Shown: piece after piece, positions 1 through 64,000 of the stretch
How the letters are laid out: each line of letters opens with the position of its first letter
Numbering within the stretch: position 1 is the first letter of the stretch
Source of the DNA: Marinilabilia sp.
GTDB lineage: Bacteria; Bacteroidota; Bacteroidia; Bacteroidales; Marinilabiliaceae
Direction of reading: 5' to 3'
Length of the DNA: 64,000 nt
Assembly: GCF_016278715.1 (NCBI RefSeq)
Contig: NZ_JADQBH010000108.1
Span: 6,761-70,760 of the forward strand
Position numbers and translations under genes: made by a program
Notes under the pieces: model-generated
Seen by the model: the letters and a program-made list of their open reading frames with translations, nothing else
What the model was told of the DNA's origin: nothing
Database searches by the model: none

Positions 1-564
1 TCAGCCAACAACGCTCAAAAAAACCAGGAAAATGAAGAGCATCCAACAACCAAAAAGGATGCTGAAGAAATAAATTCGGAAGAGAATTGTGAAGAGGCCA
101 GGCAGGATGCAGAAGACGAACAAACGCTCCTGAAAAAACAGCTGGAAGACCTCAGTGACAAACACTTGCGCCTGATTGCCGAATACGATAACTTCAGAAA
201 ACGAACGCTGAAGGAAAAAATGGAGTTATCGAAAAGTGCAGGTGAAGGAATCCTTTTGAGCATACTTCCAGTTATAGATGATTTTGACAGAGCTCGTGCT
301 CACCTGGGGACTGCCAGTGACCTGGATGCCGTAAAAAACGGGATAGATCTGATTTACAACAAATTTAATGAATTTCTGAAGCAACAGGGAATCGTGGAGA
401 TTGAAACAGAAAATCAGGAGTTTGATAGTGAAACACATGAAGCCATCACAAAAATTCCGGCACCCTCAGAAGATATGAAAGGAAAAATCATCGACTGTGT
501 TCAAAAAGGCTATAAACTCAACGACAAAGTGATCCGATATCCCAAAGTTGTTGTTGGAGAATAA
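1..564 (+). CDS. grpE: Nucleotide exchange factor GrpE (5' end outside window)
   Basis: Frame open from base 1; RLIAEYDNFRKR, FDSETHEAI and VQKGYKLNDKVIRYPKVVV motifs; directly upstream of dnaJ. Confidence 0.96.
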   Translation, partial: SANNAQKNQENEEHPTTKKDAEEINSEENCEEARQDAEDEQTLLKKQLEDLSDKHLRLIAEYDNFRKRTLKEKMELSKSAGEGILLSILPVIDDFDRARAHLGTASDLDAVKNGIDLIYNKFNEFLKQQGIVEIETENQEFDSETHEAITKIPAPSEDMKGKIIDCVQKGYKLNDKVIRYPKVVVGE

Positions 565-579
565 ACCCAAAAATATATC

Positions 580-1737
580 ATGTCAAAAAGAGACTACTAC
601 GAAGTACTGGAAGTTGCAAAAAGCGCAAGTGCGGAAGAGATCAAAAAAGCCTACCGAAAGAAAGCCCTGAAATTTCACCCAGACAAAAACCCCGGTGACA
701 AAGAGGCAGAAGATAAATTCAAGGAAGCAGCTGAAGCCTACGAGGTACTTGGAAACGCAGAAAAAAGACAACGATACGACCAATTTGGACATGCCGGTGT
801 TGGTGGTGCTTCCGGAGGCGGCTTCGGTGGCGACGGGATGACAATGGAAGACATATTCTCCCATTTTGGAGACATCTTTGGCGGTGGTTTTAGCGGATTT
901 GGTGGTTTTGGCGGATTCGGAGGTTCCTCACGCGGAGGACAGCGGGTTAATAAAGGCTCTAACCTCCGTGTAAAAGTGACCCTCACACTTAAAGAAATTG
1001 CCAACGGTGTAGAGAAAAAACTCAAAGTCAAAAAATATGTTTCCTGTGAACACTGCAGTGGCACTGGGGCTGACAACGGAACAGCCTACAGCAACTGTTC
1101 CACATGCGGAGGCGCAGGCCAGGTAACACGGGTAGCCAACACCATACTGGGGCAAATGCAGACACGTTCCACCTGTCCGACCTGTAATGGAGAAGGGAAA
1201 ACCATTACCAAAAAATGTGCCCATTGTAACGGTGATGGCGTAATGCGTACAGAAGAAGTGGTCACCATAAACATTCCGGCCGGAGTGGAAGAAGGTATGC
1301 AGCTCTCAGTCTCAGGCAAGGGAAATGCTGCCCGTCGGGGTGGAATCAATGGAGATTTACTGGTACTAATTCAGGAAGAGAAACATCCCGACTTGGTTCG
1401 TGACGGCAGAGACCTGATTTACAATCTGCAACTGAGTGTACCCGATGCCATTTTAGGTACACCTGCCGAAATCCCAACTGTGGAGAGCAAGGTGAAAGTT
1501 AAAATTGACCCCGGCACACAGCCCGGCAAAATACTGCGTCTCAGAGGCAAAGGGTTGCCCGAAGTCAACAGCTACCACCGTGGCGACCTGCTGGTTCGCA
1601 TTAATGTTTGGATTCCCTCTGATGTTTCGAAAGATGAAAAGAAAACGCTTGAAAAACTGAAAGAATCTGAGTCTTTTACGCCAAAAGAAGGAAACGAACA
1701 AAATGGATTTTTCAGTAAAATGAAAGATATATTTTAG
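580..1737 (+). CDS. dnaJ: Chaperone DnaJ
   Basis: J domain with HPD, G/F-rich linker, four CxxCxGxG repeats, C-terminal domain. Confidence 0.98.
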
Positions 1738-1762
1738 TTATTAAACCATATAAGGAATATAC

Positions 1763-1795
1763 AAAACGGGGATTTGAAAAAGATTCCCGTTTTTT
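1763..1795 (+). terminator. Intrinsic terminator after dnaJ
   Basis: aaaacgggga / ttcccgtttt stem followed by a T tract. Confidence 0.7.
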
Positions 1796-1828
1796 CATTA
1801 TTGTCCGGAGAAACTTATTTCTTGAAGA

Positions 1829-1936
1829 GAGATTTCTTCGTCTTATCCGCAATCAGGCCATTCTAAAGGTTTTCACCCCCTCCATCCCTTAAAACGCTGC
1901 AATATTCGGTCACTGCAAACAAAGTGAAGCAATCTC
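1829..1936. repeat. Degenerate inverted pair of GAAGCAATCT-family palindromic (REP-like) repeats
   Basis: gagatttcttcg at 1829 and gaagcaatctc at 1926; same core recurs at 13262, 26183 and 54567. Confidence 0.5.
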
Positions 1937-1990
1937 ATGAAAGAACCAAAGTTTTGTGAAATAATAACATTAAACACATAAGAACCACCT

Positions 1991-2027
1991 AAAGCGGAAG
2001 TCTGTAAAAGGATTCCCGTTTTTTTTT
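1991..2027 (+). terminator. Second terminator-like hairpin upstream of oxyR
   Basis: aaagcggaagtc / gattcccgtttt imperfect stem plus T tract; right arm identical to the dnaJ terminator arm. Confidence 0.45.
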
Positions 2028-2057
2028 ATATCTTTTGCTCCACAAAATTAAAAAGAT

Positions 2058-2990
2058 ATGAACATCCAACAACTGGAATATATTGTTGCATTGGACGACC
2101 ATCGTCACTTCGTGGATGCCGCCGAAAGCTGCCACATAACACAGCCAACCCTGACCATGCAATTGCGTAAAATGGAAGATGAAATTGGCGTTCAGATCTT
2201 CAACAGGGCAAAGAAACCCATTGAACCCACACCTGCTGGAGAGGAAATCATTATTAGAGCCCGGCAGATCCTCAGAGAAATTTCTGATTTACGCAACTAT
2301 GTCAGCCACGAGAAAAAAAGCATCGAAGGAGAATTTCGCCTGGGTATTATTCCCACACTGGCACCATACCTCATCCCACGGTTTCTTCCACAGTTTATCA
2401 GCGAAAACCCCAACACACATCTGCGCATTGAAGAAATTGAATCGGAACCACTTCTCAAAGCAATCCACAACGACCGCATTGATATAGGACTAATGGTTAC
2501 CCCCGCAGAAGAAAAGCAAATCCGGGAAGTACCATTATTCTATGAGCCTTTTCTCTTCTATGCGCCTTACGACCATCCCTTTATGCACAATGAATTCATA
2601 GAAAACAACCTGTTAGACCCGGCTAAAGTACTGGTTCTAAACGAAGGACACTGTTTCCGCAACCAAACACTCGATATTTGCGGCAAAGCTAGTCAGACCA
2701 ACAATGCCTTCGGTTTTTACTATGAAAGCGGCAGCATTGAAGCCCTCAAGGCAATGGTACGAAAAGGGATTGGTTACACCCTGGTTCCTGAGTTATCGGT
2801 AGATTCCATGACCGACAAACCCTTTGTAAGAAGGTTTACGGAACCGGAACCGGTAAGGGAAGTAAGCATTGTCGTTCACCAGAGCTTTACACGACAATTG
2901 TTGATTGACCGGATAAAATCGGCCGTACTGGATAATTTACCGGAGAATATCATTAAAACAAAGAGTGTGAAAAAGATAAAATGGCGGTAA
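2058..2990 (+). CDS. oxyR: LysR-family hydrogen peroxide-inducible regulator OxyR
   Basis: LysR HTH (HITQPTLTMQLRKME) and redox Cys pair in LNEGHCFRNQTLDIC. Confidence 0.9.
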   Translation: MNIQQLEYIVALDDHRHFVDAAESCHITQPTLTMQLRKMEDEIGVQIFNRAKKPIEPTPAGEEIIIRARQILREISDLRNYVSHEKKSIEGEFRLGIIPTLAPYLIPRFLPQFISENPNTHLRIEEIESEPLLKAIHNDRIDIGLMVTPAEEKQIREVPLFYEPFLFYAPYDHPFMHNEFIENNLLDPAKVLVLNEGHCFRNQTLDICGKASQTNNAFGFYYESGSIEALKAMVRKGIGYTLVPELSVDSMTDKPFVRRFTEPEPVREVSIVVHQSFTRQLLIDRIKSAVLDNLPENIIKTKSVKKIKWR

Positions 2991-3016
2991 ATATCAAAAA
3001 AACTTAAGCTGTTTAC

Positions 3017-3047
3017 TTGCATTTTAAAAAATCATTCCCTAAACTTG
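3017..3047 (+). promoter_or_regulatory. Putative Bacteroidetes sigma70 promoter of the trp leader
   Basis: TTG at 3017-3019, 20-nt spacer, TAAACTTG at 3040-3047 (consensus TAnnTTTG). Confidence 0.55.
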
Positions 3048-3112
3048 CAAAAGCAAAAACATAACAAAAGTCATAAATAAGGGTTTACATAAACCCGGAA
3101 ATTAGATAAAAC

Positions 3113-3175
3113 ATGAACATTTCAGTTGCAAATATCTGGTGGTGGCGTCATTTCTTTATTCCTCAGGGGGATTAA
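3113..3175 (+). CDS. trpL: trp operon leader peptide MNISVANIWWWRHFFIPQGD (20 aa)
   Basis: ATG at 3113, three consecutive TGG codons at 3137-3145, TAA at 3173; upstream of a terminator and trpE. Confidence 0.9.
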   Translation: MNISVANIWWWRHFFIPQGD

Positions 3176-3219
3176 GGTGGTGTCTTCATGCTTAAATTGT
3201 AACTAAAGCATAAAATAAG

Positions 3220-3255
3220 AAAGGCTTACCGGAAATCCCGGTGAGCCTTTTTTTT
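3220..3255 (+). terminator. trp attenuator terminator
   Basis: aaggcttaccgg / ccggtgagcctt stem with T tract, 35 nt before trpE. Confidence 0.9.
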
Positions 3256-3290
3256 ATTCCAATTTTGAAAACAAAAAACAACCGATACCT

Positions 3291-4715
3291 ATGAAGAAGC
3301 AAAAACTCAACCTCTCGTGCAACCACATCCCTGCTCATGTGGGAGACATTGTGACTCCAGTGAGCATTTACCTGAAATTAAGGGATTTGTTCCCCAATAC
3401 CATTTTACTGGAGAGTTCGGATTACCACGGTGGAAATAACTCACTATCTTTTATATGTTTCAATCCCATAGCCGATTTCATTGTGGAAAACGAAACAGTT
3501 TTATCCCGATATCCGGATGAAACCAGATCGAAGATTTCACTTTCCGGAAAGGAATCTGTTCCGGAGCTGATGCAGGAATTCATCAACAATTTTGAAATCT
3601 CCGAAGAAGAACAAATGAAATGCCCGGTTCCTGCTTCCGGTCTCTATGGATACACTGCTTATGACGCCGTGCGCTACTTCGAAGACCTTACCCTGGATAT
3701 AGACCCGGAAGCCCCCCACTCCATCCCCGACATTCGCTATCACCTCTACCAGTCCGTCATCGCTTTCAACCACTTTACCAATCAGCTTTACTTAGTAGAA
3801 CACCTATTTCCCGGCCAGAAATCATCTTTGAATGAGACCCTGGAAATCCTGAAAAACCGCTCAGTACCCTCTTTCTATTTCACTCCTGTAAATGATGAGG
3901 AATCACCTCTCAACGAGCAGCAATACATGGAAATGGTGACCAAGGGCAAAGAACACAGCTATCGGGGCGACGTATTCCAGATTGTGTTGTCGCGCCAGTT
4001 TTCACAAACATTCAAAGGCGATGAGTTTAATGTTTATCGAGCTTTACGTCACATCAACCCTTCCCCCTATCTTTTCTATTTCGATTATGGCAATTATCGC
4101 CTCATGGGTTCTTCGCCCGAGAGTCAGCTGGTAATTGAAAAGGGGCTGGCCACCATCAATCCCATTGCAGGAACATTCCGCCGTACCGGAGACGACCTCA
4201 AAGACATGAAACTGGCCGAAGAGCTGAGCAAGGACCCCAAGGAAAATGCAGAACATGTAATGCTTGTTGACCTTGCCCGCAACGACTTGGGACGCAACTG
4301 CAGAGAGGTAGAGGTAAAAACCTATAAAGAAGTGCAATATTACAGCCACGTACTCCACCTGGTATCTGAAGTGACCGGGAAACTCCGGAATCCCAACGAC
4401 ATTGCCCGTGTCATGGCCGACACATTTCCTGCAGGCACCTTGTCCGGAGCGCCTAAATACAAAGCCATGCAACTGATTAATAAATATGAGCCTCACAATC
4501 GTGGTTATTATGGTGGCTGTATAGGAAAGCTGGGGCTCGACGGCTCTTTTAACCAGGCCATTATGATTCGTTCGTTCCTGAGTAAGAACAACACCCTGTT
4601 CTATCAGGCTGGCGCAGGAGTCGTTTCCGAATCAGTAGAAGAAAAAGAGCTCCAGGAAGTAAACAATAAACTGGGTGCTTTGAAGAAAGCCATCGAAATG
4701 GCGGCAGAGTTTTAG
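3291..4715 (+). CDS. trpE: Anthranilate synthase component I
   Basis: LLES, GDVFQIVLS, PIAGT, EHVMLVDLARNDL and GTLSGAPK motifs. Confidence 0.96.
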   Translation: MKKQKLNLSCNHIPAHVGDIVTPVSIYLKLRDLFPNTILLESSDYHGGNNSLSFICFNPIADFIVENETVLSRYPDETRSKISLSGKESVPELMQEFINNFEISEEEQMKCPVPASGLYGYTAYDAVRYFEDLTLDIDPEAPHSIPDIRYHLYQSVIAFNHFTNQLYLVEHLFPGQKSSLNETLEILKNRSVPSFYFTPVNDEESPLNEQQYMEMVTKGKEHSYRGDVFQIVLSRQFSQTFKGDEFNVYRALRHINPSPYLFYFDYGNYRLMGSSPESQLVIEKGLATINPIAGTFRRTGDDLKDMKLAEELSKDPKENAEHVMLVDLARNDLGRNCREVEVKTYKEVQYYSHVLHLVSEVTGKLRNPNDIARVMADTFPAGTLSGAPKYKAMQLINKYEPHNRGYYGGCIGKLGLDGSFNQAIMIRSFLSKNNTLFYQAGAGVVSESVEEKELQEVNNKLGALKKAIEMAAEF

Positions 4716-4882
4716 TTGTTGGCTGTTGGCTCGTAATTTTTAAGTGCTAATCATGAGTTGAAAGTTAAAGAACCCCTATTTTCAATACAACCAAGCACCT
4801 AAGAAAGTTAAAATTTAAGCAAAATAAAAACATTAAACTCATCAAAGACGGCCATTTTGGCTTTGTGTAAAAACAGAAAAAG

Positions 4883-5452
4883 ATGAAAATACTCGTTATA
4901 GACAACTACGACTCATTTACCTACAACCTGGTGCACTATCTGGAAGAAGTGGCCGATCAGGAAGTGGATGTATTCCGGAACGACAAAATCACCATCGAAG
5001 AAGCCCGGGCTTATGACAAGATCGTACTTTCTCCGGGCCCCGGGATTCCTGACGAAGCCGGCATTCTGAAACCGTTAATCAAAGCATTGGCCCCCACCCA
5101 CTCTATTTTTGGCGTATGCCTCGGCTGCCAGGCCATTGCGGAGGTATTTGGAGGTTCCATCTACAACCTGCCGCGTGTTTACCACGGCATCGCAACGCCC
5201 ATATCGGTTTGCGACCGCAACGAAATGATTTTTAATACCCTGCCCGACACTTTCATGGGTGGCCGTTACCACTCCTGGGTCGTCAACGAAGAGGATCTCC
5301 CGTCGGAACTCAACATCACTGCCCGAGACACACAGGGACAAATCATGGGCATCACCCATAAGGAATATGATGTCAGAGCCGTGCAGTTTCATCCCGAGTC
5401 CATCCTCACAGAGCATGGAAAACAAATGATAAAAAACTGGATTGAAGGGTAA
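4883..5452 (+). CDS. trpG: Anthranilate synthase component II (glutamine amidotransferase)
   Basis: IDNYDSFTYN, SPGPG, GVCLG, RYHS and QFHPES motifs. Confidence 0.96.
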   Translation: MKILVIDNYDSFTYNLVHYLEEVADQEVDVFRNDKITIEEARAYDKIVLSPGPGIPDEAGILKPLIKALAPTHSIFGVCLGCQAIAEVFGGSIYNLPRVYHGIATPISVCDRNEMIFNTLPDTFMGGRYHSWVVNEEDLPSELNITARDTQGQIMGITHKEYDVRAVQFHPESILTEHGKQMIKNWIEG

Positions 5453-5491
5453 ATTCTAACCTCTATTTTTAAATAATTAACACCTGGAACA

Positions 5492-6487
5492 ATGCTACAG
5501 CCAACACTAAAACGACTCTTCGAATACAATACCCTATCCAAAGAAGAGGCCAAAGAGATACTCGTCAATATCACCAGCGAAAACTACAGCAAATCAGAAG
5601 TTGTGGCCTTTCTGTCAGTCTTTATGATGCGCTCGGTTACCGTAGAAGAATTATCGGGTTTCCGGGACGGCCTGCTGGAACAATGCAAACGCGTTGACCT
5701 GTCCGATTTTCAGACCATCGATATGTGTGGAACCGGAGGCGACGGGAAAAACACCTTTAACATTTCCACGCTGGCATCATTGGTGGTTGCCGGTGCAGGC
5801 TACAAAGTGGCAAAGCACGGAAATGCGGGGGTGAGTTCAGCTTGTGGTTCCTCCAATGTCATGGAATATCTGGGTTATCAATTTTCCAACGACAACGATT
5901 TGCTAAAAAAACAGATTGACAAAGCAGGAATTTGCTTTATGCACGCACCTTTGTTTCACCCTGCCATGAAAGCAGTAGGCCCCATCCGTCGCGAACTTGG
6001 CATCAAGACTTTCTTTAACATGCTGGGGCCTATGGTTAATCCGGCCAATCCGCAGTTTCAACTGGTGGGTGTTTTCAGCCTGGAACTGGCCCGCATTTAT
6101 CAGTACATTTACCAGCAAACAGATACAAAATTCAGCATTGTCCATAGCATTGACGGATACGATGAAGTGTCTTTAACGGATGCGTTTAAGGTGATTTCAC
6201 ACAACGGGGAAAAGTTACTGAAGCCAGACGACATCAAACTGCCTCTCAACAAACCTGAAGATATTTTCGGTGGCAATACAGTTGAGAATTCGGCCTCCAT
6301 TTTCAAAAAAGTACTAAACGGACAGGGAACTGAAGCTCAAAACAACGCCGTCATGGCCAATGCTGCGCTGGCAATTCAAACCATAGATGAGTCTCTCTCA
6401 TTTGAGCTATGTCTGGAGAAAGCCTCCGATTCCCTTAAAGGCGGCAAGGCAGCGGCTACCTTAAAGACCCTTCTGGAAATTGTCTAA
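5492..6487 (+). CDS. trpD: Anthranilate phosphoribosyltransferase
   Basis: CGTGGDGKNTFNIST and KHGN motifs. Confidence 0.97.
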   Translation: MLQPTLKRLFEYNTLSKEEAKEILVNITSENYSKSEVVAFLSVFMMRSVTVEELSGFRDGLLEQCKRVDLSDFQTIDMCGTGGDGKNTFNISTLASLVVAGAGYKVAKHGNAGVSSACGSSNVMEYLGYQFSNDNDLLKKQIDKAGICFMHAPLFHPAMKAVGPIRRELGIKTFFNMLGPMVNPANPQFQLVGVFSLELARIYQYIYQQTDTKFSIVHSIDGYDEVSLTDAFKVISHNGEKLLKPDDIKLPLNKPEDIFGGNTVENSASIFKKVLNGQGTEAQNNAVMANAALAIQTIDESLSFELCLEKASDSLKGGKAAATLKTLLEIV

Positions 6488-6506
6488 CCCAATACACAAA
6501 GGAACC

Positions 6507-7301
6507 ATGAACATTCTGGATAAAATAGTAGCGAGAAAGCAAGAGGAAGTCGAAGCCGCTAAAAACAAGGTGTCGGTAAAAGAACTGAAATATTATCGTC
6601 ACTTTTCAGCTCCTACTCCCTCCATGAAAGACAACCTGATAAAAAAGAGCGACTTTCCTGTCATTGCCGAATTTAAGCGACAGTCGCCGTCCAAAGGCCT
6701 GATTCATGCGGATGCCAAAGTGGAGGATATTGTTCCCGGTTATGCCAGAGCAGGAGTTGCAGGCATTTCAGTACTTACCGATTCCCATTTCTTTGGTGGT
6801 TGCAACGATGATTTAAGTAAAGCCCGCGACCTGACCGACACCCCCATCATCCGCAAAGAATTCATCATTGACCCTTATCAGATATATGAAGCCAAAGCCA
6901 TTGGCGCCAGCACCATTCTGCTTATTGCATCCATATTGGAAAAAAAGCAGGCAGGTGAGCTTGCTGCTCTGGCCAATTATCTTGGGCTGGAGGTATTGAT
7001 GGAACTCCACGATGAAAGTGAAGTCGGGCTTCTTAACAGTTATGTGGATATGGTGGGCATAAACAACCGGAATCTAAAAACCTTTGAGGTGGACTTACAA
7101 CATGCAGCCAATCTGATTTCCTTGCTTCCCGCACATATTCTCCCCATCGCCGAAAGCGGAATCCATTCGGCTGAAGATTTCCGGTTTCTGAAGGATGCCG
7201 GATTCAAAGGTTTCCTCATGGGCGAGTATTTCATGAAACATGATGACCCGGCACAAATTTGCGCAGATTTCAAAGCTGAAGTAACATCAATAAAAGTTTG
7301 A
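6507..7301 (+). CDS. trpC: Indole-3-glycerol phosphate synthase
   Basis: IAEFKRQSPSKG, ISVLTD, RKEFI and GINNRNL motifs; start taken at ATG 6507 (MNILDKIV). Confidence 0.96.
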   Translation: MNILDKIVARKQEEVEAAKNKVSVKELKYYRHFSAPTPSMKDNLIKKSDFPVIAEFKRQSPSKGLIHADAKVEDIVPGYARAGVAGISVLTDSHFFGGCNDDLSKARDLTDTPIIRKEFIIDPYQIYEAKAIGASTILLIASILEKKQAGELAALANYLGLEVLMELHDESEVGLLNSYVDMVGINNRNLKTFEVDLQHAANLISLLPAHILPIAESGIHSAEDFRFLKDAGFKGFLMGEYFMKHDDPAQICADFKAEVTSIKV

Positions 7302-7311
7302 ACAAAAAACT

Positions 7312-7950
7312 ATGCCAAATCCTGTGAAAATAAAAGTCTGCGGAATGCGCCATCATCAAAATATTCTCGATTTGATAAGCCTGAAACCCGATTACATAGG
7401 GTTCATCTTTTATCCCAAATCGCCACGATATGCAGGTAACATCTTAAAACCCGAAACCACAGCCCTGATCCCGGAACATATCCGCAAAACGGGAGTATTT
7501 GTTAATGCAAAATCAGAAACCATAAAAGAAACCTGTCGAATATTTAATCTAAACACTGTTCAGTTGCATGGAGAAGAATCCACAGACCAGTGTCTCGAAC
7601 TAAAAGAAGAGGGCTACGAAATAATAAAAGCCTTCTCCCTGAAGGACGAAAAGGATAAAGAAAAAACCAATGACTACAAAGAGGTATGCGACTTTTTTCT
7701 TTTCGATACGCCCACCCACCAATATGGAGGCAGTGGCCAAAAGTTCGACTGGTCAATCCTTGCCGGTTTTGAACCTGCACGCCCTTTCTTTTTAAGTGGA
7801 GGCATAGAAAGCCAGGATGCCCCAGGCATCTTAAAAGGATGCCCTGCAATGCCCTATGCACTGGACATCAACAGCCGATTTGAATCAGAACCCGGATTAA
7901 AGAACATTGCCGCTATTGAACAGTTCATAAAAACCATTCGAAAACAATAA
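7312..7950 (+). CDS. trpF: Phosphoribosylanthranilate isomerase
   Basis: KIKVCG, VQLHG, GGSG, LSGG and DINSRFE motifs. Confidence 0.95.
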   Translation: MPNPVKIKVCGMRHHQNILDLISLKPDYIGFIFYPKSPRYAGNILKPETTALIPEHIRKTGVFVNAKSETIKETCRIFNLNTVQLHGEESTDQCLELKEEGYEIIKAFSLKDEKDKEKTNDYKEVCDFFLFDTPTHQYGGSGQKFDWSILAGFEPARPFFLSGGIESQDAPGILKGCPAMPYALDINSRFESEPGLKNIAAIEQFIKTIRKQ

Positions 7951-7970
7951 AAAAAAATAAATAAGTTTAT

Positions 7971-9161
7971 ATGTCAACTTCATTTCAACCTGACGAGCGA
8001 GGATTTTACGGCCCCTTTGGAGGCGCCTACATCCCGGAAATGCTCATTCCCAACATTGAAAACCTGAGGAATAATTATTTACGAATAATCAATTCCGAGT
8101 CGTTTCGGAAAGATTTCAAAAACCTTCTGGAAGATTATGCAGGACGGCCATCTCCCCTATATCATGCAGGGCGGCTTTCCGAGCATTATGGTTGCAACAT
8201 ATGGTTAAAACGTGAAGACCTCAACCACACCGGGAGCCATAAAATAAACAACACCATCGGCCAGATTCTCCTGGCCAATGAAATGGGAAAAAAGCGCATC
8301 ATCGCAGAGACCGGTGCAGGACAACATGGCGTGGCCACGGCTACGGTATGTGCCCTTATGGGACTGGACTGCATTGTTTACATGGGTGAAACCGATATGG
8401 AACGTCAGGCCCCCAATGTGGCACGGATGAAAATGCTTGGAGCTGACGTAAGACCAGCGATGTCGGGCAGTCGCACACTGAAAGATGCGACCAATGAAGC
8501 CTTGCGCGACTGGATTGCAAATCCGCTGGATACTTTTTACCTCATCGGTTCGGTGGTGGGACCCCATCCCTACCCAGACCTGGTAGCCCGGCTGCAATCG
8601 GTCATTAGTGGAGAAATACAATGGCAAATGAGGAACAAAACCGGCAACAGCAATCCCGACTATGTCGTTGCTTGTGTGGGTGGCGGTTCCAATGCTGCAG
8701 GGTCATTCTATCATTTTCTGAACGAACCGGATGTAAAACTAATTGGTGCAGAAGCATCGGGCGAGGGTTTAACCTCCGGGAAAACCGCCGCATCCATTGC
8801 CATGGGCGAAACCGGGGTAATACACGGAAGCATGACCTACCTGATGCAAACAGACGACGGTCAAATCACAGAACCCTACAGCATTTCTGCAGGACTCGAC
8901 TACCCCGGAATAGGTCCTTTACACTCCTGGCTATCAAAAACAGGACGGGCAAAATATCTTTCTGTCACCGACCAGGAAGCTCTGGATGCAGCACTGTTGC
9001 TCACAAGAAAAGAAGGCATTATTCCAGCACTGGAATCGGCCCATGCATTGGCAGCACTCGACCAACTGGAACTAAAATCAGAAGAAAATGTAGTGGTCAC
9101 TGTTTCCGGACGAGGAGACAAAGACATGAAAACCTACATGGAACGGTTTAATTTGAAATAA
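7971..9161 (+). CDS. trpB: Tryptophan synthase beta chain
   Basis: HTGSHKINN (PLP Lys), [13 protein letters not shown] and SGRGDKD motifs. Confidence 0.98.
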
Positions 9162-9203
9162 GTTAAAGCAATATCCATTTACAAACAAAACCAGAAACTA
9201 CCA

Positions 9204-9974
9204 ATGGAAAAATTAAAGTCTCTGCTTAAAAGAAAAAAAGACCTGTTATCGGTTTATTTCACAGCAGGATTCCCCGATATTGAAAGCACCACAAAGGTCT
9301 TAAAATCACTGGAAAAAGCCGGAGTTGATTTTGTGGAAATCGGAATGCCCTACTCCGACCCGCTGGCCGACGGCCCAGTGATACAAAACAGCAGCACCCG
9401 GGCACTGAAAAACGGTATGAGCCTGAAAAAGCTTTTTGAACAACTGAGCAGTATCTCGGCGGAAATCTCTATTCCCATGATTCTGATGGGATACCTGAAT
9501 CCTGTGCTCAAATTCGGGGTGGGGGAATTCGTTGAGCAATGTAAAACAAATAACATCAGTGGACTGATTCTCCCAGACCTTCCATACGAAACCTATATGG
9601 ATGAATATCAGGAACTTTTTACCAAAAACGGCATCAGTAACATATTCCTGATCACTCCACAGACACCGGAGGAACGCGTCAGAAAACTTGACAAAGCCTC
9701 CACTTCATTTATTTACATGGTTTCCTCTGCAGCGGTAACCGGTGCCCGGGACGGATTATCTCCCCAACAAATCGAGTATTTTGAACGCATCAATGACATG
9801 GAACTCACTAATCCTCGAATGGTCGGTTTTGGCATCAGTAATCACCAAACCTTCAGCGATGTATGCCTACATGCACATGGTGCCATTGTGGGTAGCGCGT
9901 TTATCAAACACCTTGAGCAATCGGGCGATGATGAGGAGGGGATAATTAATTTTATTAAAGGACTTAAAGGCTAA
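9204..9974 (+). CDS. trpA: Tryptophan synthase alpha chain
   Basis: EIGMPYSDPLADGPVIQ, VTG and GFGI motifs. Confidence 0.97.
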   Translation: MEKLKSLLKRKKDLLSVYFTAGFPDIESTTKVLKSLEKAGVDFVEIGMPYSDPLADGPVIQNSSTRALKNGMSLKKLFEQLSSISAEISIPMILMGYLNPVLKFGVGEFVEQCKTNNISGLILPDLPYETYMDEYQELFTKNGISNIFLITPQTPEERVRKLDKASTSFIYMVSSAAVTGARDGLSPQQIEYFERINDMELTNPRMVGFGISNHQTFSDVCLHAHGAIVGSAFIKHLEQSGDDEEGIINFIKGLKG

Positions 9975-10071
9975 CAAACTCCTAAATCCAGGAAAAATAA
10001 ACTTTCTCGAAGGATATTAACCACAGAGAACGCTGAGGAGAAAATATCCGGGTATTCGGATAATAAATTAT

Positions 10072-10079
10072 TACTTTTG
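10072..10079 (+). promoter_or_regulatory. TAnnTTTG -7 box upstream of purU
   Basis: TACTTTTG 20 nt before the purU ATG. Confidence 0.55.
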
Positions 10080-10099
10080 CAGGCAAAACAGTTACAAAA

Positions 10100-10963
10100 A
10101 TGTCAGAAAACCAAACAGCCATATTACGAATTCATTGTCCCGACCAAAGGGGAATTGTTGCACGAGTGACGGATTTCATTCATCAGAACAACGGGAATGT
10201 AGTGGCTCTGGACCAATACACCAACCGCGAAGAAAAGCGCTTTTTCATGCGTGTGGAATGGGAGATGGATGGATTCACCCTGGACCGCGATGAAATAGAA
10301 ACCGTTTTTGGGCCACTACTGGCAAAACCACTGGACATGGTGTGGGATTTAAAATTTTCCGATAAAATTCCCCGCATGGGTATCTTCGTGTCCAGAAGTT
10401 CACATTGCCTGTACGACCTTCTGGCCCGCTACGAGGCAGGAGAATTGAAAGTGGAAATCCCGGTCATTATCAGTAACCACAAAGAGATGGAACATGTGGC
10501 AGGACAGTTTAATATTCCCTTTTACCATGTGCCTGTCAACAAGGACAACAAAAAAGAACAGGAACTGCAGGAACTGAAAGTTCTGCAGGAACACAAAGTC
10601 GATTTCATTGTCCTGGCCCGTTACATGCAAATTTTATCGTCCGATTTTGTCAGGAATTTCCCCAATAAAGTCATCAATATCCATCACTCGTTTCTTCCAG
10701 CATTTGCAGGTGCCAAACCCTATCACGCCGCCCACTCCAGGGGAGTTAAAATCATTGGGGCCACCAGCCACTATGTTACATCCGACCTGGATGCCGGCCC
10801 AATCATTGATCAGGACATTACCCGGATATCCCATCACGACTCGGTAGAAAGTCTGGTTCAGAAAGGGAAAGATATTGAAAAAATTGTACTTTCACGGGCA
10901 GTGAAAGCCCACCTGGATCGGAAAACCCTGGTTTATAAAAACAAAACAGTAGTTTTTGCCTAA
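10100..10963 (+). CDS. purU: Formyltetrahydrofolate deformylase
   Basis: N-terminal ACT domain (CPDQRGIVA), VLARYMQILS, INIHHSFLP and LDAGPII motifs. Confidence 0.96.
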   Translation: MSENQTAILRIHCPDQRGIVARVTDFIHQNNGNVVALDQYTNREEKRFFMRVEWEMDGFTLDRDEIETVFGPLLAKPLDMVWDLKFSDKIPRMGIFVSRSSHCLYDLLARYEAGELKVEIPVIISNHKEMEHVAGQFNIPFYHVPVNKDNKKEQELQELKVLQEHKVDFIVLARYMQILSSDFVRNFPNKVINIHHSFLPAFAGAKPYHAAHSRGVKIIGATSHYVTSDLDAGPIIDQDITRISHHDSVESLVQKGKDIEKIVLSRAVKAHLDRKTLVYKNKTVVFA

Positions 10964-10975
10964 AGCTCAAACGTT

Positions 10976-11500
10976 ATGCTCAAATTAAAACATCTTTTTT
11001 TCCTTATGTTGATGGTAACCAACCTCAGCTGTCAGAACACAAAAGACAACCGTGGATACATTGTTGAAGTAGGCGACAAGGCTCCTCTTTTTGAAACAAC
11101 ATTGACCAACGGCGACACGTTTCGGCTTGAAGACCATAAAGGTAAAGTAGTGATGCTTCAGTTTACCGCCAGCTGGTGTGGTGTTTGCCGGAAAGAGATG
11201 CCACACATTGAAAAGGAAATATGGCAACCCTACAAAGACAAAGGTCTTGTGGTTGTGGGCATTGACCGGGATGAACCTCTGGAAACCGTAAGGAAATTTG
11301 CGAAAGAAACAGGCATCAGTTACCCCCTGGCTTTAGACCCCGGCGCTGATATCTTTAAGCTATATGCAGAAGACAGAGCCGGCGTAACGCGCAATGTACT
11401 GATCGACAAGGAAGGGAATATTATTTTTCTGACCAGACTATTCAACGAGAAGGAGTTTTCGGCACTGGTTAATAAAGTTGACCAATTAATGAAGAACTAA
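10976..11500 (+). CDS. TlpA/AhpC-TSA family redoxin, probable lipoprotein
   Basis: FTASWCGVC thioredoxin-fold CxxC; lipobox-like NLSC. Confidence 0.85.
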   Translation: MLKLKHLFFLMLMVTNLSCQNTKDNRGYIVEVGDKAPLFETTLTNGDTFRLEDHKGKVVMLQFTASWCGVCRKEMPHIEKEIWQPYKDKGLVVVGIDRDEPLETVRKFAKETGISYPLALDPGADIFKLYAEDRAGVTRNVLIDKEGNIIFLTRLFNEKEFSALVNKVDQLMKN

Positions 11501-11502
11501 AA

Positions 11503-12102
11503 ATGAAGATTGTAATCATAAAATACAATGCCGGCAACATTCAATCGGTTAGTTTCGCGCTGGAACGGCTGGGATATCAGGCAGAAATAACGGCCGACCA
11601 TGACACCATCCGGAAAGCGGACAAGGTCATTTTTCCAGGAGTGGGCGAAGCCAGTACCACCATGGCCTATCTGAAAAAAGAAGGACTTGACCAACTGATT
11701 CCCTCACTCACTCAGCCTGTGCTGGGTATATGCCTGGGAATGCAACTCATGTGCAGTCATTCCGAAGAAGGAAACACACCGTGTCTGGGCATCTTCGATG
11801 AGAAAGTGAAGAAATTCGTTGCCCCTGTTCAGGATTCGGAAAGATTTAAGATTCCCCACATGGGATGGAACCAGCTCATAAACGTCAAAAAACCGTTGTT
11901 CAGCCAAGAACTGGAGAACGAATTTGTCTATTTTGTCCACAGTTTTTATGTGGCCACCGGCCCGGATACCGCTGCCGAGAGCCATTATATACATCCATTC
12001 AGTGCTGCTCTGAGAAAAAATAATTTTTTCGCAACACAGTTTCACCCAGAGAAGAGCAGTAAGGCGGGGGAGCAGATTCTTAAGAATTTTCTTTCGTTGT
12101 GA
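11503..12102 (+). CDS. hisH: Imidazole glycerol phosphate synthase, glutaminase subunit
   Basis: FPGVG, GICLGMQ, IPHMGWN, YFVHS and QFHPEKS motifs. Confidence 0.97.
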   Translation: MKIVIIKYNAGNIQSVSFALERLGYQAEITADHDTIRKADKVIFPGVGEASTTMAYLKKEGLDQLIPSLTQPVLGICLGMQLMCSHSEEGNTPCLGIFDEKVKKFVAPVQDSERFKIPHMGWNQLINVKKPLFSQELENEFVYFVHSFYVATGPDTAAESHYIHPFSAALRKNNFFATQFHPEKSSKAGEQILKNFLSL

Positions 12103-12183
12103 GAGGAGCCAGGAAGCTGAATACTGGAGGTTAGGCACCCTAGATCCCCCCAAGGGTGACATGAAAAAGATTGGAAGTTAGAG

Positions 12184-12288
12184 CAATAGTCCGTTAAAAA
12201 AAGCTTAAACGCAGAGACGCAATGACGCAAAGTTTTTATTATGAGTGAGTTGTGCCCTGCTCGCCTGGTTTTGTAATGGATTGATTAT
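12184..12288 (+). repeat. ~105-bp direct repeat, copy 1 (hisH-hisA spacer)
   Basis: caatagtccgttaaaaaaagcttaaacgcagagacgcaatgacgcaaagttttt...agtgagttgtg...ttgtaatg, near-identical to 13086-13190. Confidence 0.85.
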
Positions 12289-12344
12289 CAACCGTTTTTA
12301 AAAGTTTAACAGAGTATTGTTAGAGGTTAGAAATTTTATAAAAA

Positions 12345-13076
12345 ATGCAATCAATAGAACTTATACCTGCCATCGACATTATTGACGGAAAATGTGTCAG
12401 ATTGAGCAAAGGAGATTACAGCACACAAAAAACATACAATGAGAATCCACTGGAAGTAGCCAAACAATTTGAAGATTATGGCATCCGGCGTCTTCACCTG
12501 GTCGATTTGGACGGCGCAAAAGCCGGATACATTGTCAACTACAAAGTACTAGAGAAAATTGCCGGACAAACCGCTCTCACCATCGATTTCGGAGGCGGAC
12601 TTAAAACTGTTGAAGACCTGCGGGTAGCATTTGAATGCGGAGCCCAGATGGTCACCGGAGGAAGCATCGCAGTGAAAAACCCGGAGGAATTCCTGCAATG
12701 GCTGACCAAGCACGGCCCGGAAAAGATCATCCTCGGCTCGGATGCCAAAAACCGCAAAATTGCTACATCAGGTTGGCTGGAAACCTCCGAACTCGACCTG
12801 ATGGATTTTCTGAAAGAATACATCGAAAAGGGCATTACCCAGACAATTTGTACCGACATCAGTAAGGATGGAATGCTCGAAGGCCCGTCAACCGATTTAT
12901 ACAAAGAAATTCTTGATAATTTCCCGGAGCTTTATCTCATCGCCAGTGGCGGGGTCAGCAATATGAAAGACATTGATGATCTCGAAGAAGCAGGCGTTCC
13001 TGCGGTAATCTTTGGCAAGGCAATTTATGAAGGCAGGATTGGAATGGAGGAAATTGGGAGGAAAATTAGTGAATAG
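12345..13076 (+). CDS. hisA: ProFAR isomerase HisA
   Basis: [30 protein letters not shown] and ASGG motifs. Confidence 0.97.
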
Positions 13077-13085
13077 TATTTAGTC

Positions 13086-13190
13086 CAATAGGCCGTTAAA
13101 AAAACTTAAACGCAAAGACGCAATGACGCAAAGTTTTTAATATAAGTGAGTTGTGTTCTGCATACTTGACCTTGTAATGAGTTAATTATA
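13086..13190 (+). repeat. ~105-bp direct repeat, copy 2 (hisA-hisF spacer)
   Basis: caataggccgttaaaaaaacttaaacgcaaagacgcaatgacgcaaagttttt...agtgagttgtg...ttgtaatg. Confidence 0.85.
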
Positions 13191-13261
13191 AGTTGATTGG
13201 AATCCACAACCTTCAAAATAACAGACTATTGCGATTGTAATGGTAGATAAAAACAGAAAAA

Positions 13262-13320
13262 AGATTGCTTCGTCACTCGTAATGAAGTTGCAAATCCCGA
13301 CCATTAGGGAAAGCAATCTA
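13262..13320. repeat. GAAGCAATCT-family inverted repeat
   Basis: agattgcttcgtcactcgtaatga ... gaaagcaatcta. Confidence 0.55.
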
Positions 13321-13366
13321 CAATGATATAAGTTTCCCGGTTACCTGTATAAAAAACATTTTTTTA

Positions 13367-14122
13367 ATGCTTGCAAAACGTATCATACCATGCCTCGACA
13401 TCCGCAACGGCCAGACCGTAAAAGGGGTGAAATTTCTGGATATTAAAGAAGTAGGCGACCCCGTGGAGCTGGGTGCCCTTTACGCTCAACAAGGAGCCGA
13501 CGAACTGGTATTCCTGGACATAACCGCAAGCCACGAAAAGCGAAAAACATTCGTGGAACTTGTAAAACGGATTGCTCAACACATCAACATTCCTTTTACG
13601 GTAGGTGGAGGTATTAGTGAGCTGAGCGATGCAGATGCGTTACTTAGCGCCGGAGCCGACAAGATTTCCATAAACTCATCAGCCGTCAGGAATCCTCAGT
13701 TGATTAGCGATATGGCTCAACACTTCGGGAGTCAGTTTGTGGTTGTGGCCATTGATGCCAAACAACTACAGGGAGACGAATGGACTGTCACAGTCAACGG
13801 AGGTCGTATCCCCACCGAAAAACGGCTCTTTAGCTGGGCCCGGGAAGCAGAAGAAAGAGGTGCCGGGGAGATTCTGTTTACCAGTATGGATCACGATGGG
13901 GTAAAACAGGGATTTGCCAACGAAGCTTTAGCCAAACTATCCGATGAGAGAGGTATCCCTATCATTGCCTCGGGAGGGGCGGGAGCCAAAGAACACTTCA
14001 AAGATGTTTTCACCAAAGGCAAAGCAGATGCAGGACTGGCAGCCAGCATTTTCCACTTTAACGAAATTCCCATTCCCGAACTAAAGAACTTTCTAAAAAA
14101 CGAAGGCATCTCAATTCGCTGA
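13367..14122 (+). CDS. hisF: Imidazole glycerol phosphate synthase, cyclase subunit
   Basis: [21 protein letters not shown] and IASGGAG motifs. Confidence 0.97.
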
Positions 14123-14151
14123 CCCGACATTTAAGATGCCGGACAAATTAT

Positions 14152-14159
14152 TATCTTTG
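14152..14159 (+). promoter_or_regulatory. TAnnTTTG -7 box upstream of hisIE (internal promoter candidate)
   Basis: TATCTTTG between hisF and hisIE. Confidence 0.45.
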
Positions 14160-14196
14160 TCGCCAACATATTAATAAACAACACAAACTACATATC

Positions 14197-14793
14197 ATGC
14201 AATTAGATTTTTCAAAACTGGGAAACGGACTGATTCCCGCCATCGTACAGGATGCTCAGACAAATGTGGTACTGATGCTCGGATTCATGAACGAAGAAGC
14301 CTTTGAAAAGACCCGGAAAGATGGAAAAGTCACCTTTTTCAGTCGCACAAAAAACCGGCTCTGGACCAAAGGAGAAGAATCCGGAAACTTCCTGAATGTA
14401 GTCTCCATTACTCCCGACTGCGACAATGATACCATACTGATAAAAGCCAAGCCCGTTGGCCCCGTATGTCACAAGGGAACTGACACCTGCTTTGCTGAAA
14501 AAAACAAGGGCAACATTGACTTCCTGGTTCATTTACAAGACCTCATCGATAAAAGATTGCAAGATATGCCCGAAGGCTCTTACACAACTTCCCTCTTTGA
14601 AAAAGGCATCAACAAAATTGCCCAAAAAGTTGGTGAAGAAGCTGTGGAAACTGTCATTGAGGCTAAAGACAACAACGACAAACTGTTTTTAAATGAAGTG
14701 GCCGACCTGACTTTTCACACGTTGGTATTGCTCACTGCAAAGAGTTACCGCATTGAAGATGTAATCAAAATATTACAGGAAAGACACAAATAG
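14197..14793 (+). CDS. hisIE: Bifunctional phosphoribosyl-AMP cyclohydrolase / phosphoribosyl-ATP pyrophosphatase
   Basis: LWTKGEESGN, DCDND, VCHKGTDTCF and QKVGEEAVE motifs. Confidence 0.97.
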   Translation: MQLDFSKLGNGLIPAIVQDAQTNVVLMLGFMNEEAFEKTRKDGKVTFFSRTKNRLWTKGEESGNFLNVVSITPDCDNDTILIKAKPVGPVCHKGTDTCFAEKNKGNIDFLVHLQDLIDKRLQDMPEGSYTTSLFEKGINKIAQKVGEEAVETVIEAKDNNDKLFLNEVADLTFHTLVLLTAKSYRIEDVIKILQERHK

Positions 14794-14838
14794 AAATAAT
14801 GTATCGGTCAGTTTAAACCGTTAACAAATAGTAGAAAG

Positions 14839-15393
14839 ATGGTGGGGGTAAACGATTCTGTACTTAAGATTTTTGATAAATACTATTCCGAAATCCACCC
14901 GGCCCGGGAAATTTTAATAACCCACAGCCGGCTGGTTCGTGACAAATGCCTGAAAATTGCATCCAATCATCCCGAGTTGGACGCCGATAAGCAGTTTATT
15001 GCTGAAGCATCCCTGCTTCACGACATAGGAATTTTCTTAACAGACGCCCCTCTTATTGGCTGCCACGGCGAACACCCATACATCTCTCACGGCTATCTGG
15101 GCCGCGAACTACTCGAGAAAGAAGGATTGCCTAAACACGGTTTAGTATGTGAAAGGCATACCGGGACCGGACTTACAGTGGAGGAAATCAAATTGCAGAA
15201 TCTGCCACTTCCCCACCGCGACATGGTTCCCCTGAGCATTGAAGAACAAATCATCTGCTTTTCTGATACCTTTTACAGTAAGGGCAATGATTTGGAGAAA
15301 GAGAAAAGCCCTGAAGAGGTGAAAAAAGCCCTGAAAAAATACGGTGACGAAAAAGTTGAAATCTTTTCTCTATGGTGCGAGATGTTTCTATAG
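14839..15393 (+). CDS. HD-domain (HDIG-type) metal-dependent phosphohydrolase
   Basis: HSRLV...LLHDIG...HGYLG...CERH...FSDTF pattern. Confidence 0.85.
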   Translation: MVGVNDSVLKIFDKYYSEIHPAREILITHSRLVRDKCLKIASNHPELDADKQFIAEASLLHDIGIFLTDAPLIGCHGEHPYISHGYLGRELLEKEGLPKHGLVCERHTGTGLTVEEIKLQNLPLPHRDMVPLSIEEQIICFSDTFYSKGNDLEKEKSPEEVKKALKKYGDEKVEIFSLWCEMFL

Positions 15394-15734
15394 ACATTCA
15401 ACCCGATAACGCCGCATGGTATTATCACCATCCCAAATATCGATATAACTGTGCCCAGGCTATGGTAAAACACTTTGGTGGCAGCGAAGCAGATATTTCC
15501 GGGATGAAAAAGATGGGCTCGGGTCGGGCTCCGGAAGGCCATTGCGGGGCTTTGCATGGCGCCCTCTTTCTGTTAAGTGACAATCAGGACACTCACAAAG
15601 AGATGACCGAGAAATTTGCTCAACAAACAGGCAGTCCTTTTTGTCGAGATATCAGAAAAATCAATAAGGTCTCCTGCCAACAATGTGTTGAAATAGCAGA
15701 TTCACTGCTCAAAAAGATTCAAATACAACCCTAA
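15372..15734 (+). CDS. C-GCAxxG-C-C family putative redox protein
   Basis: YNCAQA, GHCGALHG, FCRDI and SCQQC Cys pattern; start uncertain (overlaps the HD gene). Confidence 0.75.
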   Translation: MVRDVSIDIQPDNAAWYYHHPKYRYNCAQAMVKHFGGSEADISGMKKMGSGRAPEGHCGALHGALFLLSDNQDTHKEMTEKFAQQTGSPFCRDIRKINKVSCQQCVEIADSLLKKIQIQP

Positions 15735-15746
15735 AAACAAGCTCTG

Positions 15747-16475
15747 ATGCCCACAAAGATCCAGAAAGAACCCATTTCAGTTTCTTCATTCGATGTAGGA
15801 GCATCCGGCTGTTTAGAAGCATCAGCTCTGATGCGTCATTTTCAGGAAGTAGCCTCTCATCATGCCGATGAACTGGGTGTTGGATTCAATGATTTTAAAC
15901 AAGAGAACATTTTCTGGGCTCTGTCACATATTCAGATCGAAGCCGACAGGTGGCCCCAAATGGAAGAAAGAATCACCATAGAAACCTGGCCCAGAGGAAC
16001 CGAAAAGTTATACACCACCAGAGACTTTCTGGTTTCTGATACCAATAATAAGGTTATTATAAGAGCCACTTCCGCATGGATAATGGTGGACATCAAAAGG
16101 AAAAGACCGATCCGACCAGCCGATAAACTAGCAAACATTGAGTTCACTCCTGAGAAAAAAGCCCTCGGAAACTTCCCCGAACCATTCTATTGTGAAGGAG
16201 AACAACAAACCCAATTGGAACGCAAGGTCGTGTATTCCGACCTGGACATCAATCAGCATGTCAACAACACCAGGTATGTTGAGTGGATGATGGATGCTAT
16301 TGGATTTTCTCCCGACAGGAAGTTGAAATCTTTAAAAATTCATTTCATCAACGAATTCCGATTCAACGAAACAGCGCAAATAAATAACACCCACAATAGC
16401 AACCGTTATTTTTGCTCCATCCTCCATGCAGAGAACAAAAAACCAGGTTGTGAAGCATGCCTCACCTTTATGTAA
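15747..16475 (+). CDS. Acyl-ACP thioesterase (double hotdog fold)
   Basis: TWPRG, RDF and YSDLDINQHVNNTRY motifs. Confidence 0.9.
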   Translation: MPTKIQKEPISVSSFDVGASGCLEASALMRHFQEVASHHADELGVGFNDFKQENIFWALSHIQIEADRWPQMEERITIETWPRGTEKLYTTRDFLVSDTNNKVIIRATSAWIMVDIKRKRPIRPADKLANIEFTPEKKALGNFPEPFYCEGEQQTQLERKVVYSDLDINQHVNNTRYVEWMMDAIGFSPDRKLKSLKIHFINEFRFNETAQINNTHNSNRYFCSILHAENKKPGCEACLTFM

Positions 16476-16516
16476 AACGAAACGTCCGTTGATAGTTCCA
16501 ACGGGCGTTTAGTTTT
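16475..16516. terminator. Bidirectional terminator between convergent genes
   Basis: aaacgtccgttg / caacgggcgttt stem with A/T flanks. Confidence 0.7.
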
Positions 16517-16553
16517 CAAGGATTCATTCTTATTGTTGTTGTACGGCTTACTT

Positions 16554-17012
16554 TTAGTCAACTCTCTGCTTAATCTCCGGATTACTACTGTAAGCAGCAA
16601 TCATTTCCTGATACATATCGGGACCGATACCGGCTTCGGAAACAACCTGGCTAACTTCCTGCTGTGCCTCCATCTGGACACTATGAATCTCGTCAGAAAT
16701 ACTTTGGAATATTTGCATATCTTCTTCCTGTACTCCTTCTGGTTCTTTACCCTGTTGCATTTGACGAGCAATTTGATTAAACCGATCCATACCCTGCTCT
16801 TCAATTTCTTTCACCATCTTTTGCTCAGCCTTCTGCTGAATGGGCAATACTTCTAATACCGCTTCAGCAAACCTATCAATCTCTTCAGCAGAATAGTCCT
16901 TCTGCTTCTGTTGTTGCTGTTGATGCATCATTTGCTGCTGAACAGAAACCATTCCTCCCATTACAAACATTCCATATAGAAACATGCTGGCAATTTTTCT
17001 TTTAAACAGCAT
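16554..17012 (-). CDS. Secreted Gln-rich helical protein, DUF4168-like
   Basis: Signal peptide, poly-Q linker, EEIDRFAEA and MDRFNQIA motifs. Confidence 0.65.
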   Translation of the reverse strand: MLFKRKIASMFLYGMFVMGGMVSVQQQMMHQQQQQKQKDYSAEEIDRFAEAVLEVLPIQQKAEQKMVKEIEEQGMDRFNQIARQMQQGKEPEGVQEEDMQIFQSISDEIHSVQMEAQQEVSQVVSEAGIGPDMYQEMIAAYSSNPEIKQRVD

Positions 17013-17470
17013 AAAAATTCTGTTTTATTGTTGAAGGAGAGGTACTCTTATTCAAAATACAAGCGCTTGCCTCAACTTCAATTCAGTTTACAATTCCGCT
17101 CACACACTCATGCATTAATCGGCTGACGTTAAACTTATTAGACACAAGCCGGAAAAACCATATTCCCAACTCCAAACATTTTTCAGAATGACTCCAATTC
17201 TGAAAAATTATTTAACACAATCAAAAAATTTACTATTTAGAAGTAATCTTGTTACAAATTGCAAATTCAAGATATTTGTATTTTTATATATCTGGATTCA
17301 TTGCTAAATTCGAATTCTCATTAAACCCCCTGTCAAACAACATTAAGAAATATATAATTCAAATTAAACCAGACCAATAAATAGTTCGTTGCTCCCAACC
17401 CTCCTAGATGATAAACTTTTATTAACAATATTCGTAACAAAAGCATCACATAACCAACAGCAAACAAAAT

Positions 17471-19066
17471 ATGAAGAAGGTCGTTTTTTCCATCATTTTG
17501 GCTTCAATAGGCATCCTGGCATTGATACACATCGCTTACGACCCACCACTTCCGAATCTGAGCGAGCTGAAACTCAAACAGGAATTTGCCATCAAACCCA
17601 CTTCGTCGGTTGACCACAAACTTTTTGAAGAGCTTCAAAAGGACTTTGATTCTCCTCAGGAAGTTACGGAAGCGTGTATTGCGTGCCACAATCAACGCCA
17701 TAAAGAAGTGATTGCATCCAGCCACTGGAACTGGGAGCGCATCTCGTACGTAGAGGGACGCGGAATCGCCAGCATGGGTAAAAGCAACGTACTCAACAAC
17801 TATTGTATTGGAGCAAGTTCTAATGAACAATCCTGTGCTGCCTGCCACATTGGCTTTGGAATGACCAATAACCGCTTTGACTTTGACAATGCACGAAATG
17901 TGGACTGTATGGTTTGCCACGACAACAGCGAAGAGTACCACAAGGGTTCTGCCATGGCCGGTTATCCGGATCGGTCGGTCAACCTTACCAGTGTAGCTCA
18001 AAGCGTGGGACGTCCCCAAAGGATGAATTGTGGTGCGTGTCACTTTTACAGTGGTGGAGGAAATAACGTTAAGCATGGAGATCTGGAAGAAGCACTTCTT
18101 TCTACAACTCGTGACGTGGATGTGCACATGGCAGCCAACGGAATGAATATGACCTGTGTGGACTGTCACTCTGCCGAGAACCATAACATAAAAGGGAAAC
18201 TTTACTCAGTATCATCAAGTGATGAAAACCGACTGACCTGTGACCACTGCCATACAAGCACTCCACACATGGATCACAACCTTGACTTACATACAGCAAG
18301 GGTAGCCTGTCAGACCTGTCACATTCCGACTTACGCGAAAGTGAACCCTACAAAAATGGAATGGAGATGGTCTGATGCCGGTCGCATGGAAGAAGGTAAG
18401 CCCTTTCATGAGACAGACTCCTCAGGAGTGGAGACCTATATGTCCATCAAAGGCTCCTTCCGTTGGGAGACAAATGTTAAACCGGATTATTATTGGTTTA
18501 ATGGTCATGCCACACATTACGTTTTGGGCGATCAGGTAGACAGCATTCCTGTACAAATTAATCATTTGTTCGGGTCAGCAACAGACAACAGATCGAAAAT
18601 ATATCCTGTGAAAGTTCACCGGGGAGACCAGATCTATGACCCGGAAACCAACATGCTGATTCAGCCAAAACTTTGGGCTGCAGAGGAAGGCGACAGTGCT
18701 TACTGGAAAGATTTTGACTGGAATCTGGCCGCAGAAGCCGGCATGAAACGGGTTGGACTTCACTACAGTGGAACCTATGAATTCGTAAATACCGAAATGT
18801 ACTGGCCCGTTAACCATATGGTGGCCCCAAAAGAAGACGCACTTTCATGTGAAGAATGCCACCAGCGGAAAAACAGCCGACTGGCAGGCCTTAATGACTT
18901 CTACATGCCGGGAAGAGACTCCCATGCTGGACTTGACCTCATCGGGAGACTTCTAATTATTGCCGCCCTTGCCGGAGTTATCCTTCACGGAATGGGCAGA
19001 GTAGTGGCTGCCATCAAAAATAAAGAGATAGAATCGGAAGAAATCAACACCAATTACCACCAATAA
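17471..19066 (+). CDS. otr: Tetrathionate reductase (OTR)-family octaheme cytochrome c with N- and C-terminal hydrophobic helices
   Basis: Eight CxxCH motifs (CIACH, CAACH, CMVCH, CGACH, CVDCH, CDHCH, CQTCH, CEECH); GKSNVLNNYC segment; GGGNNVKHGD. Confidence 0.85.
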   Translation: MKKVVFSIILASIGILALIHIAYDPPLPNLSELKLKQEFAIKPTSSVDHKLFEELQKDFDSPQEVTEACIACHNQRHKEVIASSHWNWERISYVEGRGIASMGKSNVLNNYCIGASSNEQSCAACHIGFGMTNNRFDFDNARNVDCMVCHDNSEEYHKGSAMAGYPDRSVNLTSVAQSVGRPQRMNCGACHFYSGGGNNVKHGDLEEALLSTTRDVDVHMAANGMNMTCVDCHSAENHNIKGKLYSVSSSDENRLTCDHCHTSTPHMDHNLDLHTARVACQTCHIPTYAKVNPTKMEWRWSDAGRMEEGKPFHETDSSGVETYMSIKGSFRWETNVKPDYYWFNGHATHYVLGDQVDSIPVQINHLFGSATDNRSKIYPVKVHRGDQIYDPETNMLIQPKLWAAEEGDSAYWKDFDWNLAAEAGMKRVGLHYSGTYEFVNTEMYWPVNHMVAPKEDALSCEECHQRKNSRLAGLNDFYMPGRDSHAGLDLIGRLLIIAALAGVILHGMGRVVAAIKNKEIESEEINTNYHQ

Positions 19067-19079
19067 CCAACCGAACGTC

Positions 19080-19727
19080 ATGCAAAAAGTATATATCTAT
19101 AAAACATTTGAACGCTTCTGGCACTGGACTCAGGCCGCCTTGATATTCTTTCTGGCCATCACGGGCTTCGAAGTACACGGCAGCTTTTCATTTCTGGGCT
19201 ACGAACAGGCGGTAGAGTCTCATCGCGTCGCAGCGTGGATGCTGTTAATTTTAATCGCCTTTTCCATCTTCTGGCATTTTACCACAGGAGAATGGAGACA
19301 ATACATACCAACTTTTTCCAAGTTACAGGCACAAATGCGATACTACACCATTGGAATCTTCAAAGGAGAGCCCCATCCCACCAGTAAAACCGCCCGGAAA
19401 AAACTCAACCCGCTTCAAGCTTTGACCTATCTGGGATTTAAACTGGTAATGGCTCCACTGTTGGTAATCACCGGCTTTGTCTATATGTTTTATCGCACCA
19501 TCGATGCCAACAACATGGTCATCATCAGCGACATTCCACTAGAGGTAATCGCTTTTCTACATACCCTTGGTGCCTACCTGATTATCATGTTTGCCATTGT
19601 ACATGTTTATATGACCACCACGGGACATACGCCCACATCAAACATCAGGGCCATGCTGACCGGTTACGAGGAGCTGGAAGAAGACAATGAAGAACAAGTA
19701 AAAGAAGAAAACAAAAAACAAGAATAA
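19080..19727 (+). CDS. Membrane b-type cytochrome (Ni/Fe-hydrogenase CytB / PhsC-like)
   Basis: ERFWHW, SHR, FWH, LNPLQ, FLH and IVHVY His pattern over four TM helices. Confidence 0.85.
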   Translation: MQKVYIYKTFERFWHWTQAALIFFLAITGFEVHGSFSFLGYEQAVESHRVAAWMLLILIAFSIFWHFTTGEWRQYIPTFSKLQAQMRYYTIGIFKGEPHPTSKTARKKLNPLQALTYLGFKLVMAPLLVITGFVYMFYRTIDANNMVIISDIPLEVIAFLHTLGAYLIIMFAIVHVYMTTTGHTPTSNIRAMLTGYEELEEDNEEQVKEENKKQE

Positions 19728-19728
19728 T

Positions 19729-20253
19729 ATGGACCAAAAGAACAAATTCATGAATCCCTATCTGGCAGGTGTCCTGCTGGGGTTTGTATTGTTGGCGACC
19801 ATTTACATAACAGGCCGTGGTTTGGGCGCAAGCGGGGCGATGAAAAGTGTTGCAGTTACAACTGTCCGGGCCGCCGCACCGGATCATTACGAATCCACCG
19901 CCTATTACCAGGATTATGCCGCTGATCATCCCGATGGCCCGATGAAATCGTGGTTGGTTTTTGAAATGCTGGGCGTATTGGTTGGTGCATTTCTAAGCGG
20001 AGCCCTTTCGGGACGCCTTGGACTTAAATTGGAAAAAGGCCCTGGCGTAACCAACACCACCCGGATCATTGGCGCCATCATTGGCGGAATACTGTTTGGC
20101 TTCGGCAGTCAGTTGGGACGCGGGTGTACCAGTGGTTCAGCCCTTAGCGGAATGGCTGTGATGTCATTTGGCGGAATTATCACCATGCTGGCCATCTTCG
20201 GTGGCGCCTACGCATTTGCATGGTTTTTCAGAAAATTATGGATAACCCGATAA
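19729..20253 (+). CDS. YeeE/YedE family sulfur-compound transporter
   Basis: MNPYLAG, GLGASG and GRGCTSG conserved motifs. Confidence 0.85.
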   Translation: MDQKNKFMNPYLAGVLLGFVLLATIYITGRGLGASGAMKSVAVTTVRAAAPDHYESTAYYQDYAADHPDGPMKSWLVFEMLGVLVGAFLSGALSGRLGLKLEKGPGVTNTTRIIGAIIGGILFGFGSQLGRGCTSGSALSGMAVMSFGGIITMLAIFGGAYAFAWFFRKLWITR

Positions 20254-20263
20254 AAGGATAAAA

Positions 20264-21463
20264 ATGGCACCATTAATACCGGAAATAATATCTCCCGAAT
20301 ATAACTACCTGATAGCCCTCATTGTAGGACTGGGTTTTGGATTTGCCCTTGAACAGGCAGGTTTTTCGAGCACACGCAAACTAGTAGGACTCTTTTACGG
20401 ATACGATTTTACCGTACTGAAGGTGTTTTTCACCGCGGGCGTTACCGCAATGATTGGAGTAGTCACGCTCTCCCATCTGGAGATGCTCAACACTGAAATC
20501 ATTTTTGTCAACCCCACATTTCTGCCATCAGCCATCACTGGCGGGATAATAATGGGAGCCGGATTCATTATCGGCGGCTTCTGTCCCGGAACCAGTGCTG
20601 CAGCTGCAGCAATCGGAAAATTGGACGGATGGGCCTTTATCGGAGGTGCAACCATCGGCATTTTTGCCTTCGGTGAATTTTATCCACTGCTCGAGGATTT
20701 CTATCTTGCAGGCAATCAGGGTCCACTGCTCTTCTACAATGTACTCGGCATTGAAAGAATTACTTTCGCACTGATTCTGATGGCTGTTGCCATCTTCGCT
20801 TTTGTAGCAACCGGAATGATTGAAGACAAAGTCAATAAGAAACCCGTACATATTCTTAGTGGCAACTGGAAAAACAAAACCATTGCTGCAGCAATTCCCC
20901 TTGCGGTGGTCCTGATATTAATGATCACACCCTCACGCAAGGAATTCACCATGGAGAAGCTGGAAGCACGTGCAGCATCCGGAGAATGCAAACCCGACCT
21001 TATTGATGCCGACAAACTGGCATTTGAGATCATGAACAACTATTATCAGTACAATGTGATTGATGTTCGTTCGGCAGAAGAATACAAGGCATTCCACATT
21101 GCTACGGCAATCAATATCCCATTGGATGATTTGCATAGCACAGCTTACCGAAAATTGCTCAATCAGCGCATTCAAACCAACGTATTTTATGGAGCATCCC
21201 CGGCACAAGCAAAAAAAGCCTGTTTAATTGCCCGGTATCACGGAAACGAGACCAGCCTGGCCCTGAATGTCACTGCCGAAGACTTCAAAAACACCTTTTA
21301 TGGCGAAATAAGCATCCCTGAAAATCCCACAAAATCACAGCAAACCATCGCCCTTTTCAGGCGTCGGGCAGCCGAAAAAATGAAAGAAATCGAAAAAAAC
21401 CTAGCTTCCCGCGAAAAACCGGTACAACAAAAAGTAACAAGAGTTCAGGGAGGATGTAGTTAA
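20264..21463 (+). CDS. YeeE/YedE family protein fused to a rhodanese-like domain and a C-terminal GGCS tail
   Basis: GFALEQAGF and GGFCPGT motifs; IDVRSAEEYKAFHIATAINIP rhodanese signature; ends KVTRVQGGCS. Confidence 0.8.
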   Translation: MAPLIPEIISPEYNYLIALIVGLGFGFALEQAGFSSTRKLVGLFYGYDFTVLKVFFTAGVTAMIGVVTLSHLEMLNTEIIFVNPTFLPSAITGGIIMGAGFIIGGFCPGTSAAAAAIGKLDGWAFIGGATIGIFAFGEFYPLLEDFYLAGNQGPLLFYNVLGIERITFALILMAVAIFAFVATGMIEDKVNKKPVHILSGNWKNKTIAAAIPLAVVLILMITPSRKEFTMEKLEARAASGECKPDLIDADKLAFEIMNNYYQYNVIDVRSAEEYKAFHIATAINIPLDDLHSTAYRKLLNQRIQTNVFYGASPAQAKKACLIARYHGNETSLALNVTAEDFKNTFYGEISIPENPTKSQQTIALFRRRAAEKMKEIEKNLASREKPVQQKVTRVQGGCS

Positions 21464-21609
21464 TCCACAAATTGAATTCCTCCGTATGCCCAAAACATGG
21501 ATTGCAGGAAAAAAAAACCTGATTCATAAAAAAAAACGTGCATCTTAAAATTGTTTTTCAGAACTTGAATAAAAATTTTATTCTATTGTCAAACTGAAAA
21601 TCAAGGGCT

Positions 21610-23604
21610 ATGATGCATGATTACAAACACAAAAACAACATTCTGAGTAGAACCGCATGGGCTGTTCTTTTCAGTTTCATTGTCGCTTTTAGCGCCAACA
21701 GTCAGGTAACGGTCATGGTGGACGACAATGGTGTCGCCTTCACAGATGTTGCCAATCACTCCAGCTGGGCAAATGCCACCAGCGACTTACAGGCAGCCAT
21801 TGATGGTGTTGCTGCTGAACCCGGTGGAGGTGAAGTATGGGTAGCCGGAGGAACTTATCTGCCCACCACTATTCTGGCAGCCGATCCGACAGCCCCTGTA
21901 CCGCCTTTTAACATTCCCGGAGATGCTCTATCCGGCACTGATGCCCGGCAAACTTCATTTGTCATGGCATCCAATGTTCGGGTACTCGGAGGCTTTATGG
22001 GAACCGAGACTTTGGAAGGAGATCGTCCTGATGACTTATTCGCCACAGCTAACAGAGTAACTCTCAGTGGAGACATTGGTGTGGCCAATGACACCACCGA
22101 CAATGCCTATCATGTGGTTTTGTTCCCTCTCGGCGTGGACGACACCGCAATTCTTGAAGGGATGTATGTCACTAAAGGAAATGGGAATTCTGAAAATTAC
22201 TTCGCACACCGGGGGGCTGGCGTCCATGTTCGTGAAGGAGGAACCATCAAAGAGTGTGTCATTACCGACAACTATGCATCAGAAGGAGGAGCTGGCGTTT
22301 ATTTGTACAAAGGAGGGAATCTTGTTTACTCGGAGATTTCCCACAACAAAACCCAACAAAAAGGAGGTGGAGTATTCTTAAACCTCGGTGGGGAAGTACA
22401 ACAATGTCTGATTCACAGCAACACAGCTATTCACCTAACGAAAGCCAATGGAGGAGGAGTGTTCATGGATGCTGACATCACGTCTTTCGGAACCATAACC
22501 CACTCTTTTATTAGCGTAAATTCCTCAGCAAATAAAGGAGGAGGTATGGCTGTTTACGACGGTAGCCTTGTTTCCAATAATTTTATCTCCAACAATGAAG
22601 CAGTCGGAAACGGGGGTGGAATATATTTACAAAACGGGGGTTTGATAATTAACAACACAATAGTCTCAAACTCTTCAGACCTGGGTACCGGAATCTATGC
22701 AAATGAAGGCGGCGAGATTTACAACACAGCGATATGGGGCAATGCTACCCCTTATACTCCCAACGACCAATTCGATTTCATTGATGCAGATGGAACATTT
22801 CAGGTAGTTATTGACCATTGCGCCATTCAGGATGAGACAAACCCATTGTTTACAAATAGCATTACTCTGGATGCAGCCAACACCGGAACAGGAACCCATC
22901 CCTATTTCAGAAATCCCGTCACTTTTGCAGGACTTCCGGCCGATCAGGCCCAGGTTGATGAGATATTCACCAGCGATTACAGAATCAATGTAGAGTCGGC
23001 TCTTCTGGATGCCGGTATTGATAATCCGGGTGGAATTCCTCTCCCCTTGCTGGATCTCGGCGCAACCCCGAGATTGGTTCAATCATCCGTGGACATTGGT
23101 GCTTTCGAAGCAAATTACTCCGATATAACAGGAACAGTTTTCAGTGGCAACGGAACAATTGATCCTATTGTCGCAAAAGTTCTTAATGGTGGAGAAGTCG
23201 TCTTCACCTTAACACCTGAAACAGGTTTTGAGGTTACTACATTTACCATAAATGGAGACGATTTTACCGCAAGTCTTATTCCGGACGGCAGTTCCTTTAC
23301 TTACACAGCAACGGTTACTCAAAACATTGACGCTGTCGTAACCTTTGGAGTCGCCAATAGCCTTAATGAAAATGAAACCGGTGAGTTTAGATTATATCCG
23401 GTTCCGGCCGAAAGAGAATTATTCATTTCAGGGGCTGCAATAAATAAGGTTGAAATCTTCTCGGCCGACGGAAAACTGGTTAAAATAATGGAAGATACGG
23501 ACATCAAATCCATCCCGGTATCCGGTCTTAAGAAGGGCCTTTACTTAATCTCTTTAACCCGCAATTCCGGAGAGATTATAAACACCAGATTTATCAAAAA
23601 ATAA
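21610..23604 (+). CDS. T9SS-secreted parallel beta-helix protein (choice-of-anchor Q-like), paralogue 1
   Basis: Signal peptide, GGG-rich N-x-A-x-x-GGG repeats, VDIGAFE, C-terminal LYPVPA...KGLYLISL sorting domain. Confidence 0.8.
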   Translation: MMHDYKHKNNILSRTAWAVLFSFIVAFSANSQVTVMVDDNGVAFTDVANHSSWANATSDLQAAIDGVAAEPGGGEVWVAGGTYLPTTILAADPTAPVPPFNIPGDALSGTDARQTSFVMASNVRVLGGFMGTETLEGDRPDDLFATANRVTLSGDIGVANDTTDNAYHVVLFPLGVDDTAILEGMYVTKGNGNSENYFAHRGAGVHVREGGTIKECVITDNYASEGGAGVYLYKGGNLVYSEISHNKTQQKGGGVFLNLGGEVQQCLIHSNTAIHLTKANGGGVFMDADITSFGTITHSFISVNSSANKGGGMAVYDGSLVSNNFISNNEAVGNGGGIYLQNGGLIINNTIVSNSSDLGTGIYANEGGEIYNTAIWGNATPYTPNDQFDFIDADGTFQVVIDHCAIQDETNPLFTNSITLDAANTGTGTHPYFRNPVTFAGLPADQAQVDEIFTSDYRINVESALLDAGIDNPGGIPLPLLDLGATPRLVQSSVDIGAFEANYSDITGTVFSGNGTIDPIVAKVLNGGEVVFTLTPETGFEVTTFTINGDDFTASLIPDGSSFTYTATVTQNIDAVVTFGVANSLNENETGEFRLYPVPAERELFISGAAINKVEIFSADGKLVKIMEDTDIKSIPVSGLKKGLYLISLTRNSGEIINTRFIKK

Positions 23605-23642
23605 AACTTTTTTGGAAATAAAATACCTCTTAAGCGGAACAT

Positions 23643-23685
23643 ATCCCCGGCATCAGGTTTTTTTCTGTTGCCGGGGATTATTTTT
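23643..23685 (+). terminator. Intrinsic terminator
   Basis: atccccggca / tgccggggat stem plus T tract. Confidence 0.75.
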
Positions 23686-24004
23686 ACAATCTTTGAAAAA
23701 ACAGTCTTTTTTTCAGTACAAAACAGAACCATTCACCTTAACTCAGTTACTCCTGACCCCTGCTTTCAGAACCCATCAGTTCTTACCTAAGTGGAGCGAT
23801 AAGAGTTCAACCAATCAACTTAATACTCAGAGATAACCCCGATTCAGAAAATATTTGCTTTCACTAATTTTTTTTTGTGAAAGTCTTACATTTCCTAAAT
23901 TCCTGATCGTGATGTGACCAGGTTATTAACCGGAACAATTCAACTCTGCCTTTTGCTCTTGCTTGTAAGAATTCGGATTCTAAAACTTTTTAATTCAGAT
24001 ACTC

Positions 24005-26002
24005 ATGAATGCAACCACCCGCCGAAACTTAAGCTTCCTTTTCACTTTCCTCATTGTCTTCAGCCCACTGGCTTTCATCGATGCTCAGGTAATTGTTAAA
24101 GTCAAGCCTTCCGACAAAGGAGGAATTACATTTTCAGATGTAACCCAACACAATACGTGGGGTACAGCCACCTTCGAATTACAAAAAGCTATTGACGAGG
24201 TTCATGCAAGTGGAGGCGGAGAAGTATGGGTGGCCGGGGGAACCTATCTTCCTACCAGTTATCTTGCTGCAGCCCCCGATGCCCCCAACCCACCACTGCA
24301 GGATCCAGGTGATCCCGGTTCGCCCATCGACGAACGTCAACTTTCATTCATTATGGCCAGTGGCGTGTCTGTTATCGGAGGATTTACCGGGTCTGAAACA
24401 AGCCTGGAACAAAGACCTTCCGACTTTTATGGCAGCGAAAACAAAGTAGTCCTAAGCGGTGACATTGGAACTGCTTCTTTAGCAGAAGACAACGCCTATC
24501 ATGTTGTGATCTTTCCTCCCGAAACAGATAATACGGCCATATTACAAAATGTAGTTATCTCGGGAGGCTATGCCAACGGCCCGGATGCCTATTTCGCAAA
24601 AACAGGAGCAGGTGTCCATATTCGCGAAGGAGGATTGCTAAAAGAGTGCCAGGTTCAGAACAATGTCTCAGCAGGAAGTGGCGGGGGGGTTTACCTCTAT
24701 AAAGGTGGAAAGGTAAGAAACTGTACCATTTTCGAGAACACAGCTTTTGTCCAGGGTGGTGGAGTCTATTCCAACCTTGGAGGCGAAATATCAAGATCGG
24801 CCATCTTTAAAAACACAGCCGGAAATTACATCACTGACGGCAAAGGTGGCGGTGTATTCCTCGTAGCTGATGAAACACAGGAAGGAACCATTACCCATTC
24901 CGCGGTATTTGCCAACAGTTCGACCAACAAAGGTGGAGGAATTGCAACCTATGCAGGAGGCCGTATCATTAATAACTATATCGGGAATAATGAAACAGAA
25001 GGAAAAGGAGGAGGCATTTTTCTCCAGGTCGGCGGGCTGGTATTAAACAGTACAGTAGTCTCAAATGCCGGCGGTCAGGGGGCAGCAATATTTTGTAACG
25101 ACGGGGGCACTGTTTACAATACGGTTATGTGGGGAAATACAACCCCCTACAATAACAACCAACTCTTAACCGATGATGATGATGCAACCTCAAGCACTCC
25201 CCTCTTTGATTTTTGTGCCATTCAGGAGGGAACTTCTACTCCGGAAATCACGAACCTGATCTCCCTTTCTCCGGAAAACACCGGAACCGGAGTCCACCCC
25301 TATTTCAGGAATCCAGTCACATTTGCAGGACTTCCGGCCGACCAGCTCCAAGCTGCTGAGATCTCCGCCAGCGATTACCGAATCAATGTAGAGTCAGCTC
25401 TTCTGGATGCCGGTATTAATAATCCGGGTGGAATTCCCCTTCCTCCTCTTGATCTTGACGCAACTCTACGATTGATTCAGTCGTCAGTGGACATTGGTGC
25501 TTTTGAAGCCGATTACTTCGATATAACAGGAACTGTTTCCATTGGCAACGGGACAATTGATCCTATTGATGCAAAAATTCTTAATAGTGGAGAAGTCCTC
25601 TTCACCTTAACACCTGAGACAGGTTTTGAGGTTACTACATTTACCATAAATGGAGACGATTTTACCCCAAGTCTTATTCCGGACGGCAATTCCTTTACTT
25701 ACACAGCAACGGTTTCTGAAAACATTGACGCAGTCGTAACGTTTGGAGTCGCCAATAGTCTTATAGAAAATAAAACCGGGAAGTTTAGATTATATCCGGT
25801 ACCCGCAGAAAGTGAATTATTCATTTCTGGTGCTTCCATCCAAAAGGTAGAAATCTTCTCAACAGACGGCAAACCGGTTAAAATCATGGAAAAAGTCAAC
25901 ATCTCTTCCATTCCTGTTTCCGGTCTAAAAAGAGGCTTATACTTTATTTCATTAACAGATGATACCGGTAAAGTCATCACAACACGCTTCATTAAGAAGT
26001 AA
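24005..26002 (+). CDS. T9SS-secreted parallel beta-helix protein, paralogue 2
   Basis: Same architecture as 21610-23604; C-terminal LYPVPA...RGLYFISL sorting domain. Confidence 0.8.
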   Translation: MNATTRRNLSFLFTFLIVFSPLAFIDAQVIVKVKPSDKGGITFSDVTQHNTWGTATFELQKAIDEVHASGGGEVWVAGGTYLPTSYLAAAPDAPNPPLQDPGDPGSPIDERQLSFIMASGVSVIGGFTGSETSLEQRPSDFYGSENKVVLSGDIGTASLAEDNAYHVVIFPPETDNTAILQNVVISGGYANGPDAYFAKTGAGVHIREGGLLKECQVQNNVSAGSGGGVYLYKGGKVRNCTIFENTAFVQGGGVYSNLGGEISRSAIFKNTAGNYITDGKGGGVFLVADETQEGTITHSAVFANSSTNKGGGIATYAGGRIINNYIGNNETEGKGGGIFLQVGGLVLNSTVVSNAGGQGAAIFCNDGGTVYNTVMWGNTTPYNNNQLLTDDDDATSSTPLFDFCAIQEGTSTPEITNLISLSPENTGTGVHPYFRNPVTFAGLPADQLQAAEISASDYRINVESALLDAGINNPGGIPLPPLDLDATLRLIQSSVDIGAFEADYFDITGTVSIGNGTIDPIDAKILNSGEVLFTLTPETGFEVTTFTINGDDFTPSLIPDGNSFTYTATVSENIDAVVTFGVANSLIENKTGKFRLYPVPAESELFISGASIQKVEIFSTDGKPVKIMEKVNISSIPVSGLKRGLYFISLTDDTGKVITTRFIKK

Positions 26003-26070
26003 AGTACTAAAATTTGAATAGAATGAGTGTGATATAAAAATGCATTTAAGACCGGACTCATAGAATATTT

Positions 26071-26110
26071 ATCCCCTTGCTCATTTTCAATGGACAGGGG
26101 GATTATTTTT
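26071..26110 (+). terminator. Intrinsic terminator
   Basis: atcccct..catt / aatg..agggggat imperfect stem plus T tract. Confidence 0.6.
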
Positions 26111-26182
26111 TAAGATAGCTCTGAAACTATCAGTTTTTCTTTTAAGAATCACTATCGTCCGGAGGAATTTTGCCTCAGCCCG

Positions 26183-26220
26183 TTAGATTGCTTCGTTTCT
26201 CTCGCATCGAAGCAATCTAA
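26183..26220. repeat. Perfect 13-bp inverted repeat, GAAGCAATCT family
   Basis: ttagattgcttcg - 12 nt - cgaagcaatctaa. Confidence 0.75.
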
Positions 26221-26289
26221 GTCTTTAACGCGAACACCAACGTTTTAAGAATAATAAAAACGGCCCATGCTGTTAATTTTTTTATACTT

Positions 26290-26907
26290 TTGAAACAAAA
26301 GCAAACACTTCTCCAACGCATGACAAACCGGGATACGACCATAAAAAAAGAAGACCTGAATGACTTTGGACGTTTTTTTCGGACCCACTATGCCCGGCTC
26401 CTGAATTATTGCAAATATTTTGTAAAAGAAACCGCTATTGCGGAAGACATCGTTCAAGAAACGTTTATCCATTTCTGGGAAAGAAGAATGTCACTGAACC
26501 CTAATTCCTCTGAAGAAGCCCTGCTTTTTATTTCACTCCGAAACAGATGTCTAAATTTCATTCGCGATCAAAAATATACCGCCAAAAGAATTGAGGAATT
26601 AAAAACTATTTCAAGTCCCCTACAATCAATCTCCCAAATTGATTATCTGGGAGAAGAGGATATTCCACTAGAAGAACAATTGCTTCAGGAACTAAACAAG
26701 GCGATAGAAGACTTACCCGACCGGTGTGGAGAAATTATTAAACTAACCAAACTCGAAGGTCTGAAAAACCGGGAGGTGGCCACCCGACTGGGGATTTCTG
26801 TAAAAGCAGTGGAACGGCAACTATCCATTGGAAAAAAGAAAATAGAACAACACTTTAAAGAAAATTTCCCCTTAGGTCTGGTATTGCTTCTGCTCTGGTT
26901 TTCATAA
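26290..26907 (+). CDS. ECF RNA polymerase sigma factor (PUL-associated, FecI-like)
   Basis: AEDIVQETFIHFW (region 2) and LPDRCGEI...NREVATRLGISVKAVE (region 4); upstream of FecR; start may be ATG 26320. Confidence 0.9.
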   Translation: MKQKQTLLQRMTNRDTTIKKEDLNDFGRFFRTHYARLLNYCKYFVKETAIAEDIVQETFIHFWERRMSLNPNSSEEALLFISLRNRCLNFIRDQKYTAKRIEELKTISSPLQSISQIDYLGEEDIPLEEQLLQELNKAIEDLPDRCGEIIKLTKLEGLKNREVATRLGISVKAVERQLSIGKKKIEQHFKENFPLGLVLLLLWFS

Positions 26908-26975
26908 AAACGAGCAAAAAGACTGCCTCACTACATTCTCAAAAACAAGCCTTTAAGCGACATTATAGATATGGA

Positions 26976-27053
26976 GGGGCAAACTTGAATAACCCCGGGA
27001 TTTTAGCCCGGGGTAAGCTGGGCAGATGAATCGGTCCCCGAATGGGGCAAACT
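26976..27053. repeat. REP-like GC-rich hairpin element
   Basis: accccggg / cccggggt stem, ccccgaatgggg hairpin, and direct ggggcaaact at both ends. Confidence 0.6.
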
Positions 27054-27172
27054 ATTAATGTTTTGATTTTATGCCTCTTACAAAAATCTGTGATTGGTAG
27101 TAAAACCAAGCAATCAAAATCTCTACTTTTCAGTCTCCCGGAAAAATAATGTTAAAATTTATTTAATTACTT

Positions 27173-27200
27173 GTAGGGTTTTATTCATTTCAGGTGTATT
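27173..27200 (+). promoter_or_regulatory. Putative ECF-sigma-dependent promoter for fecR-susC-susD
   Basis: GTAGGG - 15 nt - GTGTATT just upstream of fecR, resembling FecI-type -35/-10 boxes. Confidence 0.5.
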
Positions 27201-27221
27201 AAACATAGAAGCAAGTTATTT

Positions 27222-28250
27222 ATGGTTAAAATTAACAAAATAATTGACGCGTATATAAGAGGACGTGCATCCGAAGAAGAGCAAAGTATTCTCATTAATT
27301 TCCTTCGCTCCTCCGAAGAGAACAAAAAATACTTTAGAGCCAAAACAAAAACAATCCAGTCGGAAAAATCAACCTATTCTTTAGAGGAATGGGAAGCCTG
27401 GCATCGAATAAAAAACAAACTACTTGGGCAAGCCACGGACAAAACGAAGATTTCATCCCCCTGGATGGCCCTTTACAAAATGGCATCTGTAATAGCAATT
27501 ATTCTCCTTATTGCCGGACTATACGGATTGCCAAAACTACAACAACAAAAAGTAAGCATCAGCGCAAATCCGGGTCAAACATTGAAGATGACACTGCCCG
27601 ATAGTTCAACAGTCATTCTCAACAGCAACACTACACTTGAATATCATCCATTGGCTTTCATGGTCAATCGAAGCATAATACTAAAAGGAGAAGCTTTTTT
27701 TGACATCAGGAAAAAAAACAACACTGCTTTCAGAGTAAAAGCCGACAATTATGTGGTGAAAGTGCTGGGGACCCGGTTCAACGTAAATGCCTATACCAGC
27801 AACAAAAATTTCAGTGTTGTACTGGAAGAAGGCAAAGTACAGGTAAAATCAAAAGCGAGAAACCAAAACACCATTTGCCTCAGACCCGGAGAGATGTTGG
27901 ATATTCAAAAAAAGGATAACAGACATAAAATATCAAAAGTTAATACCCGCTTATACACTTCCTGGAAAGAAGGCCTTCTCTACTTTTATGATTCTCAATT
28001 CGATGACGTTATCAACAGGGTTGAAAAAAGATATGGAGCAAAATTTCTCATTGAAGACGAGGTAATCAACAAGTTCATCATAAGCACCACCATAAAAGAT
28101 GAGCCACTTGAAAAAGTACTGGACCTGATGAAAAACGTACTTCCCATCAAAATAAACGAAAAAGAAGGGATTATCAGAATCCATCTGGATCAGGAAAGAT
28201 ATAATAAGTATTTGAAGCAAAAAACAAACAGAACCCTTGATCCTGGGTAA
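27222..28250 (+). CDS. FecR-family anti-sigma factor
   Basis: TM helix followed by LPDSSTVILNSNT, LKGEAFFDI, VLGTRFNV and SWKEG motifs. Confidence 0.93.
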   Translation: MVKINKIIDAYIRGRASEEEQSILINFLRSSEENKKYFRAKTKTIQSEKSTYSLEEWEAWHRIKNKLLGQATDKTKISSPWMALYKMASVIAIILLIAGLYGLPKLQQQKVSISANPGQTLKMTLPDSSTVILNSNTTLEYHPLAFMVNRSIILKGEAFFDIRKKNNTAFRVKADNYVVKVLGTRFNVNAYTSNKNFSVVLEEGKVQVKSKARNQNTICLRPGEMLDIQKKDNRHKISKVNTRLYTSWKEGLLYFYDSQFDDVINRVEKRYGAKFLIEDEVINKFIISTTIKDEPLEKVLDLMKNVLPIKINEKEGIIRIHLDQERYNKYLKQKTNRTLDPG

Positions 28251-28333
28251 TTCAGACAAGGATAAAAAACAGGAAGATGCGCCAACATCTCCCTGAAAAT
28301 TAATTTTTTTTGTTTAACTCAATCTACAAATTT

Positions 28334-31300
28334 ATGAAAAAAATGTGGTTTTTGACGTTTCTGCTGACCCAATTCAGCCGAGGCAAAACTTTGAAAGTTA
28401 TGAAACTATCAATCGCAATGCTGATGTTTTTCGGTTTTCAACTGTCGGCATCAGTAGTCTTTAGTCAGGACAGTAAACTATCCGTAAACGCCAATCAGGA
28501 AAGAATAGGTACTGTGCTGGAAGAGATCGAGCAACAAACTTTTTACCGGTTTGCCTACAGCTCCCAATTCATTGACATGGATAGAAAAGTATCCATAAAC
28601 GTAAAGGATGCCAACATTAATGAAGTCTTAATGATGGTATTTGATGATACCGACACTGAATTTGTCATCGAAGATGAGTTTGTAATTCTGATTCCAAAAA
28701 TCACCAATGCTGAAGGGAGCATCAGTAATAACCGTTCAACACTCTTTCTTCAACAAAATGGAAAAATCATTTCAGGAAGAGTTGTGGATCCATCGGGAGA
28801 CCCGGTTCCAGGAGCCTCCATTGTCATAAAAGGCTCAACAACGGGAACCATAACGGATATGGAAGGAAATTATACCTTACCGCAGGTGCCGGAAGATGCC
28901 ACATTGGTTTTCTCCTTTGTGGGAATGAAAAGCCAGGAAGTAGCAGTCGCCGGAAGAACAACCATTGACATACAATTTCAGGAAGAATTGATGGGTCTTG
29001 ATGAAGTCGTGGTAATCGGCTACGGAACTGTAAAGAAAAGTGATTTAACAGGAGCTGTAGGAACATTGAAATCGGACCAACTGGATGAACAAACAAATAA
29101 CAATTTAGGAACTGCCCTGCAGGGAAAAATCGCAGGTGTAAGTATTGAATCGGCTGGAGGTGCTCCCGGAGCAGGGATGAGATTCCAAATAAGAGGAGCC
29201 GGCTCTCTGAACAACAACAATCCTCTGATTCTGGTTGATGACATTCCCGTTTCGTCAATGAACAACATCAGTCCACACGACATCGAATCTATTCAAATAC
29301 TAAAAGATGCATCGGCAGCTGCAATTTACGGCTCCCGTGCGGCTAATGGGGTGATATTGATAAGTACCAAAGCAGGCAAAGAAGGACCTGTGAAAATTAA
29401 TCTGAATGTAGATTATGGCATTCAAAAAGTGGCCAACACACTTGATTTAACCAACACCGAGGAGTGGATTAGAATTGCCGACGCAGCAACCAGCGCAGCA
29501 GATATAGACCTTCCCTCGATAGGTGTAAACCCGGAAGAACCCGGCGAAGGGATCGACTGGCAGGATGAGATATTCAGGACCGCCCCCGTGCAGAACCTGT
29601 TTTTGAATGCCACCGGTGGAAGTCAGCACATGAACTACAGTGTTTCATTGGGATATCTCAATCAGGACGGAGTCATTAAAGAAACCGGATACAACAGGGG
29701 AACGCTTAGAATCAAAACCGACTTCAAAAAGGGGCGCTTTAGAATTGGAGAAACCGTGTTGCTCTCTACTGAAACGGTGGATAATCAGCCCGGAGTTGCC
29801 GGTCAGGGAGGCAATGTAATTGGCTCTGCAGCTTTAATGGTACCGGCTTTCTCAATAAAAAACGACGAGGCAATTGGGGGCTATGGCGGCGCCTATGGCT
29901 CTGTTCTGGACATTTTCAACCCTGTAGCCGCCCTTAACCTTAAAGAAAACCAGGACAGCTACTATAAAGCATTAATCAACCTGTTTACCGAAGTTGATTT
30001 ATTTAAAGGGATGAAATATAAGTTCAGTACCGGTCTGACTGCTACCGAAGCAAAAAACATCTCCAAAGAACAGCGATATGAAGTGGGCTCATTTTTCAGA
30101 AATGAAAACAATTACATTTACGAAAGAAGCGCCATGGATAAATACTGGCAAATTGAAAACACTCTGTCTTTCAACCGCGATTTCGGGGCCCACTCTTTCA
30201 ATGCAGTAATTGGACAAACCTCCTACGATTATCATTACCACCAGTTCTCAGCCTCCAAGAAGGGAATGCCCGATGGGAAATGGGTAATGGACTCCGGAAC
30301 CGATGAGCCATCAGCAAATGGATATGAAAATGAGAATACCATGATCTCCTATCTGGGACGTTTGATCTACTCATTTGATAACAGATACATTTTTACAGGA
30401 ACATTCAGACGTGATGGTTCGTCAAGGTTCAGTGACGCGAACCAATGGGGTAATTTTCCGTCCATATCGGCTGCGTGGAATATTGCCAACGAAGCATTTT
30501 TTGAGGATTGGACCCAGGTGGTTTCTCAATTAAAACTCAGAGGAAGCTATGGAAAACTTGGCAACCAGGAAATCGGAGACTATCAGTACATGGGCCTGAT
30601 TACCTCAGCAATTAGTTATGGTGTAGGACAACCCAACTCCCTGTGGGTAGGGAATATTCAGACTGAGTATGTGCCGGAAAACCTGAAATGGGAAACCACC
30701 ACCACCTCTAATATAGGACTTGATTTATCACTGTACAGAGGAAAACTAAATGTAAATTTTGATACCTATAAAAAAGTCACAACCGACCTTCTGCTTCGGG
30801 TTCCCATTCCATTGTCTGTTGGTGCCGACCAGGATCCATACAACAATGCCGGAAAAGTATCGAACAGGGGATACGAAGTAATGCTCAACTACAATGGAAA
30901 TGTCAATAATGACTTCAAATATTCCATTTCAGGGACTTTGGCACATGCCAAAAATGAGGTAGAGGAACTGAGCACTGGTTCTCAGGTACTGGCAGGTGGA
31001 AGTGCCACACACAACGGGCCTTCAGTCACCTACACAAAAGTTGGACATCCGATGTACTCTTTCTTCCTTATCAAAACAGATGGTTTGTTTAGATCGGAAA
31101 GTGAATTGGAAGCTCACCGCAAGGATGGAGCTCCTATCCAGCCCAATGCCCAGGTAGGCGATATCAGGTTTATTGATGCCAATGATGATGGCCAGATAGA
31201 TGGTAACGACCGCGTATTTTGCGGAAGTCCTTTCCCCGATTTGGAATATGGTATCAGGTTAGAAGGTTCCTGGCGTAATTTTGACCTATCAATGTTCTTT

Positions 31301-31729
31301 CAGGGAACATCAGGCAATAAAATATTTAATGGCATCAGCACCTATACCGAATCGGGACGTTTCACCTCGAACTACTCAACCAAATTGCTTGATTCGTACA
31401 CTTTTAATCCCCAATCGGATATTCCCAGACTGGACATCTCCGACCCTAATGGAAACGGGGTGGATAACAGTGACCGGTTCCTTGAAGATGGGTCTTATTT
31501 CCGGTTCAGGACGCTTCAGGTGGGATATTCACTCCCTTCTCCTTTGTTAAGTCAGCTATCGATGGAAAAATGTCGTGTGTACATTGGTGTTGATAACCTT
31601 TTCACTGTAACAGATTACACAGGATTCAACCCGGACATAGGAAACAGTTCTATTTCCAACAGAGGAATTGATTTCAGACAATATCCATTAAACCGTTCAT
31701 TCCATGCAGGGCTTCAATTGACTTTCTAA
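28334..31729 (+). CDS. susC: SusC/RagA TonB-dependent transporter with N-terminal STN extension
   Basis: STN-like domain, EVVVIGYG, LKDASAAAIYGSRAANGVILI, C-terminal YPLNRSFHAGLQLTF; start taken at ATG 28334. Confidence 0.95.
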   Translation: MKKMWFLTFLLTQFSRGKTLKVMKLSIAMLMFFGFQLSASVVFSQDSKLSVNANQERIGTVLEEIEQQTFYRFAYSSQFIDMDRKVSINVKDANINEVLMMVFDDTDTEFVIEDEFVILIPKITNAEGSISNNRSTLFLQQNGKIISGRVVDPSGDPVPGASIVIKGSTTGTITDMEGNYTLPQVPEDATLVFSFVGMKSQEVAVAGRTTIDIQFQEELMGLDEVVVIGYGTVKKSDLTGAVGTLKSDQLDEQTNNNLGTALQGKIAGVSIESAGGAPGAGMRFQIRGAGSLNNNNPLILVDDIPVSSMNNISPHDIESIQILKDASAAAIYGSRAANGVILISTKAGKEGPVKINLNVDYGIQKVANTLDLTNTEEWIRIADAATSAADIDLPSIGVNPEEPGEGIDWQDEIFRTAPVQNLFLNATGGSQHMNYSVSLGYLNQDGVIKETGYNRGTLRIKTDFKKGRFRIGETVLLSTETVDNQPGVAGQGGNVIGSAALMVPAFSIKNDEAIGGYGGAYGSVLDIFNPVAALNLKENQDSYYKALINLFTEVDLFKGMKYKFSTGLTATEAKNISKEQRYEVGSFFRNENNYIYERSAMDKYWQIENTLSFNRDFGAHSFNAVIGQTSYDYHYHQFSASKKGMPDGKWVMDSGTDEPSANGYENENTMISYLGRLIYSFDNRYIFTGTFRRDGSSRFSDANQWGNFPSISAAWNIANEAFFEDWTQVVSQLKLRGSYGKLGNQEIGDYQYMGLITSAISYGVGQPNSLWVGNIQTEYVPENLKWETTTTSNIGLDLSLYRGKLNVNFDTYKKVTTDLLLRVPIPLSVGADQDPYNNAGKVSNRGYEVMLNYNGNVNNDFKYSISGTLAHAKNEVEELSTGSQVLAGGSATHNGPSVTYTKVGHPMYSFFLIKTDGLFRSESELEAHRKDGAPIQPNAQVGDIRFIDANDDGQIDGNDRVFCGSPFPDLEYGIRLEGSWRNFDLSMFFQGTSGNKIFNGISTYTESGRFTSNYSTKLLDSYTFNPQSDIPRLDISDPNGNGVDNSDRFLEDGSYFRFRTLQVGYSLPSPLLSQLSMEKCRVYIGVDNLFTVTDYTGFNPDIGNSSISNRGIDFRQYPLNRSFHAGLQLTF

Positions 31730-31802
31730 AAAAGCCTGTTTGGATCTCCACAACATGAATGAGAAGAAAATCAGAATTATGGATCATTTAAAAATATCAA
31801 TT

Positions 31803-33314
31803 ATGAAACTCAAATATATTCTAACAGTCTTTGCTGTCATCGCGCTCTCAGGCTGTTCCGAATCTTTCCTGGATTTGGAAAACCCCAACAAGGTGACGAA
31901 TGATAATTTCTGGAAAACGGAAAATGACCTGAATTCAGGGGTTGCCACCATTTACAGTGCGCTGGTCGAAGATTATACCGGGCACTATGGAACAGTAAAC
32001 TGGGAACTTAAAGCAGGGCGAACAGAAAATTTCACCATCCGAAATGATGTCAGAAGCAGATATGAAATATCGGCCTATCTCAATACCTTCAGCAACGGAA
32101 GCTCCTCCGACCTGTACAAAGGTTACTACATCGGGATTTTCAGAGCCAATCAGGTTATTCAAAATGGTCTGATTATGGATATTGATGAAAATGTAAAAAA
32201 TCAACTAATTGCAGAAGCCAAATTCCTACGCGGGTTAAATTACTTCTTCCTGGCCATTGATTTTGGAGCGGTGCCCATTTTTACCACAGTGGCTGCAACT
32301 TCAGAGGAATATTATGCTCCCAAGTCATCTCTTGAAGATGTTTGGCAACAGTGTATTTCAGACTTCACAGATGCCAAATTACACCTTCCCGAAGGGTATC
32401 CCGACGATCAAACAGGCCGGGCTACCAAAGGTGCGGCCATGGCATTTTTAGGACGGGCATACCTCTACCGTCATGAATATGACAAGGCACTCATCGAGCT
32501 TAAAGCAATTGTTGACAATGAAAATCAGTATGGTTATGGCCTTCAGGAAGAATATGCCGAGCTGTTTGATGGTCAGCATGAAAATGGAATAGAAAGTGTT
32601 TTTGAACTTCAATACAGCCTGCTTGGTGGTCCTGACATCTGGACCGGCAATCCTGCCAGCAAGACCCGGGCTACATTTATTGCCCAGGAGTGTGCTCCCG
32701 GAGAAGTTGGCGGATGGTTTGAATTGTACCCCACCCGCGTTTTATTGGATGCTTTTCTGGAAGAACCCCCAGCCTCAGGGAATTTCGACCCAAGAGCCCT
32801 GGCAACTCTGGCGTGGGATCACCCCGGAAGTATCTATTATCAAAGAGAATTTAGTTCCACCTGGGGGCCGGAAGAAATATGGTTGCGCAAAAATCAAAAC
32901 TGGTGGAACGAAAACGAAGGTGACTGGAAATCGGAACTAAACGAATACGGGATGCGATATGCCGATGTTCTTTTAATGCTGGCAGAAGCTTATACAATGG
33001 AAGGACAGCCCGGAGATGCAGCACCTCTGGTACATCGCATTCGCCAAAGGGCAAATTTGACGGACAAACTGACTGAAATGACCGGCTATAACCAGGAAGA
33101 AATGATGATTGAGATCAAACATCAGCGTAATCTGGAATTTGCCAGAGAAGGGCTTCATTTTTATGACCTCAGAAGATGGGGCATTTTAGAAGAAACAATT
33201 AAGGAAAAACAAGTTACGGGCTATCAAAATTACACTTCCAAATTTGAGTATTATCCAATTCCCGAAAATGAACTGGACAACAACCCAGAAATGGAACAAA
33301 ATGCTCCCTGGTAA
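31803..33314 (+). CDS. susD: SusD/RagB lipoprotein
   Basis: Lipobox ALSGC, EAKFLRG, RYADVLLMLAEA, EFAREG and YDLRRWG motifs; start taken at ATG 31803. Confidence 0.95.
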   Translation: MKLKYILTVFAVIALSGCSESFLDLENPNKVTNDNFWKTENDLNSGVATIYSALVEDYTGHYGTVNWELKAGRTENFTIRNDVRSRYEISAYLNTFSNGSSSDLYKGYYIGIFRANQVIQNGLIMDIDENVKNQLIAEAKFLRGLNYFFLAIDFGAVPIFTTVAATSEEYYAPKSSLEDVWQQCISDFTDAKLHLPEGYPDDQTGRATKGAAMAFLGRAYLYRHEYDKALIELKAIVDNENQYGYGLQEEYAELFDGQHENGIESVFELQYSLLGGPDIWTGNPASKTRATFIAQECAPGEVGGWFELYPTRVLLDAFLEEPPASGNFDPRALATLAWDHPGSIYYQREFSSTWGPEEIWLRKNQNWWNENEGDWKSELNEYGMRYADVLLMLAEAYTMEGQPGDAAPLVHRIRQRANLTDKLTEMTGYNQEEMMIEIKHQRNLEFAREGLHFYDLRRWGILEETIKEKQVTGYQNYTSKFEYYPIPENELDNNPEMEQNAPW

Positions 33315-33326
33315 ATAAACATAATT

Positions 33327-33452
33327 AGTCTTTGCAAGAAAACGCCAACTACTGCGCTACGCTGGTTTTTAAAACAGTCATCTACTATTTGTAAACTCCT
33401 TGGTTTTAAATACTTCGAAAGCCTTGTGTTTGACGTTTTCTTATCAAAGACT
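33327..33452. mobile_element. 126-bp MITE-like element with imperfect 22/23-bp terminal inverted repeats
   Basis: Left agtctttgcaagaaaacgccaa; right end reverse-complemented agtctttgataagaaaacgtcaa; no ORF. Confidence 0.6.
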
Positions 33453-33485
33453 GGAAAATCCTTAGTTTTCTTGCAGGTACTAATT

Positions 33486-33527
33486 AAAAAAAAGGCTGTG
33501 GATGCGACAGCCTTTTTTTTATCTTTG
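33486..33527 (+). terminator. Terminator after susD whose T tract runs into a TATCTTTG -7 box for the GH3 gene
   Basis: aaaggctgt / acagccttt stem, T tract, TATCTTTG at 33520-33527. Confidence 0.7.
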
Positions 33528-33614
33528 ACATACACCCATCCAACAAGACAAAAACCAAATATCCATGATTGTCAATTTTCAGTACCTCTTTTCAATTAAC
33601 TGAACTATACACAA

Positions 33615-36056
33615 ATGAAAAATTCTACAAAAATTATGATTTCCTTTGTATGTTTGTTACTTACTGTACAATGTACTCCAACCCGAATAAACAAGGAAAC
33701 ACAAGACAGAATGAAAAAAACAGAAGAAATTGTTGATTCCATGACCCTTGAGCAAAAGGCCCGGTTAGTTATAGGCACCGGAATGGTATTTGAGTTGCCC
33801 GACGGAGTTGAGGCTCCATTCGAAGATCCCTTAAAAGCCTATTCAGATACCACCTATGCGCAAATGGTGAAAAAAATACGTGAGGTCTTACCGGGAGCTG
33901 CTGGTTTTACCGCTGAATTTCCGGAAATGGGTATCACCTCTCAGGTGCTGGCTGACGGGCCTGCAGGTCTGCGAATTTCGCCAAAACGCAAAGGAACGGA
34001 TGACACTTTTTATTGCACTGCTTTTCCAATTGCCACATTGCTGGCCTCTTCCTGGGATACCGAACTGGTAGAAGAAGTTGGCAGCGCTATGGGGAAAGAG
34101 GTTTTGGAATACGGAGGCGACATCCTTCTGGCACCGGCTCTCAATATCCAACGAGATCCCCTTTGTGGACGAAATTTTGAATATTACTCGGAAGATCCGC
34201 TCATAAGCGGGAAAATGGCCGCAGCCATTGTCAATGGCGTACAATCAAACGGAGTGGGCACATCCATAAAACATTTTGCCGCAAACAATCAGGAGACCAA
34301 CAGGCTTTCCGTCAACACCATCATTAGTGAGCGGGCCCTCAGAGAAATTTATCTGCGCGGATTTGAAATTGCCGTCAGAGAATCACAACCGTGGACTGTG
34401 ATGTCGGCCTACAACAAGATTAATGAAGAGTATGCATCAGAAAGTCACGATCTGCTAACCAAAATACTTCGCGACGACTGGGGTTTTGAAGGTTACGTGG
34501 TTACTGACTGGGGGGCAGGCGATGACCTTGCAGCACAGATGAAGGCAGGAAATGACCTGATAATGCCCGGGCAGCCCAATCAAATAGAAAAAATCATTCA
34601 GGAGGTAAAAGAAGGCAGGTTGGATGAAGAAGTCCTTGATGAAAACATAAAACGAATTCTTTCAGTAATGATGAAGACTCCTAAATACAGGGGATACAAT
34701 TACTCACTCAATCCCGATTTAAAAGCACACGCACAAATAGCCCGCCAGGTTGCGGCTGAAGGGATGGTACTATTGGAAAACCGAAACGAGGCTTTGCCTG
34801 TTTCAAGCGACCTGACCAAAAAGGTTGCTGCATTTGGCAATTCATCTTATGAATTCATCTCGGGTGGAACCGGAAGCGGCGATGTGAATGAAGCATACAC
34901 CATTTCCCTTATTGAAGGCCTTGAGAATGGAAATTTCCAGGCCAACGACGAATTAGAAAAACGCTACAATGCTCACATTGAAGCCATGAGAGCCAAAGCC
35001 GGGGCTCCCAGGAACTGGTTAACTGCGTTAATGGGAGGTAGAGAAACGGTTGATGAGTTAGAGGTATCTCCTGAAATGGCATCCGATATGGCTGAGAAGA
35101 CCGATATTGCACTTATTACCATCGGTCGAAACTCAGGTGAAGCAGGGGACCGGGAAGCTGTTGCAGGAGATTTTTATCTGACAGAAACAGAAAAAAAACT
35201 CATAAAAAATGTCTCTGAGGCATATCAGTCCAAAGAAAAAAAAGCTATTGTAATTCTTAACATCGGAGGGCCGGTTGAGACGGCCAGTTGGAAGCACATC
35301 CCGGATGCCGTTTTACTCGCCTGGCAACCCGGGCAGGAAGCAGGAAACGCTGTGGTTGATATTCTCTCCGGAAAAGTCAATCCATCAGGAAAGCTGGCTG
35401 TTTCCTTTCCGGTTGCTTATGAAGACAGTCCGTCATCCTCAACTTTCCCCGGACAGCCCATCGAAGGAACTACGGAAGAAGCTCCTGACCTATCCGGATT
35501 TTCTATGATGAAAAGAACTCCCTGGGAAGTGTCTTATGAAGATGACATCTTTGTCGGTTACCGCTATTACAAAACCTTTGAAAAGACTGTATCTTATGAA
35601 TTCGGTTATGGACTTTCCTATACAGGTTTTTCCTACAATAATTTAAAGATCTCCTCCCGTGAATTCACCGATAAACTAACATTGTCCGTCGAAATCGCTA
35701 ATACTGGAGCTATTGCAGGAAGGGAGATTGTTCAGGTGTATTTGACTGCTCCAGAAGGAAAGCTGGTAAAACCATCATTGGCACTCATAAATTTTGGTAA
35801 AACAAACCTCTTGCAGCCAGGAGAAAGCGAAAAACTTACTTTTGAAATATCAGCACGTGACCTCACCTTTTTCGACGCGGAAGCAGGTGCATGGACTGCA
35901 GAAGCTGGAGATTATGCAGTTAGTGTAGGTTCATCATCTAATCAAATAAAGCAAAACGAAAACTTTTCACTGCAGAACACAATTCTGGTAGAGAAAGTTT
36001 CGAAACATGCTCTGTCCCCCACCCGGGAAATAACCAAACTGACGCCTGCAAGATAG
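33615..36056 (+). CDS. GH3 beta-glucosidase-like enzyme with Fn3-like domain
   Basis: DGPAGLR, SIKHFAANNQE, VVTDW (nucleophile) and AWQPGQEAG motifs. Confidence 0.92.
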   Translation: MKNSTKIMISFVCLLLTVQCTPTRINKETQDRMKKTEEIVDSMTLEQKARLVIGTGMVFELPDGVEAPFEDPLKAYSDTTYAQMVKKIREVLPGAAGFTAEFPEMGITSQVLADGPAGLRISPKRKGTDDTFYCTAFPIATLLASSWDTELVEEVGSAMGKEVLEYGGDILLAPALNIQRDPLCGRNFEYYSEDPLISGKMAAAIVNGVQSNGVGTSIKHFAANNQETNRLSVNTIISERALREIYLRGFEIAVRESQPWTVMSAYNKINEEYASESHDLLTKILRDDWGFEGYVVTDWGAGDDLAAQMKAGNDLIMPGQPNQIEKIIQEVKEGRLDEEVLDENIKRILSVMMKTPKYRGYNYSLNPDLKAHAQIARQVAAEGMVLLENRNEALPVSSDLTKKVAAFGNSSYEFISGGTGSGDVNEAYTISLIEGLENGNFQANDELEKRYNAHIEAMRAKAGAPRNWLTALMGGRETVDELEVSPEMASDMAEKTDIALITIGRNSGEAGDREAVAGDFYLTETEKKLIKNVSEAYQSKEKKAIVILNIGGPVETASWKHIPDAVLLAWQPGQEAGNAVVDILSGKVNPSGKLAVSFPVAYEDSPSSSTFPGQPIEGTTEEAPDLSGFSMMKRTPWEVSYEDDIFVGYRYYKTFEKTVSYEFGYGLSYTGFSYNNLKISSREFTDKLTLSVEIANTGAIAGREIVQVYLTAPEGKLVKPSLALINFGKTNLLQPGESEKLTFEISARDLTFFDAEAGAWTAEAGDYAVSVGSSSNQIKQNENFSLQNTILVEKVSKHALSPTREITKLTPAR

Positions 36057-36117
36057 ATTTCTTTCCCGGAATAGTCGGGATTTGCAACAACAATCGTTTA
36101 ACAATATTCAAAGAAAA

Positions 36118-36156
36118 GAGGGGTTGATTTCCGTTTTGGCCGGAAATCAACCCCTC
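36118..36156. terminator. Perfect 16-bp hairpin between convergent GH3 and GH43
   Basis: gaggggttgatttccg / cggaaatcaacccctc; U tract on the minus strand. Confidence 0.8.
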
Positions 36157-36229
36157 CTACTATAAAATATGAGTCATAACGGGTAGAACAGCCTGTCCCA
36201 ACAAATCGGGGAAGCAATTTATTCCGCTG

Positions 36230-37933
36230 TTAATCTAAACCTTCAGCATACATGCCAATATAAGTCCCCACGAAGCCACCAGCAGTGGCAGTGCTCAGAT
36301 AAGTGGCATCCTGTCCGTCAGCCAGACTCTCCCATTCCTCTTTATCCTCAGAAATCAGGAAATCCAGGAACTCCCCTCGCCCGTCAATTCTTAGCAGGAT
36401 TGAATCATCTGCACCAAGCCCTGTTTTTTTCATCGCCAGTCGCTTCTTTTCAGGTGTCCCCTGTCTGATAATGGTCTTTTCAACAAATGCAACCAGTTCT
36501 CCTTGTTCATAAGCAACCCCAAGAAAATAATTATTGGTTTCGGTTCTGAAACAAACCAAACCGGCACGATCATTTAAATCTCCGGCAACAAGAGAAATCT
36601 CTGCAGAAGCCGAAAAATTTTGATGCTGCTGCCTTCGTCCAATAAATGCAGGATTCTTGGCTTCCCTGAAAGTTACCGGTCGAAAATCTATTCGCAAATC
36701 ACCCCCGGTAATTTCATACCAGTCATCCTTGGGAGTACGAATAAAATTCCAATAAAGCTCAAGTGAGTCACTCTCAAAATCATCCCGAACGGTAAAGTTC
36801 CCATTCGGAAAAAATTCATTTTCCACACCAGAATTCAGTTGGTGAGACGACTTAACCGTCAACGGAACCTCCTTTCCTGACTCCAGAATAACCGGCCACC
36901 CATCTTTCCAACTCACCGGCAAAAGAAATGTCTCACGCCCTGTGTTAAAATGATTATCCAAATAGGGTCTGACACCCAGAAATACTGCCCACCAGCTGCC
37001 GTCTTCAAACTTGATTAAGTCGGCATGTCCGGTAGATGTAACAGGATTTGGGCGGTCAGAATCCAAATTTCGTTGAGTAAGAATGGGGTTTCCCTCATAA
37101 GATTCATACGGTCCGGTGACATTTCGACTACGAAATACAACTTCGGAATGAGCTTCAGCAGTTCCGCCTTCAGCAGCCATGAGATAATAAAATCCATTGA
37201 CTTTGTAGATATGAGGTCCTTCGATCCAAATGGGTTTTTGGGAAATATCATGGCCTCCATCAACAATCATTTTACGGGGTCCGGTCATTTCATCCTTATC
37301 CACATCGTATTCCTGAATCCAAATAGCTTTGTGTCCTGGATAAATAGATTCTCCCCGTGGGTCTCCGTTATTCACAACCCAGGCACGCCCGTCATCATCA
37401 AAAAACAAGGATGGGTCGATACCGGGAACCTCCGGAATTAAAACAGGATCGCTCCAAGGGCCGGCAGGATCTTTGGCTTTAACCAAAAAATTCCCGTCTC
37501 CCCCCACAAAAGTCGTTACCATATAAAAAGTATCATTGTGCGGATTATAGCTGATTGCAGGAGCAAAAACACCTTCCGAAATCTCCTGATTGGTAATATT
37601 CAGCTGCGACGGTCTGTCAAGCACATGCCCAATCTGTTTCCAGTTAACCAGGTCGTTACTGTGAAAAACCGGAACACCCGGGAAGAAGGAAAATGTGGAG
37701 TTAACCAGATAATAATCACCCTCCTTCTTACAAATTGACGGATCGGGATAAAAACCACTCAGAACAGGGTTGAAAAATTCGTTCTCTCCAGGCTGATTTT
37801 CATTATAATACTCGTCGTTTCCTTCGTATTCGAACCAATGAAAGAAGGCGCCTTTTGTCACATCTTCAGGAGAACTGCATGAGGCCACCAGAATAAAAAA
37901 TGGCAGCAGAATAAAAATTCTGAGTTTTAACAT
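36230..37933 (-). CDS. GH43 beta-xylosidase / alpha-L-arabinofuranosidase lipoprotein with C-terminal beta-sandwich
   Basis: Lipobox VASC, NPVLSGFYPDPSI, IDPSLFFDDDG, WIEGPH and TGHADL motifs. Confidence 0.92.
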   Translation of the reverse strand: MLKLRIFILLPFFILVASCSSPEDVTKGAFFHWFEYEGNDEYYNENQPGENEFFNPVLSGFYPDPSICKKEGDYYLVNSTFSFFPGVPVFHSNDLVNWKQIGHVLDRPSQLNITNQEISEGVFAPAISYNPHNDTFYMVTTFVGGDGNFLVKAKDPAGPWSDPVLIPEVPGIDPSLFFDDDGRAWVVNNGDPRGESIYPGHKAIWIQEYDVDKDEMTGPRKMIVDGGHDISQKPIWIEGPHIYKVNGFYYLMAAEGGTAEAHSEVVFRSRNVTGPYESYEGNPILTQRNLDSDRPNPVTSTGHADLIKFEDGSWWAVFLGVRPYLDNHFNTGRETFLLPVSWKDGWPVILESGKEVPLTVKSSHQLNSGVENEFFPNGNFTVRDDFESDSLELYWNFIRTPKDDWYEITGGDLRIDFRPVTFREAKNPAFIGRRQQHQNFSASAEISLVAGDLNDRAGLVCFRTETNNYFLGVAYEQGELVAFVEKTIIRQGTPEKKRLAMKKTGLGADDSILLRIDGRGEFLDFLISEDKEEWESLADGQDATYLSTATAGGFVGTYIGMYAEGLD

Positions 37934-37977
37934 AACGGAAGTGTTTTTTATTTGTGCGACCCGGGTGTTTACCCGGC

Positions 37978-40125
37978 CTAATTGTGGTGTGTCATATCAA
38001 ATTTTATCTTTTTCAATTCCTCAAGGTCATGAACCGGACGTTCAAGTTCCGGAGGAATGGACATTTCAGAGAAGGTCTGGAAATAGAGGAGACATGCATC
38101 CCGCCACCATTCAGCTTCACGCGATTGAATCTTTAATTTATGCTGAACATGCTCAAATCGTTCTGCATCAATAAATCCATCCAACCGGTCCCATTTTTTC
38201 TGCATCAATCGTACCTCTTCAACTCCGTCATAATAATGATAACAAAGCTCATCCCATAATGAAAGGCCGGAACTCATAGTATAGTTCCACGGCAAATGGT
38301 GGAACCACAGAATCAGGTTTTCAGGACAAGTTTGAGGATTATTGTACATCGAAGCAAGTGGCTCCTCATATTGCGAAACGGCATCACTCCCGGAAGTACT
38401 ACGATCGAAGCCAATACCATCCTTCGATGCCTTGTGATAATATTTTGGAAGCCAGTCGGGTCGCGCATCTTCTATTTCGGTCCAGGGCTCGGGGCCGTGG
38501 TGGTGGCTCCATCCCATTAAGTGATGAAGACCAAGCGGAGTCATATAATTTACAACAGCTTCACGCGAACGCATCATTATATTCAATGTAGGCTTTACAA
38601 AAGCGGAGTCATTTGAGAATGTCATTCCCAGCCACTCGCGCCCAATTTCGTCAGCACGTAACGTGTGATCCCATGCCAATCGGCCAAAAGCAAACCAATT
38701 GGCCTGGGCAAAATGATGACCTGTCCAATTCGTGTCTCTGCCAATATTCGCGACACCGGCAATGGCGGTATGTTTCTGGTCAAACAAGGAGCCATCCGTG
38801 GCTTTAGCAACCGTTGATCCCGCCCCATTGACATAGGTATCACTCTCAAAAGTCTCCTTTTGCATGGTGGGCAGATAAGCCAGATGATTGGAAAAACCAA
38901 GATATTCCTGAGTTATCTGAAACTCGATCATCAACGGCGTGTGCTCCATAGCCCCAAAAACAGGGCTGAATGGCTCACGAGGCTGAAAATCGACTGGGCC
39001 GTTTTTCACCTGAACAATTACATTTTCATGGAATTCGCCATCCAGAGGAACAAACTCTTTATACGCCTGTTTTGCCCGGTCGTCACCTGAAGGAGCATAT
39101 ACAAAAGCTCTCCACATTACGATTCCATTATAGGGTTCCAAAGCCTCTGCCAGCATATTGGCTCCATCAGCATGCGTACGACCATAATCCTGAGGCCCAG
39201 GTTGACCTTCGGAATTGGCTTTTACCAGAAACCCTCCAAAATCTGGAATCTCATCATAAATTTCCTTTACTTTATTTTTCCACCATTCGCGCACCTCATC
39301 CTTCAACGGGTCTGAATCTTCCAGGTTTCCAATAATTGCAGGTGAAGAAAAGTTCACCGACATATAAACTTTAATGTTGTAAGGCCTGAGAACTTCAGCA
39401 AAGCGAGCAAATTTCTCAATGTACTCATCCGTCAGCACATCCGGATTGGCATTTACATTATTCAACACCGTTCCATTGATACCCACAGATGCATTGGCAC
39501 GTGCATAAACTACATAATCCTCTTTCAGGTCGTCAAAACTCCTTTCACGATTCCACCAGATAGAGTGTCCGGCATAACCCCGCTCCACAGTTCCATCTAA
39601 ATTGTCCCAGTGATTGAGCAAACGATGCTGATATTTCGGAGCCTCCACAATATCAAGTCCCTGAATCTCCTCTTCATTCTGTAACTTTCGAATGAAGGCA
39701 AATGTTCCGTAAAGAACGCCGGCATCGGTGTTGGCGGTTATTACAATCCGCAATCCTTTCTCTCCACCGATCTCTCTTATCACAAAACCCTCATCACCAC
39801 ACGTATTCAGGTGTTCTTCAATACCCGGCAACTCCAACTTTTCATGCAAACCGACGCCCAAATAAACTGAACTTCCGGAAAGCTTTTTATTAATCTCAAC
39901 GTCCATTCCGGTCATCCCTTCCAGAGCTCTAAGGAGTTCCTCTTTTGCCACGTTAATCACAGGGCTCTCTCCTTCAGCATAGATATTATCCAAAGTAGAA
40001 TAATCGTCAAGTACAGTCTCAGAAACTGGTACATATCGCAACCACAGTTTTTCACCTGATTCCGCACTAATCAAACCCGGTAGCGACACAACCAACAAAA
40101 CCAATAATAGAAATTTTCCTCGCAT
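37978..40125 (-). CDS. GH67 alpha-glucuronidase
   Basis: NHWDNLDGTVERGYAG, KANSEGQPGP, VKNGPVDFQPREP and EFQITQEYLG motifs. Confidence 0.96.
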   Translation of the reverse strand: MRGKFLLLVLLVVSLPGLISAESGEKLWLRYVPVSETVLDDYSTLDNIYAEGESPVINVAKEELLRALEGMTGMDVEINKKLSGSSVYLGVGLHEKLELPGIEEHLNTCGDEGFVIREIGGEKGLRIVITANTDAGVLYGTFAFIRKLQNEEEIQGLDIVEAPKYQHRLLNHWDNLDGTVERGYAGHSIWWNRERSFDDLKEDYVVYARANASVGINGTVLNNVNANPDVLTDEYIEKFARFAEVLRPYNIKVYMSVNFSSPAIIGNLEDSDPLKDEVREWWKNKVKEIYDEIPDFGGFLVKANSEGQPGPQDYGRTHADGANMLAEALEPYNGIVMWRAFVYAPSGDDRAKQAYKEFVPLDGEFHENVIVQVKNGPVDFQPREPFSPVFGAMEHTPLMIEFQITQEYLGFSNHLAYLPTMQKETFESDTYVNGAGSTVAKATDGSLFDQKHTAIAGVANIGRDTNWTGHHFAQANWFAFGRLAWDHTLRADEIGREWLGMTFSNDSAFVKPTLNIMMRSREAVVNYMTPLGLHHLMGWSHHHGPEPWTEIEDARPDWLPKYYHKASKDGIGFDRSTSGSDAVSQYEEPLASMYNNPQTCPENLILWFHHLPWNYTMSSGLSLWDELCYHYYDGVEEVRLMQKKWDRLDGFIDAERFEHVQHKLKIQSREAEWWRDACLLYFQTFSEMSIPPELERPVHDLEELKKIKFDMTHHN

Positions 40126-40175
40126 ATTTATTCTTTTTACAACGCACTAATTAAAAAATATTAATCTCCTGTAAT

Positions 40176-42842
40176 TCAGTCAATAAAACGACTATCCTTT
40201 CTCATTAGAACAGTCTCTAAAACCTGATTATGGATAAATTCAGATTTAACAGGTTGTCCACCCCCCACACTTATTTTCATCTTCCCTTTGGGAATAAGAA
40301 GTCCATTTTCAGGGTGGTAAACCGCCATTTGCTCAGGGGTAACAGAAAAAGAAATTGTTTTGGCCTCTCCGGGCTCCAGATAAAACCGTTCAAATCCCTG
40401 AAGACTTCTAATGGCATCATTGTCATATCCGGGATGGGAAATATATAATTGAGCAACCTCTTCTCCTCCCATTTCTCCATTATTGGTTACTTCCACTTCA
40501 ACTTTCATTTCTTCTCCATCTTCCTCATTGGAGAACACCTTTAAATTGGAATAATTAAAAGTTGTATAACTGAGTCCGTGACCAAAAGGAAAAAGAGATT
40601 CCCCTTTAAAATAGCGATAAGTTCGTCCGTCCATATTATAATTTTCAAAGGGAGGAAGTTGATCTACCGATTTATAAAATGTAACCGGAAGCCTTCCTGC
40701 AGGATTATAGTCTCCAAAAAGAACATCAGCAATAGCTTTTCCTCCGGCCTGCCCAGGGTACCATGCCTCCAATATAGCAGGAACATTTTCGGCTTCCCAG
40801 TTTATGGCCAAAGCACTTCCGTTAAGCAATACCAAAACAGTGGGTTTACCCAATTCCATTATTTCTTTTATCAGGTCGGTCTGCACAGCAGGCAACTGAA
40901 TAAGGGTTCTGTCACCACCCAAAAACCCCGGAACTTTCACTGGCATTTCCTCACCTTCTAATGAGGGACTTAACCCCATACACATGATCACAATATCTGA
41001 GGCCGATGCAAGCTCCAAAGCCTCCTTTTTCATGTTTGGTGCCGGAGCATCCCAAAGAAACTTCATCATAGGATACTCGGTATTATTTTGAGTGAACTCC
41101 ACCCGTACGTTATACTTTTCACCAGCCTGCAGGAAAAACTTTTTATAATGTGTTCGCGGATGGTGAACATCCGGTGGCAAATGGGCCACAGAATCACCAT
41201 CAAGAAAAACACTATAGCCAGAAAACCCCTCAGCTCCTAAAGCGTATTCACCTGTAACAGGAGGCACCAGAACGCCGGACCACCGAACCGAAAAGTTATC
41301 GTATTCCATATCCTCAAAAGGAGGTGTAGTTCTCCAGGAAAAGTCAATTAATTGATCCACCTGAGAGTGTAATGGCTTCCCTTCCAATTTATAATTTCCA
41401 AAATAGTCAGCTTTCAGTCCATTCTGAGACAAACTCTCATCAGAGTAGAGAAAATCTGTAGGGATAGGGATTAGAAAAGGAAACTCTTTTACCCAAGGAC
41501 ATCCCTGAGCATATCCGACCTGAGAGTCAGGAAGTTTTGCTTTTATTCCCTCAAATGGGGTAATCGAACCTGAAGGATAGCCATTATAGTTGGCCAGCAA
41601 CACATCTTCCCGGTTGGCATTAGGTCCGATTACAGCGATGCTCTTAACATTTTTATCGAGAGGAAGTGTTTTCTGCTCATTTTTAAGCAATACCATTGAT
41701 TTTTGTGCTGATTCGAGTGCCAGTTGCTGATGGTCCTCGCAATCAACCACTGAAAAAGGAATGTTCGAATAAGGTACCAGCTCATCAGGATCAAACATTC
41801 CCAGTTTCATACGAGCAAGCATCAATCGGGTAACCAGTACATCAATCTGTTCCTCTGATACCAGTCCCTGTCCAACAGCATCAACAAGGGCCGGATAAGA
41901 CTCACCACAATTCAGGTCTGTTCCGGCATTTGCTGCCATAGCAGCAGCTTCCTCAACGGTCGGAACCACTTCATGAAAACCTTCCATATAGAAATCCTGA
42001 AGAGCCCAACAATCTGAAACTATGTAACCATCAAAGCCCCACTCATCACGCAACAAATCAGCCACAGGCTTGCTTCCACAACAGGGCTGACCGTTCACAC
42101 GGTTGTAAGCGCACATTACGGAATAAACCCCGGCTTCCTGTACTGCCTTCTTAAATTGTGGTGTATAAGTCATTAGTGAATCACGAGCAGAAACAGAGAC
42201 GTCAAATTGGTGACGATTAGACTCCGGGCCACTATGAATCATAAAGTGCTTAGCCGTTGCTACCAGCTTAAGATATTTTTCATCATCTCCCTGAAGTCCG
42301 TGTATAAAGTCAACGGCCAGTTCACCCGACGAGTAAGGATCTTCTCCATAAGTTTCCATGCCCCGGCCCCATCGCGGATCACGGAAAATATTTATATTAG
42401 GTGTCCAAAATGTCAGACCCTGATAAATTCCTCTTTTTCCTCTTAGCAAAAAATCGTGATGTTTAGCTCTAGCCTCATCAGAAACGGCCGTTGCAATTCT
42501 AAACATCTCTTCATCGTCCCACATGGCAGCCATACCAATGGCTTGCGGAAAAACTGTGGCAAGACCTGCCCGACCAACGCCGTGCAGACTCTCATTCCAC
42601 CAGTTGTATTCGGGCACACCTAATCGTTCTACTGCATCCGCATTGAACTTCATCTGAGAGATTTTTTCTTTTAATGTCATTCGAGATACCAAATCGGCAG
42701 CTCGCTCTTCAAATGACAAATCTGTATTCAGATAAGGTTCCTTTTCGGTCTTACACGATGAAAAAAAAGAAAATCCGGCCACAAGGAAAAACAAATAAAA
42801 GGCTTGCCCGGATCTGAAAATTTTAATAAGAAATCTTATCAT
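40176..42842 (-). CDS. GH3 beta-xylosidase-like enzyme with PA14 insertion
   Basis: YNWWNESLHGV, WTPNINIFRDPRWGRGMETYGEDP and IVSDCWA motifs; PA14-like FSVRWSG. Confidence 0.92.
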   Translation of the reverse strand: MIRFLIKIFRSGQAFYLFFLVAGFSFFSSCKTEKEPYLNTDLSFEERAADLVSRMTLKEKISQMKFNADAVERLGVPEYNWWNESLHGVGRAGLATVFPQAIGMAAMWDDEEMFRIATAVSDEARAKHHDFLLRGKRGIYQGLTFWTPNINIFRDPRWGRGMETYGEDPYSSGELAVDFIHGLQGDDEKYLKLVATAKHFMIHSGPESNRHQFDVSVSARDSLMTYTPQFKKAVQEAGVYSVMCAYNRVNGQPCCGSKPVADLLRDEWGFDGYIVSDCWALQDFYMEGFHEVVPTVEEAAAMAANAGTDLNCGESYPALVDAVGQGLVSEEQIDVLVTRLMLARMKLGMFDPDELVPYSNIPFSVVDCEDHQQLALESAQKSMVLLKNEQKTLPLDKNVKSIAVIGPNANREDVLLANYNGYPSGSITPFEGIKAKLPDSQVGYAQGCPWVKEFPFLIPIPTDFLYSDESLSQNGLKADYFGNYKLEGKPLHSQVDQLIDFSWRTTPPFEDMEYDNFSVRWSGVLVPPVTGEYALGAEGFSGYSVFLDGDSVAHLPPDVHHPRTHYKKFFLQAGEKYNVRVEFTQNNTEYPMMKFLWDAPAPNMKKEALELASASDIVIMCMGLSPSLEGEEMPVKVPGFLGGDRTLIQLPAVQTDLIKEIMELGKPTVLVLLNGSALAINWEAENVPAILEAWYPGQAGGKAIADVLFGDYNPAGRLPVTFYKSVDQLPPFENYNMDGRTYRYFKGESLFPFGHGLSYTTFNYSNLKVFSNEEDGEEMKVEVEVTNNGEMGGEEVAQLYISHPGYDNDAIRSLQGFERFYLEPGEAKTISFSVTPEQMAVYHPENGLLIPKGKMKISVGGGQPVKSEFIHNQVLETVLMRKDSRFID

Positions 42843-42866
42843 GATTCAGTCCCATTTTTTAATAAG

Positions 42867-44495
42867 CTATTTGTATTCATATAATTTTATCTTCTGTATG
42901 TCAAAATTATCCACAGGAATTCGAAGATGCCTTCCCTGATGACTTTGATCCCCATTCATCCGGAACCGATTCACCCATTGGTCACCAACTCTTTCTATCT
43001 GCTCAATCTGACCAATGCCGGCTTCTGATTGCTCATTCAGACTTTCAAAAGTCACCACAATACCTGTCCCGGCCACGATGAATTCATCATTGCCCATAGA
43101 AATAATCAGACCTCCTGTTTCGGGCCATTGAGTTCCATCTTTGGCAGCAGGATTCCAACCCAGGGTATAATCATGCTTGAAATGGAATTGGTAATTCCCC
43201 ATCACAAACGAAGTGTCACGACGATCGTGATGAAACCATACTCCGGTAGTCTCTTTCCCTCGTTTTTCACCCAACAATGGAATCAACTGATGGAGAACTT
43301 CATAACTTTTTGTCAAAGGAGCCTCTGATGGATTGGAAGTATCTTCGATGGAAAAAGGACTGAATCCCATGGCATCGTGTTCGCCAAAAGCATAAAAAAC
43401 ACGAGCGTGATTACCCGGTTCGTTCCTGATTTCCGGTATAAACAAAGGATTATTGGGAAGATGGTACAAATTGCACCAATGGTTGAATCCCGGATCATAA
43501 ATATCCAAGGCATAAACATCGATGGCAGGGGCTGCGAGTTTCCAAATATCAATTAAGTGAGCCAAGGGACCGGCAGAAGGATACGCCCCGGGTTTTCTTC
43601 CCCTTGAATTAAGGGCCGCATTAACATACATAGGCAAGGGATATACCTCTTTTCCTGCTTCTGTGATTTCTCCGGCATATCGGGCAAAATGCCAGGCCAT
43701 AAACAACTCGTCGGTATAAAGGCCCTTACCAAAAACATCCTCCCAGTTTCCTTTTCCTTTCTTGCCGTTGCTTTCCCACATCTCTTTTAAATGGGGCTGC
43801 AAAGTTACGTTTTCATCCTGGAGAAGATTGATTACAGAAGCGGGCACCTCCTCTTCAAAGGCCCGGTTGGCTTCAGGGTGATAATCTCTGGCCTGTGGAA
43901 TCATCCCTATCTCGTTTTCCACCTGAACCATTATTACAGTGTGGTGCTGCTCATCCTTTTCTTTCAGGAATTCCATAAATTTTACAAAAGCTTTCTTGTC
44001 GGCATCAAGATTCTCACCAGAAAAAGGAGTCAGGATTTCCAATGGTTTTCCCTCTTTGGTAATACTACGTGGAAAGCGGTTCCAATCCTTTTTCACCCAC
44101 AAAGGAGCGTAACAGGACATGCTGTTTTTCCAACTGCCAAACCATAGCAAAACGAGTTTAGTATTATACTCTCTTGCTTGGTCGATTAGTTTATCAACCG
44201 ACGAAAAATCGAAATCACCTTCAGCCGGTTCTACCAACTCCCAATAAACAGGGGCCAGTACCGTATTTAGCTGCATAGCCTGTAAATCAGGCCATATCTC
44301 TGACATGAATTTTAAATCTGATGCGCTGGAATTGCCCAGTTCACCTCCCAGCATCAGCCAGGGTTTTTCATTCACCATAAGCTGAGTTGTCCCCCCTTCG
44401 GAACTCAGATAAGGAATTTTAGTTTTTTGGCTCCATAGAGTTGTTGAACCCAGCAGGACCATAAAAACTAAAACAAAAACGCTCTTTTTTTGCAT
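42867..44495 (-). CDS. GH35-like glycosidase with DUF5597-like C-terminus
   Basis: GGELGNSSAS, LLWFGSWKN, VQVENE and LFIPE motifs; signal peptide. Confidence 0.8.
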   Translation of the reverse strand: MQKKSVFVLVFMVLLGSTTLWSQKTKIPYLSSEGGTTQLMVNEKPWLMLGGELGNSSASDLKFMSEIWPDLQAMQLNTVLAPVYWELVEPAEGDFDFSSVDKLIDQAREYNTKLVLLWFGSWKNSMSCYAPLWVKKDWNRFPRSITKEGKPLEILTPFSGENLDADKKAFVKFMEFLKEKDEQHHTVIMVQVENEIGMIPQARDYHPEANRAFEEEVPASVINLLQDENVTLQPHLKEMWESNGKKGKGNWEDVFGKGLYTDELFMAWHFARYAGEITEAGKEVYPLPMYVNAALNSRGRKPGAYPSAGPLAHLIDIWKLAAPAIDVYALDIYDPGFNHWCNLYHLPNNPLFIPEIRNEPGNHARVFYAFGEHDAMGFSPFSIEDTSNPSEAPLTKSYEVLHQLIPLLGEKRGKETTGVWFHHDRRDTSFVMGNYQFHFKHDYTLGWNPAAKDGTQWPETGGLIISMGNDEFIVAGTGIVVTFESLNEQSEAGIGQIEQIERVGDQWVNRFRMNGDQSHQGRHLRIPVDNFDIQKIKLYEYK

Positions 44496-44605
44496 AACAT
44501 TAAACTTTCAAATTAGTTGTTCCAAAAACCAGCAATGTCAGGCTGAAGAAAACCCTCTGCCAAATCAAAAAACATTGCAAAAACAAGTGATATTTCCGAA
44601 AATAA

Positions 44606-44613
44606 CAAAGATA
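44606..44613 (-). promoter_or_regulatory. TAnnTTTG -7 box upstream of the GH35-GH3-GH67-GH43 genes
   Basis: TATCTTTG on the minus strand. Confidence 0.5.
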
Positions 44614-44705
44614 CATTATCATCCGTGGTCAAAGAAGGGAGACTTCTAACATATCTCTTTTCCCGGAAATATCACATGCATTCTACTCTTTGAATCATAG
44701 CCATA

Positions 44706-44864
44706 TTAATGATAAACAAAAGTACTTTCCTCCGACCCCAGGTAAGATGGTTTTAATCCACCGGTATCGATCACTATTTTTTGCAATACCAAGCCGGGAT
44801 CAACCATATAAAACCTGAGCGTATGATTACCGGCCTGTTGAATGGAACTCACTGCCTCTTTCAT
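44706..44864 (-). pseudogene. Relic 3' end of a GH115 alpha-glucuronidase gene (52 codons)
   Basis: Translates MKEAVSSIQQAGNHTLRFYMVDPGLVLQKIVIDTGGLKPSYLGSEESTFVYH*, matching the HTL..MVDPG.VLQKIV.D.GG.K.SYLG..ES terminus of GH115 enzymes; no upstream catalytic domain. Confidence 0.75.
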
Positions 44865-45299
44865 TAGATTGACTTTTAAGAAGTTTATTAAATCAAAGAG
44901 TAATGCTCGTTTTTATTCCTTACTCGTTTTTAGCTAGCATTCTGAAAATCCCAAATGGACATAAAAATCGCGGAACCAGGAAATCACCCCTGACTCTCCA
45001 TGTTTTAACTCCTGTAAATCGAAAAAAACAATCAACTAATCACCATTCATTGGTCATTGGTCAAATCGCACACAATAATTACACGAAGTTAGCGGGATGT
45101 GCAGTTCAGAAGGAGGAAAATTCTATCTTATAGGCGTACTTTTATTAAAAAGAGTAAATTTTTACAAAAAAAATGGTGGAAATTTCTATTCAATACACTT
45201 CTTCAGAAAGCCTTTCAGTTAAATAAATAAAATAAACTCAAGCTATTATTTTATCATGGAGATTTATGAACCCTTCATCTTCAACAAAGAAATTCATAA

Positions 45300-45332
45300 A
45301 AAAGGCCTGCCGAAAAAACTCCGACAGGCCTT
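45300..45332 (-). terminator. Terminator-like hairpin after GH10
   Basis: aaggcctg / caggcctt stem; T tract on the minus strand. Confidence 0.6.
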
Positions 45333-45367
45333 CATTTAAAAAGGAACTAAAGAACCATCAGAAAACT

Positions 45368-47590
45368 TTATTCCTGAAGTTCACCGGTAAAATCCTCACT
45401 CACATCCCTTCCGGCAAGACCATCGGCAAATGTTTTGTAAGCAACCTTGCGCTCGTAGTCAGCATCCCACAAACAGGGGGCATCATCGGGCAACCAATTT
45501 TCATGCTCCGCGGGGGCATCGCTGATTCCCCAAACAGTGATTCCATATTGCTGGGCTACGGGAATAATTTCCCGATATTGATCGGCAATAAACTGGTACA
45601 TCTCGGCCTGTTGCTCAAACTGCTCTGCAGAGGAAGCATCGGTAAGTACCTGAACATCCAGTTCGGAAACCTTAATTAGTTTTCCGGTGGCTGCCAACAG
45701 CTCAAACATTTGGGTGATATTCTCTTTGCTGGTATTGATTGAAACATGCATTTGCGTTCCGATACCATCAACTGTAGCACCCTGACTCTCGATGTATTCC
45801 ACATAGTCTATAAGACCTTCACATTTTGCAATACTACCTTCCAAACCATAATCATTGATGAAAAGAATATCGTCTGGGTTGCCGTACTGACGGGCAAGAT
45901 TGAAAGCAGTAACTGCAAAATCCTGACCCAGATATTTTTGCCAGTAGAACTCATCGCTGGCAGGCTCAGCCACATCTCCATCACGCAGTGTCCCATCATT
46001 GTTCATAGGCTCATTCACCACATCCCAGGCAGTAATGTCATTTTTGTAATGCTCCACCATCTGGGAGATCCAATCTTCCATAGCTGCTCCAATGAGCTGG
46101 GCCTTTTCCTCATCGGTTTTCTCAATGTAAGTAGGTGCTTTGGCTACTTTCAGAGAAGGAGCTCCAGCTGTAGCTTCAGGCGCTTTTCCAAGAACTACAT
46201 TATCAATATGGAATGTAGCCGCTGTGGCACCGAAATCAAAAACAAATTTATTTTTGTCGGCCGTAGAAGGTGTAACAGTGAAATCTACCGGAGTCCAGGA
46301 AGTTCCAACCTGAATTCCTCCATAATAGTCACCACCATAATCGGGGTTTTGTAATTGCACCTGGATTGTGGTAGCAACTGATGATTTAATCATAAAAGAG
46401 ACACTGTAATTGACCCCTTGCTCCAGCGGCTGATCAAATGTATAAACCTGCTGTGCGCTATAAGAATCAGCAGCAGTAGGATTGGTCAGCACCATTGAAT
46501 AACCGGTACCTCCATACCCTTCACCTTCGGCAGAAACTACTCTGGTAGAACTATTTCCCCAACCGTTCCAGGGATCCAATGTTCCACTTTCGAAATCTCC
46601 ATTAGAAATCAAATTTACAACAGTGGGTTCAGCATCGAGGTCTACAACATTCAAAGTATTCACATCGATATAATAAGTAACACCCGGAAGAGCTCCTAAG
46701 TCAAATGACAAAGAAAACCCGGTAGAACCTTCAGCAAACTCACTAATAGTATACTGAACTTGTTGCCAGGCAGAAGTCGTTTCAAAGGCCTCAGTTCCCG
46801 ACCCGGTTCCCATCCAGTCAATCCAGGGATATTCATTAGCAGCACCCGGCATAGAGATACGTCCTTTACCGGGTTGGTCACTCTTGATGAAAAAAGTCAC
46901 CTGATATTCATGCCCTGCAATTACGGGAACCTCAGGACTAACAATCTGCAAGTCCCAGTAATTCGCTGAACTGGAAGAAGCAATCAGTTTCATTGCATCG
47001 GTTCCGGCACCCATTCCTGCACCTCCTTCAACTGTAATACCATCACCCTGGTTATTACGAGCCCAACCGGTAAAACTACCATCTTCCAAACCTGAAACAT
47101 CCAACAGATTGCTACCGGCTGGTTCCGGTATAACTTCAGGAGCAATGAGCCCATTGAGATAACTTGCATCCTGATTCTGATGCCACACAAGAGTATGCCC
47201 AAATACGCTCAGCCCAGCACCTTTTGCCTTTTCCACAAAAGCATCAGCAGTAGTAAAGTCAATAGAGCCATCGCTGTTCACCATGGGGCCGTGTTTCATG
47301 ATATAACCGGCAACCACTTCGTCAAAATTTTGATGAACCACACTATCCACATTGCCTTGCTCCATATAAAGTCCTACACCCACACCCACACCGAGTTTAA
47401 AATCGGTGTAAGTGTTTAGTGCTTCGTAACGGGCTATTTTCTCCTCCATTTTAAGAGGAATTTCGGCTACAGTGATTTCAGAGGAAGGATCTCTCTCTTC
47501 CCACTCCATCATCTGATCGTCACAGGAGGTAGCAAATAGTGCTGCCATTGCCACCACCGGAATTAACATTTTATATTTCATAATTGTCAT
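45368..47590 (-). CDS. GH10 endo-1,4-beta-xylanase lipoprotein with two CBM4-like modules inserted in the catalytic domain
   Basis: Lipobox ATSC; GHTLVWHQ before the insert; WDVVNEP and KVSELDV after it. Confidence 0.92.
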   Translation of the reverse strand: MTIMKYKMLIPVVAMAALFATSCDDQMMEWEERDPSSEITVAEIPLKMEEKIARYEALNTYTDFKLGVGVGVGLYMEQGNVDSVVHQNFDEVVAGYIMKHGPMVNSDGSIDFTTADAFVEKAKGAGLSVFGHTLVWHQNQDASYLNGLIAPEVIPEPAGSNLLDVSGLEDGSFTGWARNNQGDGITVEGGAGMGAGTDAMKLIASSSSANYWDLQIVSPEVPVIAGHEYQVTFFIKSDQPGKGRISMPGAANEYPWIDWMGTGSGTEAFETTSAWQQVQYTISEFAEGSTGFSLSFDLGALPGVTYYIDVNTLNVVDLDAEPTVVNLISNGDFESGTLDPWNGWGNSSTRVVSAEGEGYGGTGYSMVLTNPTAADSYSAQQVYTFDQPLEQGVNYSVSFMIKSSVATTIQVQLQNPDYGGDYYGGIQVGTSWTPVDFTVTPSTADKNKFVFDFGATAATFHIDNVVLGKAPEATAGAPSLKVAKAPTYIEKTDEEKAQLIGAAMEDWISQMVEHYKNDITAWDVVNEPMNNDGTLRDGDVAEPASDEFYWQKYLGQDFAVTAFNLARQYGNPDDILFINDYGLEGSIAKCEGLIDYVEYIESQGATVDGIGTQMHVSINTSKENITQMFELLAATGKLIKVSELDVQVLTDASSAEQFEQQAEMYQFIADQYREIIPVAQQYGITVWGISDAPAEHENWLPDDAPCLWDADYERKVAYKTFADGLAGRDVSEDFTGELQE

Positions 47591-47618
47591 TTCTTAATTT
47601 ATGAGACAAAATACAATA

Positions 47619-49019
47619 CTATTCCACCACTTCTTCAGTCTGCTCTCCACCTTCAGGAAAGTCAGTATAAGTAGGTTGCTCTAAAGAAACCACTCTCCAG
47701 TTGTCCGTAAACACATCAACGGATGTTTCGGAAGAGGGGAATTCTGTTGCGTCGGAATCATTTCCTGTTATGTTGGCAAGTGTAAAATCAGTATTCTCGA
47801 AATAGATTCCAAAGTTCTTGTAACTTGACTCCTCGCGGGCTACCAATACATCTTCGAACGTATAACCCTCTTCTACATCAGAGAATGAATAGAAATCACT
47901 AAAAGGTACAGTAACCGTCACCCAACCATCCGTCTCAAAGGGAACAATTTCTCCATCCACGACCCAGGGCACATAGTTGTATGAGTCGCCACTCCATTCT
48001 CCACCATTAAAACTGTTGTGAAGACAAAGTTTCAGGAATCCGGTTCCGGACCAGGTGCCGGATACATAAACATCAAACTGGAAAGCGACTTCATTCACAG
48101 GCGTTGTCGCAGGAATATAAGAAGTAAGCTGACCTCTCCAGTCATCTACATCGTTACCGGCAGTCCAAACCTCGGTATTGCGACTGCTATTGGTTGGGAA
48201 GGAGGCGATTCTGTCGGGACGATGGGCAACATAAGTGCCCTGAGAAACAGGTCCCATTCCAATCACTTCAGATTCCAGATCCTCGTCGTTAATCATGCTT
48301 CCGTCTTCAGACCAGCTCCAGAATCCCTGCTGACCGTTACCGTCGAAATCCAGAATTACACCTTCTTTAAAGTTAAAATAAGCAGGTGAATATGCTCCAC
48401 CATTTGAGCCTTCAACGAAAAGGGATCCACTTTCAGTAAGTCCATCCGGAACAGTCACTATTACAAACTCCCCTTCCTCATCAGATGTAATTCCCTCGGT
48501 AACTTCCACGTCCCCGGGAAATACTACTTTGCTGATTTCCACAAGGCCGCTACCATAAATAATGATGGACTCGCCTGCCTGAGGCAACGTATGAGAAATG
48601 CTCGAAATAGCAGGAGAAGCAGCTCTGATTTCAAAGTCATAAACATACTCTGTTCCTGTCTTCACAAAGCGAATGGTGTTTCTCACATCATCTTCTGCTT
48701 CAATAGTAGGAGTATCCCCACTCAACTGAATGAGCATATTGTTATCGGTAACATAAACAGGATTGAAATAAGTATCATACCCATTGACATATACCTTCCG
48801 GATTCCGGCAAATCCGGAACCCTCAAGACGCAACACTTGTCCCAGGCGCGCAAAATCAACCTGACGGTCAGGAATATCAGAATCCACATCCTGAAGGTAA
48901 ACTGCCTTAACCGTTATAGGAGTATTATTTGCAGGATCCTCATCATCCTCGCATCCGAAGAAAGCGACGGAAGAGATAAGAAATCCCAGCAATAGCCATA
49001 TATTGATCGTTTTTTTCAT
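47619..49019 (-). CDS. Surface glycan-binding lipoprotein (SGBP) with IPT/TIG-like domains
   Basis: Lipobox FFGC, IPT-like repeats (LEGSGF, IYGSGL), aromatic-rich C-terminal domain; located between susD and GH10. Confidence 0.8.
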   Translation of the reverse strand: MKKTINIWLLLGFLISSVAFFGCEDDEDPANNTPITVKAVYLQDVDSDIPDRQVDFARLGQVLRLEGSGFAGIRKVYVNGYDTYFNPVYVTDNNMLIQLSGDTPTIEAEDDVRNTIRFVKTGTEYVYDFEIRAASPAISSISHTLPQAGESIIIYGSGLVEISKVVFPGDVEVTEGITSDEEGEFVIVTVPDGLTESGSLFVEGSNGGAYSPAYFNFKEGVILDFDGNGQQGFWSWSEDGSMINDEDLESEVIGMGPVSQGTYVAHRPDRIASFPTNSSRNTEVWTAGNDVDDWRGQLTSYIPATTPVNEVAFQFDVYVSGTWSGTGFLKLCLHNSFNGGEWSGDSYNYVPWVVDGEIVPFETDGWVTVTVPFSDFYSFSDVEEGYTFEDVLVAREESSYKNFGIYFENTDFTLANITGNDSDATEFPSSETSVDVFTDNWRVVSLEQPTYTDFPEGGEQTEEVVE

Positions 49020-49168
49020 GTGATTATAATTTATTTGTTATGGTCACATGGAACTTGCATGCAGAATAATCATACATAGATTTTTAATTTCCCTGCCATG
49101 CTCGTTTCATATTCTGTATTATTTAGTTAAGCCCTTCGTTTATTTTAAAATTCAAAGAATCTCAAATT

Positions 49169-50805
49169 TTACCGGAATACATTTATTCTCTCTTCTAAAA
49201 ACTCATAAGTCACAGGATCCTCTCTCAGCAGTGGGTTTTGCACCAGTTCTGACTCAGGATAAGGCAATAACAAATCCTCTGCAGTAGCTGTTGCAACCTG
49301 CTGGGCAGTATTTTCATCGCCTTCAACATAAGTTCCTGTTGCTTCATCATACTCATATTGAACAGCACGGTCCTGAGCGTCATTCACATAATTGAGGACT
49401 TCCTGCTGACGATAGTAAGAACGACGAACCAAGTCGTACCAGTATTGCCCTTCCATAGCCAATTCAATACGACGCTCGTAACGAATGTCTTCATAAGTAA
49501 TTTCTGACTTACTTGGCATGCCTGCACGTTCACGCACCTTATTAAAATATTCCAACGCTGTAGCATCTGTCGTTGATGCATTGTTGCCCAAAATAGCCTC
49601 GGCATATATCAGATAGACTTCAGCCAGCCGCAACATCTTGGTTGTCAAACCAGAGTTCATTCTGGCAACAACACCTTCAGTATCTTTCGCTGAACCAACG
49701 ACACCTTTTTGATATTAGCCCGGTCGGTTTCCTCATAAAGATATCCGCCGGCTGCCTGGTTAATTTCAGGATATTCTGCCCCATAAGTGGCAAATGTAGA
49801 ATGCAAGCGCACAGTTTCTCTGGAATCATATTCTCTGATCATATCCCAGGAAGCGAAAGTATAGTATCCCCATGCTGCATCATCACCTGTTATTTCAGAA
49901 TTCCAGGCAAAGTAAGCTTGTTGTGTATTGGTAATACCGTATTCGGTGGTTCCGCCAACCCATTGCAAAGCGAACAGGGACTCAGCGTCATTATTTCCGT
50001 CAAGAGTAAATAACTCGGCATAACTTTCATTCAATTCCAACCCGCTCTCCACACACACTTTCTCCGCAGCTTTCCTTGCCAGTTCCAGATACTCAGTATC
50101 GCGAATACCCCCATTACGGTCATCCACGTTATGCAATCCTGCATAGGAAAGATATAACCTTGCAAGCATACCATAAGCACTCCATTGATTCAACCGACCG
50201 TTCTGAGTTGCTTCCAAAGGCAAATGCGTAGCCGCAAATTCCAGATCACGGATGGCAAATTCAAAAACATCATTACGCGGGTTGGTCGGAATAATCGGGT
50301 TATTCACTATTGCAGCATTATCGGTGATAATGGGTACATTTCCCCATAATGAAGCAAGATACCAGTATGCAGTACCTCTCATAAACCGGGCTTCAGCAAT
50401 CGCTTCATTCTTGGCTTCTTCAGAAACATTGGTTGCATTGGCCTCAATATTATTAATGGTGTTATTGGCCTGACCAATTACATTATAGAATGATCCCCAG
50501 GCTGAGACCAGAGGGCCGGTAAGAGACGTCTCTGTAAAATTGGTAAATGGATAAACATAATCCGAATAAGGAGCAAAAATATTGTTTGCCCTTCCGTCTC
50601 CGAGTGCATAGTAGAATTTATCGTTAAAATCGAACCACACCTTGCCGTACAATGCGGCAGTGGCTACTCTCAGATCACTCTCACTGGTAAAGAAATTATC
50701 CAGTGTTATGGTATCATTCGATGGAACCTCCAGAAATCCGTCATCGCAAGAGCTGATACCAAGGCCGGCAATAGCCATTATTGTTAATATCTTTTTAATT
50801 TTCAT
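49169..50805 (-). pseudogene. susD: SusD/RagB lipoprotein split by a one-base deletion in an A5 run at 49706-49710
   Basis: ORFs 49657-50805 and 49169-49660; adding one A gives ...ANIKKGVVGSAKDTEGVVARMNSGLTTKMLRLAEVYL..., a continuous 545-aa SusD. May be a sequencing error. Confidence 0.85.
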
Positions 50806-50825
50806 TGTCTTTTACATTTACAGGT

Positions 50826-53800
50826 TTAAAACGAGATATTTACACCGAATGTATAGATTCTGGGTGAAGGATAACGTCCGTTATCTATACCCGTCATCAA
50901 AGCGTCCTGGTTGTACGAACCAACTTCAGGATCATATCCGGAGTACTTTGTAAATGTGTAAGCATTCTTCACTTTGGCATACACCTTTACAACATCAACG
51001 CCAACAGAAGAAATCCAGTCTTTAGGAAGCGTGTAACTCAATGAAACGTCCTGAATTCTAATGAATGAACCATCTTCCACAAAGCGGTCGCTCAACCTGT
51101 TGTTGGCATTGGATGAAGATGCAGCCAGTCGGGGCATCATAGGATCGCCACCGGTAATATGCGTATTGCGAATATCCACCGGACCGTCGGGATCTATTTG
51201 TTCAACCCGGGCATAGTCCAATGCGGAGGTATAAAGGTTGTGATTTTCTCTGGGGTTTTCCAGCCAACGTTTCTGATAATTAATCACGTCATTGCCGTAA
51301 AATCCGTTGAGGAAGATATTCAGATCAAACCCTTTATATGAGAATGTGTTTCCAATACCAAAGGTAAACTTAGGTTCCGGATTTCCGATATAAGTACGGT
51401 CTGATTCGTTAATCACACCGTCCGCGTTAATATCTTTAAAGATGTAATCGCCAATCCAGACACCAGTTTCACTGATTTCTAACCCTTCGGGACGAGCAAC
51501 TTCCTTTATATTCCCGGCATCATCCTTGTAGTAAAAGTCGGTTGCCTCATTGAACCGTCCGATGACCTTATAACCGTAAAACTGACCGATAGGCTGATCC
51601 ACAGCAGTCCGGGTAACAATGGTTGTTTCCGAACCTTCCTGAATGGTTTTATCAATAGTGCTGGTCTCAGTATCCATGCTCAACACTTTACTTCTGTTAA
51701 GTGTAAATACCAGATCTGTTTTCCAGAAGAAATCCCCACGATCCATATTTATTGTTGAAAGGGTTGCTTCAATACCTTTGTTTTCCAAAGAACCAACATT
51801 CATATAAGGAGATGATACAGAACCCTGTCCTTCAACCCCCATATATGCAGGGAGTGGAACATTCAGCAAAAGATCCTGAGTCTCTTTATAATACACATCC
51901 CCAATAAACTGAATCCGGTTATTAAACATATTCAGATCTAAACCTATGTTTGCAGAATAAGTTGTTTCCCATTTCAGATCGGGGTTTGCCATATTCTCAC
52001 TGATAAGGCCTGTTCCAAAAACGGTGGTTACGGGAGAAAGAACATTCGTATAGGCGTAATCAGACCCAACATTTTGGTTACCCACAGCTCCGTATCCCAG
52101 CCTAAGTTTAAGATTATTGATAGAAGAAACCCCGCTCATAAATGATTCATTGGAAACTTTCCATCCAAAAGCAGCAGATGGGAAAAGTCCCCATTTATTG
52201 CCTTCTGCAAATTTGGAAGATCCATCATAACGTAAGGTAGCAGTTAACTGATACTTGTTGTCAAAAGAGTAAAACGCACGCCCGAAATATGATATTATCG
52301 AGTTTCCTCCGGAGCTACTCCCTGCATTAGCAGTGGTTCCGTCTCCCAGATTCAAATCGTGTCCCACATTACTCACAAAACCACTTCGGTATCCCGACAA
52401 ATACTCCCAGTGAGATTTTTGCATTTCATGACCAAGCATCACCTTGACAGAATGCATTTCCGCAAAGGTACGATCGAAGGAAACCAAATTGTTCCAGGAA
52501 TAGAACTTACTGTAGGACTTCGTTCTGGTAGATTCAATTACTTCATTGGTAATAGCTCCAAACGAGTAAGATGGATTGAATTGATATGTATTGGTCATTC
52601 CAAGATCACTTGCGAACTCTGTCTTAAATGTAAGACCGTCCATGAATTTAACCTCTCCAAAAACATTACTGCGGATCCCGGTCTTCTCGTTTTCGTTTTC
52701 CCGGAGCATTGCCATCCCCACGGGGTTGGTTTGAACATACATATCTGTATCGGGACCATCAAATGTACCATCAGCGTTACGCACAGCAACATTAGGAGTT
52801 TGCTTCATGGCAACTTTAATCAGGTTTGCATCCTCTACAGTTACCTGCTGCTCGGAGTTATTAAGTGCAAAGTTCACACCGGCACGAAACCACTCATTCA
52901 CATCAGCATTAAAGTTTCCACGCAAATTATACCTGGTAAATCCGGACCCAATGGCAATACCTTCCTGATCAAGAAAGCCGGCAGCCAATGCATAAGTATT
53001 GTTTTCCCCACCTCCACTTACAGAGAGGTTATGGCTTTGAATACTAGCCTGTGTAAAAAGTTCATCCTGCCAATCAGTTCCTTCTCCCAGCAAATCAGGC
53101 CGTATAAAATAATTATCTCTGGTAACAATACCGGCATCAGCACGATTGTTTTTGTGCATGGCATATTGTTGAAGGTTGAGCAAATCAAGCTTGGTAGCCA
53201 TTTCCTGCACACCATAATAACCGTTGTAGGAAACAAAACTTTTACCTTTTTCACCTTGTTTGGTGTTAATAATGACAACACCATTAGCCGCACGCGATCC
53301 ATAGATGGCTGTTGCTGAGGCATCCTTCAGAATATCCATAGAAACAATGTCATTGGGGTTAATGGATGCCAAAACATTTTCGCTGTTACTTCCGGTAGAA
53401 CCATCAACAATCACACCGTCAATAACAAATATAGGTTCTGTAGATGAGGTCAAAGAACTGATACCCCGAATACGGATGGATGAACCACCACCGGGAGTAC
53501 CTGAATTCTGCATAACCTGTACACCAGCTGCACGACCTTGTAAAACCTGATCAACAGAGGTTGATACGGTTTCCTGGATCGATTCGCTCGAAACAGACAC
53601 GACAGAACCTGTAAGGTCACTTCGTTTCATTTGTCCATAACCAACAACTACAACTTCATCAAGTGCCTGCACATCTTCCTGCATTTGCACATTGATTTCA
53701 GTACGTCCCTCAACCGAAATCACCTGAGATTCAAATCCGATAAAATTGAATCGCAACTGACCGTCGGCAGGAACTTCAACATTGTAATTTCCATCCACAT

Positions 53801-53978
53801 CGGTAATGGTTCCCTGGGAGGTTCCCACAACCATAATATTGACCCCCGGAAGGGGCCCCATATCATCTGTTACGTTTCCTGTCACCATTATATTTTGAGA
53901 CAAGGCAACAAAAGAAACAGATAGCAAGAAGAACATTGCTAAAAATGTCCTTCTTAAAAATAAATCAGTTTTTCTCAT
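50826..53978 (-). CDS. susC: SusC/RagA TonB-dependent transporter of the xylan PUL
   Basis: EVVVVGYG, LKDASATAIYGSRAANGVVII and YPSPRIYTFGVNISF motifs. Confidence 0.96.
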   Translation of the reverse strand: MRKTDLFLRRTFLAMFFLLSVSFVALSQNIMVTGNVTDDMGPLPGVNIMVVGTSQGTITDVDGNYNVEVPADGQLRFNFIGFESQVISVEGRTEINVQMQEDVQALDEVVVVGYGQMKRSDLTGSVVSVSSESIQETVSTSVDQVLQGRAAGVQVMQNSGTPGGGSSIRIRGISSLTSSTEPIFVIDGVIVDGSTGSNSENVLASINPNDIVSMDILKDASATAIYGSRAANGVVIINTKQGEKGKSFVSYNGYYGVQEMATKLDLLNLQQYAMHKNNRADAGIVTRDNYFIRPDLLGEGTDWQDELFTQASIQSHNLSVSGGGENNTYALAAGFLDQEGIAIGSGFTRYNLRGNFNADVNEWFRAGVNFALNNSEQQVTVEDANLIKVAMKQTPNVAVRNADGTFDGPDTDMYVQTNPVGMAMLRENENEKTGIRSNVFGEVKFMDGLTFKTEFASDLGMTNTYQFNPSYSFGAITNEVIESTRTKSYSKFYSWNNLVSFDRTFAEMHSVKVMLGHEMQKSHWEYLSGYRSGFVSNVGHDLNLGDGTTANAGSSSGGNSIISYFGRAFYSFDNKYQLTATLRYDGSSKFAEGNKWGLFPSAAFGWKVSNESFMSGVSSINNLKLRLGYGAVGNQNVGSDYAYTNVLSPVTTVFGTGLISENMANPDLKWETTYSANIGLDLNMFNNRIQFIGDVYYKETQDLLLNVPLPAYMGVEGQGSVSSPYMNVGSLENKGIEATLSTINMDRGDFFWKTDLVFTLNRSKVLSMDTETSTIDKTIQEGSETTIVTRTAVDQPIGQFYGYKVIGRFNEATDFYYKDDAGNIKEVARPEGLEISETGVWIGDYIFKDINADGVINESDRTYIGNPEPKFTFGIGNTFSYKGFDLNIFLNGFYGNDVINYQKRWLENPRENHNLYTSALDYARVEQIDPDGPVDIRNTHITGGDPMMPRLAASSSNANNRLSDRFVEDGSFIRIQDVSLSYTLPKDWISSVGVDVVKVYAKVKNAYTFTKYSGYDPEVGSYNQDALMTGIDNGRYPSPRIYTFGVNISF

Positions 53979-54206
53979 TTGAAAAGATTTTTCTGGTTAG
54001 GAAATTCTTTAAGCAATTTCCATACTCGCTACTTTCAGTAAATGCTCTATTGTTCTGTGCTGTTCCGCATTTACTATAAAAAATAAATCATTGCTGTTTT
54101 AAGTAATCAATTTTTCCACATCCATTAAAGGGTAAATTTTCATAAGCAAAAAGTTTTTGAAGAGTTTTAAACGTTTTTTAACATCACGAATATACAAGAT
54201 GCCAAT

Positions 54207-54284
54207 GCGAAAAAAGCAGACATTTTTGCGAAAAAAGTAGACATTTTTATTTAAAGGTAGACGGCAACACTGAAACAAGTAGAC
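54207..54284 (-). promoter_or_regulatory. Putative HTCS operator array upstream of susC
   Basis: Tandem 21-mer gcgaaaaaag(c/t)agacattttt twice, plus gtagac boxes at 54257 and 54279; -7-like TATATTCG at 54187-54194 (minus). Confidence 0.65.
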
Positions 54285-54492
54285 AAATATGAAATTTGTT
54301 AAAACATGAGTCAAAAAAAATTTTTCAGTAGAGATTTTTACCACAATCAGTTTCTCTAAATGTCAAAATCAGACACTCAAATATCTAAAAGTAAAAAGAA
54401 GATTTTGGCTCTTTGATTATCCAAAAACAGAAATTCTCAAAAACAAAATTTAACATTCACGGTTTCCGGTGTCAGGTATTAAAGTACCATTC

Positions 54493-54546
54493 GTGAGGAG
54501 AGGGGTTTGATTTTCGGTAAGTTGAAAATCAAACCCCTCTCCTCAC
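54493..54546. repeat. Perfect 23-bp hairpin downstream of the HTCS gene
   Basis: gtgaggagaggggtttgattttc - ggtaagtt - gaaaatcaaacccctctcctcac. Confidence 0.8.
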
Positions 54547-54674
54547 CTTGCCACAAAAGAGTTTGATCATTGCGAGCGGAACGAAGCATTTCAAATTGTT
54601 ACTTCTCAACCCACCCAACAATAACAACATGTCTTTAAACATCTTGTCCCTCAAGGAACTTCCGGAAGATAATA

Positions 54675-57600
54675 TTACATATGATGTTCCTTAATGTACT
54701 GGGTAGGCTTTTTCCCAATCTGTTTAGAGAAACATTTACTGAAGTACTTGGGATCCGAAAAGCCTACCATAAAACTCACCTCAGACACGGAAAGTTTATC
54801 CTGTCGGAATATTTGTGCAGCTCTCTTAATCCTCATTGAGCGAATAAACTCAACCAGAGCAAGACCCGTCATTGACTTCACTTTCTTGAGGATAATTGAA
54901 TGACTCATATGCATATCGTCCACAAGTACTGAAACATCAAAAGAAGGATCGCCCATTTTGCTTTCGGTCACTTCCATTAATCGGGTAAGAAACTTTTCAT
55001 CAGCAGGAGTAATAATTTCTTCAGAAGGTTCCAAAGACAATTTGCCGGCAAATTTTTTCTTAAATGCCATTCTGGAATTCACAAGTGAACTTACCTGAGC
55101 TTTGAGAATGTTGATATTAAAAGGTTTTGTAATGTAGCTGTCGGCTCCGGTTTTCAAGCCCTCAAGCATACTTTCATCGCCTGCTTTGGCAGTAAGCAGG
55201 ATAACAGGAATATGACTGGTTTCAAAACGCTTTTTCAGATTGCCGGTCAGGTCTGTGCCAAGCATTCCGGGAAGCATTACATCACAGATAATAATCTCCG
55301 GCATCCGGGATATGATGCCTGAAAAAGCCTCTTTCCCGTCATGAAAAACAGAAACATTAAACTCCCCCCCAAATACGTTCGCCAACCAATTTGCCAATTC
55401 ATGATCATCCTCCACTATACACATGCCCGGCTTTTCAACTCCTTCTTCATCGGAGTAATACTCTTGATCGGGGAGTTCCTCAGAATTAAATGACTCTCCC
55501 GGCAGTTCAGAAATAAATGCTGAATCATGAACATCGCCTTCAACATTATCTGCCGTTTCGGGCAGCACAATCTCAAAACAACAGCCTCCTCCGGGTTTAT
55601 TATATGCCTTAACCTCACCCTTATTAAGGGCAACAAACTCTTTAACAATAGAAAGCCCGATTCCGGAACCACCCAGATGCGAATGAATTCCCGATTTCAC
55701 CTGATTGAACCGCTCAAAAACACTTTCCAGCTGATGTTCGGGGATTCCTGGCCCGGAATCACATACCCGGATAATTACTCTCCGGCAAACAGAAGAATTG
55801 TTCTCATTTTCATCATATTCCAGTCGAATAAAGACCTTTCCACCAGCCTGAGTAAACTTCATAGCATTGGACAACAAGTTGTATAATGCAGTAGAAATCA
55901 TCTTTTCGTCTGCAGTCAGCCAAATTTCTTTTTCTGTTTCCACCTTGACCTCAATATTCTTTTGACCGGCAAGAGAATCAAAAGCAGCTAAAGTATCGTG
56001 ACACAACTCAACAAGATTGAATCTGGATGGTTTCAGTTCCGAATGCCCGGTATCAATTTTCCTGAACTCAAGAAGTTGATCCACCATATTCAAAAGACGC
56101 TTAACATTCCTGTGCATAATAGAAAGAGTTCCATATACCTCCTTATTGATGTCACTACGGTTTAAAATCTCCTGTAAAGGGGCATAAATCAAGGTAAGAG
56201 GGGTACGAATCTCATGAGAAATATTGGTAAAGAAGCGCATCTTGGCTTCTGTCAGCTCATTATCTTTTTTATGCTGAATACTCTCAATAATGAGGTTGTT
56301 TTTTTGTTTGGCTCCAATAAGGGAGTATTTTCGGAAAGTAAACAATAAAAAAACCAGCAAGGCAAAATAAGCGATATAAGCCCATACCGTTCTCCACAGT
56401 GGAGGGCGGATAGTTACCGGAATTGCGGCAGTTTCAGAAAACCACTCGCCGGAAGTGTCGGTAGCCCTGACTTCGAACAAATAATCCCCTTCATGCAAGT
56501 TGGTATAAGTGGCTCTTCGATTCTCACTATCAGTCTCCTGCCAGGAATCATTAAAACCTTTCAGTCGAAAAGCATACCTGACATTCCCCGGATTTGAAAA
56601 ATGAAGTGCTGAAAACTCAAAGGTCAATTCATTATTACTATGAGACAACATTAAATGGTCAGTATAAGTAACATTCTTCTCCAAAATCTTTTTCCCGTTC
56701 ACTTCTTCATTCGGATATACCGGATTGTTGTGCAAGCGCAAACCAGTAATTTGCACTTTGGGCGGAAAGGGATTGGTTCGCATGCTGTCGGGATGAAAAA
56801 CAGCAACACCGTCCACACCGCCAAAATACATCATCCCGGTTCCGGGGTCTTTATAAGAGGCATTCAAATGAAATTCGCCCGAGGGTAGTCCGTCATTAGC
56901 ACCATAATTGGTAAACGACTCTTTTTCTGCATCAAACTTGGAAATCCCTCTATTGGTTCCCATCCATAAATGCCCACTTTCATCTTCCTCAATAAAAAGC
57001 ACCAATCCTCCGGCCAAACCATCCTTTTCAGAATAGGACCGGAAAGCCAACTCCCCATTTTCAGCTGACTTGACTAGCCCCTTTTCCTGATTGTATAGCA
57101 CTTTGTTTAACCCACTTCCTGTGGCCAGCCAAATATCTCCATCCCGGTCTTCCCAAATATCGTAAACATCATTGTAACTCAGGCTTTCTGTATTGCCACT
57201 AATATTTCGATAAGCTTTGAATTCGCCGGTTCGGGAAACGACTTTATCTTTGTTACAAACATTAATTCCACCTCCTTTTGTGCCTACCCAGAGAAGTCCG
57301 TTGGAATCTTCGAAAATGCACAAAACCTTATCACTACTCAACCCCAACGAATTGGCGGAAGTTCCAAAATAATGTTCTACATTGTCAGTTTCTTTATCAA
57401 TAAATCCCAATCCCCGGCCCCATGTACCAAACCACACACGCTTTCCGACATCCTCGAAAAGAGAAAAAACGAATCCATCAACGGCATAATTTCTAATCTC
57501 CCCAGATTGACTGTAAACACTCACACTATTGCTCGCCGAACCAATCCACAACTCTTCATCACGCCCCACCAAAAGCGCCATAACCTCCTTTGAAAATTGC

Positions 57601-58877
57601 TGATTAGAAACGTACACACGGGGAATATTATTAATTTTGGAAAGTGATTTATTATCATTAGAAAACACATCAATTCCTGCTGCAGCAGTTCCCACCCAAA
57701 TTCGGTTTCCTTTTCCTGTCAAGGCAGTTACCAAATTGTCACTTAAACCTTTGTCGGATGAGTTTCCGGGACGGATAATATGAAAGCATTTGGAATAAAG
57801 GTCGGAATAGGCCAATCCTTTACTCTCCGTTCCTACCCAAAGCACGCCGGTGCGGTCAATCATCAAGGAATTGATAAGGTCGTCCGGAACCGATGTGTTA
57901 TCTTCAAATGAATACAGATAATTTCCAACAATACGGTTATCTTTTATTTTGTAGAGTCCCGCCCCACGGGTTCCGGCCCACAAATTACCTTTATAGTCAA
58001 AGGCAAGATCTTCTACCCAATCCACTTCAAGATTTCTTTCAGGCGATAATGCATTGGAATGAAAATGAACAATTTCATCTGGTTCTTCAAGTTTAGTTGA
58101 AGGAAATATCTTAAATAATCCATCATAAGACGCGGCCCAAACAGAGCCATCGTCATCAAGCACAATAGATGTAAAGACCGTCACTCCCAGCGTTTGAGCC
58201 GAAAGAGAGGTGAATTCATTATCTTCAATATTGTATTTGAACAGTCCTTCTTCCCCTCCAACAACTAAAACCCCTTTCCGGATCTCTTTAATCACAGTAA
58301 TGGAAATATTTTTTTTGTCGGGTTCAAAAATTTTTCCCTCGGCACTATAATACCTGGCTGTTTCAGAAACATTGCGAATCATATTTCGCTCACCTGTTTC
58401 GTCAGCAGAAAAAAGCAAAAGCCCCTCCGAGGTACCTGCCCACAGATTATTCATACTATCGGTTTCCAAATCCTGAACCAGATCATCGTATGTCAGATTA
58501 TTATAACGTGTGATTTCTCCGGTAGCAAAATGTAAACGATTAATTCCTCCGCTTCGGGTCCCTATCCATAAATATTTATCCTGATCGTTTTCGAGACAAA
58601 TAATTTCATTATTGGAGAGTGACTCAGAATCTAGTTGATCGTATTTAAATGTGAGAAATTCATATCCGTCATAACGGTTGAGGCCGTCCTTGGTTCCAAT
58701 CCAGATAAAGCCTTTATTGTCCTGAAGCATACAATAGACCGATGATTGTGACAGCCCCTGGCTAACAGGAATATCGCGAAAATAAAGACCTGAATCCCAA
58801 CCTGACCGGCCACCTGCAACGACAGAAACCAGAAAAAACAAAAACAAAAATTTAAGAAACAACTTTTTACAACTCAT
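54675..58877 (-). CDS. Hybrid two-component system sensor/regulator (beta-propeller, Y_Y_Y, HisKA, HATPase, REC, AraC)
   Basis: WIGT repeats, FFTNISHEIRTPLTL, GSGIGL, CDVMLPGM and VGFSDPKYFSKCF motifs. Confidence 0.96.
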   Translation of the reverse strand: MSCKKLFLKFLFLFFLVSVVAGGRSGWDSGLYFRDIPVSQGLSQSSVYCMLQDNKGFIWIGTKDGLNRYDGYEFLTFKYDQLDSESLSNNEIICLENDQDKYLWIGTRSGGINRLHFATGEITRYNNLTYDDLVQDLETDSMNNLWAGTSEGLLLFSADETGERNMIRNVSETARYYSAEGKIFEPDKKNISITVIKEIRKGVLVVGGEEGLFKYNIEDNEFTSLSAQTLGVTVFTSIVLDDDGSVWAASYDGLFKIFPSTKLEEPDEIVHFHSNALSPERNLEVDWVEDLAFDYKGNLWAGTRGAGLYKIKDNRIVGNYLYSFEDNTSVPDDLINSLMIDRTGVLWVGTESKGLAYSDLYSKCFHIIRPGNSSDKGLSDNLVTALTGKGNRIWVGTAAAGIDVFSNDNKSLSKINNIPRVYVSNQQFSKEVMALLVGRDEELWIGSASNSVSVYSQSGEIRNYAVDGFVFSLFEDVGKRVWFGTWGRGLGFIDKETDNVEHYFGTSANSLGLSSDKVLCIFEDSNGLLWVGTKGGGINVCNKDKVVSRTGEFKAYRNISGNTESLSYNDVYDIWEDRDGDIWLATGSGLNKVLYNQEKGLVKSAENGELAFRSYSEKDGLAGGLVLFIEEDESGHLWMGTNRGISKFDAEKESFTNYGANDGLPSGEFHLNASYKDPGTGMMYFGGVDGVAVFHPDSMRTNPFPPKVQITGLRLHNNPVYPNEEVNGKKILEKNVTYTDHLMLSHSNNELTFEFSALHFSNPGNVRYAFRLKGFNDSWQETDSENRRATYTNLHEGDYLFEVRATDTSGEWFSETAAIPVTIRPPLWRTVWAYIAYFALLVFLLFTFRKYSLIGAKQKNNLIIESIQHKKDNELTEAKMRFFTNISHEIRTPLTLIYAPLQEILNRSDINKEVYGTLSIMHRNVKRLLNMVDQLLEFRKIDTGHSELKPSRFNLVELCHDTLAAFDSLAGQKNIEVKVETEKEIWLTADEKMISTALYNLLSNAMKFTQAGGKVFIRLEYDENENNSSVCRRVIIRVCDSGPGIPEHQLESVFERFNQVKSGIHSHLGGSGIGLSIVKEFVALNKGEVKAYNKPGGGCCFEIVLPETADNVEGDVHDSAFISELPGESFNSEELPDQEYYSDEEGVEKPGMCIVEDDHELANWLANVFGGEFNVSVFHDGKEAFSGIISRMPEIIICDVMLPGMLGTDLTGNLKKRFETSHIPVILLTAKAGDESMLEGLKTGADSYITKPFNINILKAQVSSLVNSRMAFKKKFAGKLSLEPSEEIITPADEKFLTRLMEVTESKMGDPSFDVSVLVDDMHMSHSIILKKVKSMTGLALVEFIRSMRIKRAAQIFRQDKLSVSEVSFMVGFSDPKYFSKCFSKQIGKKPTQYIKEHHM

Positions 58878-58939
58878 CGGTGAATAGTTTTTCAGCAGTG
58901 AACTGATTCTAAGATACTACTCTTTTAACGGATTTTGCA

Positions 58940-59005
58940 CAAAGTTAAAAATTATTTTAATTTACGCAATCGATTGCGTAAGCCGGATGATTATTATTAC
59001 TTTTG
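58940..59005. promoter_or_regulatory. Divergent promoters sharing a perfect 20-bp LacI-type palindrome
   Basis: ttacgcaatcgattgcgtaa at 58962-58981; plus-strand TACTTTTG at 58998; minus-strand TAACTTTG at 58940-58947. Confidence 0.8.
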
Positions 59006-59024
59006 CAATTCAGAGATTTACGAA

Positions 59025-60059
59025 ATGTTAAAAAAGGAAGTAACCATATACGAAATAGCCAAACTACTCAATGTTTCGGCGGCGACTGTCAGCAGGGGTT
59101 TAAAAAATCACCCCTCCATCAGCAAAAAAACCTGTACAAAAATCCAGGAAACAGCAAAAAAATTGGGTTACCAATCCAATGCACTGGCAAGCAGCCTGCG
59201 AACCAGCAAAAGCTATACACTTGGAGTTATAGTCCCCCGGCTCGACAGCAATTTTATGTCGACCGTTTTGGCAGGAATGGAAAAAGCTGCAGTGGAAAAA
59301 GGATACCATCTTATTATAATGCAGTCCTTCGAAACCCAGGAAAAAGAAGAAAAATGTGCGCAATTGCTTTTCAACCACCGGGTTGACGGCATTCTGGTCT
59401 CCACCTCATCAGAATCAGACGGGATGAATCATTTTTCACCATTTGTAAAGAAAAATATTCCGCTTCTGTTCTTCGACAGAGCTCCAAACGGGAAGCATAC
59501 GTTCAGCAGTATAACCATCAACAATCGCAAGGCAGGATACGAACTCACTAAACTTATGATAAAGAATGGTTCCGAAAACATATTACATATTACTGGAAAC
59601 AAAAGACTTTTGGTCTATAAAGAAAGGCTCGATGGTTTCATTCAGGCCTTGAAAGAATTCAACATCCCCTTTTCCCCAAAGATGGTCTGGGAAACAAAGC
59701 TGGGGGTTGAAGATGGAACAAATGCCGCAAAAAAGATCCTGACGATGAAAACTTTACCCGATAGCATTTTTGTAGCGAATGACACCTGTGCGATTGCGAT
59801 AACCAACTATCTGCAAAAAAAAGGAATTAAAATTCCCGGGCAAATTCAGGTTTCAGGATTTAATGATGACCCCTTCGCCTCTCTTTTCACTCCGCAGCTC
59901 ACAACAGTTAGGTATCCCGGAACCGAAATGGGCATAGTTGCAGTTAAGTCTATCATTGACTTAATAAAAACCAAGAACAAATCTCCGGTAAAGGACATTC
60001 TGGATTTTAAACTAATCGTCAGAGAATCTACTGATAAGATTGACACACGACTGCCTTAG
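59025..60059 (+). CDS. LacI-family transcriptional regulator
   Basis: TIYEIAKLLNVSAATVSRGL HTH plus periplasmic-binding-like domain; start taken at ATG 59025. Confidence 0.95.
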   Translation: MLKKEVTIYEIAKLLNVSAATVSRGLKNHPSISKKTCTKIQETAKKLGYQSNALASSLRTSKSYTLGVIVPRLDSNFMSTVLAGMEKAAVEKGYHLIIMQSFETQEKEEKCAQLLFNHRVDGILVSTSSESDGMNHFSPFVKKNIPLLFFDRAPNGKHTFSSITINNRKAGYELTKLMIKNGSENILHITGNKRLLVYKERLDGFIQALKEFNIPFSPKMVWETKLGVEDGTNAAKKILTMKTLPDSIFVANDTCAIAITNYLQKKGIKIPGQIQVSGFNDDPFASLFTPQLTTVRYPGTEMGIVAVKSIIDLIKTKNKSPVKDILDFKLIVRESTDKIDTRLP

Positions 60060-60100
60060 GAACACATTTTTAATAAAATAAACGTTTGAAACAAAAGAAA

Positions 60101-60844
60101 ATGATAAAACAGAAAACAGCTATTGTTACCGGCGGGACTACCGGTTTGGGAAAAGCAATTACCAAAACATTTCTAGATGCAGACATTTTCACCATCATCA
60201 TAGACCTGAATAAGGAAAACCTGGATGCAGCCAAAAAAGAATTTGGAGACAAGTGTGCCTATGAACATTTCAACCTGGCAGAACTGGAAAAAATTCCTGC
60301 CCTTGTTGAAACACTTGAAGAGAAGTACGGACAATTGGATATTCTGGTTAACAATGCAGGAATTCATCTGAAGAAATTTGCGCTGGATGTAACCGATGAG
60401 GAGTTCAAAAGAGTCATTGAGATCAATCAAAATGTTGTATTCTCCTTGTCACGCGAGGTTGCCAGGAAAATGATTAAACATGGATCAGGCTCAATCCTCA
60501 ACATCAGTTCCATGGCAGCCATTTATGGAATTCCCCAGGTAATAGCCTATACCGCCGCAAAAACAGCTGTAGAAGGAATGACCCGGGCCATGGCAGTGGA
60601 GTGGTCGCCAAAAGGTGTCCGTGTAAACGCTATTGCCCCGGGGTTTATCTACTCAAAAATGTCGGGTAAAGCACTGGACAGCGACCCCGAGCGCAAACAA
60701 AAAGTATTCTCCCGCACACCGATGGGACGTATGGGAAACCCCGAGGAAGTGGGCTCTGCCGCACTATTTATGGTTTCGGATGCAGCCAGTTATATCACAG
60801 GAGCCATTTTGCCTGTTGATGGCGGTAATTCTATTGGATTTTAA
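60101..60844 (+). CDS. Short-chain dehydrogenase/reductase, probably a hexuronate-pathway oxidoreductase
   Basis: TGGTTGLG, NNAG, YTAAK and VNAIAPG motifs; adjacent to mannonate dehydratase. Confidence 0.85.
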   Translation: MIKQKTAIVTGGTTGLGKAITKTFLDADIFTIIIDLNKENLDAAKKEFGDKCAYEHFNLAELEKIPALVETLEEKYGQLDILVNNAGIHLKKFALDVTDEEFKRVIEINQNVVFSLSREVARKMIKHGSGSILNISSMAAIYGIPQVIAYTAAKTAVEGMTRAMAVEWSPKGVRVNAIAPGFIYSKMSGKALDSDPERKQKVFSRTPMGRMGNPEEVGSAALFMVSDAASYITGAILPVDGGNSIGF

Positions 60845-60890
60845 TCCAATCACCCATTCATCCTTCATTAATTACCAAAAAACATTTTTT

Positions 60891-62099
60891 ATGAAGATCA
60901 CCGATGCCAAAGTGATTGTTTGTTCCCCGGCACGGAACTTCGTCACTTTAAAAATATACACCGACCAGGGCGTTTACGGTCTGGGAGACGCAACCCTCAA
61001 TGGCCGGGAACTGGCGGTGGCAACCTACCTCCAGGAATATTGCATTCCTGCCCTGAAAGGCAAAGACCCCAGAAACATTGAAGACATCTGGCACTATTTT
61101 TACCGGGGTGTTTACTGGAAACGTGGAGCCGTAACCATGACAGCCATTTCGGCCATTGATATGGCCCTTTGGGACATCAAGGGAAAAATGCTTAACACCC
61201 CCATTTACAATCTACTGGGAGGCAAAAGCCGCGACCGCGTAATGGTGTATGCTCACGCCAACGGGGTAGATCTGGATCATGCCCTGGAAAGTGTTGCCCA
61301 CGAAATTGATCAGGGTTTTAAAGCCATTCGTGTTCAATCGGGTATTCCCGGATTAGATCACACCTATGGTGTAGCCAAAAAAGGAGAAAAGTATGAGCCG
61401 GCAGGAAAAGGATTGGCCAAGGAGGATTTCTGGGACACCCACAAATACCTGAACTGGGCGCCTAAACTGTTTAGTAAGGTCAGAGAGCATTTTGGAGAAG
61501 ACCCTCTGCTACTGCATGATGTACATCACAGACTCACGCCGATTGAGGCAGGACGTTTGGGAAAAGAGCTGGAGCCCTTTCACCTGTACTGGATGGAAGA
61601 TGCTGTTACCGGAGAACTTCAGGAAGGACTCAAAATTGTTCGCCAACATACCACCACCCCAATAGCCATCGGGGAGGTATTCAATTCGGTTTATGATTAT
61701 ACCTCCCTCATATCTCAGCAGTTAATAGACTTTGTCCGTATGCCCATTGTTCACGGAGGAGGAATTACCCATCTGCAAAAAGTAGCCGCATTTGCAGCTA
61801 TTTATCATGTGCAGACAGGATTTCACGGGGCAACCGACCTCTCACCCATCAATATGGCAGCGGCACTACACTTCGATTTTGCCATCAACAATTTCGGTAT
61901 TCAGGAATATATGCCCCATGAGGAGATTGTCAACCAAGTATTCAAAACCAATTACAAATTTCAGGATGGTTATATGTACATCGACGACACCCCGGGAATA
62001 GGCGTTGACATTGATGAGAAAGCTGCAGAAAAATTTCCATACAGTCCGGCGAGTTTGCCAGTGAACAGGAAAGCCGACGGAACCCTGTTTTATTGGTAA
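60891..62099 (+). CDS. manD: D-mannonate dehydratase, enolase superfamily (ManD/RspA)
   Basis: RNFVTLKI, GDATLNGRELAV, TYGV...YEPA, HDVHHRL, HGATDLSP and GTLFYW motifs; start taken at ATG 60891. Confidence 0.9.
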   Translation: MKITDAKVIVCSPARNFVTLKIYTDQGVYGLGDATLNGRELAVATYLQEYCIPALKGKDPRNIEDIWHYFYRGVYWKRGAVTMTAISAIDMALWDIKGKMLNTPIYNLLGGKSRDRVMVYAHANGVDLDHALESVAHEIDQGFKAIRVQSGIPGLDHTYGVAKKGEKYEPAGKGLAKEDFWDTHKYLNWAPKLFSKVREHFGEDPLLLHDVHHRLTPIEAGRLGKELEPFHLYWMEDAVTGELQEGLKIVRQHTTTPIAIGEVFNSVYDYTSLISQQLIDFVRMPIVHGGGITHLQKVAAFAAIYHVQTGFHGATDLSPINMAAALHFDFAINNFGIQEYMPHEEIVNQVFKTNYKFQDGYMYIDDTPGIGVDIDEKAAEKFPYSPASLPVNRKADGTLFYW

Positions 62100-62150
62100 A
62101 TCATAGTAATGCCAATAAAGCCGATTTCTTTTATTTAAGATGATTGTTCC

Positions 62151-62158
62151 TATATTTG
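62151..62158 (+). promoter_or_regulatory. TAnnTTTG -7 box upstream of the MFS gene
   Basis: TATATTTG 22 nt before the ATG. Confidence 0.5.
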
Positions 62159-62180
62159 TTAGAAACAATCATCTTTTTTT

Positions 62181-63563
62181 ATGACGTGGACCCGCAAACA
62201 ACTCTCCATCCTCTCCATTGTTGCCATCACTTCATTTATGGGGACTTTTCTGATTTCCTCCATCAATATTGCCTTGCCCGCAATAGAAAAGGACTTCAAT
62301 CTGGACGCGGTAACCCTTAGTTGGATTGTCACAGCGTTTCTGTTAACAATGGCCATTTTATTACTGCCTGTAGGCAGATGGGGCGATCTGACCGGCATTC
62401 GGAAGATGTTTAAAGTCGGGGTGGTTTTCTTCACTCTTTCATCAGTTACCTGTGCCTTTGCTCCATCAGGGTTCTGGCTGATAATTTTCAGATTGATCCA
62501 GGGAGCAGGCGCTGCACTCACCAGCACTACAGGGCCTGCCATACTGGTATCTTCATTTCCTCCCAGCCAGAAAGGGCGCGTGCTGGGAATCTCAGTATCA
62601 GCTGTTTACCTGGGTCTTGCTTTCGGACCTTTCTTTGGTGGATTTCTCACCCAGACCTTAGGCTGGCGATCAATTTTTGCTGTTTCAGCCCTTTTGGGAA
62701 CTTTTGTAGTCACGATAACCTGGAAATATCTGGGAAAAGACCAAATATCCAGTGACGAGCCAAAAAAGCGAATCAGTTTAAAAGGAACTGTTTTTTATAT
62801 CATCGGGCTGACCACCATGGTTTACGGGGCATCCATCATCCCCGAAACAAAAGGATGGCTGCTTATTCTTTCCGGGATCATCGCATTAATCCTGTTCTGG
62901 CAAATAGAAAAACGATCTCCTAATCCGGTTATCGACACACATTTATTTACCCGAAACCGGCTTTTTGCATTTTCCAATTTTGCAGCCCTCATCAACTACA
63001 GCGCCACTTTTGCCATTGTATTTCTACTAAGTCTCTACCTTCAAAAAATTCAAAGTCTGAGCCCAAGAGACGCAGGGCTCATATTGGTTGCTCAACCCAT
63101 TATGATGGCGCTATTCTCTCCAATTGCCGGCCGGTTATCAGACCGGATTCAACCCAGATACCTGGCAACACTGGGAATGGCAATGTGTACCTCCGGGCTG
63201 GCTGCATTTGCCTTTCTGAATACAACAACCCCGCTATGGCAGATTGTTTCGCTATTAATCTGGGTAGGACTGGGTTTTGCCTTTTTCTCCAGCCCCAACA
63301 TGAATACCATCATGAGTTCGGTGGACAAAAGCAAGTACGGAATTGCATCTGGTTCGGCAGCTACCATGAGGGTGGTGGGTCAAATAGTCAGCATGACCAT
63401 TGCGACTTTCTTCTTTGCTTTATTCTTTGGGGGTGAACAAATCGAGAAAATTGATTCAGCCATCTTTCTGAAGTCCATGCAATTCGGTTTTATAACCTTT
63501 GCGCTTATTGCAGTCGCGGGTATCTGGTTTTCATTTTACCGTGGATCCATTCAGCGGGAATAG
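62181..63563 (+). CDS. MFS transporter, 14-TM DHA2 (EmrB/QacA-like)
   Basis: GRWGDLTGIRK (motif A), RLIQGAG, GPFFGG and AGRLSDR motifs. Confidence 0.9.
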   Translation: MTWTRKQLSILSIVAITSFMGTFLISSINIALPAIEKDFNLDAVTLSWIVTAFLLTMAILLLPVGRWGDLTGIRKMFKVGVVFFTLSSVTCAFAPSGFWLIIFRLIQGAGAALTSTTGPAILVSSFPPSQKGRVLGISVSAVYLGLAFGPFFGGFLTQTLGWRSIFAVSALLGTFVVTITWKYLGKDQISSDEPKKRISLKGTVFYIIGLTTMVYGASIIPETKGWLLILSGIIALILFWQIEKRSPNPVIDTHLFTRNRLFAFSNFAALINYSATFAIVFLLSLYLQKIQSLSPRDAGLILVAQPIMMALFSPIAGRLSDRIQPRYLATLGMAMCTSGLAAFAFLNTTTPLWQIVSLLIWVGLGFAFFSSPNMNTIMSSVDKSKYGIASGSAATMRVVGQIVSMTIATFFFALFFGGEQIEKIDSAIFLKSMQFGFITFALIAVAGIWFSFYRGSIQRE

Positions 63564-63760
63564 AAAATCGTTTCACATTTGATGAAACTGGCTCCTCCGC
63601 AATTAATATATAACTAAACCTTCTGAGAATATGAGTCCTCCTGATATCACCGGTAAAAATAAAGAAATCAGGAGGACAAAACGGTAAACATCACTGAATC
63701 CACAACCGGATTAGGGCATTTTTTTTCATCTTGCACTCAGAATCATAAAACCATAAATAC

Positions 63761-64000
63761 ATGAACGCAAGAAGACAATATCAAAGAACTTTGCTGACTC
63801 TAAGCTTTATCGCCAGTTTCTTAGCAGATGCTCAAAACCCGGTAATTACTGAAAAACACACTGCCGACCCGGCTGCCATAGTACACAATGACACCGTCTA
63901 TCTCTATGCCGGACATGATGAAGCGGCTCACGATTTCAATTTCTACAACCTCAACGAATGGCTTATTTATTCCTCCACCGATATGGTGAACTGGAATGAA
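63761..64000 (+). CDS. GH43 glycoside hydrolase, N-terminus (runs off window end)
   Basis: Manual translation MNARRQ...AQNPVITEKHTADPAAIVHNDTVYLYAGHDE...YSSTDMVNW. Confidence 0.85.
   Translation, partial: MNARRQYQRTLLTLSFIASFLADAQNPVITEKHTADPAAIVHNDTVYLYAGHDEAAHDFNFYNLNEWLIYSSTDMVNWNE

What the first reader, a model, noticed from the sequence alone, without database searches (positions are those of the whole stretch)
17471..21463. Four-gene OTR octaheme - cytochrome b - YeeE - YeeE/rhodanese cluster: candidate uncharacterised membrane sulfur-redox and import module in a Bacteroidota
Seen: four tightly packed co-oriented genes (gaps of 13, 1 and 10 nt). They encode an 8xCxxCH cytochrome with hydrophobic helices at both ends, a 4-TM diheme-type cytochrome b, and two single-unit YeeE/YedE proteins that each keep the conserved Cys (GRGCTSG; GFCPGT). 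Established: Shewanella OTR reduces tetrathionate (and nitrite/hydroxylamine) in vitro and has a Lys-ligated active-site heme; the GKxNxxNNxC segment that I recall carries that Lys is present here (GKSNVLNNYC). E. coli YeeE imports thiosulfate via Cys residues. Inference: quinol -> cyt b -> octaheme reduces a polythionate or polysulfide in the periplasm, and a YeeE heterodimer relays the product. This would give a polysaccharide-fermenting anaerobe a sulfur electron sink or sulfur uptake route. I know of no experimental description of this combination.
Basis: partly seen in the sequence, partly recalled or inferred. Interest (0 to 1): 0.78.

Follow-up and report, generated by a model that had tools for sequence, protein, structure and literature searches.

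The report
Membrane OTR cytochrome with sulfur-carrier arm
A four-gene unit kept intact across several bacterial phyla joins a membrane-anchored octaheme cytochrome and its cytochrome b to a split sulfur channel carrying a periplasmic "dead" rhodanese domain tipped with a cysteine arm, which points to a sulfur-compound role for an enzyme family whose natural substrate is still unknown.

Summary
The four genes, the 13/1/10-nt gaps, the 8 CxxCH motifs, GKSNVLNNYC, and the GRGCTSG and GFCPGT motifs are all present.

**Co-conservation.** All 80 genomic loci holding a close OTR relative keep the same order and strand wherever the contig allows. They include MAGs labelled Bacteroidota, Ignavibacteria, Fibrobacteria, Balneolaceae and Delongbacteria. 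No flanking gene family occurs in more than 11 of the 80 loci.

- The rhodanese domain has no catalytic Cys in 0 of 75 orthologues.
- Two extra transmembrane helices place that domain in the periplasm.
- The protein ends in a disordered, basic arm tipped with GGC(S). This holds in 73/75 orthologues and in 58/60 representatives from a search of 1.84 billion proteins. It resembles the GGCGG carrier cysteine of SoxY.
- A second OTR clade pairs OTR–cyt b with a lipoprotein rhodanese that also ends in GGC, plus two more rhodaneses and a porin, and has no YeeE.
- The characterised soluble Shewanella OTR sits in a different operon (cyt c–DUF3373–OTR).

**Best reading.** Menaquinol feeds cyt b, which feeds the anchored OTR. 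OTR acts on a sulfur species carried by the Cys arm, and a PmpAB-like split YeeE channel moves sulfur across the membrane. Substrate and direction remain unproven. I found no description of this cluster in the searched literature.

The parts
17013..17470 (+). AT-rich 458-bp upstream intergenic region, presumed promoter/regulatory region of the operon
   Evidence: Sequence read. There is no Rfam family here. The sigma-70-type hits carry little weight for Bacteroidota. No regulator gene is adjacent in the window; a Crp/Fnr-type regulator lies upstream in 6 of 80 related loci.
17471..19066 (+). OTR-family octaheme cytochrome c (531 aa), membrane-anchored form
   Evidence: TIGR04315 scores 579 bits against a cutoff of 375. 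1SP3 matches at E=1.6e-126. There are 8 CxxCH. All heme Cys/His, K104 and C112 are invariant in 80/80 orthologues.
17480..17536 (+). N-terminal hydrophobic segment (aa 4-22): export signal or signal anchor of OTR
   Evidence: Hydropathy 2.62. The N-terminus is basic.
17780..17782 (+). Codon of K104, aligned with K56 of Shewanella OTR (GKKNSINNFC), the presumed axial ligand of the catalytic heme
   Evidence: Alignment. Invariant in 80/80. The role of K56 as heme ligand is from my recollection of Mowat et al. 2004. only confirms a penta-coordinated heme in the N-terminal module.
18929..19006 (+). C-terminal transmembrane anchor of OTR (aa 487-512), with invariant H506 and R510 at its cytoplasmic end
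   Evidence: Hydropathy. Present in 79/80 orthologues, with H506 and R510 invariant in 80/80. Absent from the 455-470 aa Shewanella-type OTRs.
19080..19727 (+). Four-TM cytochrome b (215 aa), putative menaquinol dehydrogenase subunit
   Evidence: PF01292 at 1.1e-24. The best NCBIfam model is PhsC, but it falls below cutoff (111 vs 204 bits). H15, H33, H48, H66, H99, H161 and H175 are invariant in 79/79; H161 and H175 are 14 residues apart on TM4. Charge bias indicates N-in.
19729..20253 (+). YeeE-A: PmpA-like C-terminal half of a YeeE channel (174 aa)
   Evidence: PF04143 profile positions 175-309. The orthologue profile aligns to StYeeE residues 239-327 at E=6e-7. Charge bias indicates N-in and C-in.
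20125..20127 (+). Codon of C133 (GRGCTSG), equivalent to StYeeE C293, the periplasm-facing thiosulfate-contacting Cys
   Evidence: Alignment. Invariant. The role of C293 is described in PMC7449682.
20264..21463 (+). YeeE-B::Rhd-GGC fusion (399 aa): PmpB-like N-terminal half of YeeE, two extra TM helices, a periplasmic rhodanese-like domain and a C-terminal Cys arm
   Evidence: Pfam hits, AF2 model, orthologue alignments.
20582..20584 (+). Codon of C107 (GGFCPGTS), equivalent to StYeeE C91
   Evidence: The profile aligns aa 18-110 to StYeeE 5-94. The E-value is weak (0.41) but the register is right. Invariant. PmpB carries the C91 equivalent according to PMC11582611.
20759..20935 (+). TM5 (H7-like), Lys-rich cytoplasmic loop (aa 188-205) and TM6, which return the chain to the periplasm
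   Evidence: The loop has a net charge of +4.3 averaged over 75 orthologues. In StYeeE, H1-H6 ends outside and H7 crosses inward. In unfused cassettes, YeeB ends after TM5 and the separate Rhd protein starts with a TM anchor.
20996..21298 (+). Rhodanese-like domain (aa ~245-345) lacking the catalytic cysteine
   Evidence: PF00581. AF2 pLDDT about 85. Foldseek TM about 0.75 to single-domain rhodaneses. The catalytic position is G/A/S in 75/75 orthologues, and C320 is not conserved.
21416..21460 (+). Flexible basic C-terminal arm (aa 385-399) ending in G396-G397-C398-S399; the GGC codons are at 21449-21457
   Evidence: pLDDT is below 50 for aa 385-399. GGC(S/A/G) is the C-terminus in 73/75 orthologues and in 58/60 representatives from the exhaustive search. 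DNA read.

Best explanation
This is a self-contained, membrane-bound respiratory and sulfur-trafficking module built from four parts.

1. The OTR octaheme cytochrome is exported. It stays tethered to the membrane by a C-terminal helix.
2. That helix and the four-helix cytochrome b form a menaquinol:OTR oxidoreductase. The layout is the same as in formate dehydrogenase-N, [NiFe]-hydrogenase and thiosulfate reductase, where a periplasmic subunit with a C-terminal anchor sits on a Ni_hydr_CYTB-type cytochrome b.
3. Genes 3 and 4 form a PmpA/PmpB-type split YeeE channel. It keeps the two cysteines essential for YeeE function.
4. The PmpB-like half carries two extra helices. These put a catalytically dead rhodanese-like domain and a flexible, basic arm ending in Gly-Gly-Cys into the periplasm, next to OTR.

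Proposed working: the arm cysteine takes up a sulfur species as a covalent adduct. This would be a persulfide or polysulfide from S0/polysulfide, or an S-thiosulfonate from tetrathionate or thiosulfate. OTR uses quinol electrons to release it reductively and regenerate the thiol. The channel under the arm passes one sulfur species (thiosulfate or sulfane sulfur) across the membrane.

Shown: the anatomy, the topology signals, the conservation and the recurrent partnership. Inferred: complex formation, covalent loading of Cys398, the substrate, and the reductive direction.
For: **Gene order.** All 80 genome loci keep the four-gene order wherever the contig allows, across MAGs labelled from several phyla. 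The flanks are not conserved; the most frequent neighbour family occurs in 11/80 loci.

**Reciprocal test.** Divergent fusion proteins found without any context information lead back to the same arrangement:
- P0508 gives MerR-OTR-cytb-YeeA-YeeB::Rhd.
- P0390 and P0386 give cytb-YeeA-YeeB::Rhd on short contigs.

**OTR.** The anchor is present in 79/80. H506, R510, K104 and the 8 CxxCH are invariant in 80/80. Cyt b has 7 invariant His.

**Periplasmic location of the Rhd-GGC module.**
- YeeE topology from the crystal structure together with the charge bias.
- Unfused versions start with a TM anchor.
- Type II versions carry lipoprotein signal peptides.

**The GGC tail defines the family.** It is present in 73/75 orthologues and 58/60 representatives, and it is disordered in the AF2 model. 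SoxY's C-terminal GGCGG cysteine is an established sulfur-binding site (PMC6067878).

**Independent second architecture.** Here OTR-cytb is followed by a lipoprotein Rhd ending in SSGGC, a 2-domain Rhd, a Porin_O_P-like protein and another 2-domain Rhd, with no YeeE. This links the arm to OTR itself.

**Other OTR-carrier associations.** OTR lies next to SoxY-S3/SoxZ in lucinid symbionts (PMC11237559). An octaheme SirA-like cytochrome clustered with rhodaneses is upregulated on thiosulfate in Dethiobacter (PMC10376724).

**YeeE cysteines.** C133 corresponds to StYeeE C293 and C107 to C91. The PmpAB heterodimer idea and SoxYZ-to-SoxT import come from PMC11582611.
Against: - There is no experimental or expression data for this cluster. 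No RNA runs were available.
- In vitro, Shewanella OTR is better at reducing nitrite and hydroxylamine than tetrathionate. A Shewanella Δotr mutant has no tetrathionate phenotype.
- The arm is basic, while YeeE's outer vestibule is described as positively charged, so docking of the arm into the channel is not obviously favoured.
- The rhodanese-like domain is inactive in the fused form, and its role is unexplained.
- One fusion variant (P0391) sits without cyt b or YeeA neighbours.
- The 80 genome loci are the closest relatives (at least 56% identity) out of 566 confirmed hits, so conservation is shown for this clade and not for all OTRs.
- No multimer model was possible, so physical contact between the four proteins is not shown.
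Confidence: 0.55

Rival explanations
1. The anchored OTR reduces free tetrathionate or polysulfide with quinol electrons, and the split YeeE imports the thiosulfate produced. The rhodanese-like domain and its tail are accessory, for example a substrate-binding lid, and carry no covalent sulfur.
For: OTR reduces tetrathionate in vitro. otr transcripts rose 36-fold in tetrathionate-amended sediment (PMC8528874). YeeE/TsuA is a demonstrated thiosulfate importer, and C133 corresponds to its thiosulfate-contacting C293.
Against: This model does not explain why a terminal GGC is kept in 73/75 orthologues and 58/60 distant representatives. It also does not explain why the same tail follows OTR-cyt b in clusters that lack YeeE. 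The tetrathionate role of OTR is not supported genetically in Shewanella.
Confidence: 0.17
2. A molybdenum-independent thiosulfate or sulfite route. Periplasmic sulfurtransfer splits thiosulfate into sulfite plus a persulfide on the carrier arm. OTR then works as an MccA/SirA-like sulfite (and persulfide) reductase, and the channel takes up sulfane sulfur.
For: The 2026 Shewanella ANA-3 study suggests OTR may reduce sulfite. Type II clusters carry three rhodaneses with active-site Cys plus an anion-porin-like outer-membrane protein. The Dethiobacter octaheme/rhodanese cluster is induced on thiosulfate. The cyt b is closest to PhsC.
Against: In the window's type I cluster the only rhodanese domain is catalytically dead. 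OTR lacks the copper site that the ANA-3 paper cites as distinguishing MccA. No assay of any kind exists.
Confidence: 0.13
3. The module runs oxidatively. OTR oxidises sulfide or thiosulfate and couples it to the carrier cysteine, as SoxXA does with SoxY. Electrons pass through cyt b to the quinone pool, and the bound sulfane sulfur is imported through the YeeE channel.
For: There is a close formal analogy with SoxXA/SoxYZ and with the proposed SoxYZ-to-SoxT1A import. OTR sits next to SoxYZ variants in sulfur oxidisers. By my own thermodynamic estimate, sulfide oxidation to sulfane sulfur with menaquinone is feasible.
Against: The carriers are mostly fermentative or anaerobic Bacteroidota, Ignavibacteria and similar groups from sulfidic sediments. 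The tetrathionate/thiosulfate couple is +198 mV; by my estimate (menaquinone near -74 mV, recalled) thiosulfate oxidation with menaquinone is uphill. No Sox partners are seen in the flanks.
Confidence: 0.08
4. OTR here is a nitrite/hydroxylamine reductase or detoxifier, and the YeeE genes are merely neighbours with a separate sulfur-uptake role.
For: [quoted passage not shown] Genome papers often assign OTR to nitrite reduction.
Against: The linkage to the YeeE and Rhd-GGC genes is invariant, with gaps of 1-13 nt, while the flanks vary. The rhodanese linkage is repeated in a second OTR clade.
Confidence: 0.05

Closest known systems
Shewanella oneidensis octaheme tetrathionate reductase (OTR, PDB 1SP3)
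   Same: It belongs to the same protein family: 47% identity over 407 aligned positions, E=1.6e-126, and TIGR04315 above its cutoff. It shares the eight CxxCH, the GK(x)N..NN(F/Y)C segment with the conserved Lys, and the free Cys.
   Different: The Shewanella enzyme is soluble, at 455-470 aa with no C-terminal anchor. It is encoded as cyt c-DUF3373-OTR, without cyt b, YeeE or rhodanese, and it is thought to receive electrons from CymA. The window's enzyme is anchored and has its own cytochrome b and sulfur-handling partners.
PmpA/PmpB split YeeE proteins and full-length YeeE/TsuA and SoxT transporters
   Same: There are two adjacent half-size genes. One corresponds to the N-half carrying the C91 equivalent and the other to the C-half carrying the C293 equivalent, as PMC11582611 describes for PmpB and PmpA.
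   Different: The halves here are larger, at 174 and 399 aa against about 130 aa. The B half adds an H7-like helix, a further helix, a periplasmic rhodanese-like domain and a GGC arm. All TsuA and YedE NCBIfam models score far below their cutoffs. No YeeD/TsuB partner gene is present.
SoxYZ carrier protein of the Sox system
   Same: Both are periplasmic proteins whose reactive group is a cysteine flanked by glycines at the extreme C-terminus, GGCGG in SoxY against GGC(x0-2) here. Both work, or are proposed to work, with c-type cytochromes. SoxYZ is proposed to feed sulfur to a YeeE-like importer, SoxT1A.
   Different: The fold is unrelated: rhodanese-like here, not the SoxY fold. No SoxZ is present. 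The module is membrane-tethered or fused to the channel. It occurs in anaerobic fermenters and not in sulfur oxidisers. This is an analogy, not homology.
Wolinella succinogenes Sud (periplasmic polysulfide-sulfur transferase) with PsrABC
   Same: In both, a periplasmic rhodanese-fold protein with a single functional cysteine would serve a membrane-bound, quinol-dependent sulfur reductase. The Sud references are Klimmek et al. 1999 and Lin et al. 2004, as listed. The concept is from my own knowledge.
   Different: Sud's cysteine sits in the rhodanese active-site loop. Here that position is G/A/S and the cysteine is on a C-terminal arm. The reductase is a multiheme cytochrome, not a molybdoenzyme.
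FdnGHI / HyaABC / PhsABC-type anchoring (Ni_hydr_CYTB cytochrome b plus a partner subunit with a C-terminal TM helix)
   Same: The cytochrome b has four TM helices with conserved His on TM1, TM2 and TM4. The two TM4 His are 14 residues apart, and the periplasmic partner carries a single C-terminal TM helix. The comparison with FdnI and HyaC is from established knowledge.
   Different: The partner is an octaheme cytochrome c, not an Fe-S subunit. The PhsC, hydrogenase and Fdh-gamma equivalog models all score below their cutoffs. Seven His are invariant instead of four.

Membership tests
OTR family (NCBIfam TIGR04315, 'tetrathionate reductase family octaheme c-type cytochrome') | Whole-protein score above the curated cutoff | tested here: met
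   579.1 bits against a cutoff of 375, covering model positions 1-440.
OTR family (NCBIfam TIGR04315, 'tetrathionate reductase family octaheme c-type cytochrome') | Eight CxxCH heme-binding motifs | tested here: met
   Motifs at aa 69, 122, 146, 187, 229, 257, 280 and 460. Invariant in 80/80 orthologues.
OTR family (NCBIfam TIGR04315, 'tetrathionate reductase family octaheme c-type cytochrome') | Lys that ligates the catalytic heme (K56 in 1SP3) | tested here: met
   K104 aligns to the first K of GKKNSINNFC, chain position 56, and is invariant in 80/80. That K56 is the ligand is recalled from Mowat 2004 and was not verified here.
OTR family (NCBIfam TIGR04315, 'tetrathionate reductase family octaheme c-type cytochrome') | Soluble periplasmic protein, as characterised in Shewanella | tested here: not met
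   A C-terminal TM helix is present in 79/80 orthologues. It is absent from the 455-470 aa Shewanella-type proteins.
OTR family (NCBIfam TIGR04315, 'tetrathionate reductase family octaheme c-type cytochrome') | Tetrathionate (or nitrite/hydroxylamine) reductase activity | not testable with these tools
   This needs an enzyme assay. The physiological substrate of the family is unresolved.
Ni_hydr_CYTB dihaem cytochrome b (PF01292) | Pfam score above gathering threshold; four TM helices | tested here: met
   87.7 bits against 30.1, covering profile positions 2-179 of 179. Four hydrophobic segments.
Ni_hydr_CYTB dihaem cytochrome b (PF01292) | Four His ligands for two hemes b (TM1, TM2, and two on TM4 spaced 14 apart) | tested here: met
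   H15, H48/H66, H161 and H175 are invariant in 79/79. The assignment to heme ligands is by analogy with FdnI, from established knowledge.
Thiosulfate reductase cytochrome b subunit PhsC (NF011582 equivalog) | Score above the equivalog cutoff | tested here: not met
   111.4 bits against a cutoff of 204. It is the best hit but not a member.
Full-length YeeE/TsuA thiosulfate transporter | Single polypeptide of about 330-350 aa with nine TM helices and three conserved Cys (C22, C91, C293) | tested here: not met
   The protein is split into two genes, and only the C91 and C293 equivalents are kept. TsuA models score 41 and 26 bits against cutoffs of 400 and 645.
PmpA/PmpB-type split YeeE pair | Two adjacent half-size genes, with the N-half carrying the C91 equivalent and the C-half the C293 equivalent | tested here: met
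   Pfam halves at positions 4-196 and 175-309. Profile alignments to StYeeE. Definition taken from PMC11582611.
PmpA/PmpB-type split YeeE pair | About 130 aa, four TM helices each, no extra domains | tested here: not met
   The proteins are 174 aa and 399 aa. The B half has six TM helices plus a rhodanese-like domain.
Rhodanese sulfurtransferase | Rhodanese alpha/beta fold | tested here: met
   PF00581 scores 32 bits against 22. The AF2 domain has pLDDT about 85. Foldseek gives TM about 0.75 to BH2092, RDL2 and TSTD1.
Rhodanese sulfurtransferase | Catalytic Cys at the start of the active-site loop | tested here: not met
   The position after the 'FY' strand is G/A/S in 75/75 orthologues. C320 lies in the next helix and is not conserved.
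SoxY sulfur carrier | C-terminal GGCGG with a sulfur-binding Cys | tested here: inconclusive
   GGC(x0-2) at the C-terminus in 73/75 and 58/60 sequences, with some GGCG(x) variants. Sulfur binding was not tested.
SoxY sulfur carrier | SoxY fold and a SoxZ partner | tested here: not met
   The fold is rhodanese-like. No SoxY or SoxZ family hit in Pfam or NCBIfam and none in the flanks.

The most novel reading that the evidence does not exclude
OTR-family cytochromes in these bacteria do not act on free anions. They act on sulfur covalently held by a previously unrecognised class of periplasmic carrier: a rhodanese-fold domain with a C-terminal Gly-Gly-Cys swinging arm. Together with a dedicated cytochrome b, and either a split YeeE channel or a porin/rhodanese set, this would form a molybdenum-independent, carrier-mediated sulfur respiration or uptake pathway. 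It would be a reductive counterpart of SoxXA/SoxYZ, and it could explain why assays with free tetrathionate have failed to reveal OTR's physiological role.
Probability: 0.3. Interest if true: 0.85.

Novelty: new variant of a known kind. Interest (0 to 1): 0.68.

Why it matters
The 2026 Shewanella ANA-3 paper says the physiological function of OTR has not been confirmed experimentally since Mowat et al. proposed it in 2004. Meanwhile otr is widely used as a marker for 'tetrathionate reduction' in metagenomic surveys.

This cluster supplies a conserved set of partners that constrains the answer. There is a private quinol-linked cytochrome b, a periplasmic cysteine arm and a sulfur channel. Together they turn the question into concrete experiments: what is bound to Cys398, and does OTR release it?

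The cluster also defines a small, coherent family of GGC-tailed rhodanese-like proteins as candidate sulfur carriers.

If the module works as proposed, polysaccharide-fermenting Bacteroidota and Ignavibacteria would have a molybdenum-free way to use sulfur compounds as an electron sink or sulfur source. Their relatives recur in metagenomes from sulfidic, subsurface and mine-drainage settings. That would change how otr counts are interpreted in sulfur-cycle budgets.

Tried and rejected
- **Expression evidence.** No RNA run is indexed for this sequence, only DNA metagenomes. Co-transcription and induction could not be tested.
- **Regulatory RNA.** No Rfam family lies in 16400-21800. The sigma-70 and terminator scans give near-background counts and do not suit Bacteroidota promoters, so I did not use them.
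- **Cytochrome c maturation genes.** None lie in the 64-kb window, which holds trp and his operons and polysaccharide-utilisation loci. Invariance of all heme-binding residues across 80 genomes argues that the protein is matured.
- **An active rhodanese using C320.** Rejected. C320 is not conserved and lies in the helix after the loop.
- **A cytoplasmic YeeD-like acceptor role for the rhodanese domain.** Rejected on topology and on the signal anchors and lipoprotein signals of the unfused forms.
- **Single-sequence search of gene 4 against the PDB.** It did not find YeeE. A profile was needed, and the match for the B half remains weak (E=0.41).
- **A conserved fifth gene or regulator.** None was found. 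The best flank family occurs in 11/80 loci (sigma-54 response regulator) and Crp/Fnr in 6/80.
- **The Shewanella operon as a model.** Its context is different.
- **A multimer model of the four proteins.** The tools available could not run one.

Full report
**1. The observation.**

All are on the + strand, separated by 13, 1 and 10 nt.

- Gene 1 (531 aa) has eight CxxCH motifs and no CxxCK. It has a hydrophobic N-terminus (aa 4-22), a hydrophobic C-terminal segment (aa 487-512), and the segment GKSNVLNNYC at aa 103-112.
- Gene 1 scores 579 bits on NCBIfam TIGR04315, 'tetrathionate reductase family octaheme c-type cytochrome', against a cutoff of 375.
- Gene 1 aligns over 417 residues with the crystallised Shewanella OTR, 1SP3, at E=1.6e-126. 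K104 sits opposite K56.
- Gene 2 is a PF01292 Ni_hydr_CYTB cytochrome b.
- Gene 3 matches the C-terminal half of PF04143 (Sulf_transp).
- Gene 4 matches the N-terminal half of PF04143 plus PF00581 Rhodanese.

The closest OTR is from Marinilabilia salmonicolor at 92% identity, so the window comes from a Marinilabiliaceae bacterium. The same contig occurs in mine-drainage metagenomes.

**2. Is the cluster real, that is, co-conserved?**

I scanned one genome per species of GTDB with conserved OTR peptides. This gave 566 confirmed hits, and the 80 closest (56-89% identity) were fetched with flanks. I called ORFs and searched them iteratively with the window's proteins.

Every locus has OTR, cyt b, YeeE-A and YeeE-B::rhodanese in the same order and strand, except where the contig ends. 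The set includes MAGs labelled Marinilabiliaceae, Prolixibacteraceae, Cyclobacteriaceae, Lutibacter, Lentimicrobiaceae, Ignavibacteria, Melioribacteraceae, Fibrobacteria, Balneolaceae and Delongbacteria.

Clustering of all flanking ORFs found no family present in more than 11 of the 80 loci. The frequent neighbours are a sigma-54 response regulator, DUF134, a peroxiredoxin and a Crp/Fnr regulator. The four genes therefore travel as an autonomous unit.

I also ran the reciprocal test. Divergent fusion proteins found by a context-blind search lead back to the same cluster:

- P0508 gives MerR-OTR-cytb-YeeA-YeeB::Rhd.
- P0390 and P0386 give cytb-YeeA-YeeB::Rhd on short contigs.
- There is one exception, P0391, which has no such neighbours.

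**3. Anatomy of the electron-transfer half.**

In 80 orthologues all 24 heme-binding residues, K104, C112 and two residues of the C-terminal helix (H506, R510) are invariant. The hydrophobic C-terminal helix is present in 79 of the 80. The tail after that helix is net positive. That fits a periplasmic catalytic domain with a C-terminal membrane anchor.

The cytochrome b keeps H15, H33, H48, H66, H99, H161 and H175 in 79/79 sequences. H161 and H175 are 14 residues apart on the fourth helix. From established knowledge, this is the spacing of the two TM4 ligands in FdnI-type dihaem cytochromes b. In FdnGHI and HyaABC a periplasmic subunit with a single C-terminal helix packs against such a cytochrome b.

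The best NCBIfam model for the cytochrome b is PhsC, the thiosulfate reductase subunit. It scores well below cutoff (111 vs 204 bits), so this is a relative and not a member.

I infer, but have not shown, that OTR and cyt b form a menaquinol:OTR oxidoreductase.

The characterised Shewanella-type OTRs differ in three ways:

- They are 455-470 aa and stop before the anchor.
- They are described as soluble.
- They sit in a different operon, monoheme cyt c-DUF3373-OTR.

**4. Anatomy of the sulfur half.**

According to the YeeE crystal-structure paper, the N-terminus is outside, helices H1-H6 end outside, H7 crosses inward, and H8-H13 have the inverted topology. C91 and C293 are essential, and C293 contacts thiosulfate from the periplasmic side (PMC7449682).

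Li et al. 2024 showed that half-size PmpB and PmpA correspond to the N- and C-halves of YeeE. They carry the C91 and C293 equivalents respectively, and the authors proposed a heterodimer (PMC11582611).

An orthologue profile of gene 3 aligns to StYeeE residues 239-327 at E=6e-7, with C133 on C293. A profile of gene 4 aligns residues 18-110 to StYeeE 5-94, with C107 on C91. That E-value is weak (0.41) but the register is consistent. So the pair is PmpAB-like.

Gene 4 continues beyond the PmpB-like part in this order:

- a fifth helix (H7-like);
- a Lys-rich loop with net charge +4.3, averaged over 75 orthologues;
- a sixth helix;
- the rhodanese-like domain.

By the positive-inside rule and the known YeeE topology, this places the domain in the periplasm.

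Two further observations support that placement.

- Some loci carry unfused cassettes. In these, YeeE-B ends after the fifth helix, and the next gene encodes a ~205-aa protein that starts with a single TM anchor followed by the same domain.
- In a second type of cluster the domain is preceded by a lipoprotein signal peptide.

**5. The rhodanese domain is dead, and the tail is the conserved feature.**

Aligning 75 orthologues shows G, A or S at the position of the rhodanese catalytic cysteine in every one.

The fold itself is intact. The AF2 model has pLDDT about 85 over the domain. Foldseek gives TM-scores of about 0.75 to the single-domain rhodaneses BH2092, RDL2 and TSTD1.

What is conserved is the extreme C-terminus. 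A long helix (aa 357-384) is followed by a disordered, Lys/Arg-rich stretch ending in Gly-Gly-Cys, optionally followed by Ser, Ala or Gly. This holds in 73 of 75 orthologues, and the two exceptions look truncated.

An exhaustive HMMER search with residues 225-399 against 1.84 billion representative proteins found only 242 hits at E≤1e-3. Of 60 fetched hits that cover the tail, 58 end in GGC(x0-2), and several end in GGCG(x).

A cysteine flanked by glycines at the very C-terminus of a periplasmic protein is the hallmark of SoxY. There the GGCGG cysteine carries the sulfur intermediates of the Sox pathway (PMC6067878). The resemblance is functional, not homologous.

**6. A second, independent architecture links the arm to OTR.**

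One locus (L076) carries a paralogous OTR at 51% identity, also with a C-terminal anchor. It has its own cytochrome b followed by rhodanese genes. Scanning metagenome contigs with that OTR returned 26 loci.

OTR and cyt b are always adjacent. In most loci long enough to show it, the order is:

1. OTR and cyt b;
2. a ~171-aa lipoprotein rhodanese with an active-site Cys (CKKGQRG) and a Gly/Ser-rich tail ending in SSGGC;
3. a two-domain rhodanese lipoprotein;
4. a Porin_O_P-like outer-membrane protein;
5. another two-domain rhodanese.

No YeeE is present in this type.

A third arrangement occurs in L093 and L102. Here YeeE-A, YeeE-B and two Rhd proteins ending in GGGCD, plus a larger rhodanese, lie immediately upstream of OTR. 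The cytochrome b in these loci is fused to a PAS domain.

The common denominator of all three types is an anchored OTR, a cytochrome b and a periplasmic GGC-tailed rhodanese-fold protein. This is the main reason I think the arm works with OTR and not only with the channel.

**7. What the literature adds.**

- The physiological substrate of OTR is unresolved. A 2026 study found that a Δttr Δotr mutant of Shewanella sp. ANA-3 handled tetrathionate like the Δttr strain. It notes that nitrite and hydroxylamine are the best in vitro substrates and suggests sulfite (PMC12949373).
- In sediment microcosms an acidobacterial otr was induced 36-fold by tetrathionate (PMC8528874).
- In lucinid symbionts otr lies next to a divergent soxY/soxZ pair (PMC11237559).
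- In Dethiobacter a distantly related octaheme cytochrome is clustered with rhodanese proteins and is upregulated on thiosulfate (PMC10376724).
- Genome and metagenome papers treat otr as a stand-alone marker.
- I found no paper that describes the four-gene cluster, the anchored form or the GGC tail.
- Public annotations of gene 4 are generic.

**8. Mechanism.**

The best-supported reading has three steps.

1. Menaquinol is oxidised by the cytochrome b, and electrons pass to the anchored OTR in the periplasm.
2. The GGC arm picks up a sulfur species as a covalent adduct and presents it to OTR, which releases it reductively.
3. The PmpAB-like channel beneath the arm moves one sulfur species across the membrane.

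Shown here: the parts, their conservation, the topology signals and the recurrent partnership. Inferred: complex formation, covalent loading, the substrate and the direction.

The rivals are these:

- a thiosulfate/sulfite route in which OTR acts like MccA;
- an oxidative SoxXA-like mode;
- a nitrite-reductase role with unrelated neighbours.

The last is the least compatible with the invariant linkage.

**9. Limits.**

- No expression data exist for this sequence.
- Cytochrome c maturation genes are not in the window, and the rest of the genome could not be searched.
- The genome survey covers the closest 80 of 566 hits, so strict conservation is shown for this clade only.
- The identity of K56 as the heme ligand rests on my recollection of Mowat et al. 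2004. One search confirms only that the penta-coordinated heme lies in the N-terminal module.

**10. Verdict.**

The follow-up sharpens it in three ways:

- the rhodanese domain is an inactive, periplasmic scaffold;
- the conserved reactive element is a SoxY-like C-terminal cysteine arm;
- the same arm accompanies OTR-cyt b pairs in other gene arrangements.

This is a new variant of known kinds of system: a quinol-linked multiheme reductase combined with a sulfur carrier and channel. It offers a concrete handle on the unresolved function of OTR.

Noticed in passing
window 49169-50805 (- strand): The SusD gene of the xylan-type polysaccharide-utilisation locus is split into two ORFs that overlap by 4 nt. 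One is the SusD-like_3 N-part, 382 aa (49657-50805). The other is the SusD_RagB C-part, 163 aa (49169-49660). This is a frameshift, either a pseudogene or a sequencing error.
   Followed up: partly
window 21610-23604 and 24005-26002 (+): Two paralogous proteins of about 665 aa lie directly downstream of the cluster, each with a type IX secretion C-terminal sorting domain (Por_Secre_tail). They share long identical C-terminal stretches. Their function is unknown, and they are not conserved next to the cluster in other genomes.
   Followed up: partly
L076 1036-6665 (-); L082-L095 around 7000-12700: Type II OTR clusters run OTR, cyt b, a lipoprotein rhodanese with active Cys and an SSGGC tail, a two-domain rhodanese lipoprotein, a Porin_O_P-like outer-membrane protein and another two-domain rhodanese. 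This looks like an envelope-spanning sulfur-anion system without YeeE.
   Followed up: yes
L093 5673-6752 and 8690-9793; L094, L095: In some OTR clusters the cytochrome b is fused to a C-terminal, presumably cytoplasmic, PAS domain of 359-389 aa in total. This suggests redox or ligand sensing built into the quinol dehydrogenase subunit.
   Followed up: partly
window 19080-19727 and 18929-19006: The cytochrome b keeps seven invariant histidines, although two hemes b need only four. The OTR membrane anchor keeps an invariant His506 and Arg510 at its cytoplasmic end. This may be a composite quinol site or an extra cofactor.
   Followed up: no
L108 2814-6401; L110 2900-6383; L109 5001-8028: Soluble Shewanella- and Marinobacter-type OTR genes are preceded by a monoheme cytochrome c and a ~570-aa DUF3373 protein. 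A Desulfuromonas contig has two OTR genes in tandem.
   Followed up: partly
L115 822-2036: One YeeE-B::rhodanese fusion (P0391) retains a rhodanese catalytic Cys (LYCRTQRR) together with the GGCG tail, and it has no cyt b or YeeE-A neighbour on its short contig. It may be an ancestral or differently wired form.
   Followed up: no
window 15372-15734 (+): A small C_GCAxxG_C_C 'putative redox-active protein' lies 1.7 kb upstream of the cluster, between an HD-domain protein and an acyl-ACP thioesterase. It is conserved only in the closest relatives, so it is probably unrelated.
   Followed up: partly

Follow-up and report, generated by a model that had tools for sequence, protein, structure and literature searches.

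We identified, in the 64,000 nucleotides of Marinilabilia DNA analysed here (the window), a protein that joins one half of a split YeeE-type channel to a rhodanese domain that has lost its catalytic cysteine and to a C-terminal tail with a nearly invariant Gly-Gly-Cys motif, and that belongs to a family genetically linked to two classes of reductase. On balance, conservation and the analogy with SoxY lead us to favour, by a modest measure, the reading that the GGC tail is a SoxY-like but convergently evolved carrier arm that would sit where the channel opens to the outside and serve a periplasmic reductase. In the literature on rhodanese, YeeE/DUF395, OTR, polysulfide reductase and C-terminal cysteine, we found no description of the Cys-less domain or of the GGC tail. 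The gene order psrABC, two DUF395 genes and a rhodanese gene is known from Ca. Thermonerobacter, Melioribacter, and Ignavibacterium (PMC6338057).

The protein is the product of a 399 aa open reading frame (20264-21463, plus strand) in a four-gene cassette (Table 1), and comprises, from N- to C-terminus, the channel half, two more TM helices, a rhodanese domain, a long charged helix, and a basic tail. The OTR gene product has eight CxxCH motifs, an N-terminal signal or anchor, and a C-terminal TM helix, and is the likely periplasmic redox partner in the cassette, with the cytochrome b as its presumed quinol-oxidising anchor. The top NCBIfam model for the latter was a thiosulfate reductase cytochrome b subunit, at 111 bits and under the equivalog cut-off. 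The only labels that the databases at present give to proteins of this module are "YeeE/YedE family protein" and "rhodanese-like domain-containing protein", and no curated Pfam or NCBIfam model covers the GGC tail or the channel-rhodanese fusion. A scan for promoters and terminators returned about as many hits as shuffled sequence, with a sigma-70-type consensus that may not suit a Bacteroidota genome.

Table 1. Features of the four-gene cassette and of the fused protein encoded in it.
Feature	Position	Strand	Basis
OTR-family octaheme c-type cytochrome	17471..19066	+	NCBIfam TIGR04315, 579 bits (cut-off 375); Pfam Cytochrome_cB
Membrane cytochrome b, PhsC-like	19080..19727	+	PF01292, 87.7 bits
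C-half of split YeeE channel, PmpA-like, 174 aa	19729..20253	+	PF04143 profile positions 175-309
N-half of split YeeE channel, PmpB-like	20264..20935	+	PF04143 profile positions 4-196; AF2 helices; loop charges
Rhodanese homology domain without catalytic cysteine	20996..21298	+	PF00581, 32.2 bits (Pfam cut-off 22.2); Foldseek
Long charged alpha-helix, aa 357-384	21332..21415	+	AF2, pLDDT 83-89
Disordered basic tail KPVQQKVTRVQGGCS and stop	21416..21463	+	AF2 pLDDT <50; conservation

The initial annotation had described the open reading frame as a YeeE fusion. The fusion to a rhodanese is real, but the frame holds only a PmpB-like N-half of YeeE, the C-half being the preceding gene (19729-20253). 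Both halves fall in the YeeE/YedE family (PF04143, 40.4 and 77.2 bits) while scoring far under the cut-off of the TsuA equivalog models of NCBIfam, and the pair resembles a PmpAB-type channel, with thiosulfate or zero-valent sulfur as predicted cargo. Foldseek with the full-length AF2 model returned rhodanese matches only, the half-channel did not recover 6LEO, and a phmmer search of the whole fused frame against the PDB did not recover YeeE, an alignment to StYeeE being obtained for the upstream half only. The N-half assignment therefore stands on the Pfam profile coordinates and on PMC11582611, which is also the basis for naming the halves PmpB and PmpA.

The upstream half aligns to residues 239-329 of StYeeE. 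Its Cys133 (20125-20127), within a GRGCTSG motif, was invariant in 67 sequences and is equivalent to StYeeE C293, which lies at the periplasmic indentation of a protein that acts as a linear cysteine relay (PMC7449682); Arg30 of the same half sits in GRGLGASG. In the N-half, Cys107 (20582-20584, within GGFCPGTS) is the equivalent of StYeeE C91 and was present in 120/120 homologues. The window proteins thus share with the YeeE/TsuA and YeeD/TsuB system the PF04143 membrane part, here as two adjacent halves, and the two invariant relay cysteines, but differ in that the channel is split, carries two additional TM helices, and has no equivalent of C22, which in StYeeE is on the cytoplasmic side and can form a disulfide with C91 in crystals (PMC7449682). 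The H7 equivalent of the N-half spans aa 165-187 and the extra TM helix aa 204-222 (20873-20929).

As first read, the rhodanese signature is present (IDVRSAEEYKAFHIATAINIP, aa 266-286) and the active loop reads N-V-F-Y-G (21179-21193), with Gly310 (gga, 21191-21193) at what we take to be the catalytic-cysteine position in the usual single-domain rhodanese layout. Alignment to BH2092 (3o3w) placed Gly310 one residue beyond the Cys of the TYCWG loop. Both the Pfam profile and the fold are those of a rhodanese, the AF2 model matching the single-domain rhodaneses 3o3w, 6k6r, 6bev, and 3gk5 in Foldseek with a probability of 1.0; beyond such generic rhodaneses, phmmer against the PDB gave no significant match to solved periplasmic sulfurtransferases. 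Among 120 homologues (47-93% identity), position 310 was Gly in 81, Ala in 37, Ser in 2, and Cys in none, and among about 81 deep representatives (50%-identity clusters) the loop position was Ser, Ala, or Gly in 71 and Cys in 4. Judged by these residues, the domain is an inactive-type rhodanese, and a scaffold of this kind suggests that the thiol function has moved from the loop to the tail. C242 and C320 of the fused protein possibly form a periplasmic disulfide.

Two known groups of rhodanese proteins come closest. Sud-type proteins use a cysteine of the active-site loop, whereas this loop cysteine is missing in ~95% of the window family (deep representatives) and an invariant cysteine stands instead at the extreme C-terminus. 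Sud and other secreted rhodaneses are similar in being rhodanese-fold proteins coupled to polysulfide/thiosulfate-reductase-type genes (PMC12142623), with export of the window protein itself being probable, but the partner in the window is OTR and not Psr, although relatives do sit in psrABC-like operons, and the protein does not qualify as Sud-type. The second is TsoB (NCBIfam NF045694), a rhodanese/DsbD fusion-like selenoprotein, to the N-terminus of which the TM and rhodanese part showed weak matches (E 1e-4 with the window protein, 1.5e-8 with stand-alone forms). These scores are far under the 805-bit cut-off of the model, and the window protein has neither a DsbD-like domain nor selenocysteine. 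By analogy with DsbD, the TM and rhodanese part of TsoB would likewise be membrane-anchored and extracytoplasmic.

The C-terminal end, K390-V-T-R-V-Q-G-G-C398-S399 (21431-21460, Cys398 being tgt at 21455-21457), is followed by a taa stop at 21461-21463, and the long charged helix noticed before it corresponds to AF2 helix 357-384. Within this helix F365-R366 are conserved as part of a family YxFRxAA motif that is also found in stand-alone forms; P386 is invariant or nearly so, and residues 388-399, following the confident helix, have a pLDDT of <50. The initial annotation had asked whether the terminal GGC is invariant, and very nearly it is: at identities down to 47%, all 120 homologues had G396 and G397 and 119 of them had C398, with variable residues preceding these. 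A cysteine was found in the last three residues of 61/61 cluster representatives (50% identity) with a match reaching the C-terminal region, as GGC in 59/61, and a GGC-terminal protein was encoded in 82/82 genomic loci examined. Polybasic-GGC ends recur throughout the family, some relatives ending in GGCG, GGCGV, or GGCGL, and in 12/21 stand-alone relatives the terminal cysteine is the only one in the protein. No selenocysteine (GGU) variant occurred in the 82 loci or the 61 deep representatives. Conservation of this kind is far beyond chance and indicates that the GGC tail is under strong selection.

The proposed link of the tail protein to the cytochrome is supported by strict gene linkage. 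The fused form adjoins OTR, cytochrome b, and the other YeeE half in 7/7 loci (the window, L001, L002, L049, L086, L087, and L085, the last on a partial contig), and the same OTR gene lies 5' of it in L001, L002, L049, L086, and L087. In the split form, in which the rhodanese-GGC protein is a separate gene and a member of a PsrABC-like operon, it is found directly 3' of genes for a Tat-signal PhsA/PsrA-like protein, a 4Fe-4S protein, and NrfD in 54 of the 55 loci with enough upstream DNA to be counted. The module is thus a conserved accessory to two unrelated classes of sulfur reductase that face the periplasm. Psr operons with secreted rhodanese-like sulfurtransferases have been described, and YeeE has been proposed to accept sulfur from periplasmic transferases (PMC12142623).

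In the mechanism that we propose, the fused protein would supply the N-half of a YeeE sulfur channel of the two-gene PmpAB type, and its extra TM helix would put the Cys-less rhodanese and the flexible basic GGC tail of ~15 residues directly over the periplasmic entrance of the channel. Cys398 would be a carrier or relay cysteine for sulfane sulfur or thiosulfonate, with a persulfide, a polysulfide, or an S-thiosulfonate formed with tetrathionate as candidate adducts. It would move sulfur between two sites, the quinol-fed periplasmic reductase of the same operon (OTR with cytochrome b in the window, Mo enzymes of PsrABC/PhsABC-like type in related loci) and Cys133 in the upstream half; Cys107 would then relay it in the direction of the cytoplasm. 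To read Cys398 as a carrier or relay is most economical because it is nearly invariant, the arm is disordered and SoxY-like, the cysteine is often the only one, and the loop cysteine has been lost. Against the mechanism, the AF2 model gave no docking pose for the tail (overall pTM 0.52), and the outer vestibule of StYeeE, which is positively charged for free thiosulfate (PMC7449682), is not obviously attractive to a polybasic tail.

SoxY is a periplasmic protein with a C-terminal GGCGG arm (PMC6067878, PMC5336275), which covalently holds sulfur intermediates for a c-type cytochrome and other enzymes. The likeness of the tail to SoxY put forward in the initial annotation holds at the level of the motif, a flexible C-terminal Gly-Gly-Cys (KVTRVQGGCS in the window) with the GGCG, GGCGV, and GGCGL ends of relatives, but does not extend to the sequence or the fold: there was no SoxY Pfam match at E<=0.1, and what precedes the tail is a rhodanese fold with an alpha-helix, in place of the beta-sandwich that bears the SoxY arm. 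In addition, the cassette includes no SoxZ-like gene, the window tail is polybasic and its protein membrane-tethered to a channel, and the family is linked to reductases (OTR, Psr/Phs-like) where SoxY is linked to the oxidative Sox enzymes.

An unlikely alternative is that the polybasic-GGC end does not carry sulfur but is a common element for docking, recognition, or redox gating, serving as a plug or tether to the channel mouth, the reductase, or the membrane surface, or linked to one of the channel cysteines by a regulatory disulfide. One locus (L088) encodes three different rhodanese-like proteins side by side, each ending in KKKK-VQGGC, and a tandem-rhodanese lipoprotein of L049 has the same end, a pattern suggestive of a common tag. 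Possible binding sites for the polybasic stretch are acidic lipid head groups and the periplasmic loops of the N-half, which have a net negative charge, and the C22-C91 disulfide in StYeeE crystals implies that channel cysteines are redox-active. However, a mere tag would need no invariant thiol at the last or second-last position while its basic part varies freely, and Gly-Gly-Cys is the solution of SoxY itself for covalent sulfur carriage; the Cys-less rhodanese, too, suggests a thiol function shifted to the tail.

Several lines of evidence bear on the location of the arm. The N-terminus of YeeE is outside and its C-terminus inside, with H7 reversing the topology (PMC7449682). Averaged over 73 homologues of the fused protein, the number of K+R was 0.0 in the N-terminus, 0.01 in loop 73-85, and 0.38 in loop 147-164, as against 4.16 in loop 188-203, and on these family-wide charge counts the last is placed inside and the first three outside; the upstream half is N-in/C-in by the same counts. 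The segment right after the extra TM helix, with K+R of 4.6 and D+E of 3.6, counts against a clean periplasmic call. Split relatives break exactly in the equivalent of loop 188-203, YeeE_B ending in ...EKKFPREEY and the Rhd-GGC gene starting with MKK and a TM helix, and stand-alone relatives have at their start either a signal anchor or a lipobox, the latter in the GGC-tailed rhodaneses P0224, P0237, P0161, and L049:9215-10318. Taken together, the YeeE topology, the positive-inside counts, and the signal-anchored or lipoprotein relatives make it most likely that the rhodanese-GGC module faces the periplasm, on the same side as OTR.

The initial annotation had proposed a tethered tail-cysteine arm that also replaces YeeD/TusA. 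The arm itself, a near-invariant cysteine on a disordered end, agrees with our data, but the site of action of YeeD is the cytoplasmic end of the YeeE channel (PMC11073785), and an arm in the periplasm, where homology and charge place it, cannot take its part. YeeD is similar in adding a cysteine that extends the relay of the channel, but is TusA-like, whereas the window cysteine is on a rhodanese scaffold at what would be the periplasmic entrance; Pfam detected no TusA-like domain in the fused protein. It is very unlikely, in our view, that the tail is after all cytoplasmic and acts as a "fourth cysteine" at the channel exit in place of both YeeD/TusA and the rhodanese cysteine. Consistent with such a role, no TusA/YeeD-like gene is found in the cassette and no credible CPxP ORF in the window (by a crude motif search), natural YeeE-YeeD fusions exist (PMC11073785), the channel is without its cytoplasm-side cysteine, and the polybasic tail and the K/R right after the last TM helix would also fit an inside location. 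Yet the helix count against the solved YeeE topology places the domain outside, the strongly positive loop is the one preceding the last TM helix, the starts of the split and lipoprotein relatives point the same way, and all conserved partner enzymes (OTR, Tat-exported PsrA-like) are periplasmic. Restoration of the missing relay cysteine C22 by the tail was rejected, C22 being on the cytoplasmic side and the tail probably outside.

It is barely credible that Cys398 is a distal OTR-haem or metal ligand, or a site of covalent modification: it is terminal and exposed in the AF2 model, and TsdA-type thiosulfate/tetrathionate enzymes are reported to have haems with His/Cys ligation, but 54/55 split loci pair the same tail with Psr/Phs-like Mo-enzymes, which have no haem in the catalytic subunit, and the cassettes examined share no gene for a modifying enzyme.

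The oxidative Sox system is the well-established case of sulfur carriage on a GGC arm; here the arm would be tethered to a YeeE-type channel and wired to reductive enzymes. If it is a carrier, a SoxY-like arm in an unrelated family would make the GGC arm a general solution for handling reactive periplasmic sulfur, and the module would offer a testable handle on how YeeE/PmpAB-type channels obtain substrate outside and on the in vivo role of the OTR family. By extension of the SoxY analogy, we also consider it conceivable, if rather improbable, that in these bacteria OTR, like the Psr/Phs-like enzyme with which it is interchangeable, acts in reality not on a free ion but on sulfur bound to the GGC arm, e.g. 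as Cys-S-S-SO3- from tetrathionate or as a Cys-polysulfide. Such a system would mirror SoxXA-SoxY in the reductive direction, the split YeeE serving to load or unload the arm across the membrane, and OTR, whose in vivo role and physiological substrate have never been established (PMC12949373), would gain a physiological role.

Among species-representative genomes, the module was found in 261 genomic stretches, mostly of Bacteroidota; one locus each is labelled Chlorobiota (L059) and Neomarinimicrobiota (L027). Carriers of the fused protein include Marinilabilia rubra, Geofilum rubicundum, and strains of Saccharicrinis or Carboxylicivirga. Matches in a search of sequencing runs were to DNA runs only, from mine-drainage metagenomes.

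The open reading frame under study lies in a cassette of four genes separated by 1-13 nt, and its rhodanese signature, the glycine at the loop position and the KVTRVQGGCS end were all confirmed where the initial annotation had located them. Pfam profiles matched Sulf_transp at residues 34-221 (profile positions 4-196 of 310) and Rhodanese at residues 262-327 (32.2 bits, cut-off 22.2). The AF2 model built from 73 homologues (mean pLDDT 75) had a helical membrane part, an alpha/beta rhodanese domain at about residues 245-345, a long helix at 357-384 and a tail at 388-399 with pLDDT <50, and Foldseek likened the soluble part to single-domain rhodaneses, e.g. 3o3w, 6k6r and 6bev.

Coordinates of the cassette, its landmarks and neighbouring genes in the window
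Feature	Nucleotides	Strand	Residues	Remarks
Upstream housekeeping genes	10100-16475, 16554-17012
OTR-family octahaem cytochrome c	17471-19066			TIGR04315, 579 bits, cut-off 375
PhsC-like cytochrome b	19080-19727
YeeE half	19729-20253		174 aa	Pfam profile positions 175-309; aligns to StYeeE 239-329
YeeE N-half + rhodanese + GGC tail	20264-21463	+	399 aa
Rhodanese signature			266-286	IDVRSAEEY..HI..AINIP
Rhodanese-domain cysteine	20987-20989		Cys242
Rhodanese active loop, N-V-F-Y-G	21191-21193		Gly310	coordinates of Gly
Rhodanese-domain cysteine	21221-21223		Cys320
Stop codon, taa	21461-21463			follows KVTRVQGGCS
Por_Secre_tail paralogues	21610-23604, 24005-26002		664/665 aa

The initial annotation had spoken of a YeeE fusion; the fusion to a rhodanese stands, but the channel portion, instead of being a whole YeeE, is one of the two halves of a PmpAB-type split channel and consists of the N-half, an H7 equivalent (residues 165-187) and one more transmembrane helix (residues 204-222). 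Li et al. showed that PmpB-like proteins correspond to the N-half and bear the C91-equivalent cysteine, and that PmpA-like ones correspond to the C-half and bear the C293 equivalent (PMC11582611; numbering of StYeeE, the YeeE of the solved structure). Here the former is Cys107, kept in 120/120 homologues; the upstream gene supplies the latter as Cys133, without exception in 67 sequences. The window protein is a genuine half of a split YeeE.

A search over 5.8 billion proteins returned 2282 matches, the best 120 of which span 47-93% identity, are almost all 398-400 residues long and, where named, belong for the most part to genera of Marinilabiliaceae and to related Bacteroidales. Among these 120, G396 and G397 were kept in all, C398 and P386 each in 119, and the residues between P386 and GGC were variable yet remained basic, while position 310 was G (81), A (37) or S (2) and never Cys. 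An exhaustive HMMER search of 1.84 billion cluster representatives, with the C-terminal 175 residues as query, retrieved 242 proteins; the terminal cysteine, clearly conserved, lay within the last three residues of all 61 matches reaching the C-terminal region, 59 of them with GGC. The ends included GGC, GGCS, GGCG, GGCGV, GGCGL and GGCD, nearly always after a K/R run, and the loop position among the representatives read S 31, A 24, G 16 and C 4. No selenocysteine version of the tail was seen among the loci and deep cluster representatives. Cys242 and Cys320, present in about 90% of the fused subfamily (108/120 and 110/120) and missing from most stand-alone forms, may pair as a structural disulfide, as would suit a domain in the periplasm.

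The fused form adjoined OTR, cytochrome b and the other channel half in every fused locus examined, namely the window, L001 (Saccharicrinis), L002 and L003 (Flavobacteriaceae MAG), L049 (Lentimicrobiaceae MAG), L086, L087 and the partial L085, and this linkage persisted at just 28-37% identity of the C-terminal domain. For the stand-alone forms, a scan of species-representative genomes gave 261 stretches, and the 80 loci fetched have the order YeeE_A, YeeE_B (196 residues), TM-anchored rhodanese-GGC. Upstream DNA sufficed to see the preceding genes in 55 loci, and in 54 of them the trio comes after the same three: one for a Tat-signal molybdopterin enzyme whose nearest family is PhsA (473 bits, which is below the equivalog cut-off), one for a 4Fe-4S subunit and one for an NrfD-type anchor. 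Thiel et al. mentioned in passing the order psrABC, two DUF395 genes and a rhodanese in Ca. Thermonerobacter, Melioribacter and Ignavibacterium, and are silent on the missing loop cysteine and on the tail (PMC6338057). In L049 (965-12099), a complete PsrABC-like module with split YeeE and the TM-anchored rhodanese-GGC runs directly into a second complete module, made up of OTR and cytochrome b, a tandem-rhodanese lipoprotein with the end KGGC, a YeeE half and the fused YeeE-rhodanese-GGC, so that a single genome has the two reductase-linked versions next to each other. In L017, a partial match to OTR at about 12288-12605, behind the Psr-type module and near the end of the locus as fetched, suggests the same arrangement. 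In 21 loci (including L013 6725-7126 and L032 6737-7138) the gene directly downstream of the stand-alone one encodes a conserved protein of 133 residues that starts with a signal peptide and matches nothing in Pfam or NCBIfam.

Another locus, L088 (3519-5920), has three consecutive rhodanese-like genes whose products all end KKKK-VQGGC: one TM-anchored and Cys-less, one a lipoprotein with a loop cysteine (ILYCHS) and one a tandem rhodanese (VVYCYTG), so that two of the three retain the loop cysteine. The polybasic-GGC tail serves as a modular tag on the periplasmic rhodaneses of these operons. Its presence on several proteins of one operon would also suit a docking or gating role, a reading that we consider rather unlikely.

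The YeeE crystal structure has its N-terminus outside and its C-terminus inside, the topology of the two halves being reversed by H7, with C293 in the indentation on the periplasmic side and with C91 and C22 towards the cytoplasm (PMC7449682). In 73 homologues of the window protein, mean K+R was 0.0 at the N-terminus, 0.01 in loop 73-85, 0.38 in loop 147-164 and 4.16 in loop 188-203; the upstream half is K/R-rich at its N-terminus, middle loop and C-terminus and is therefore predicted to be N-in/C-in. Together with the solved topology and the helix count, these charges indicate that the rhodanese-GGC part emerges on the periplasmic side. Independent support is provided by the sequences of relatives: most genomes encode the module as a gene of its own, about 205 residues long and starting with MKK and a hydrophobic helix (signal anchor), the split falls exactly at the positive loop (YeeE_B ends ...EKKFPREEY), and lipoboxes occur in some of the GGC-tailed rhodaneses (P0224, P0237, P0161 and the tandem rhodanese of L049, 9215-10318). 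From these three agreeing lines of evidence, we infer a periplasmic rhodanese-GGC part. YeeD binds to YeeE on its cytoplasmic face as a "fourth cysteine" (PMC11073785), and the proposal that the tail replaces it there is disfavoured by this topology and appears quite improbable.

A periplasmic sulfur relay by Cys398 on a putative carrier arm is, in our judgement, the best explanation, if by a modest lean. With the extra transmembrane helix as its anchor, the arm, some 15 disordered residues behind a 28-residue helix, would sit immediately over the channel and by our estimate of its length could reach both the channel's outer Cys133 and a neighbouring enzyme. Cys398 would take up sulfane sulfur or thiosulfonate and pass it between reductase and channel, lengthening the Cys133 to Cys107 relay outwards as YeeD does inwards in E. 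coli-type systems. Tetrathionate and thiols yield S-thiosulfonates. The initial suggestion that the tail replaces the lost rhodanese thiol would thus hold in the limited sense that the thiol has moved to the tail, and not as a YeeD substitute. In this scheme, the channel and rhodanese-GGC trio serves as accessory to S-S-cleaving enzymes of two unrelated classes, both quinol-fed and facing the periplasm. A role of Cys398 as a ligand or modification site is very improbable, since Mo-enzymes without haem are accompanied by the tail as well.

Relay by an arm cysteine has a precedent in SoxY (PMC6067878, PMC5336275), which the proposed function resembles, but the window protein has neither the SoxY fold or profile match nor a SoxZ partner and is not a SoxY. 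It shares the rhodanese fold but lacks the catalytic cysteine, and it is not a member of TusA/YeeD; we classify the module among periplasmic sulfur carrier/transferase modules. No NCBIfam or Pfam model, and no description in the literature searched, covers a Cys-less domain with an invariant polybasic-GGC end. The linkage also bears on OTR, whose physiological role "has never been established" (PMC12949373); its strictness argues that these OTR homologues act on sulfur, possibly protein-bound.

The cassette was nearly complete (0.89-0.99 of sampled words) in several "mine drainage metagenome" runs, and no RNA run was among those listed as holding it. Mine-drainage habitats are expected to be rich in thiosalts, and we count these finds as context in favour of the relay. 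The flanks are unrelated: genes of histidine biosynthesis precede the cassette and T9SS cargo follows it, and no regulator or sulfur gene adjoins the cassette in the window. Upstream lie a purU-like formyltransferase (ACT and Formyl_trans_N domains), a peroxiredoxin, hisH/hisA/hisF/hisIE-like genes, an HD-domain protein, an acyl-ACP thioesterase and, on the minus strand, a DUF4168 protein. The two downstream paralogues, with a T9SS C-terminal sorting domain and nearly identical C-terminal thirds, are apparently unrelated to the sulfur cassette. The window OTR has a hydrophobic C-terminal helix (…LIGRLLIIAALAGVILHGMGRVVAAIKNK…) besides its N-terminal signal/anchor, as does its L049 homologue; the Shewanella OTR has been described as soluble (PMC12949373).

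Follow-up and report, generated by a model that had tools for sequence, protein, structure and literature searches.

A LacI-family repressor of a Bacteroidales-wide glucuronoxylan type may have been rewired, in one Marinilabiliaceae clade, onto the promoter of an HTCS gene, such that the level of a xylan sensor would be licensed by (methyl)glucuronate or a catabolite of it. Elsewhere in the order, repressors of this group are predicted to gate susC, GH10, and transporter promoters; here, the arrangement would amount to a serial cascade from repressor to HTCS to PUL. Judged as a whole from sequence comparisons, this reading has a little under an even chance of being correct, and its parts, which differ in strength, are assessed separately below. 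The site on which it is built, the conservation and geometry of that site, and the gene content around it are direct observations. The site lies in the 148-bp spacer between the divergent lacI and HTCS genes, within a window of 64 kb (C95:6761-70760), the whole stretch of DNA that was analyzed, from a genome of 326 contigs, 4.95 Mb, and 42% GC that was scanned in its entirety. The site and its core are as follows.

58962-58981, strandless: predicted operator TTACGCAATCGATTGCGTAA, a 20-bp perfect palindrome of the adjacent LacI-family repressor
58966-58977, strandless: operator core GCAATCGATTGC, 12 bp with a central CG, identical in 10 Marinilabiliaceae genomes

Re-reading of the sequence shows a palindrome that is perfect over 10+10 positions and does not extend further (t at 58961, g at 58982); all of the box coordinates given in the initial annotation were likewise matched on both strands. 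The 3′ end of TTACGCAATCGATTGCGTAA is 44 nt from the lacI ATG, and a palindrome with a central CG thereby adjoins a regulator gene. A 20-bp palindrome by itself is not extraordinary genome-wide because 26 perfect palindromes of at least 20 bp are present (~6 are expected from composition), many of them repeat elements or members of repeat families. This abundance, together with ATCGAT being a common restriction-site core, speaks for a chance palindrome, a repeat element, or the site of some other protein, such as a restriction/modification enzyme or another transcription factor, but such an origin is highly improbable. The exact 20-mer is single copy in the genome, the next-best sites have at least four mismatches, and the pattern is of the LacI/CcpA type with a central CG; by our own arithmetic, the chance of one such palindrome within the 148-bp spacer is ~4e-4. 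In addition, an operator-type site is found upstream of every orthologous lacI gene and of many paralogous ones, and it is absent at the HTCS orthologues of three genomes lacking this LacI, as far as their upstream regions were read.

The regulator and the genes that follow it are arranged as listed.

59025-60059, plus strand: LacI/GalR-family repressor, UxuR-like, 344 aa (Pfam LacI HTH and Peripla_BP_1/3)
60101-60844, plus strand: SDR oxidoreductase, probable fructuronate reductase/D-mannonate oxidoreductase (UxuB role; Pfam adh_short, function from context)
60891-62099, plus strand: D-mannonate dehydratase ManD, enolase superfamily (NCBIfam NF043051 equivalog, 690 bits versus a cut-off of 550)
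62138-62180, plus strand: hairpin and T-run, likely terminator of lacI-SDR-manD (AAGATGATTGTT ... AACAATCATCTT, then TTTTTTT)

The LacI protein comprises an HTH (PF00356, residues 7-52) and an effector domain (PF00532/PF13377) and aligns over its full length to the CcpA and PurR structures, with the HTH and hinge intact. In the structures of PurR, LacI, and CcpA, a leucine of the hinge helix inserts at the central CpG of the operator. This leucine is held in the hinge of the window protein, NALASSL, which aligns to NAVARGL of CcpA. Five further LacI paralogues (32-38% identity) are encoded in the same genome. The early assignment of the palindrome as a LacI-family operator is borne out by the retention of the core upstream of all orthologous lacI genes, and the palindrome is very likely the operator of the adjacent UxuR-like repressor.

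As had been supposed, lacI, SDR, and manD form one operon-like unit: the lacI-SDR and SDR-manD gaps are 41 and 46 nt, respectively, neither contains a -7 box, and a hairpin terminator follows manD. The loop in the terminator region (62138-62181) carries a consensus -7 box (TATATTTG) directly upstream of a DHA2-type MFS gene, and a terminator and a promoter may overlap there. The SDR matches NCBIfam models, including those for D-mannonate oxidoreductase and KduD, at scores under the equivalog cut-offs. UxuA (PF03786) was not found in the genome and ManD is the only mannonate dehydratase; therefore, the window operon is predicted to supply the fructuronate-to-mannonate-to-KDG steps. UxaC is encoded on another contig, where it adjoins a paralogous LacI gene. 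Autoregulation of lacI-SDR-manD by LacI can be predicted with good confidence.

On the other side of the spacer, the divergent gene is, as first annotated, an HTCS that heads a xylan PUL.

54675-58877, minus strand: HTCS, 1400 aa, heading the xylan PUL (Pfam Reg_prop, Y_Y_Y, HisKA, HATPase_c, Response_reg, HTH_18/AraC)
36230-53978, minus strand: structural genes of the xylan PUL downstream of HTCS (SusC, split SusD, SGBP, GH10+CBM4_9, GH35/DUF5597, GH3, GH67 alpha-glucuronidase, GH43, all by Pfam)

The Pfam content, with susC/D, SGBP, GH10, GH3, GH67, and GH43, identifies the locus behind the HTCS as a glucuronoxylan PUL. Its SusD is found in two overlapping ORFs, 49657-50805 and 49169-49660 (window positions 49169-50805), as the result of either a frameshift or a sequencing error; with SusD split in this MAG, the PUL may therefore not be fully functional. 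The HTCS orthologue of a second genome (G022) is likewise broken into two.

HTCS genes of B. thetaiotaomicron typically show low, constitutive expression (PMC6874557), in agreement with the initial annotation, which had described HTCS genes as usually lacking a local repressor. Raised HTCS dosage gives 2-3-fold higher PUL output in the same organism (PMC6874557). No described case of a LacI, or other cytoplasmic, repressor controlling an HTCS gene was found in the literature searched.

The two divergent promoters are predicted from the following elements.

58940-58947, minus strand: predicted -7 box TAACTTTG of the HTCS promoter, with a predicted TSS at ~58934-58936 and the operator at about -26 to -45
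58998-59005, plus strand: predicted -7 box TACTTTTG of the lacI-SDR-manD promoter, with a predicted TSS at ~59009-59011 and the operator at about -28 to -47
58967-58976, both strands: two TTG triplets, possible -33 elements that are operator half-sites, with spacers of 19 and 21 nt

On the plus strand, TTG at 58974-58976 is followed by a 21-nt spacer, TACTTTTG at 58998-59005, and the lacI ATG at 59025. On the minus strand, TTG at 58969-58967 is followed by a 19-nt spacer, TAACTTTG at 58947-58940, and the HTCS ATG at 58877. The order across the spacer is the HTCS -7 box, 18 nt, the 12-bp core, 20 nt, and the lacI -7 box. The Bacteroides -7 box spans about -11 to -4. In the genome as a whole, sense-strand TAnnTTTG located 20-60 nt ahead of long ORFs exceeds background ~4-5-fold (two 20-nt bins with 152 and 114 hits; background, ~30 per bin), and therefore the Bacteroidetes -7 box is applicable here. 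TACTTTTG begins 27 nt from the lacI start codon, within the bin of highest enrichment. For TAACTTTG, the distance from its start to the HTCS ATG is 70 nt, which corresponds to a 2-fold-enriched bin, below that of the lacI box; it is the sole consensus -7 box in the interval from the operator to the HTCS ATG. Upstream TTG triplets are enriched 2-3-fold genome-wide at spacers of 18-22 nt, which makes the -33 a weak element in this genome. The promoter grammar proposed in the initial annotation thus stands with respect to TAnnTTTG; the "-33 boxes" read ATTG and not TTTG. Because these tetrads are identical to the operator half-sites, they are not demonstrable as independent promoter elements, and, with a weak -33 element that reads ATTG on each strand, occlusion of it may therefore repress only partially.

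As calculated from the predicted TSSs, the operator is centered at about -35.5 with respect to HTCS and at about -37.5 with respect to lacI, a near-symmetric geometry that is conserved. A center at ~-36 overlaps the polymerase contact region of both promoters, and a role for LacI as an activator was rejected on this ground. The same geometry bears on the simplest alternative, namely that the operator serves lacI-SDR-manD and a distant aldo-keto reductase (AKR) gene, described below, with the HTCS gene merely sharing the spacer and its promoter unaffected or nearly so. This could come about if the weak -33 were dispensable, if the true HTCS TSS were elsewhere, or if RNA polymerase outcompeted the repressor on the HTCS side. 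Control of lacI by its own product would fully account for conservation of the operator, the weakness of the -33 element fits such a scheme, and regulon tables for B. thetaiotaomicron give no regulator for HTCS genes. With the two centers nearly symmetric, however, repression at lacI should act similarly on the HTCS side.

Conservation of the locus was followed by searching the LacI protein in relatives, the family (133 genomes), and the order (401 genomes). Full-length orthologues of 60-74% identity are present in nine family genomes, this one included, which represent 3 of 25 genera, and a tenth, in G002, is cut by a contig end. A search for related loci among genome contigs returned one true relative, Marinilabilia sp. 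UBA5340 (G005). The core GCAATCGATTGC is upstream of lacI in all 10 orthologous loci, across the three genera, in flanks that diverge. Constraint across these loci is limited to ~14-16 bp (TTACGCAATCGATTGCG), and the perfection over 20 bp is specific to the genome analyzed here; the outer right-hand bases of the palindrome vary among orthologous loci (GTAA, GCAA, ACAA, GTTC, GCTA). On the lacI side, the -7 box is 20 nt from the core in every case, as established by alignment for seven loci and by reading for G002, G422, and G491. On the HTCS side, all five full-length loci of the genus have CAAAGTTA at a distance of 18 nt, and CAAATTTA occupies the same position in G021. The divergent-side spacing is 18 nt in G491 (imperfect box), 19 nt in G022 (imperfect box) and G422, and 15 nt in G002. 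In the other genera, the spacers have diverged outside the core and boxes.

An HTCS orthologue (61-77% identity) is the divergent neighbor of lacI in 9 of the 10 genomes. In G022 (L006/L032) and G422 (L074), an inserted repeat or MITE-like element separates the HTCS gene from the promoter, and in G491 (L075) an IS transposase takes the place of the HTCS neighbor; the lacI-HTCS linkage is therefore not under absolute constraint. The operator is kept in all three genomes despite displacement of the HTCS neighbor, as would be expected if it served lacI and AKR only. Against this stands G021, in which the exact 18-nt spacing on the HTCS side is kept despite diverged surroundings. On the weight of this evidence and of the comparisons across families given below, an operator without effect on the HTCS gene seems unlikely, though it is the most serious competitor, and LacI probably co-represses the HTCS promoter.

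G011, G012, and G015 lack this LacI, and no operator precedes their HTCS orthologues (51-53% identity) over the upstream stretch that was read; the G012 orthologue is preceded by a clear -7 box. The conserved lacI/HTCS spacer is an insertion hotspot, as seen in G022, G422, G491, and also G005 (L004), where an insertion of ~110 bp separates the lacI promoter from its ATG.

Scanning of the whole genome for the site, a check proposed with the initial annotation, yielded one other perfect core, upstream of the AKR gene. This second GCAATCGATTGC core is on contig C196, 14 nt downstream of a TAATTTTG -7 box and ahead of the gene itself (C196:928-1965, locus L038). G005, G006, and G008 retain the AKR operator and G003 has a degenerate form of it; neither G022 nor the LacI-less G001 has the site. 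Within the genus, the AKR proteins share 86-94% identity, far above the 68-74% of the regulator. A conserved second operator at this gene indicates that LacI has a regulon beyond its own operon. In G001 (L076), a different quasi-palindrome centered on AATT, TGCAAACAATTGATTGCA, is found ahead of the AKR orthologue; it may represent an operator in decay or belong to another regulator.

No further site with up to two mismatches to the 12-bp core was found in the 64-kb window, the susC and enzyme promoters included, and the window likewise has no auxiliary operator for DNA looping. The repressor thus has no direct target among the PUL structural promoters and could influence the PUL only via HTCS. 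Several near-matches elsewhere were set aside. Contig C13 has three cores with one mismatch, of which one is within a spacer between convergent genes, one precedes an unannotated gene by 205 nt, and one is internal to a FemAB-like ORF; they were attributed to chance or to other regulators. Near-match sites on C233 and C267 adjoin paralogous LacI genes and are presumably the operators of those genes. Two perfect palindromes of 40-44 bp, at C216:14386-14429 and C233:31868-31907, consist of tandem LacI-like boxes of the GCAAACGTTTGC type; the one on C233 is a few hundred base pairs upstream of a paralogous LacI gene (C233:30583-31515).

Beyond the family, LacI homologues of 43-50% identity are found in 14 of the 401 Bacteroidales genomes, distributed over many families, and in ten of these distant homologues tGCAAyCGrTTGCa is present upstream of lacI. 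The genes divergent from the distant lacI genes are as follows.

G031: CE15-MFS_2-GH10-GH115
G293: MFS_2 transporter
G206 and G069: SASA/GH2N esterases
G199 and G231: susC
G148: GH10
G150: GFO/IDH oxidoreductase
G230: HTCS

Four of these genomes, G199, G231, G148, and G031, have a -7-type box for the divergent gene at 18-20 nt from the core. Placement of the operator across the upstream portion of the promoter of a divergent xylan gene is thus a recurrent design of the clade, and no other indirect evidence argues as strongly for the divergent gene being a real target. Its recurrence with susC or GH10 on the divergent side in other families also speaks against control of lacI and AKR alone. The LacI-HTCS pair of G230 was not counted as support, as its HTCS is only 37% identical and lacks a clean -7 box at 18-20 nt. 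URO-D-like genes (PF01208, methyltransferase-type) are directly beside lacI in G293 (L043), G206 (L047), and G069 (L048).

The same neighborhoods raise the question of which compound the repressor senses. The description "hexuronate-sensing" is a guess from gene context, and control could be bidirectional as proposed with a xylan oligosaccharide (aldouronate or xylobiose) or xylose as the effector, in which case the regulator would be XylR-like and not UxuR-like. The 43-50% homologues do adjoin xyloside-type MFS_2 transporters, GH10, GH115, CE15, and susC rather than uronate enzymes, and the window operon is without a hexuronate transporter, the MFS gene downstream of manD being of the DHA2/EmrB type. 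The regulator's own operon, on the other hand, carries the fructuronate-to-KDG steps (SDR and ManD), an SDR gene also follows lacI in G148 and G230, and the gene order parallels uxuR-uxuB-uxuA of B. thetaiotaomicron. We regard a xylan-derived effector as rather improbable, slightly more so than an operator confined to lacI and AKR; a glucuronate-pathway compound, favored by analogy with the Bacteroides operon, is a reasonably likely effector.

With a glucuronate-pathway effector, the predicted arrangement would operate as follows. The apo-repressor dimer, once bound to the operator, would occupy about -26 to -47 in both promoters and obstruct RNA polymerase on either side, such that, without effector, the repressor's own operon and the HTCS gene of the xylan PUL would be held down together. 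The effector, probably glucuronate or a catabolite, would arise after GH67 of the PUL frees (methyl)glucuronate. Its build-up in the cytoplasm would cause the repressor to leave the DNA, and both the uronate enzymes and HTCS would rise; more HTCS would in turn give a stronger PUL response to xylo-oligosaccharides. The result would be a loop of positive feedback, or licensing, that acts in series with the sensing step of HTCS.

The usual picture of PUL control is a single tier in which a constitutive HTCS, SusR, or anti-sigma sensor detects an oligosaccharide and switches the locus on. If the proposed cascade is correct, sensor abundance would itself be set by a cytoplasmic metabolite repressor, a second tier with feedback or priming logic; a side-chain sugar acid of glucuronoxylan would be tied to expression of the whole xylan system, and HTCS genes would not in every case be constitutive and free of regulation. 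The spacer could also serve Bacteroidota engineering as a compact promoter that is bidirectional and metabolite-gated; no synthetic lacO placed in Bacteroides promoters was found in the literature searched. If autoregulation alone applies, the site is an ordinary LacI operator.

The closest known counterpart is UxuR (BT1434) of B. thetaiotaomicron, a predicted LacI-family regulator of the uxuR-uxuB-uxuA glucuronate operon (Ravcheev et al. 2013, PMC3878776). Similar to UxuR, the window LacI is encoded at the head of an operon in which a mannonate oxidoreductase-type SDR and a mannonate dehydratase follow, and it has a palindromic operator and predicted autoregulation; by operon position and gene order, it can be likened to Bacteroides UxuR as a functional counterpart. 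The main differences are that the dehydratase is the enolase-superfamily ManD in place of UxuA, the spacer is shared with HTCS, and the regulon includes AKR.

A LacI-type repressor of the xylan/xylose system, XylR, which responds to xylose, is also known from Xanthomonas campestris and Caulobacter. Similar to the window LacI, XylR recognizes a CG-centered palindromic box; its targets are TonB-dependent transporter, xylanase, and glucuronidase genes for xylan use. XylR differs in belonging to another phylum, in the sequence of its box, in its xylose effector, and in acting directly on structural genes without an HTCS intermediary. The XylR regulator is mentioned in PMC12125979.

Cytoplasmic control of PULs has precedent within Bacteroides, where the monosaccharide repressors AraR (BT0354) and ManR co-control PUL operons with HTCSs (PMC4666351, PMC3878776). 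The two-tier control put forward in the initial annotation is to that extent already known; what is unusual is an HTCS gene as the target. As with AraR and ManR, a cytoplasmic sugar-sensing repressor would tie catabolism of a released sugar to expression of polysaccharide utilization genes. AraR is a member of the NrtR family, whereas the window regulator is of the LacI family. For AraR and ManR, the sites are found at the structural susC and enzyme operons of the PUL, so that dual control is parallel, whereas here the only predicted PUL target is HTCS and control would be serial. LacI operators at divergent promoters and metabolite repressors coupled to PULs are both well known, and the novelty of the present system is the HTCS gene as the repressor target.
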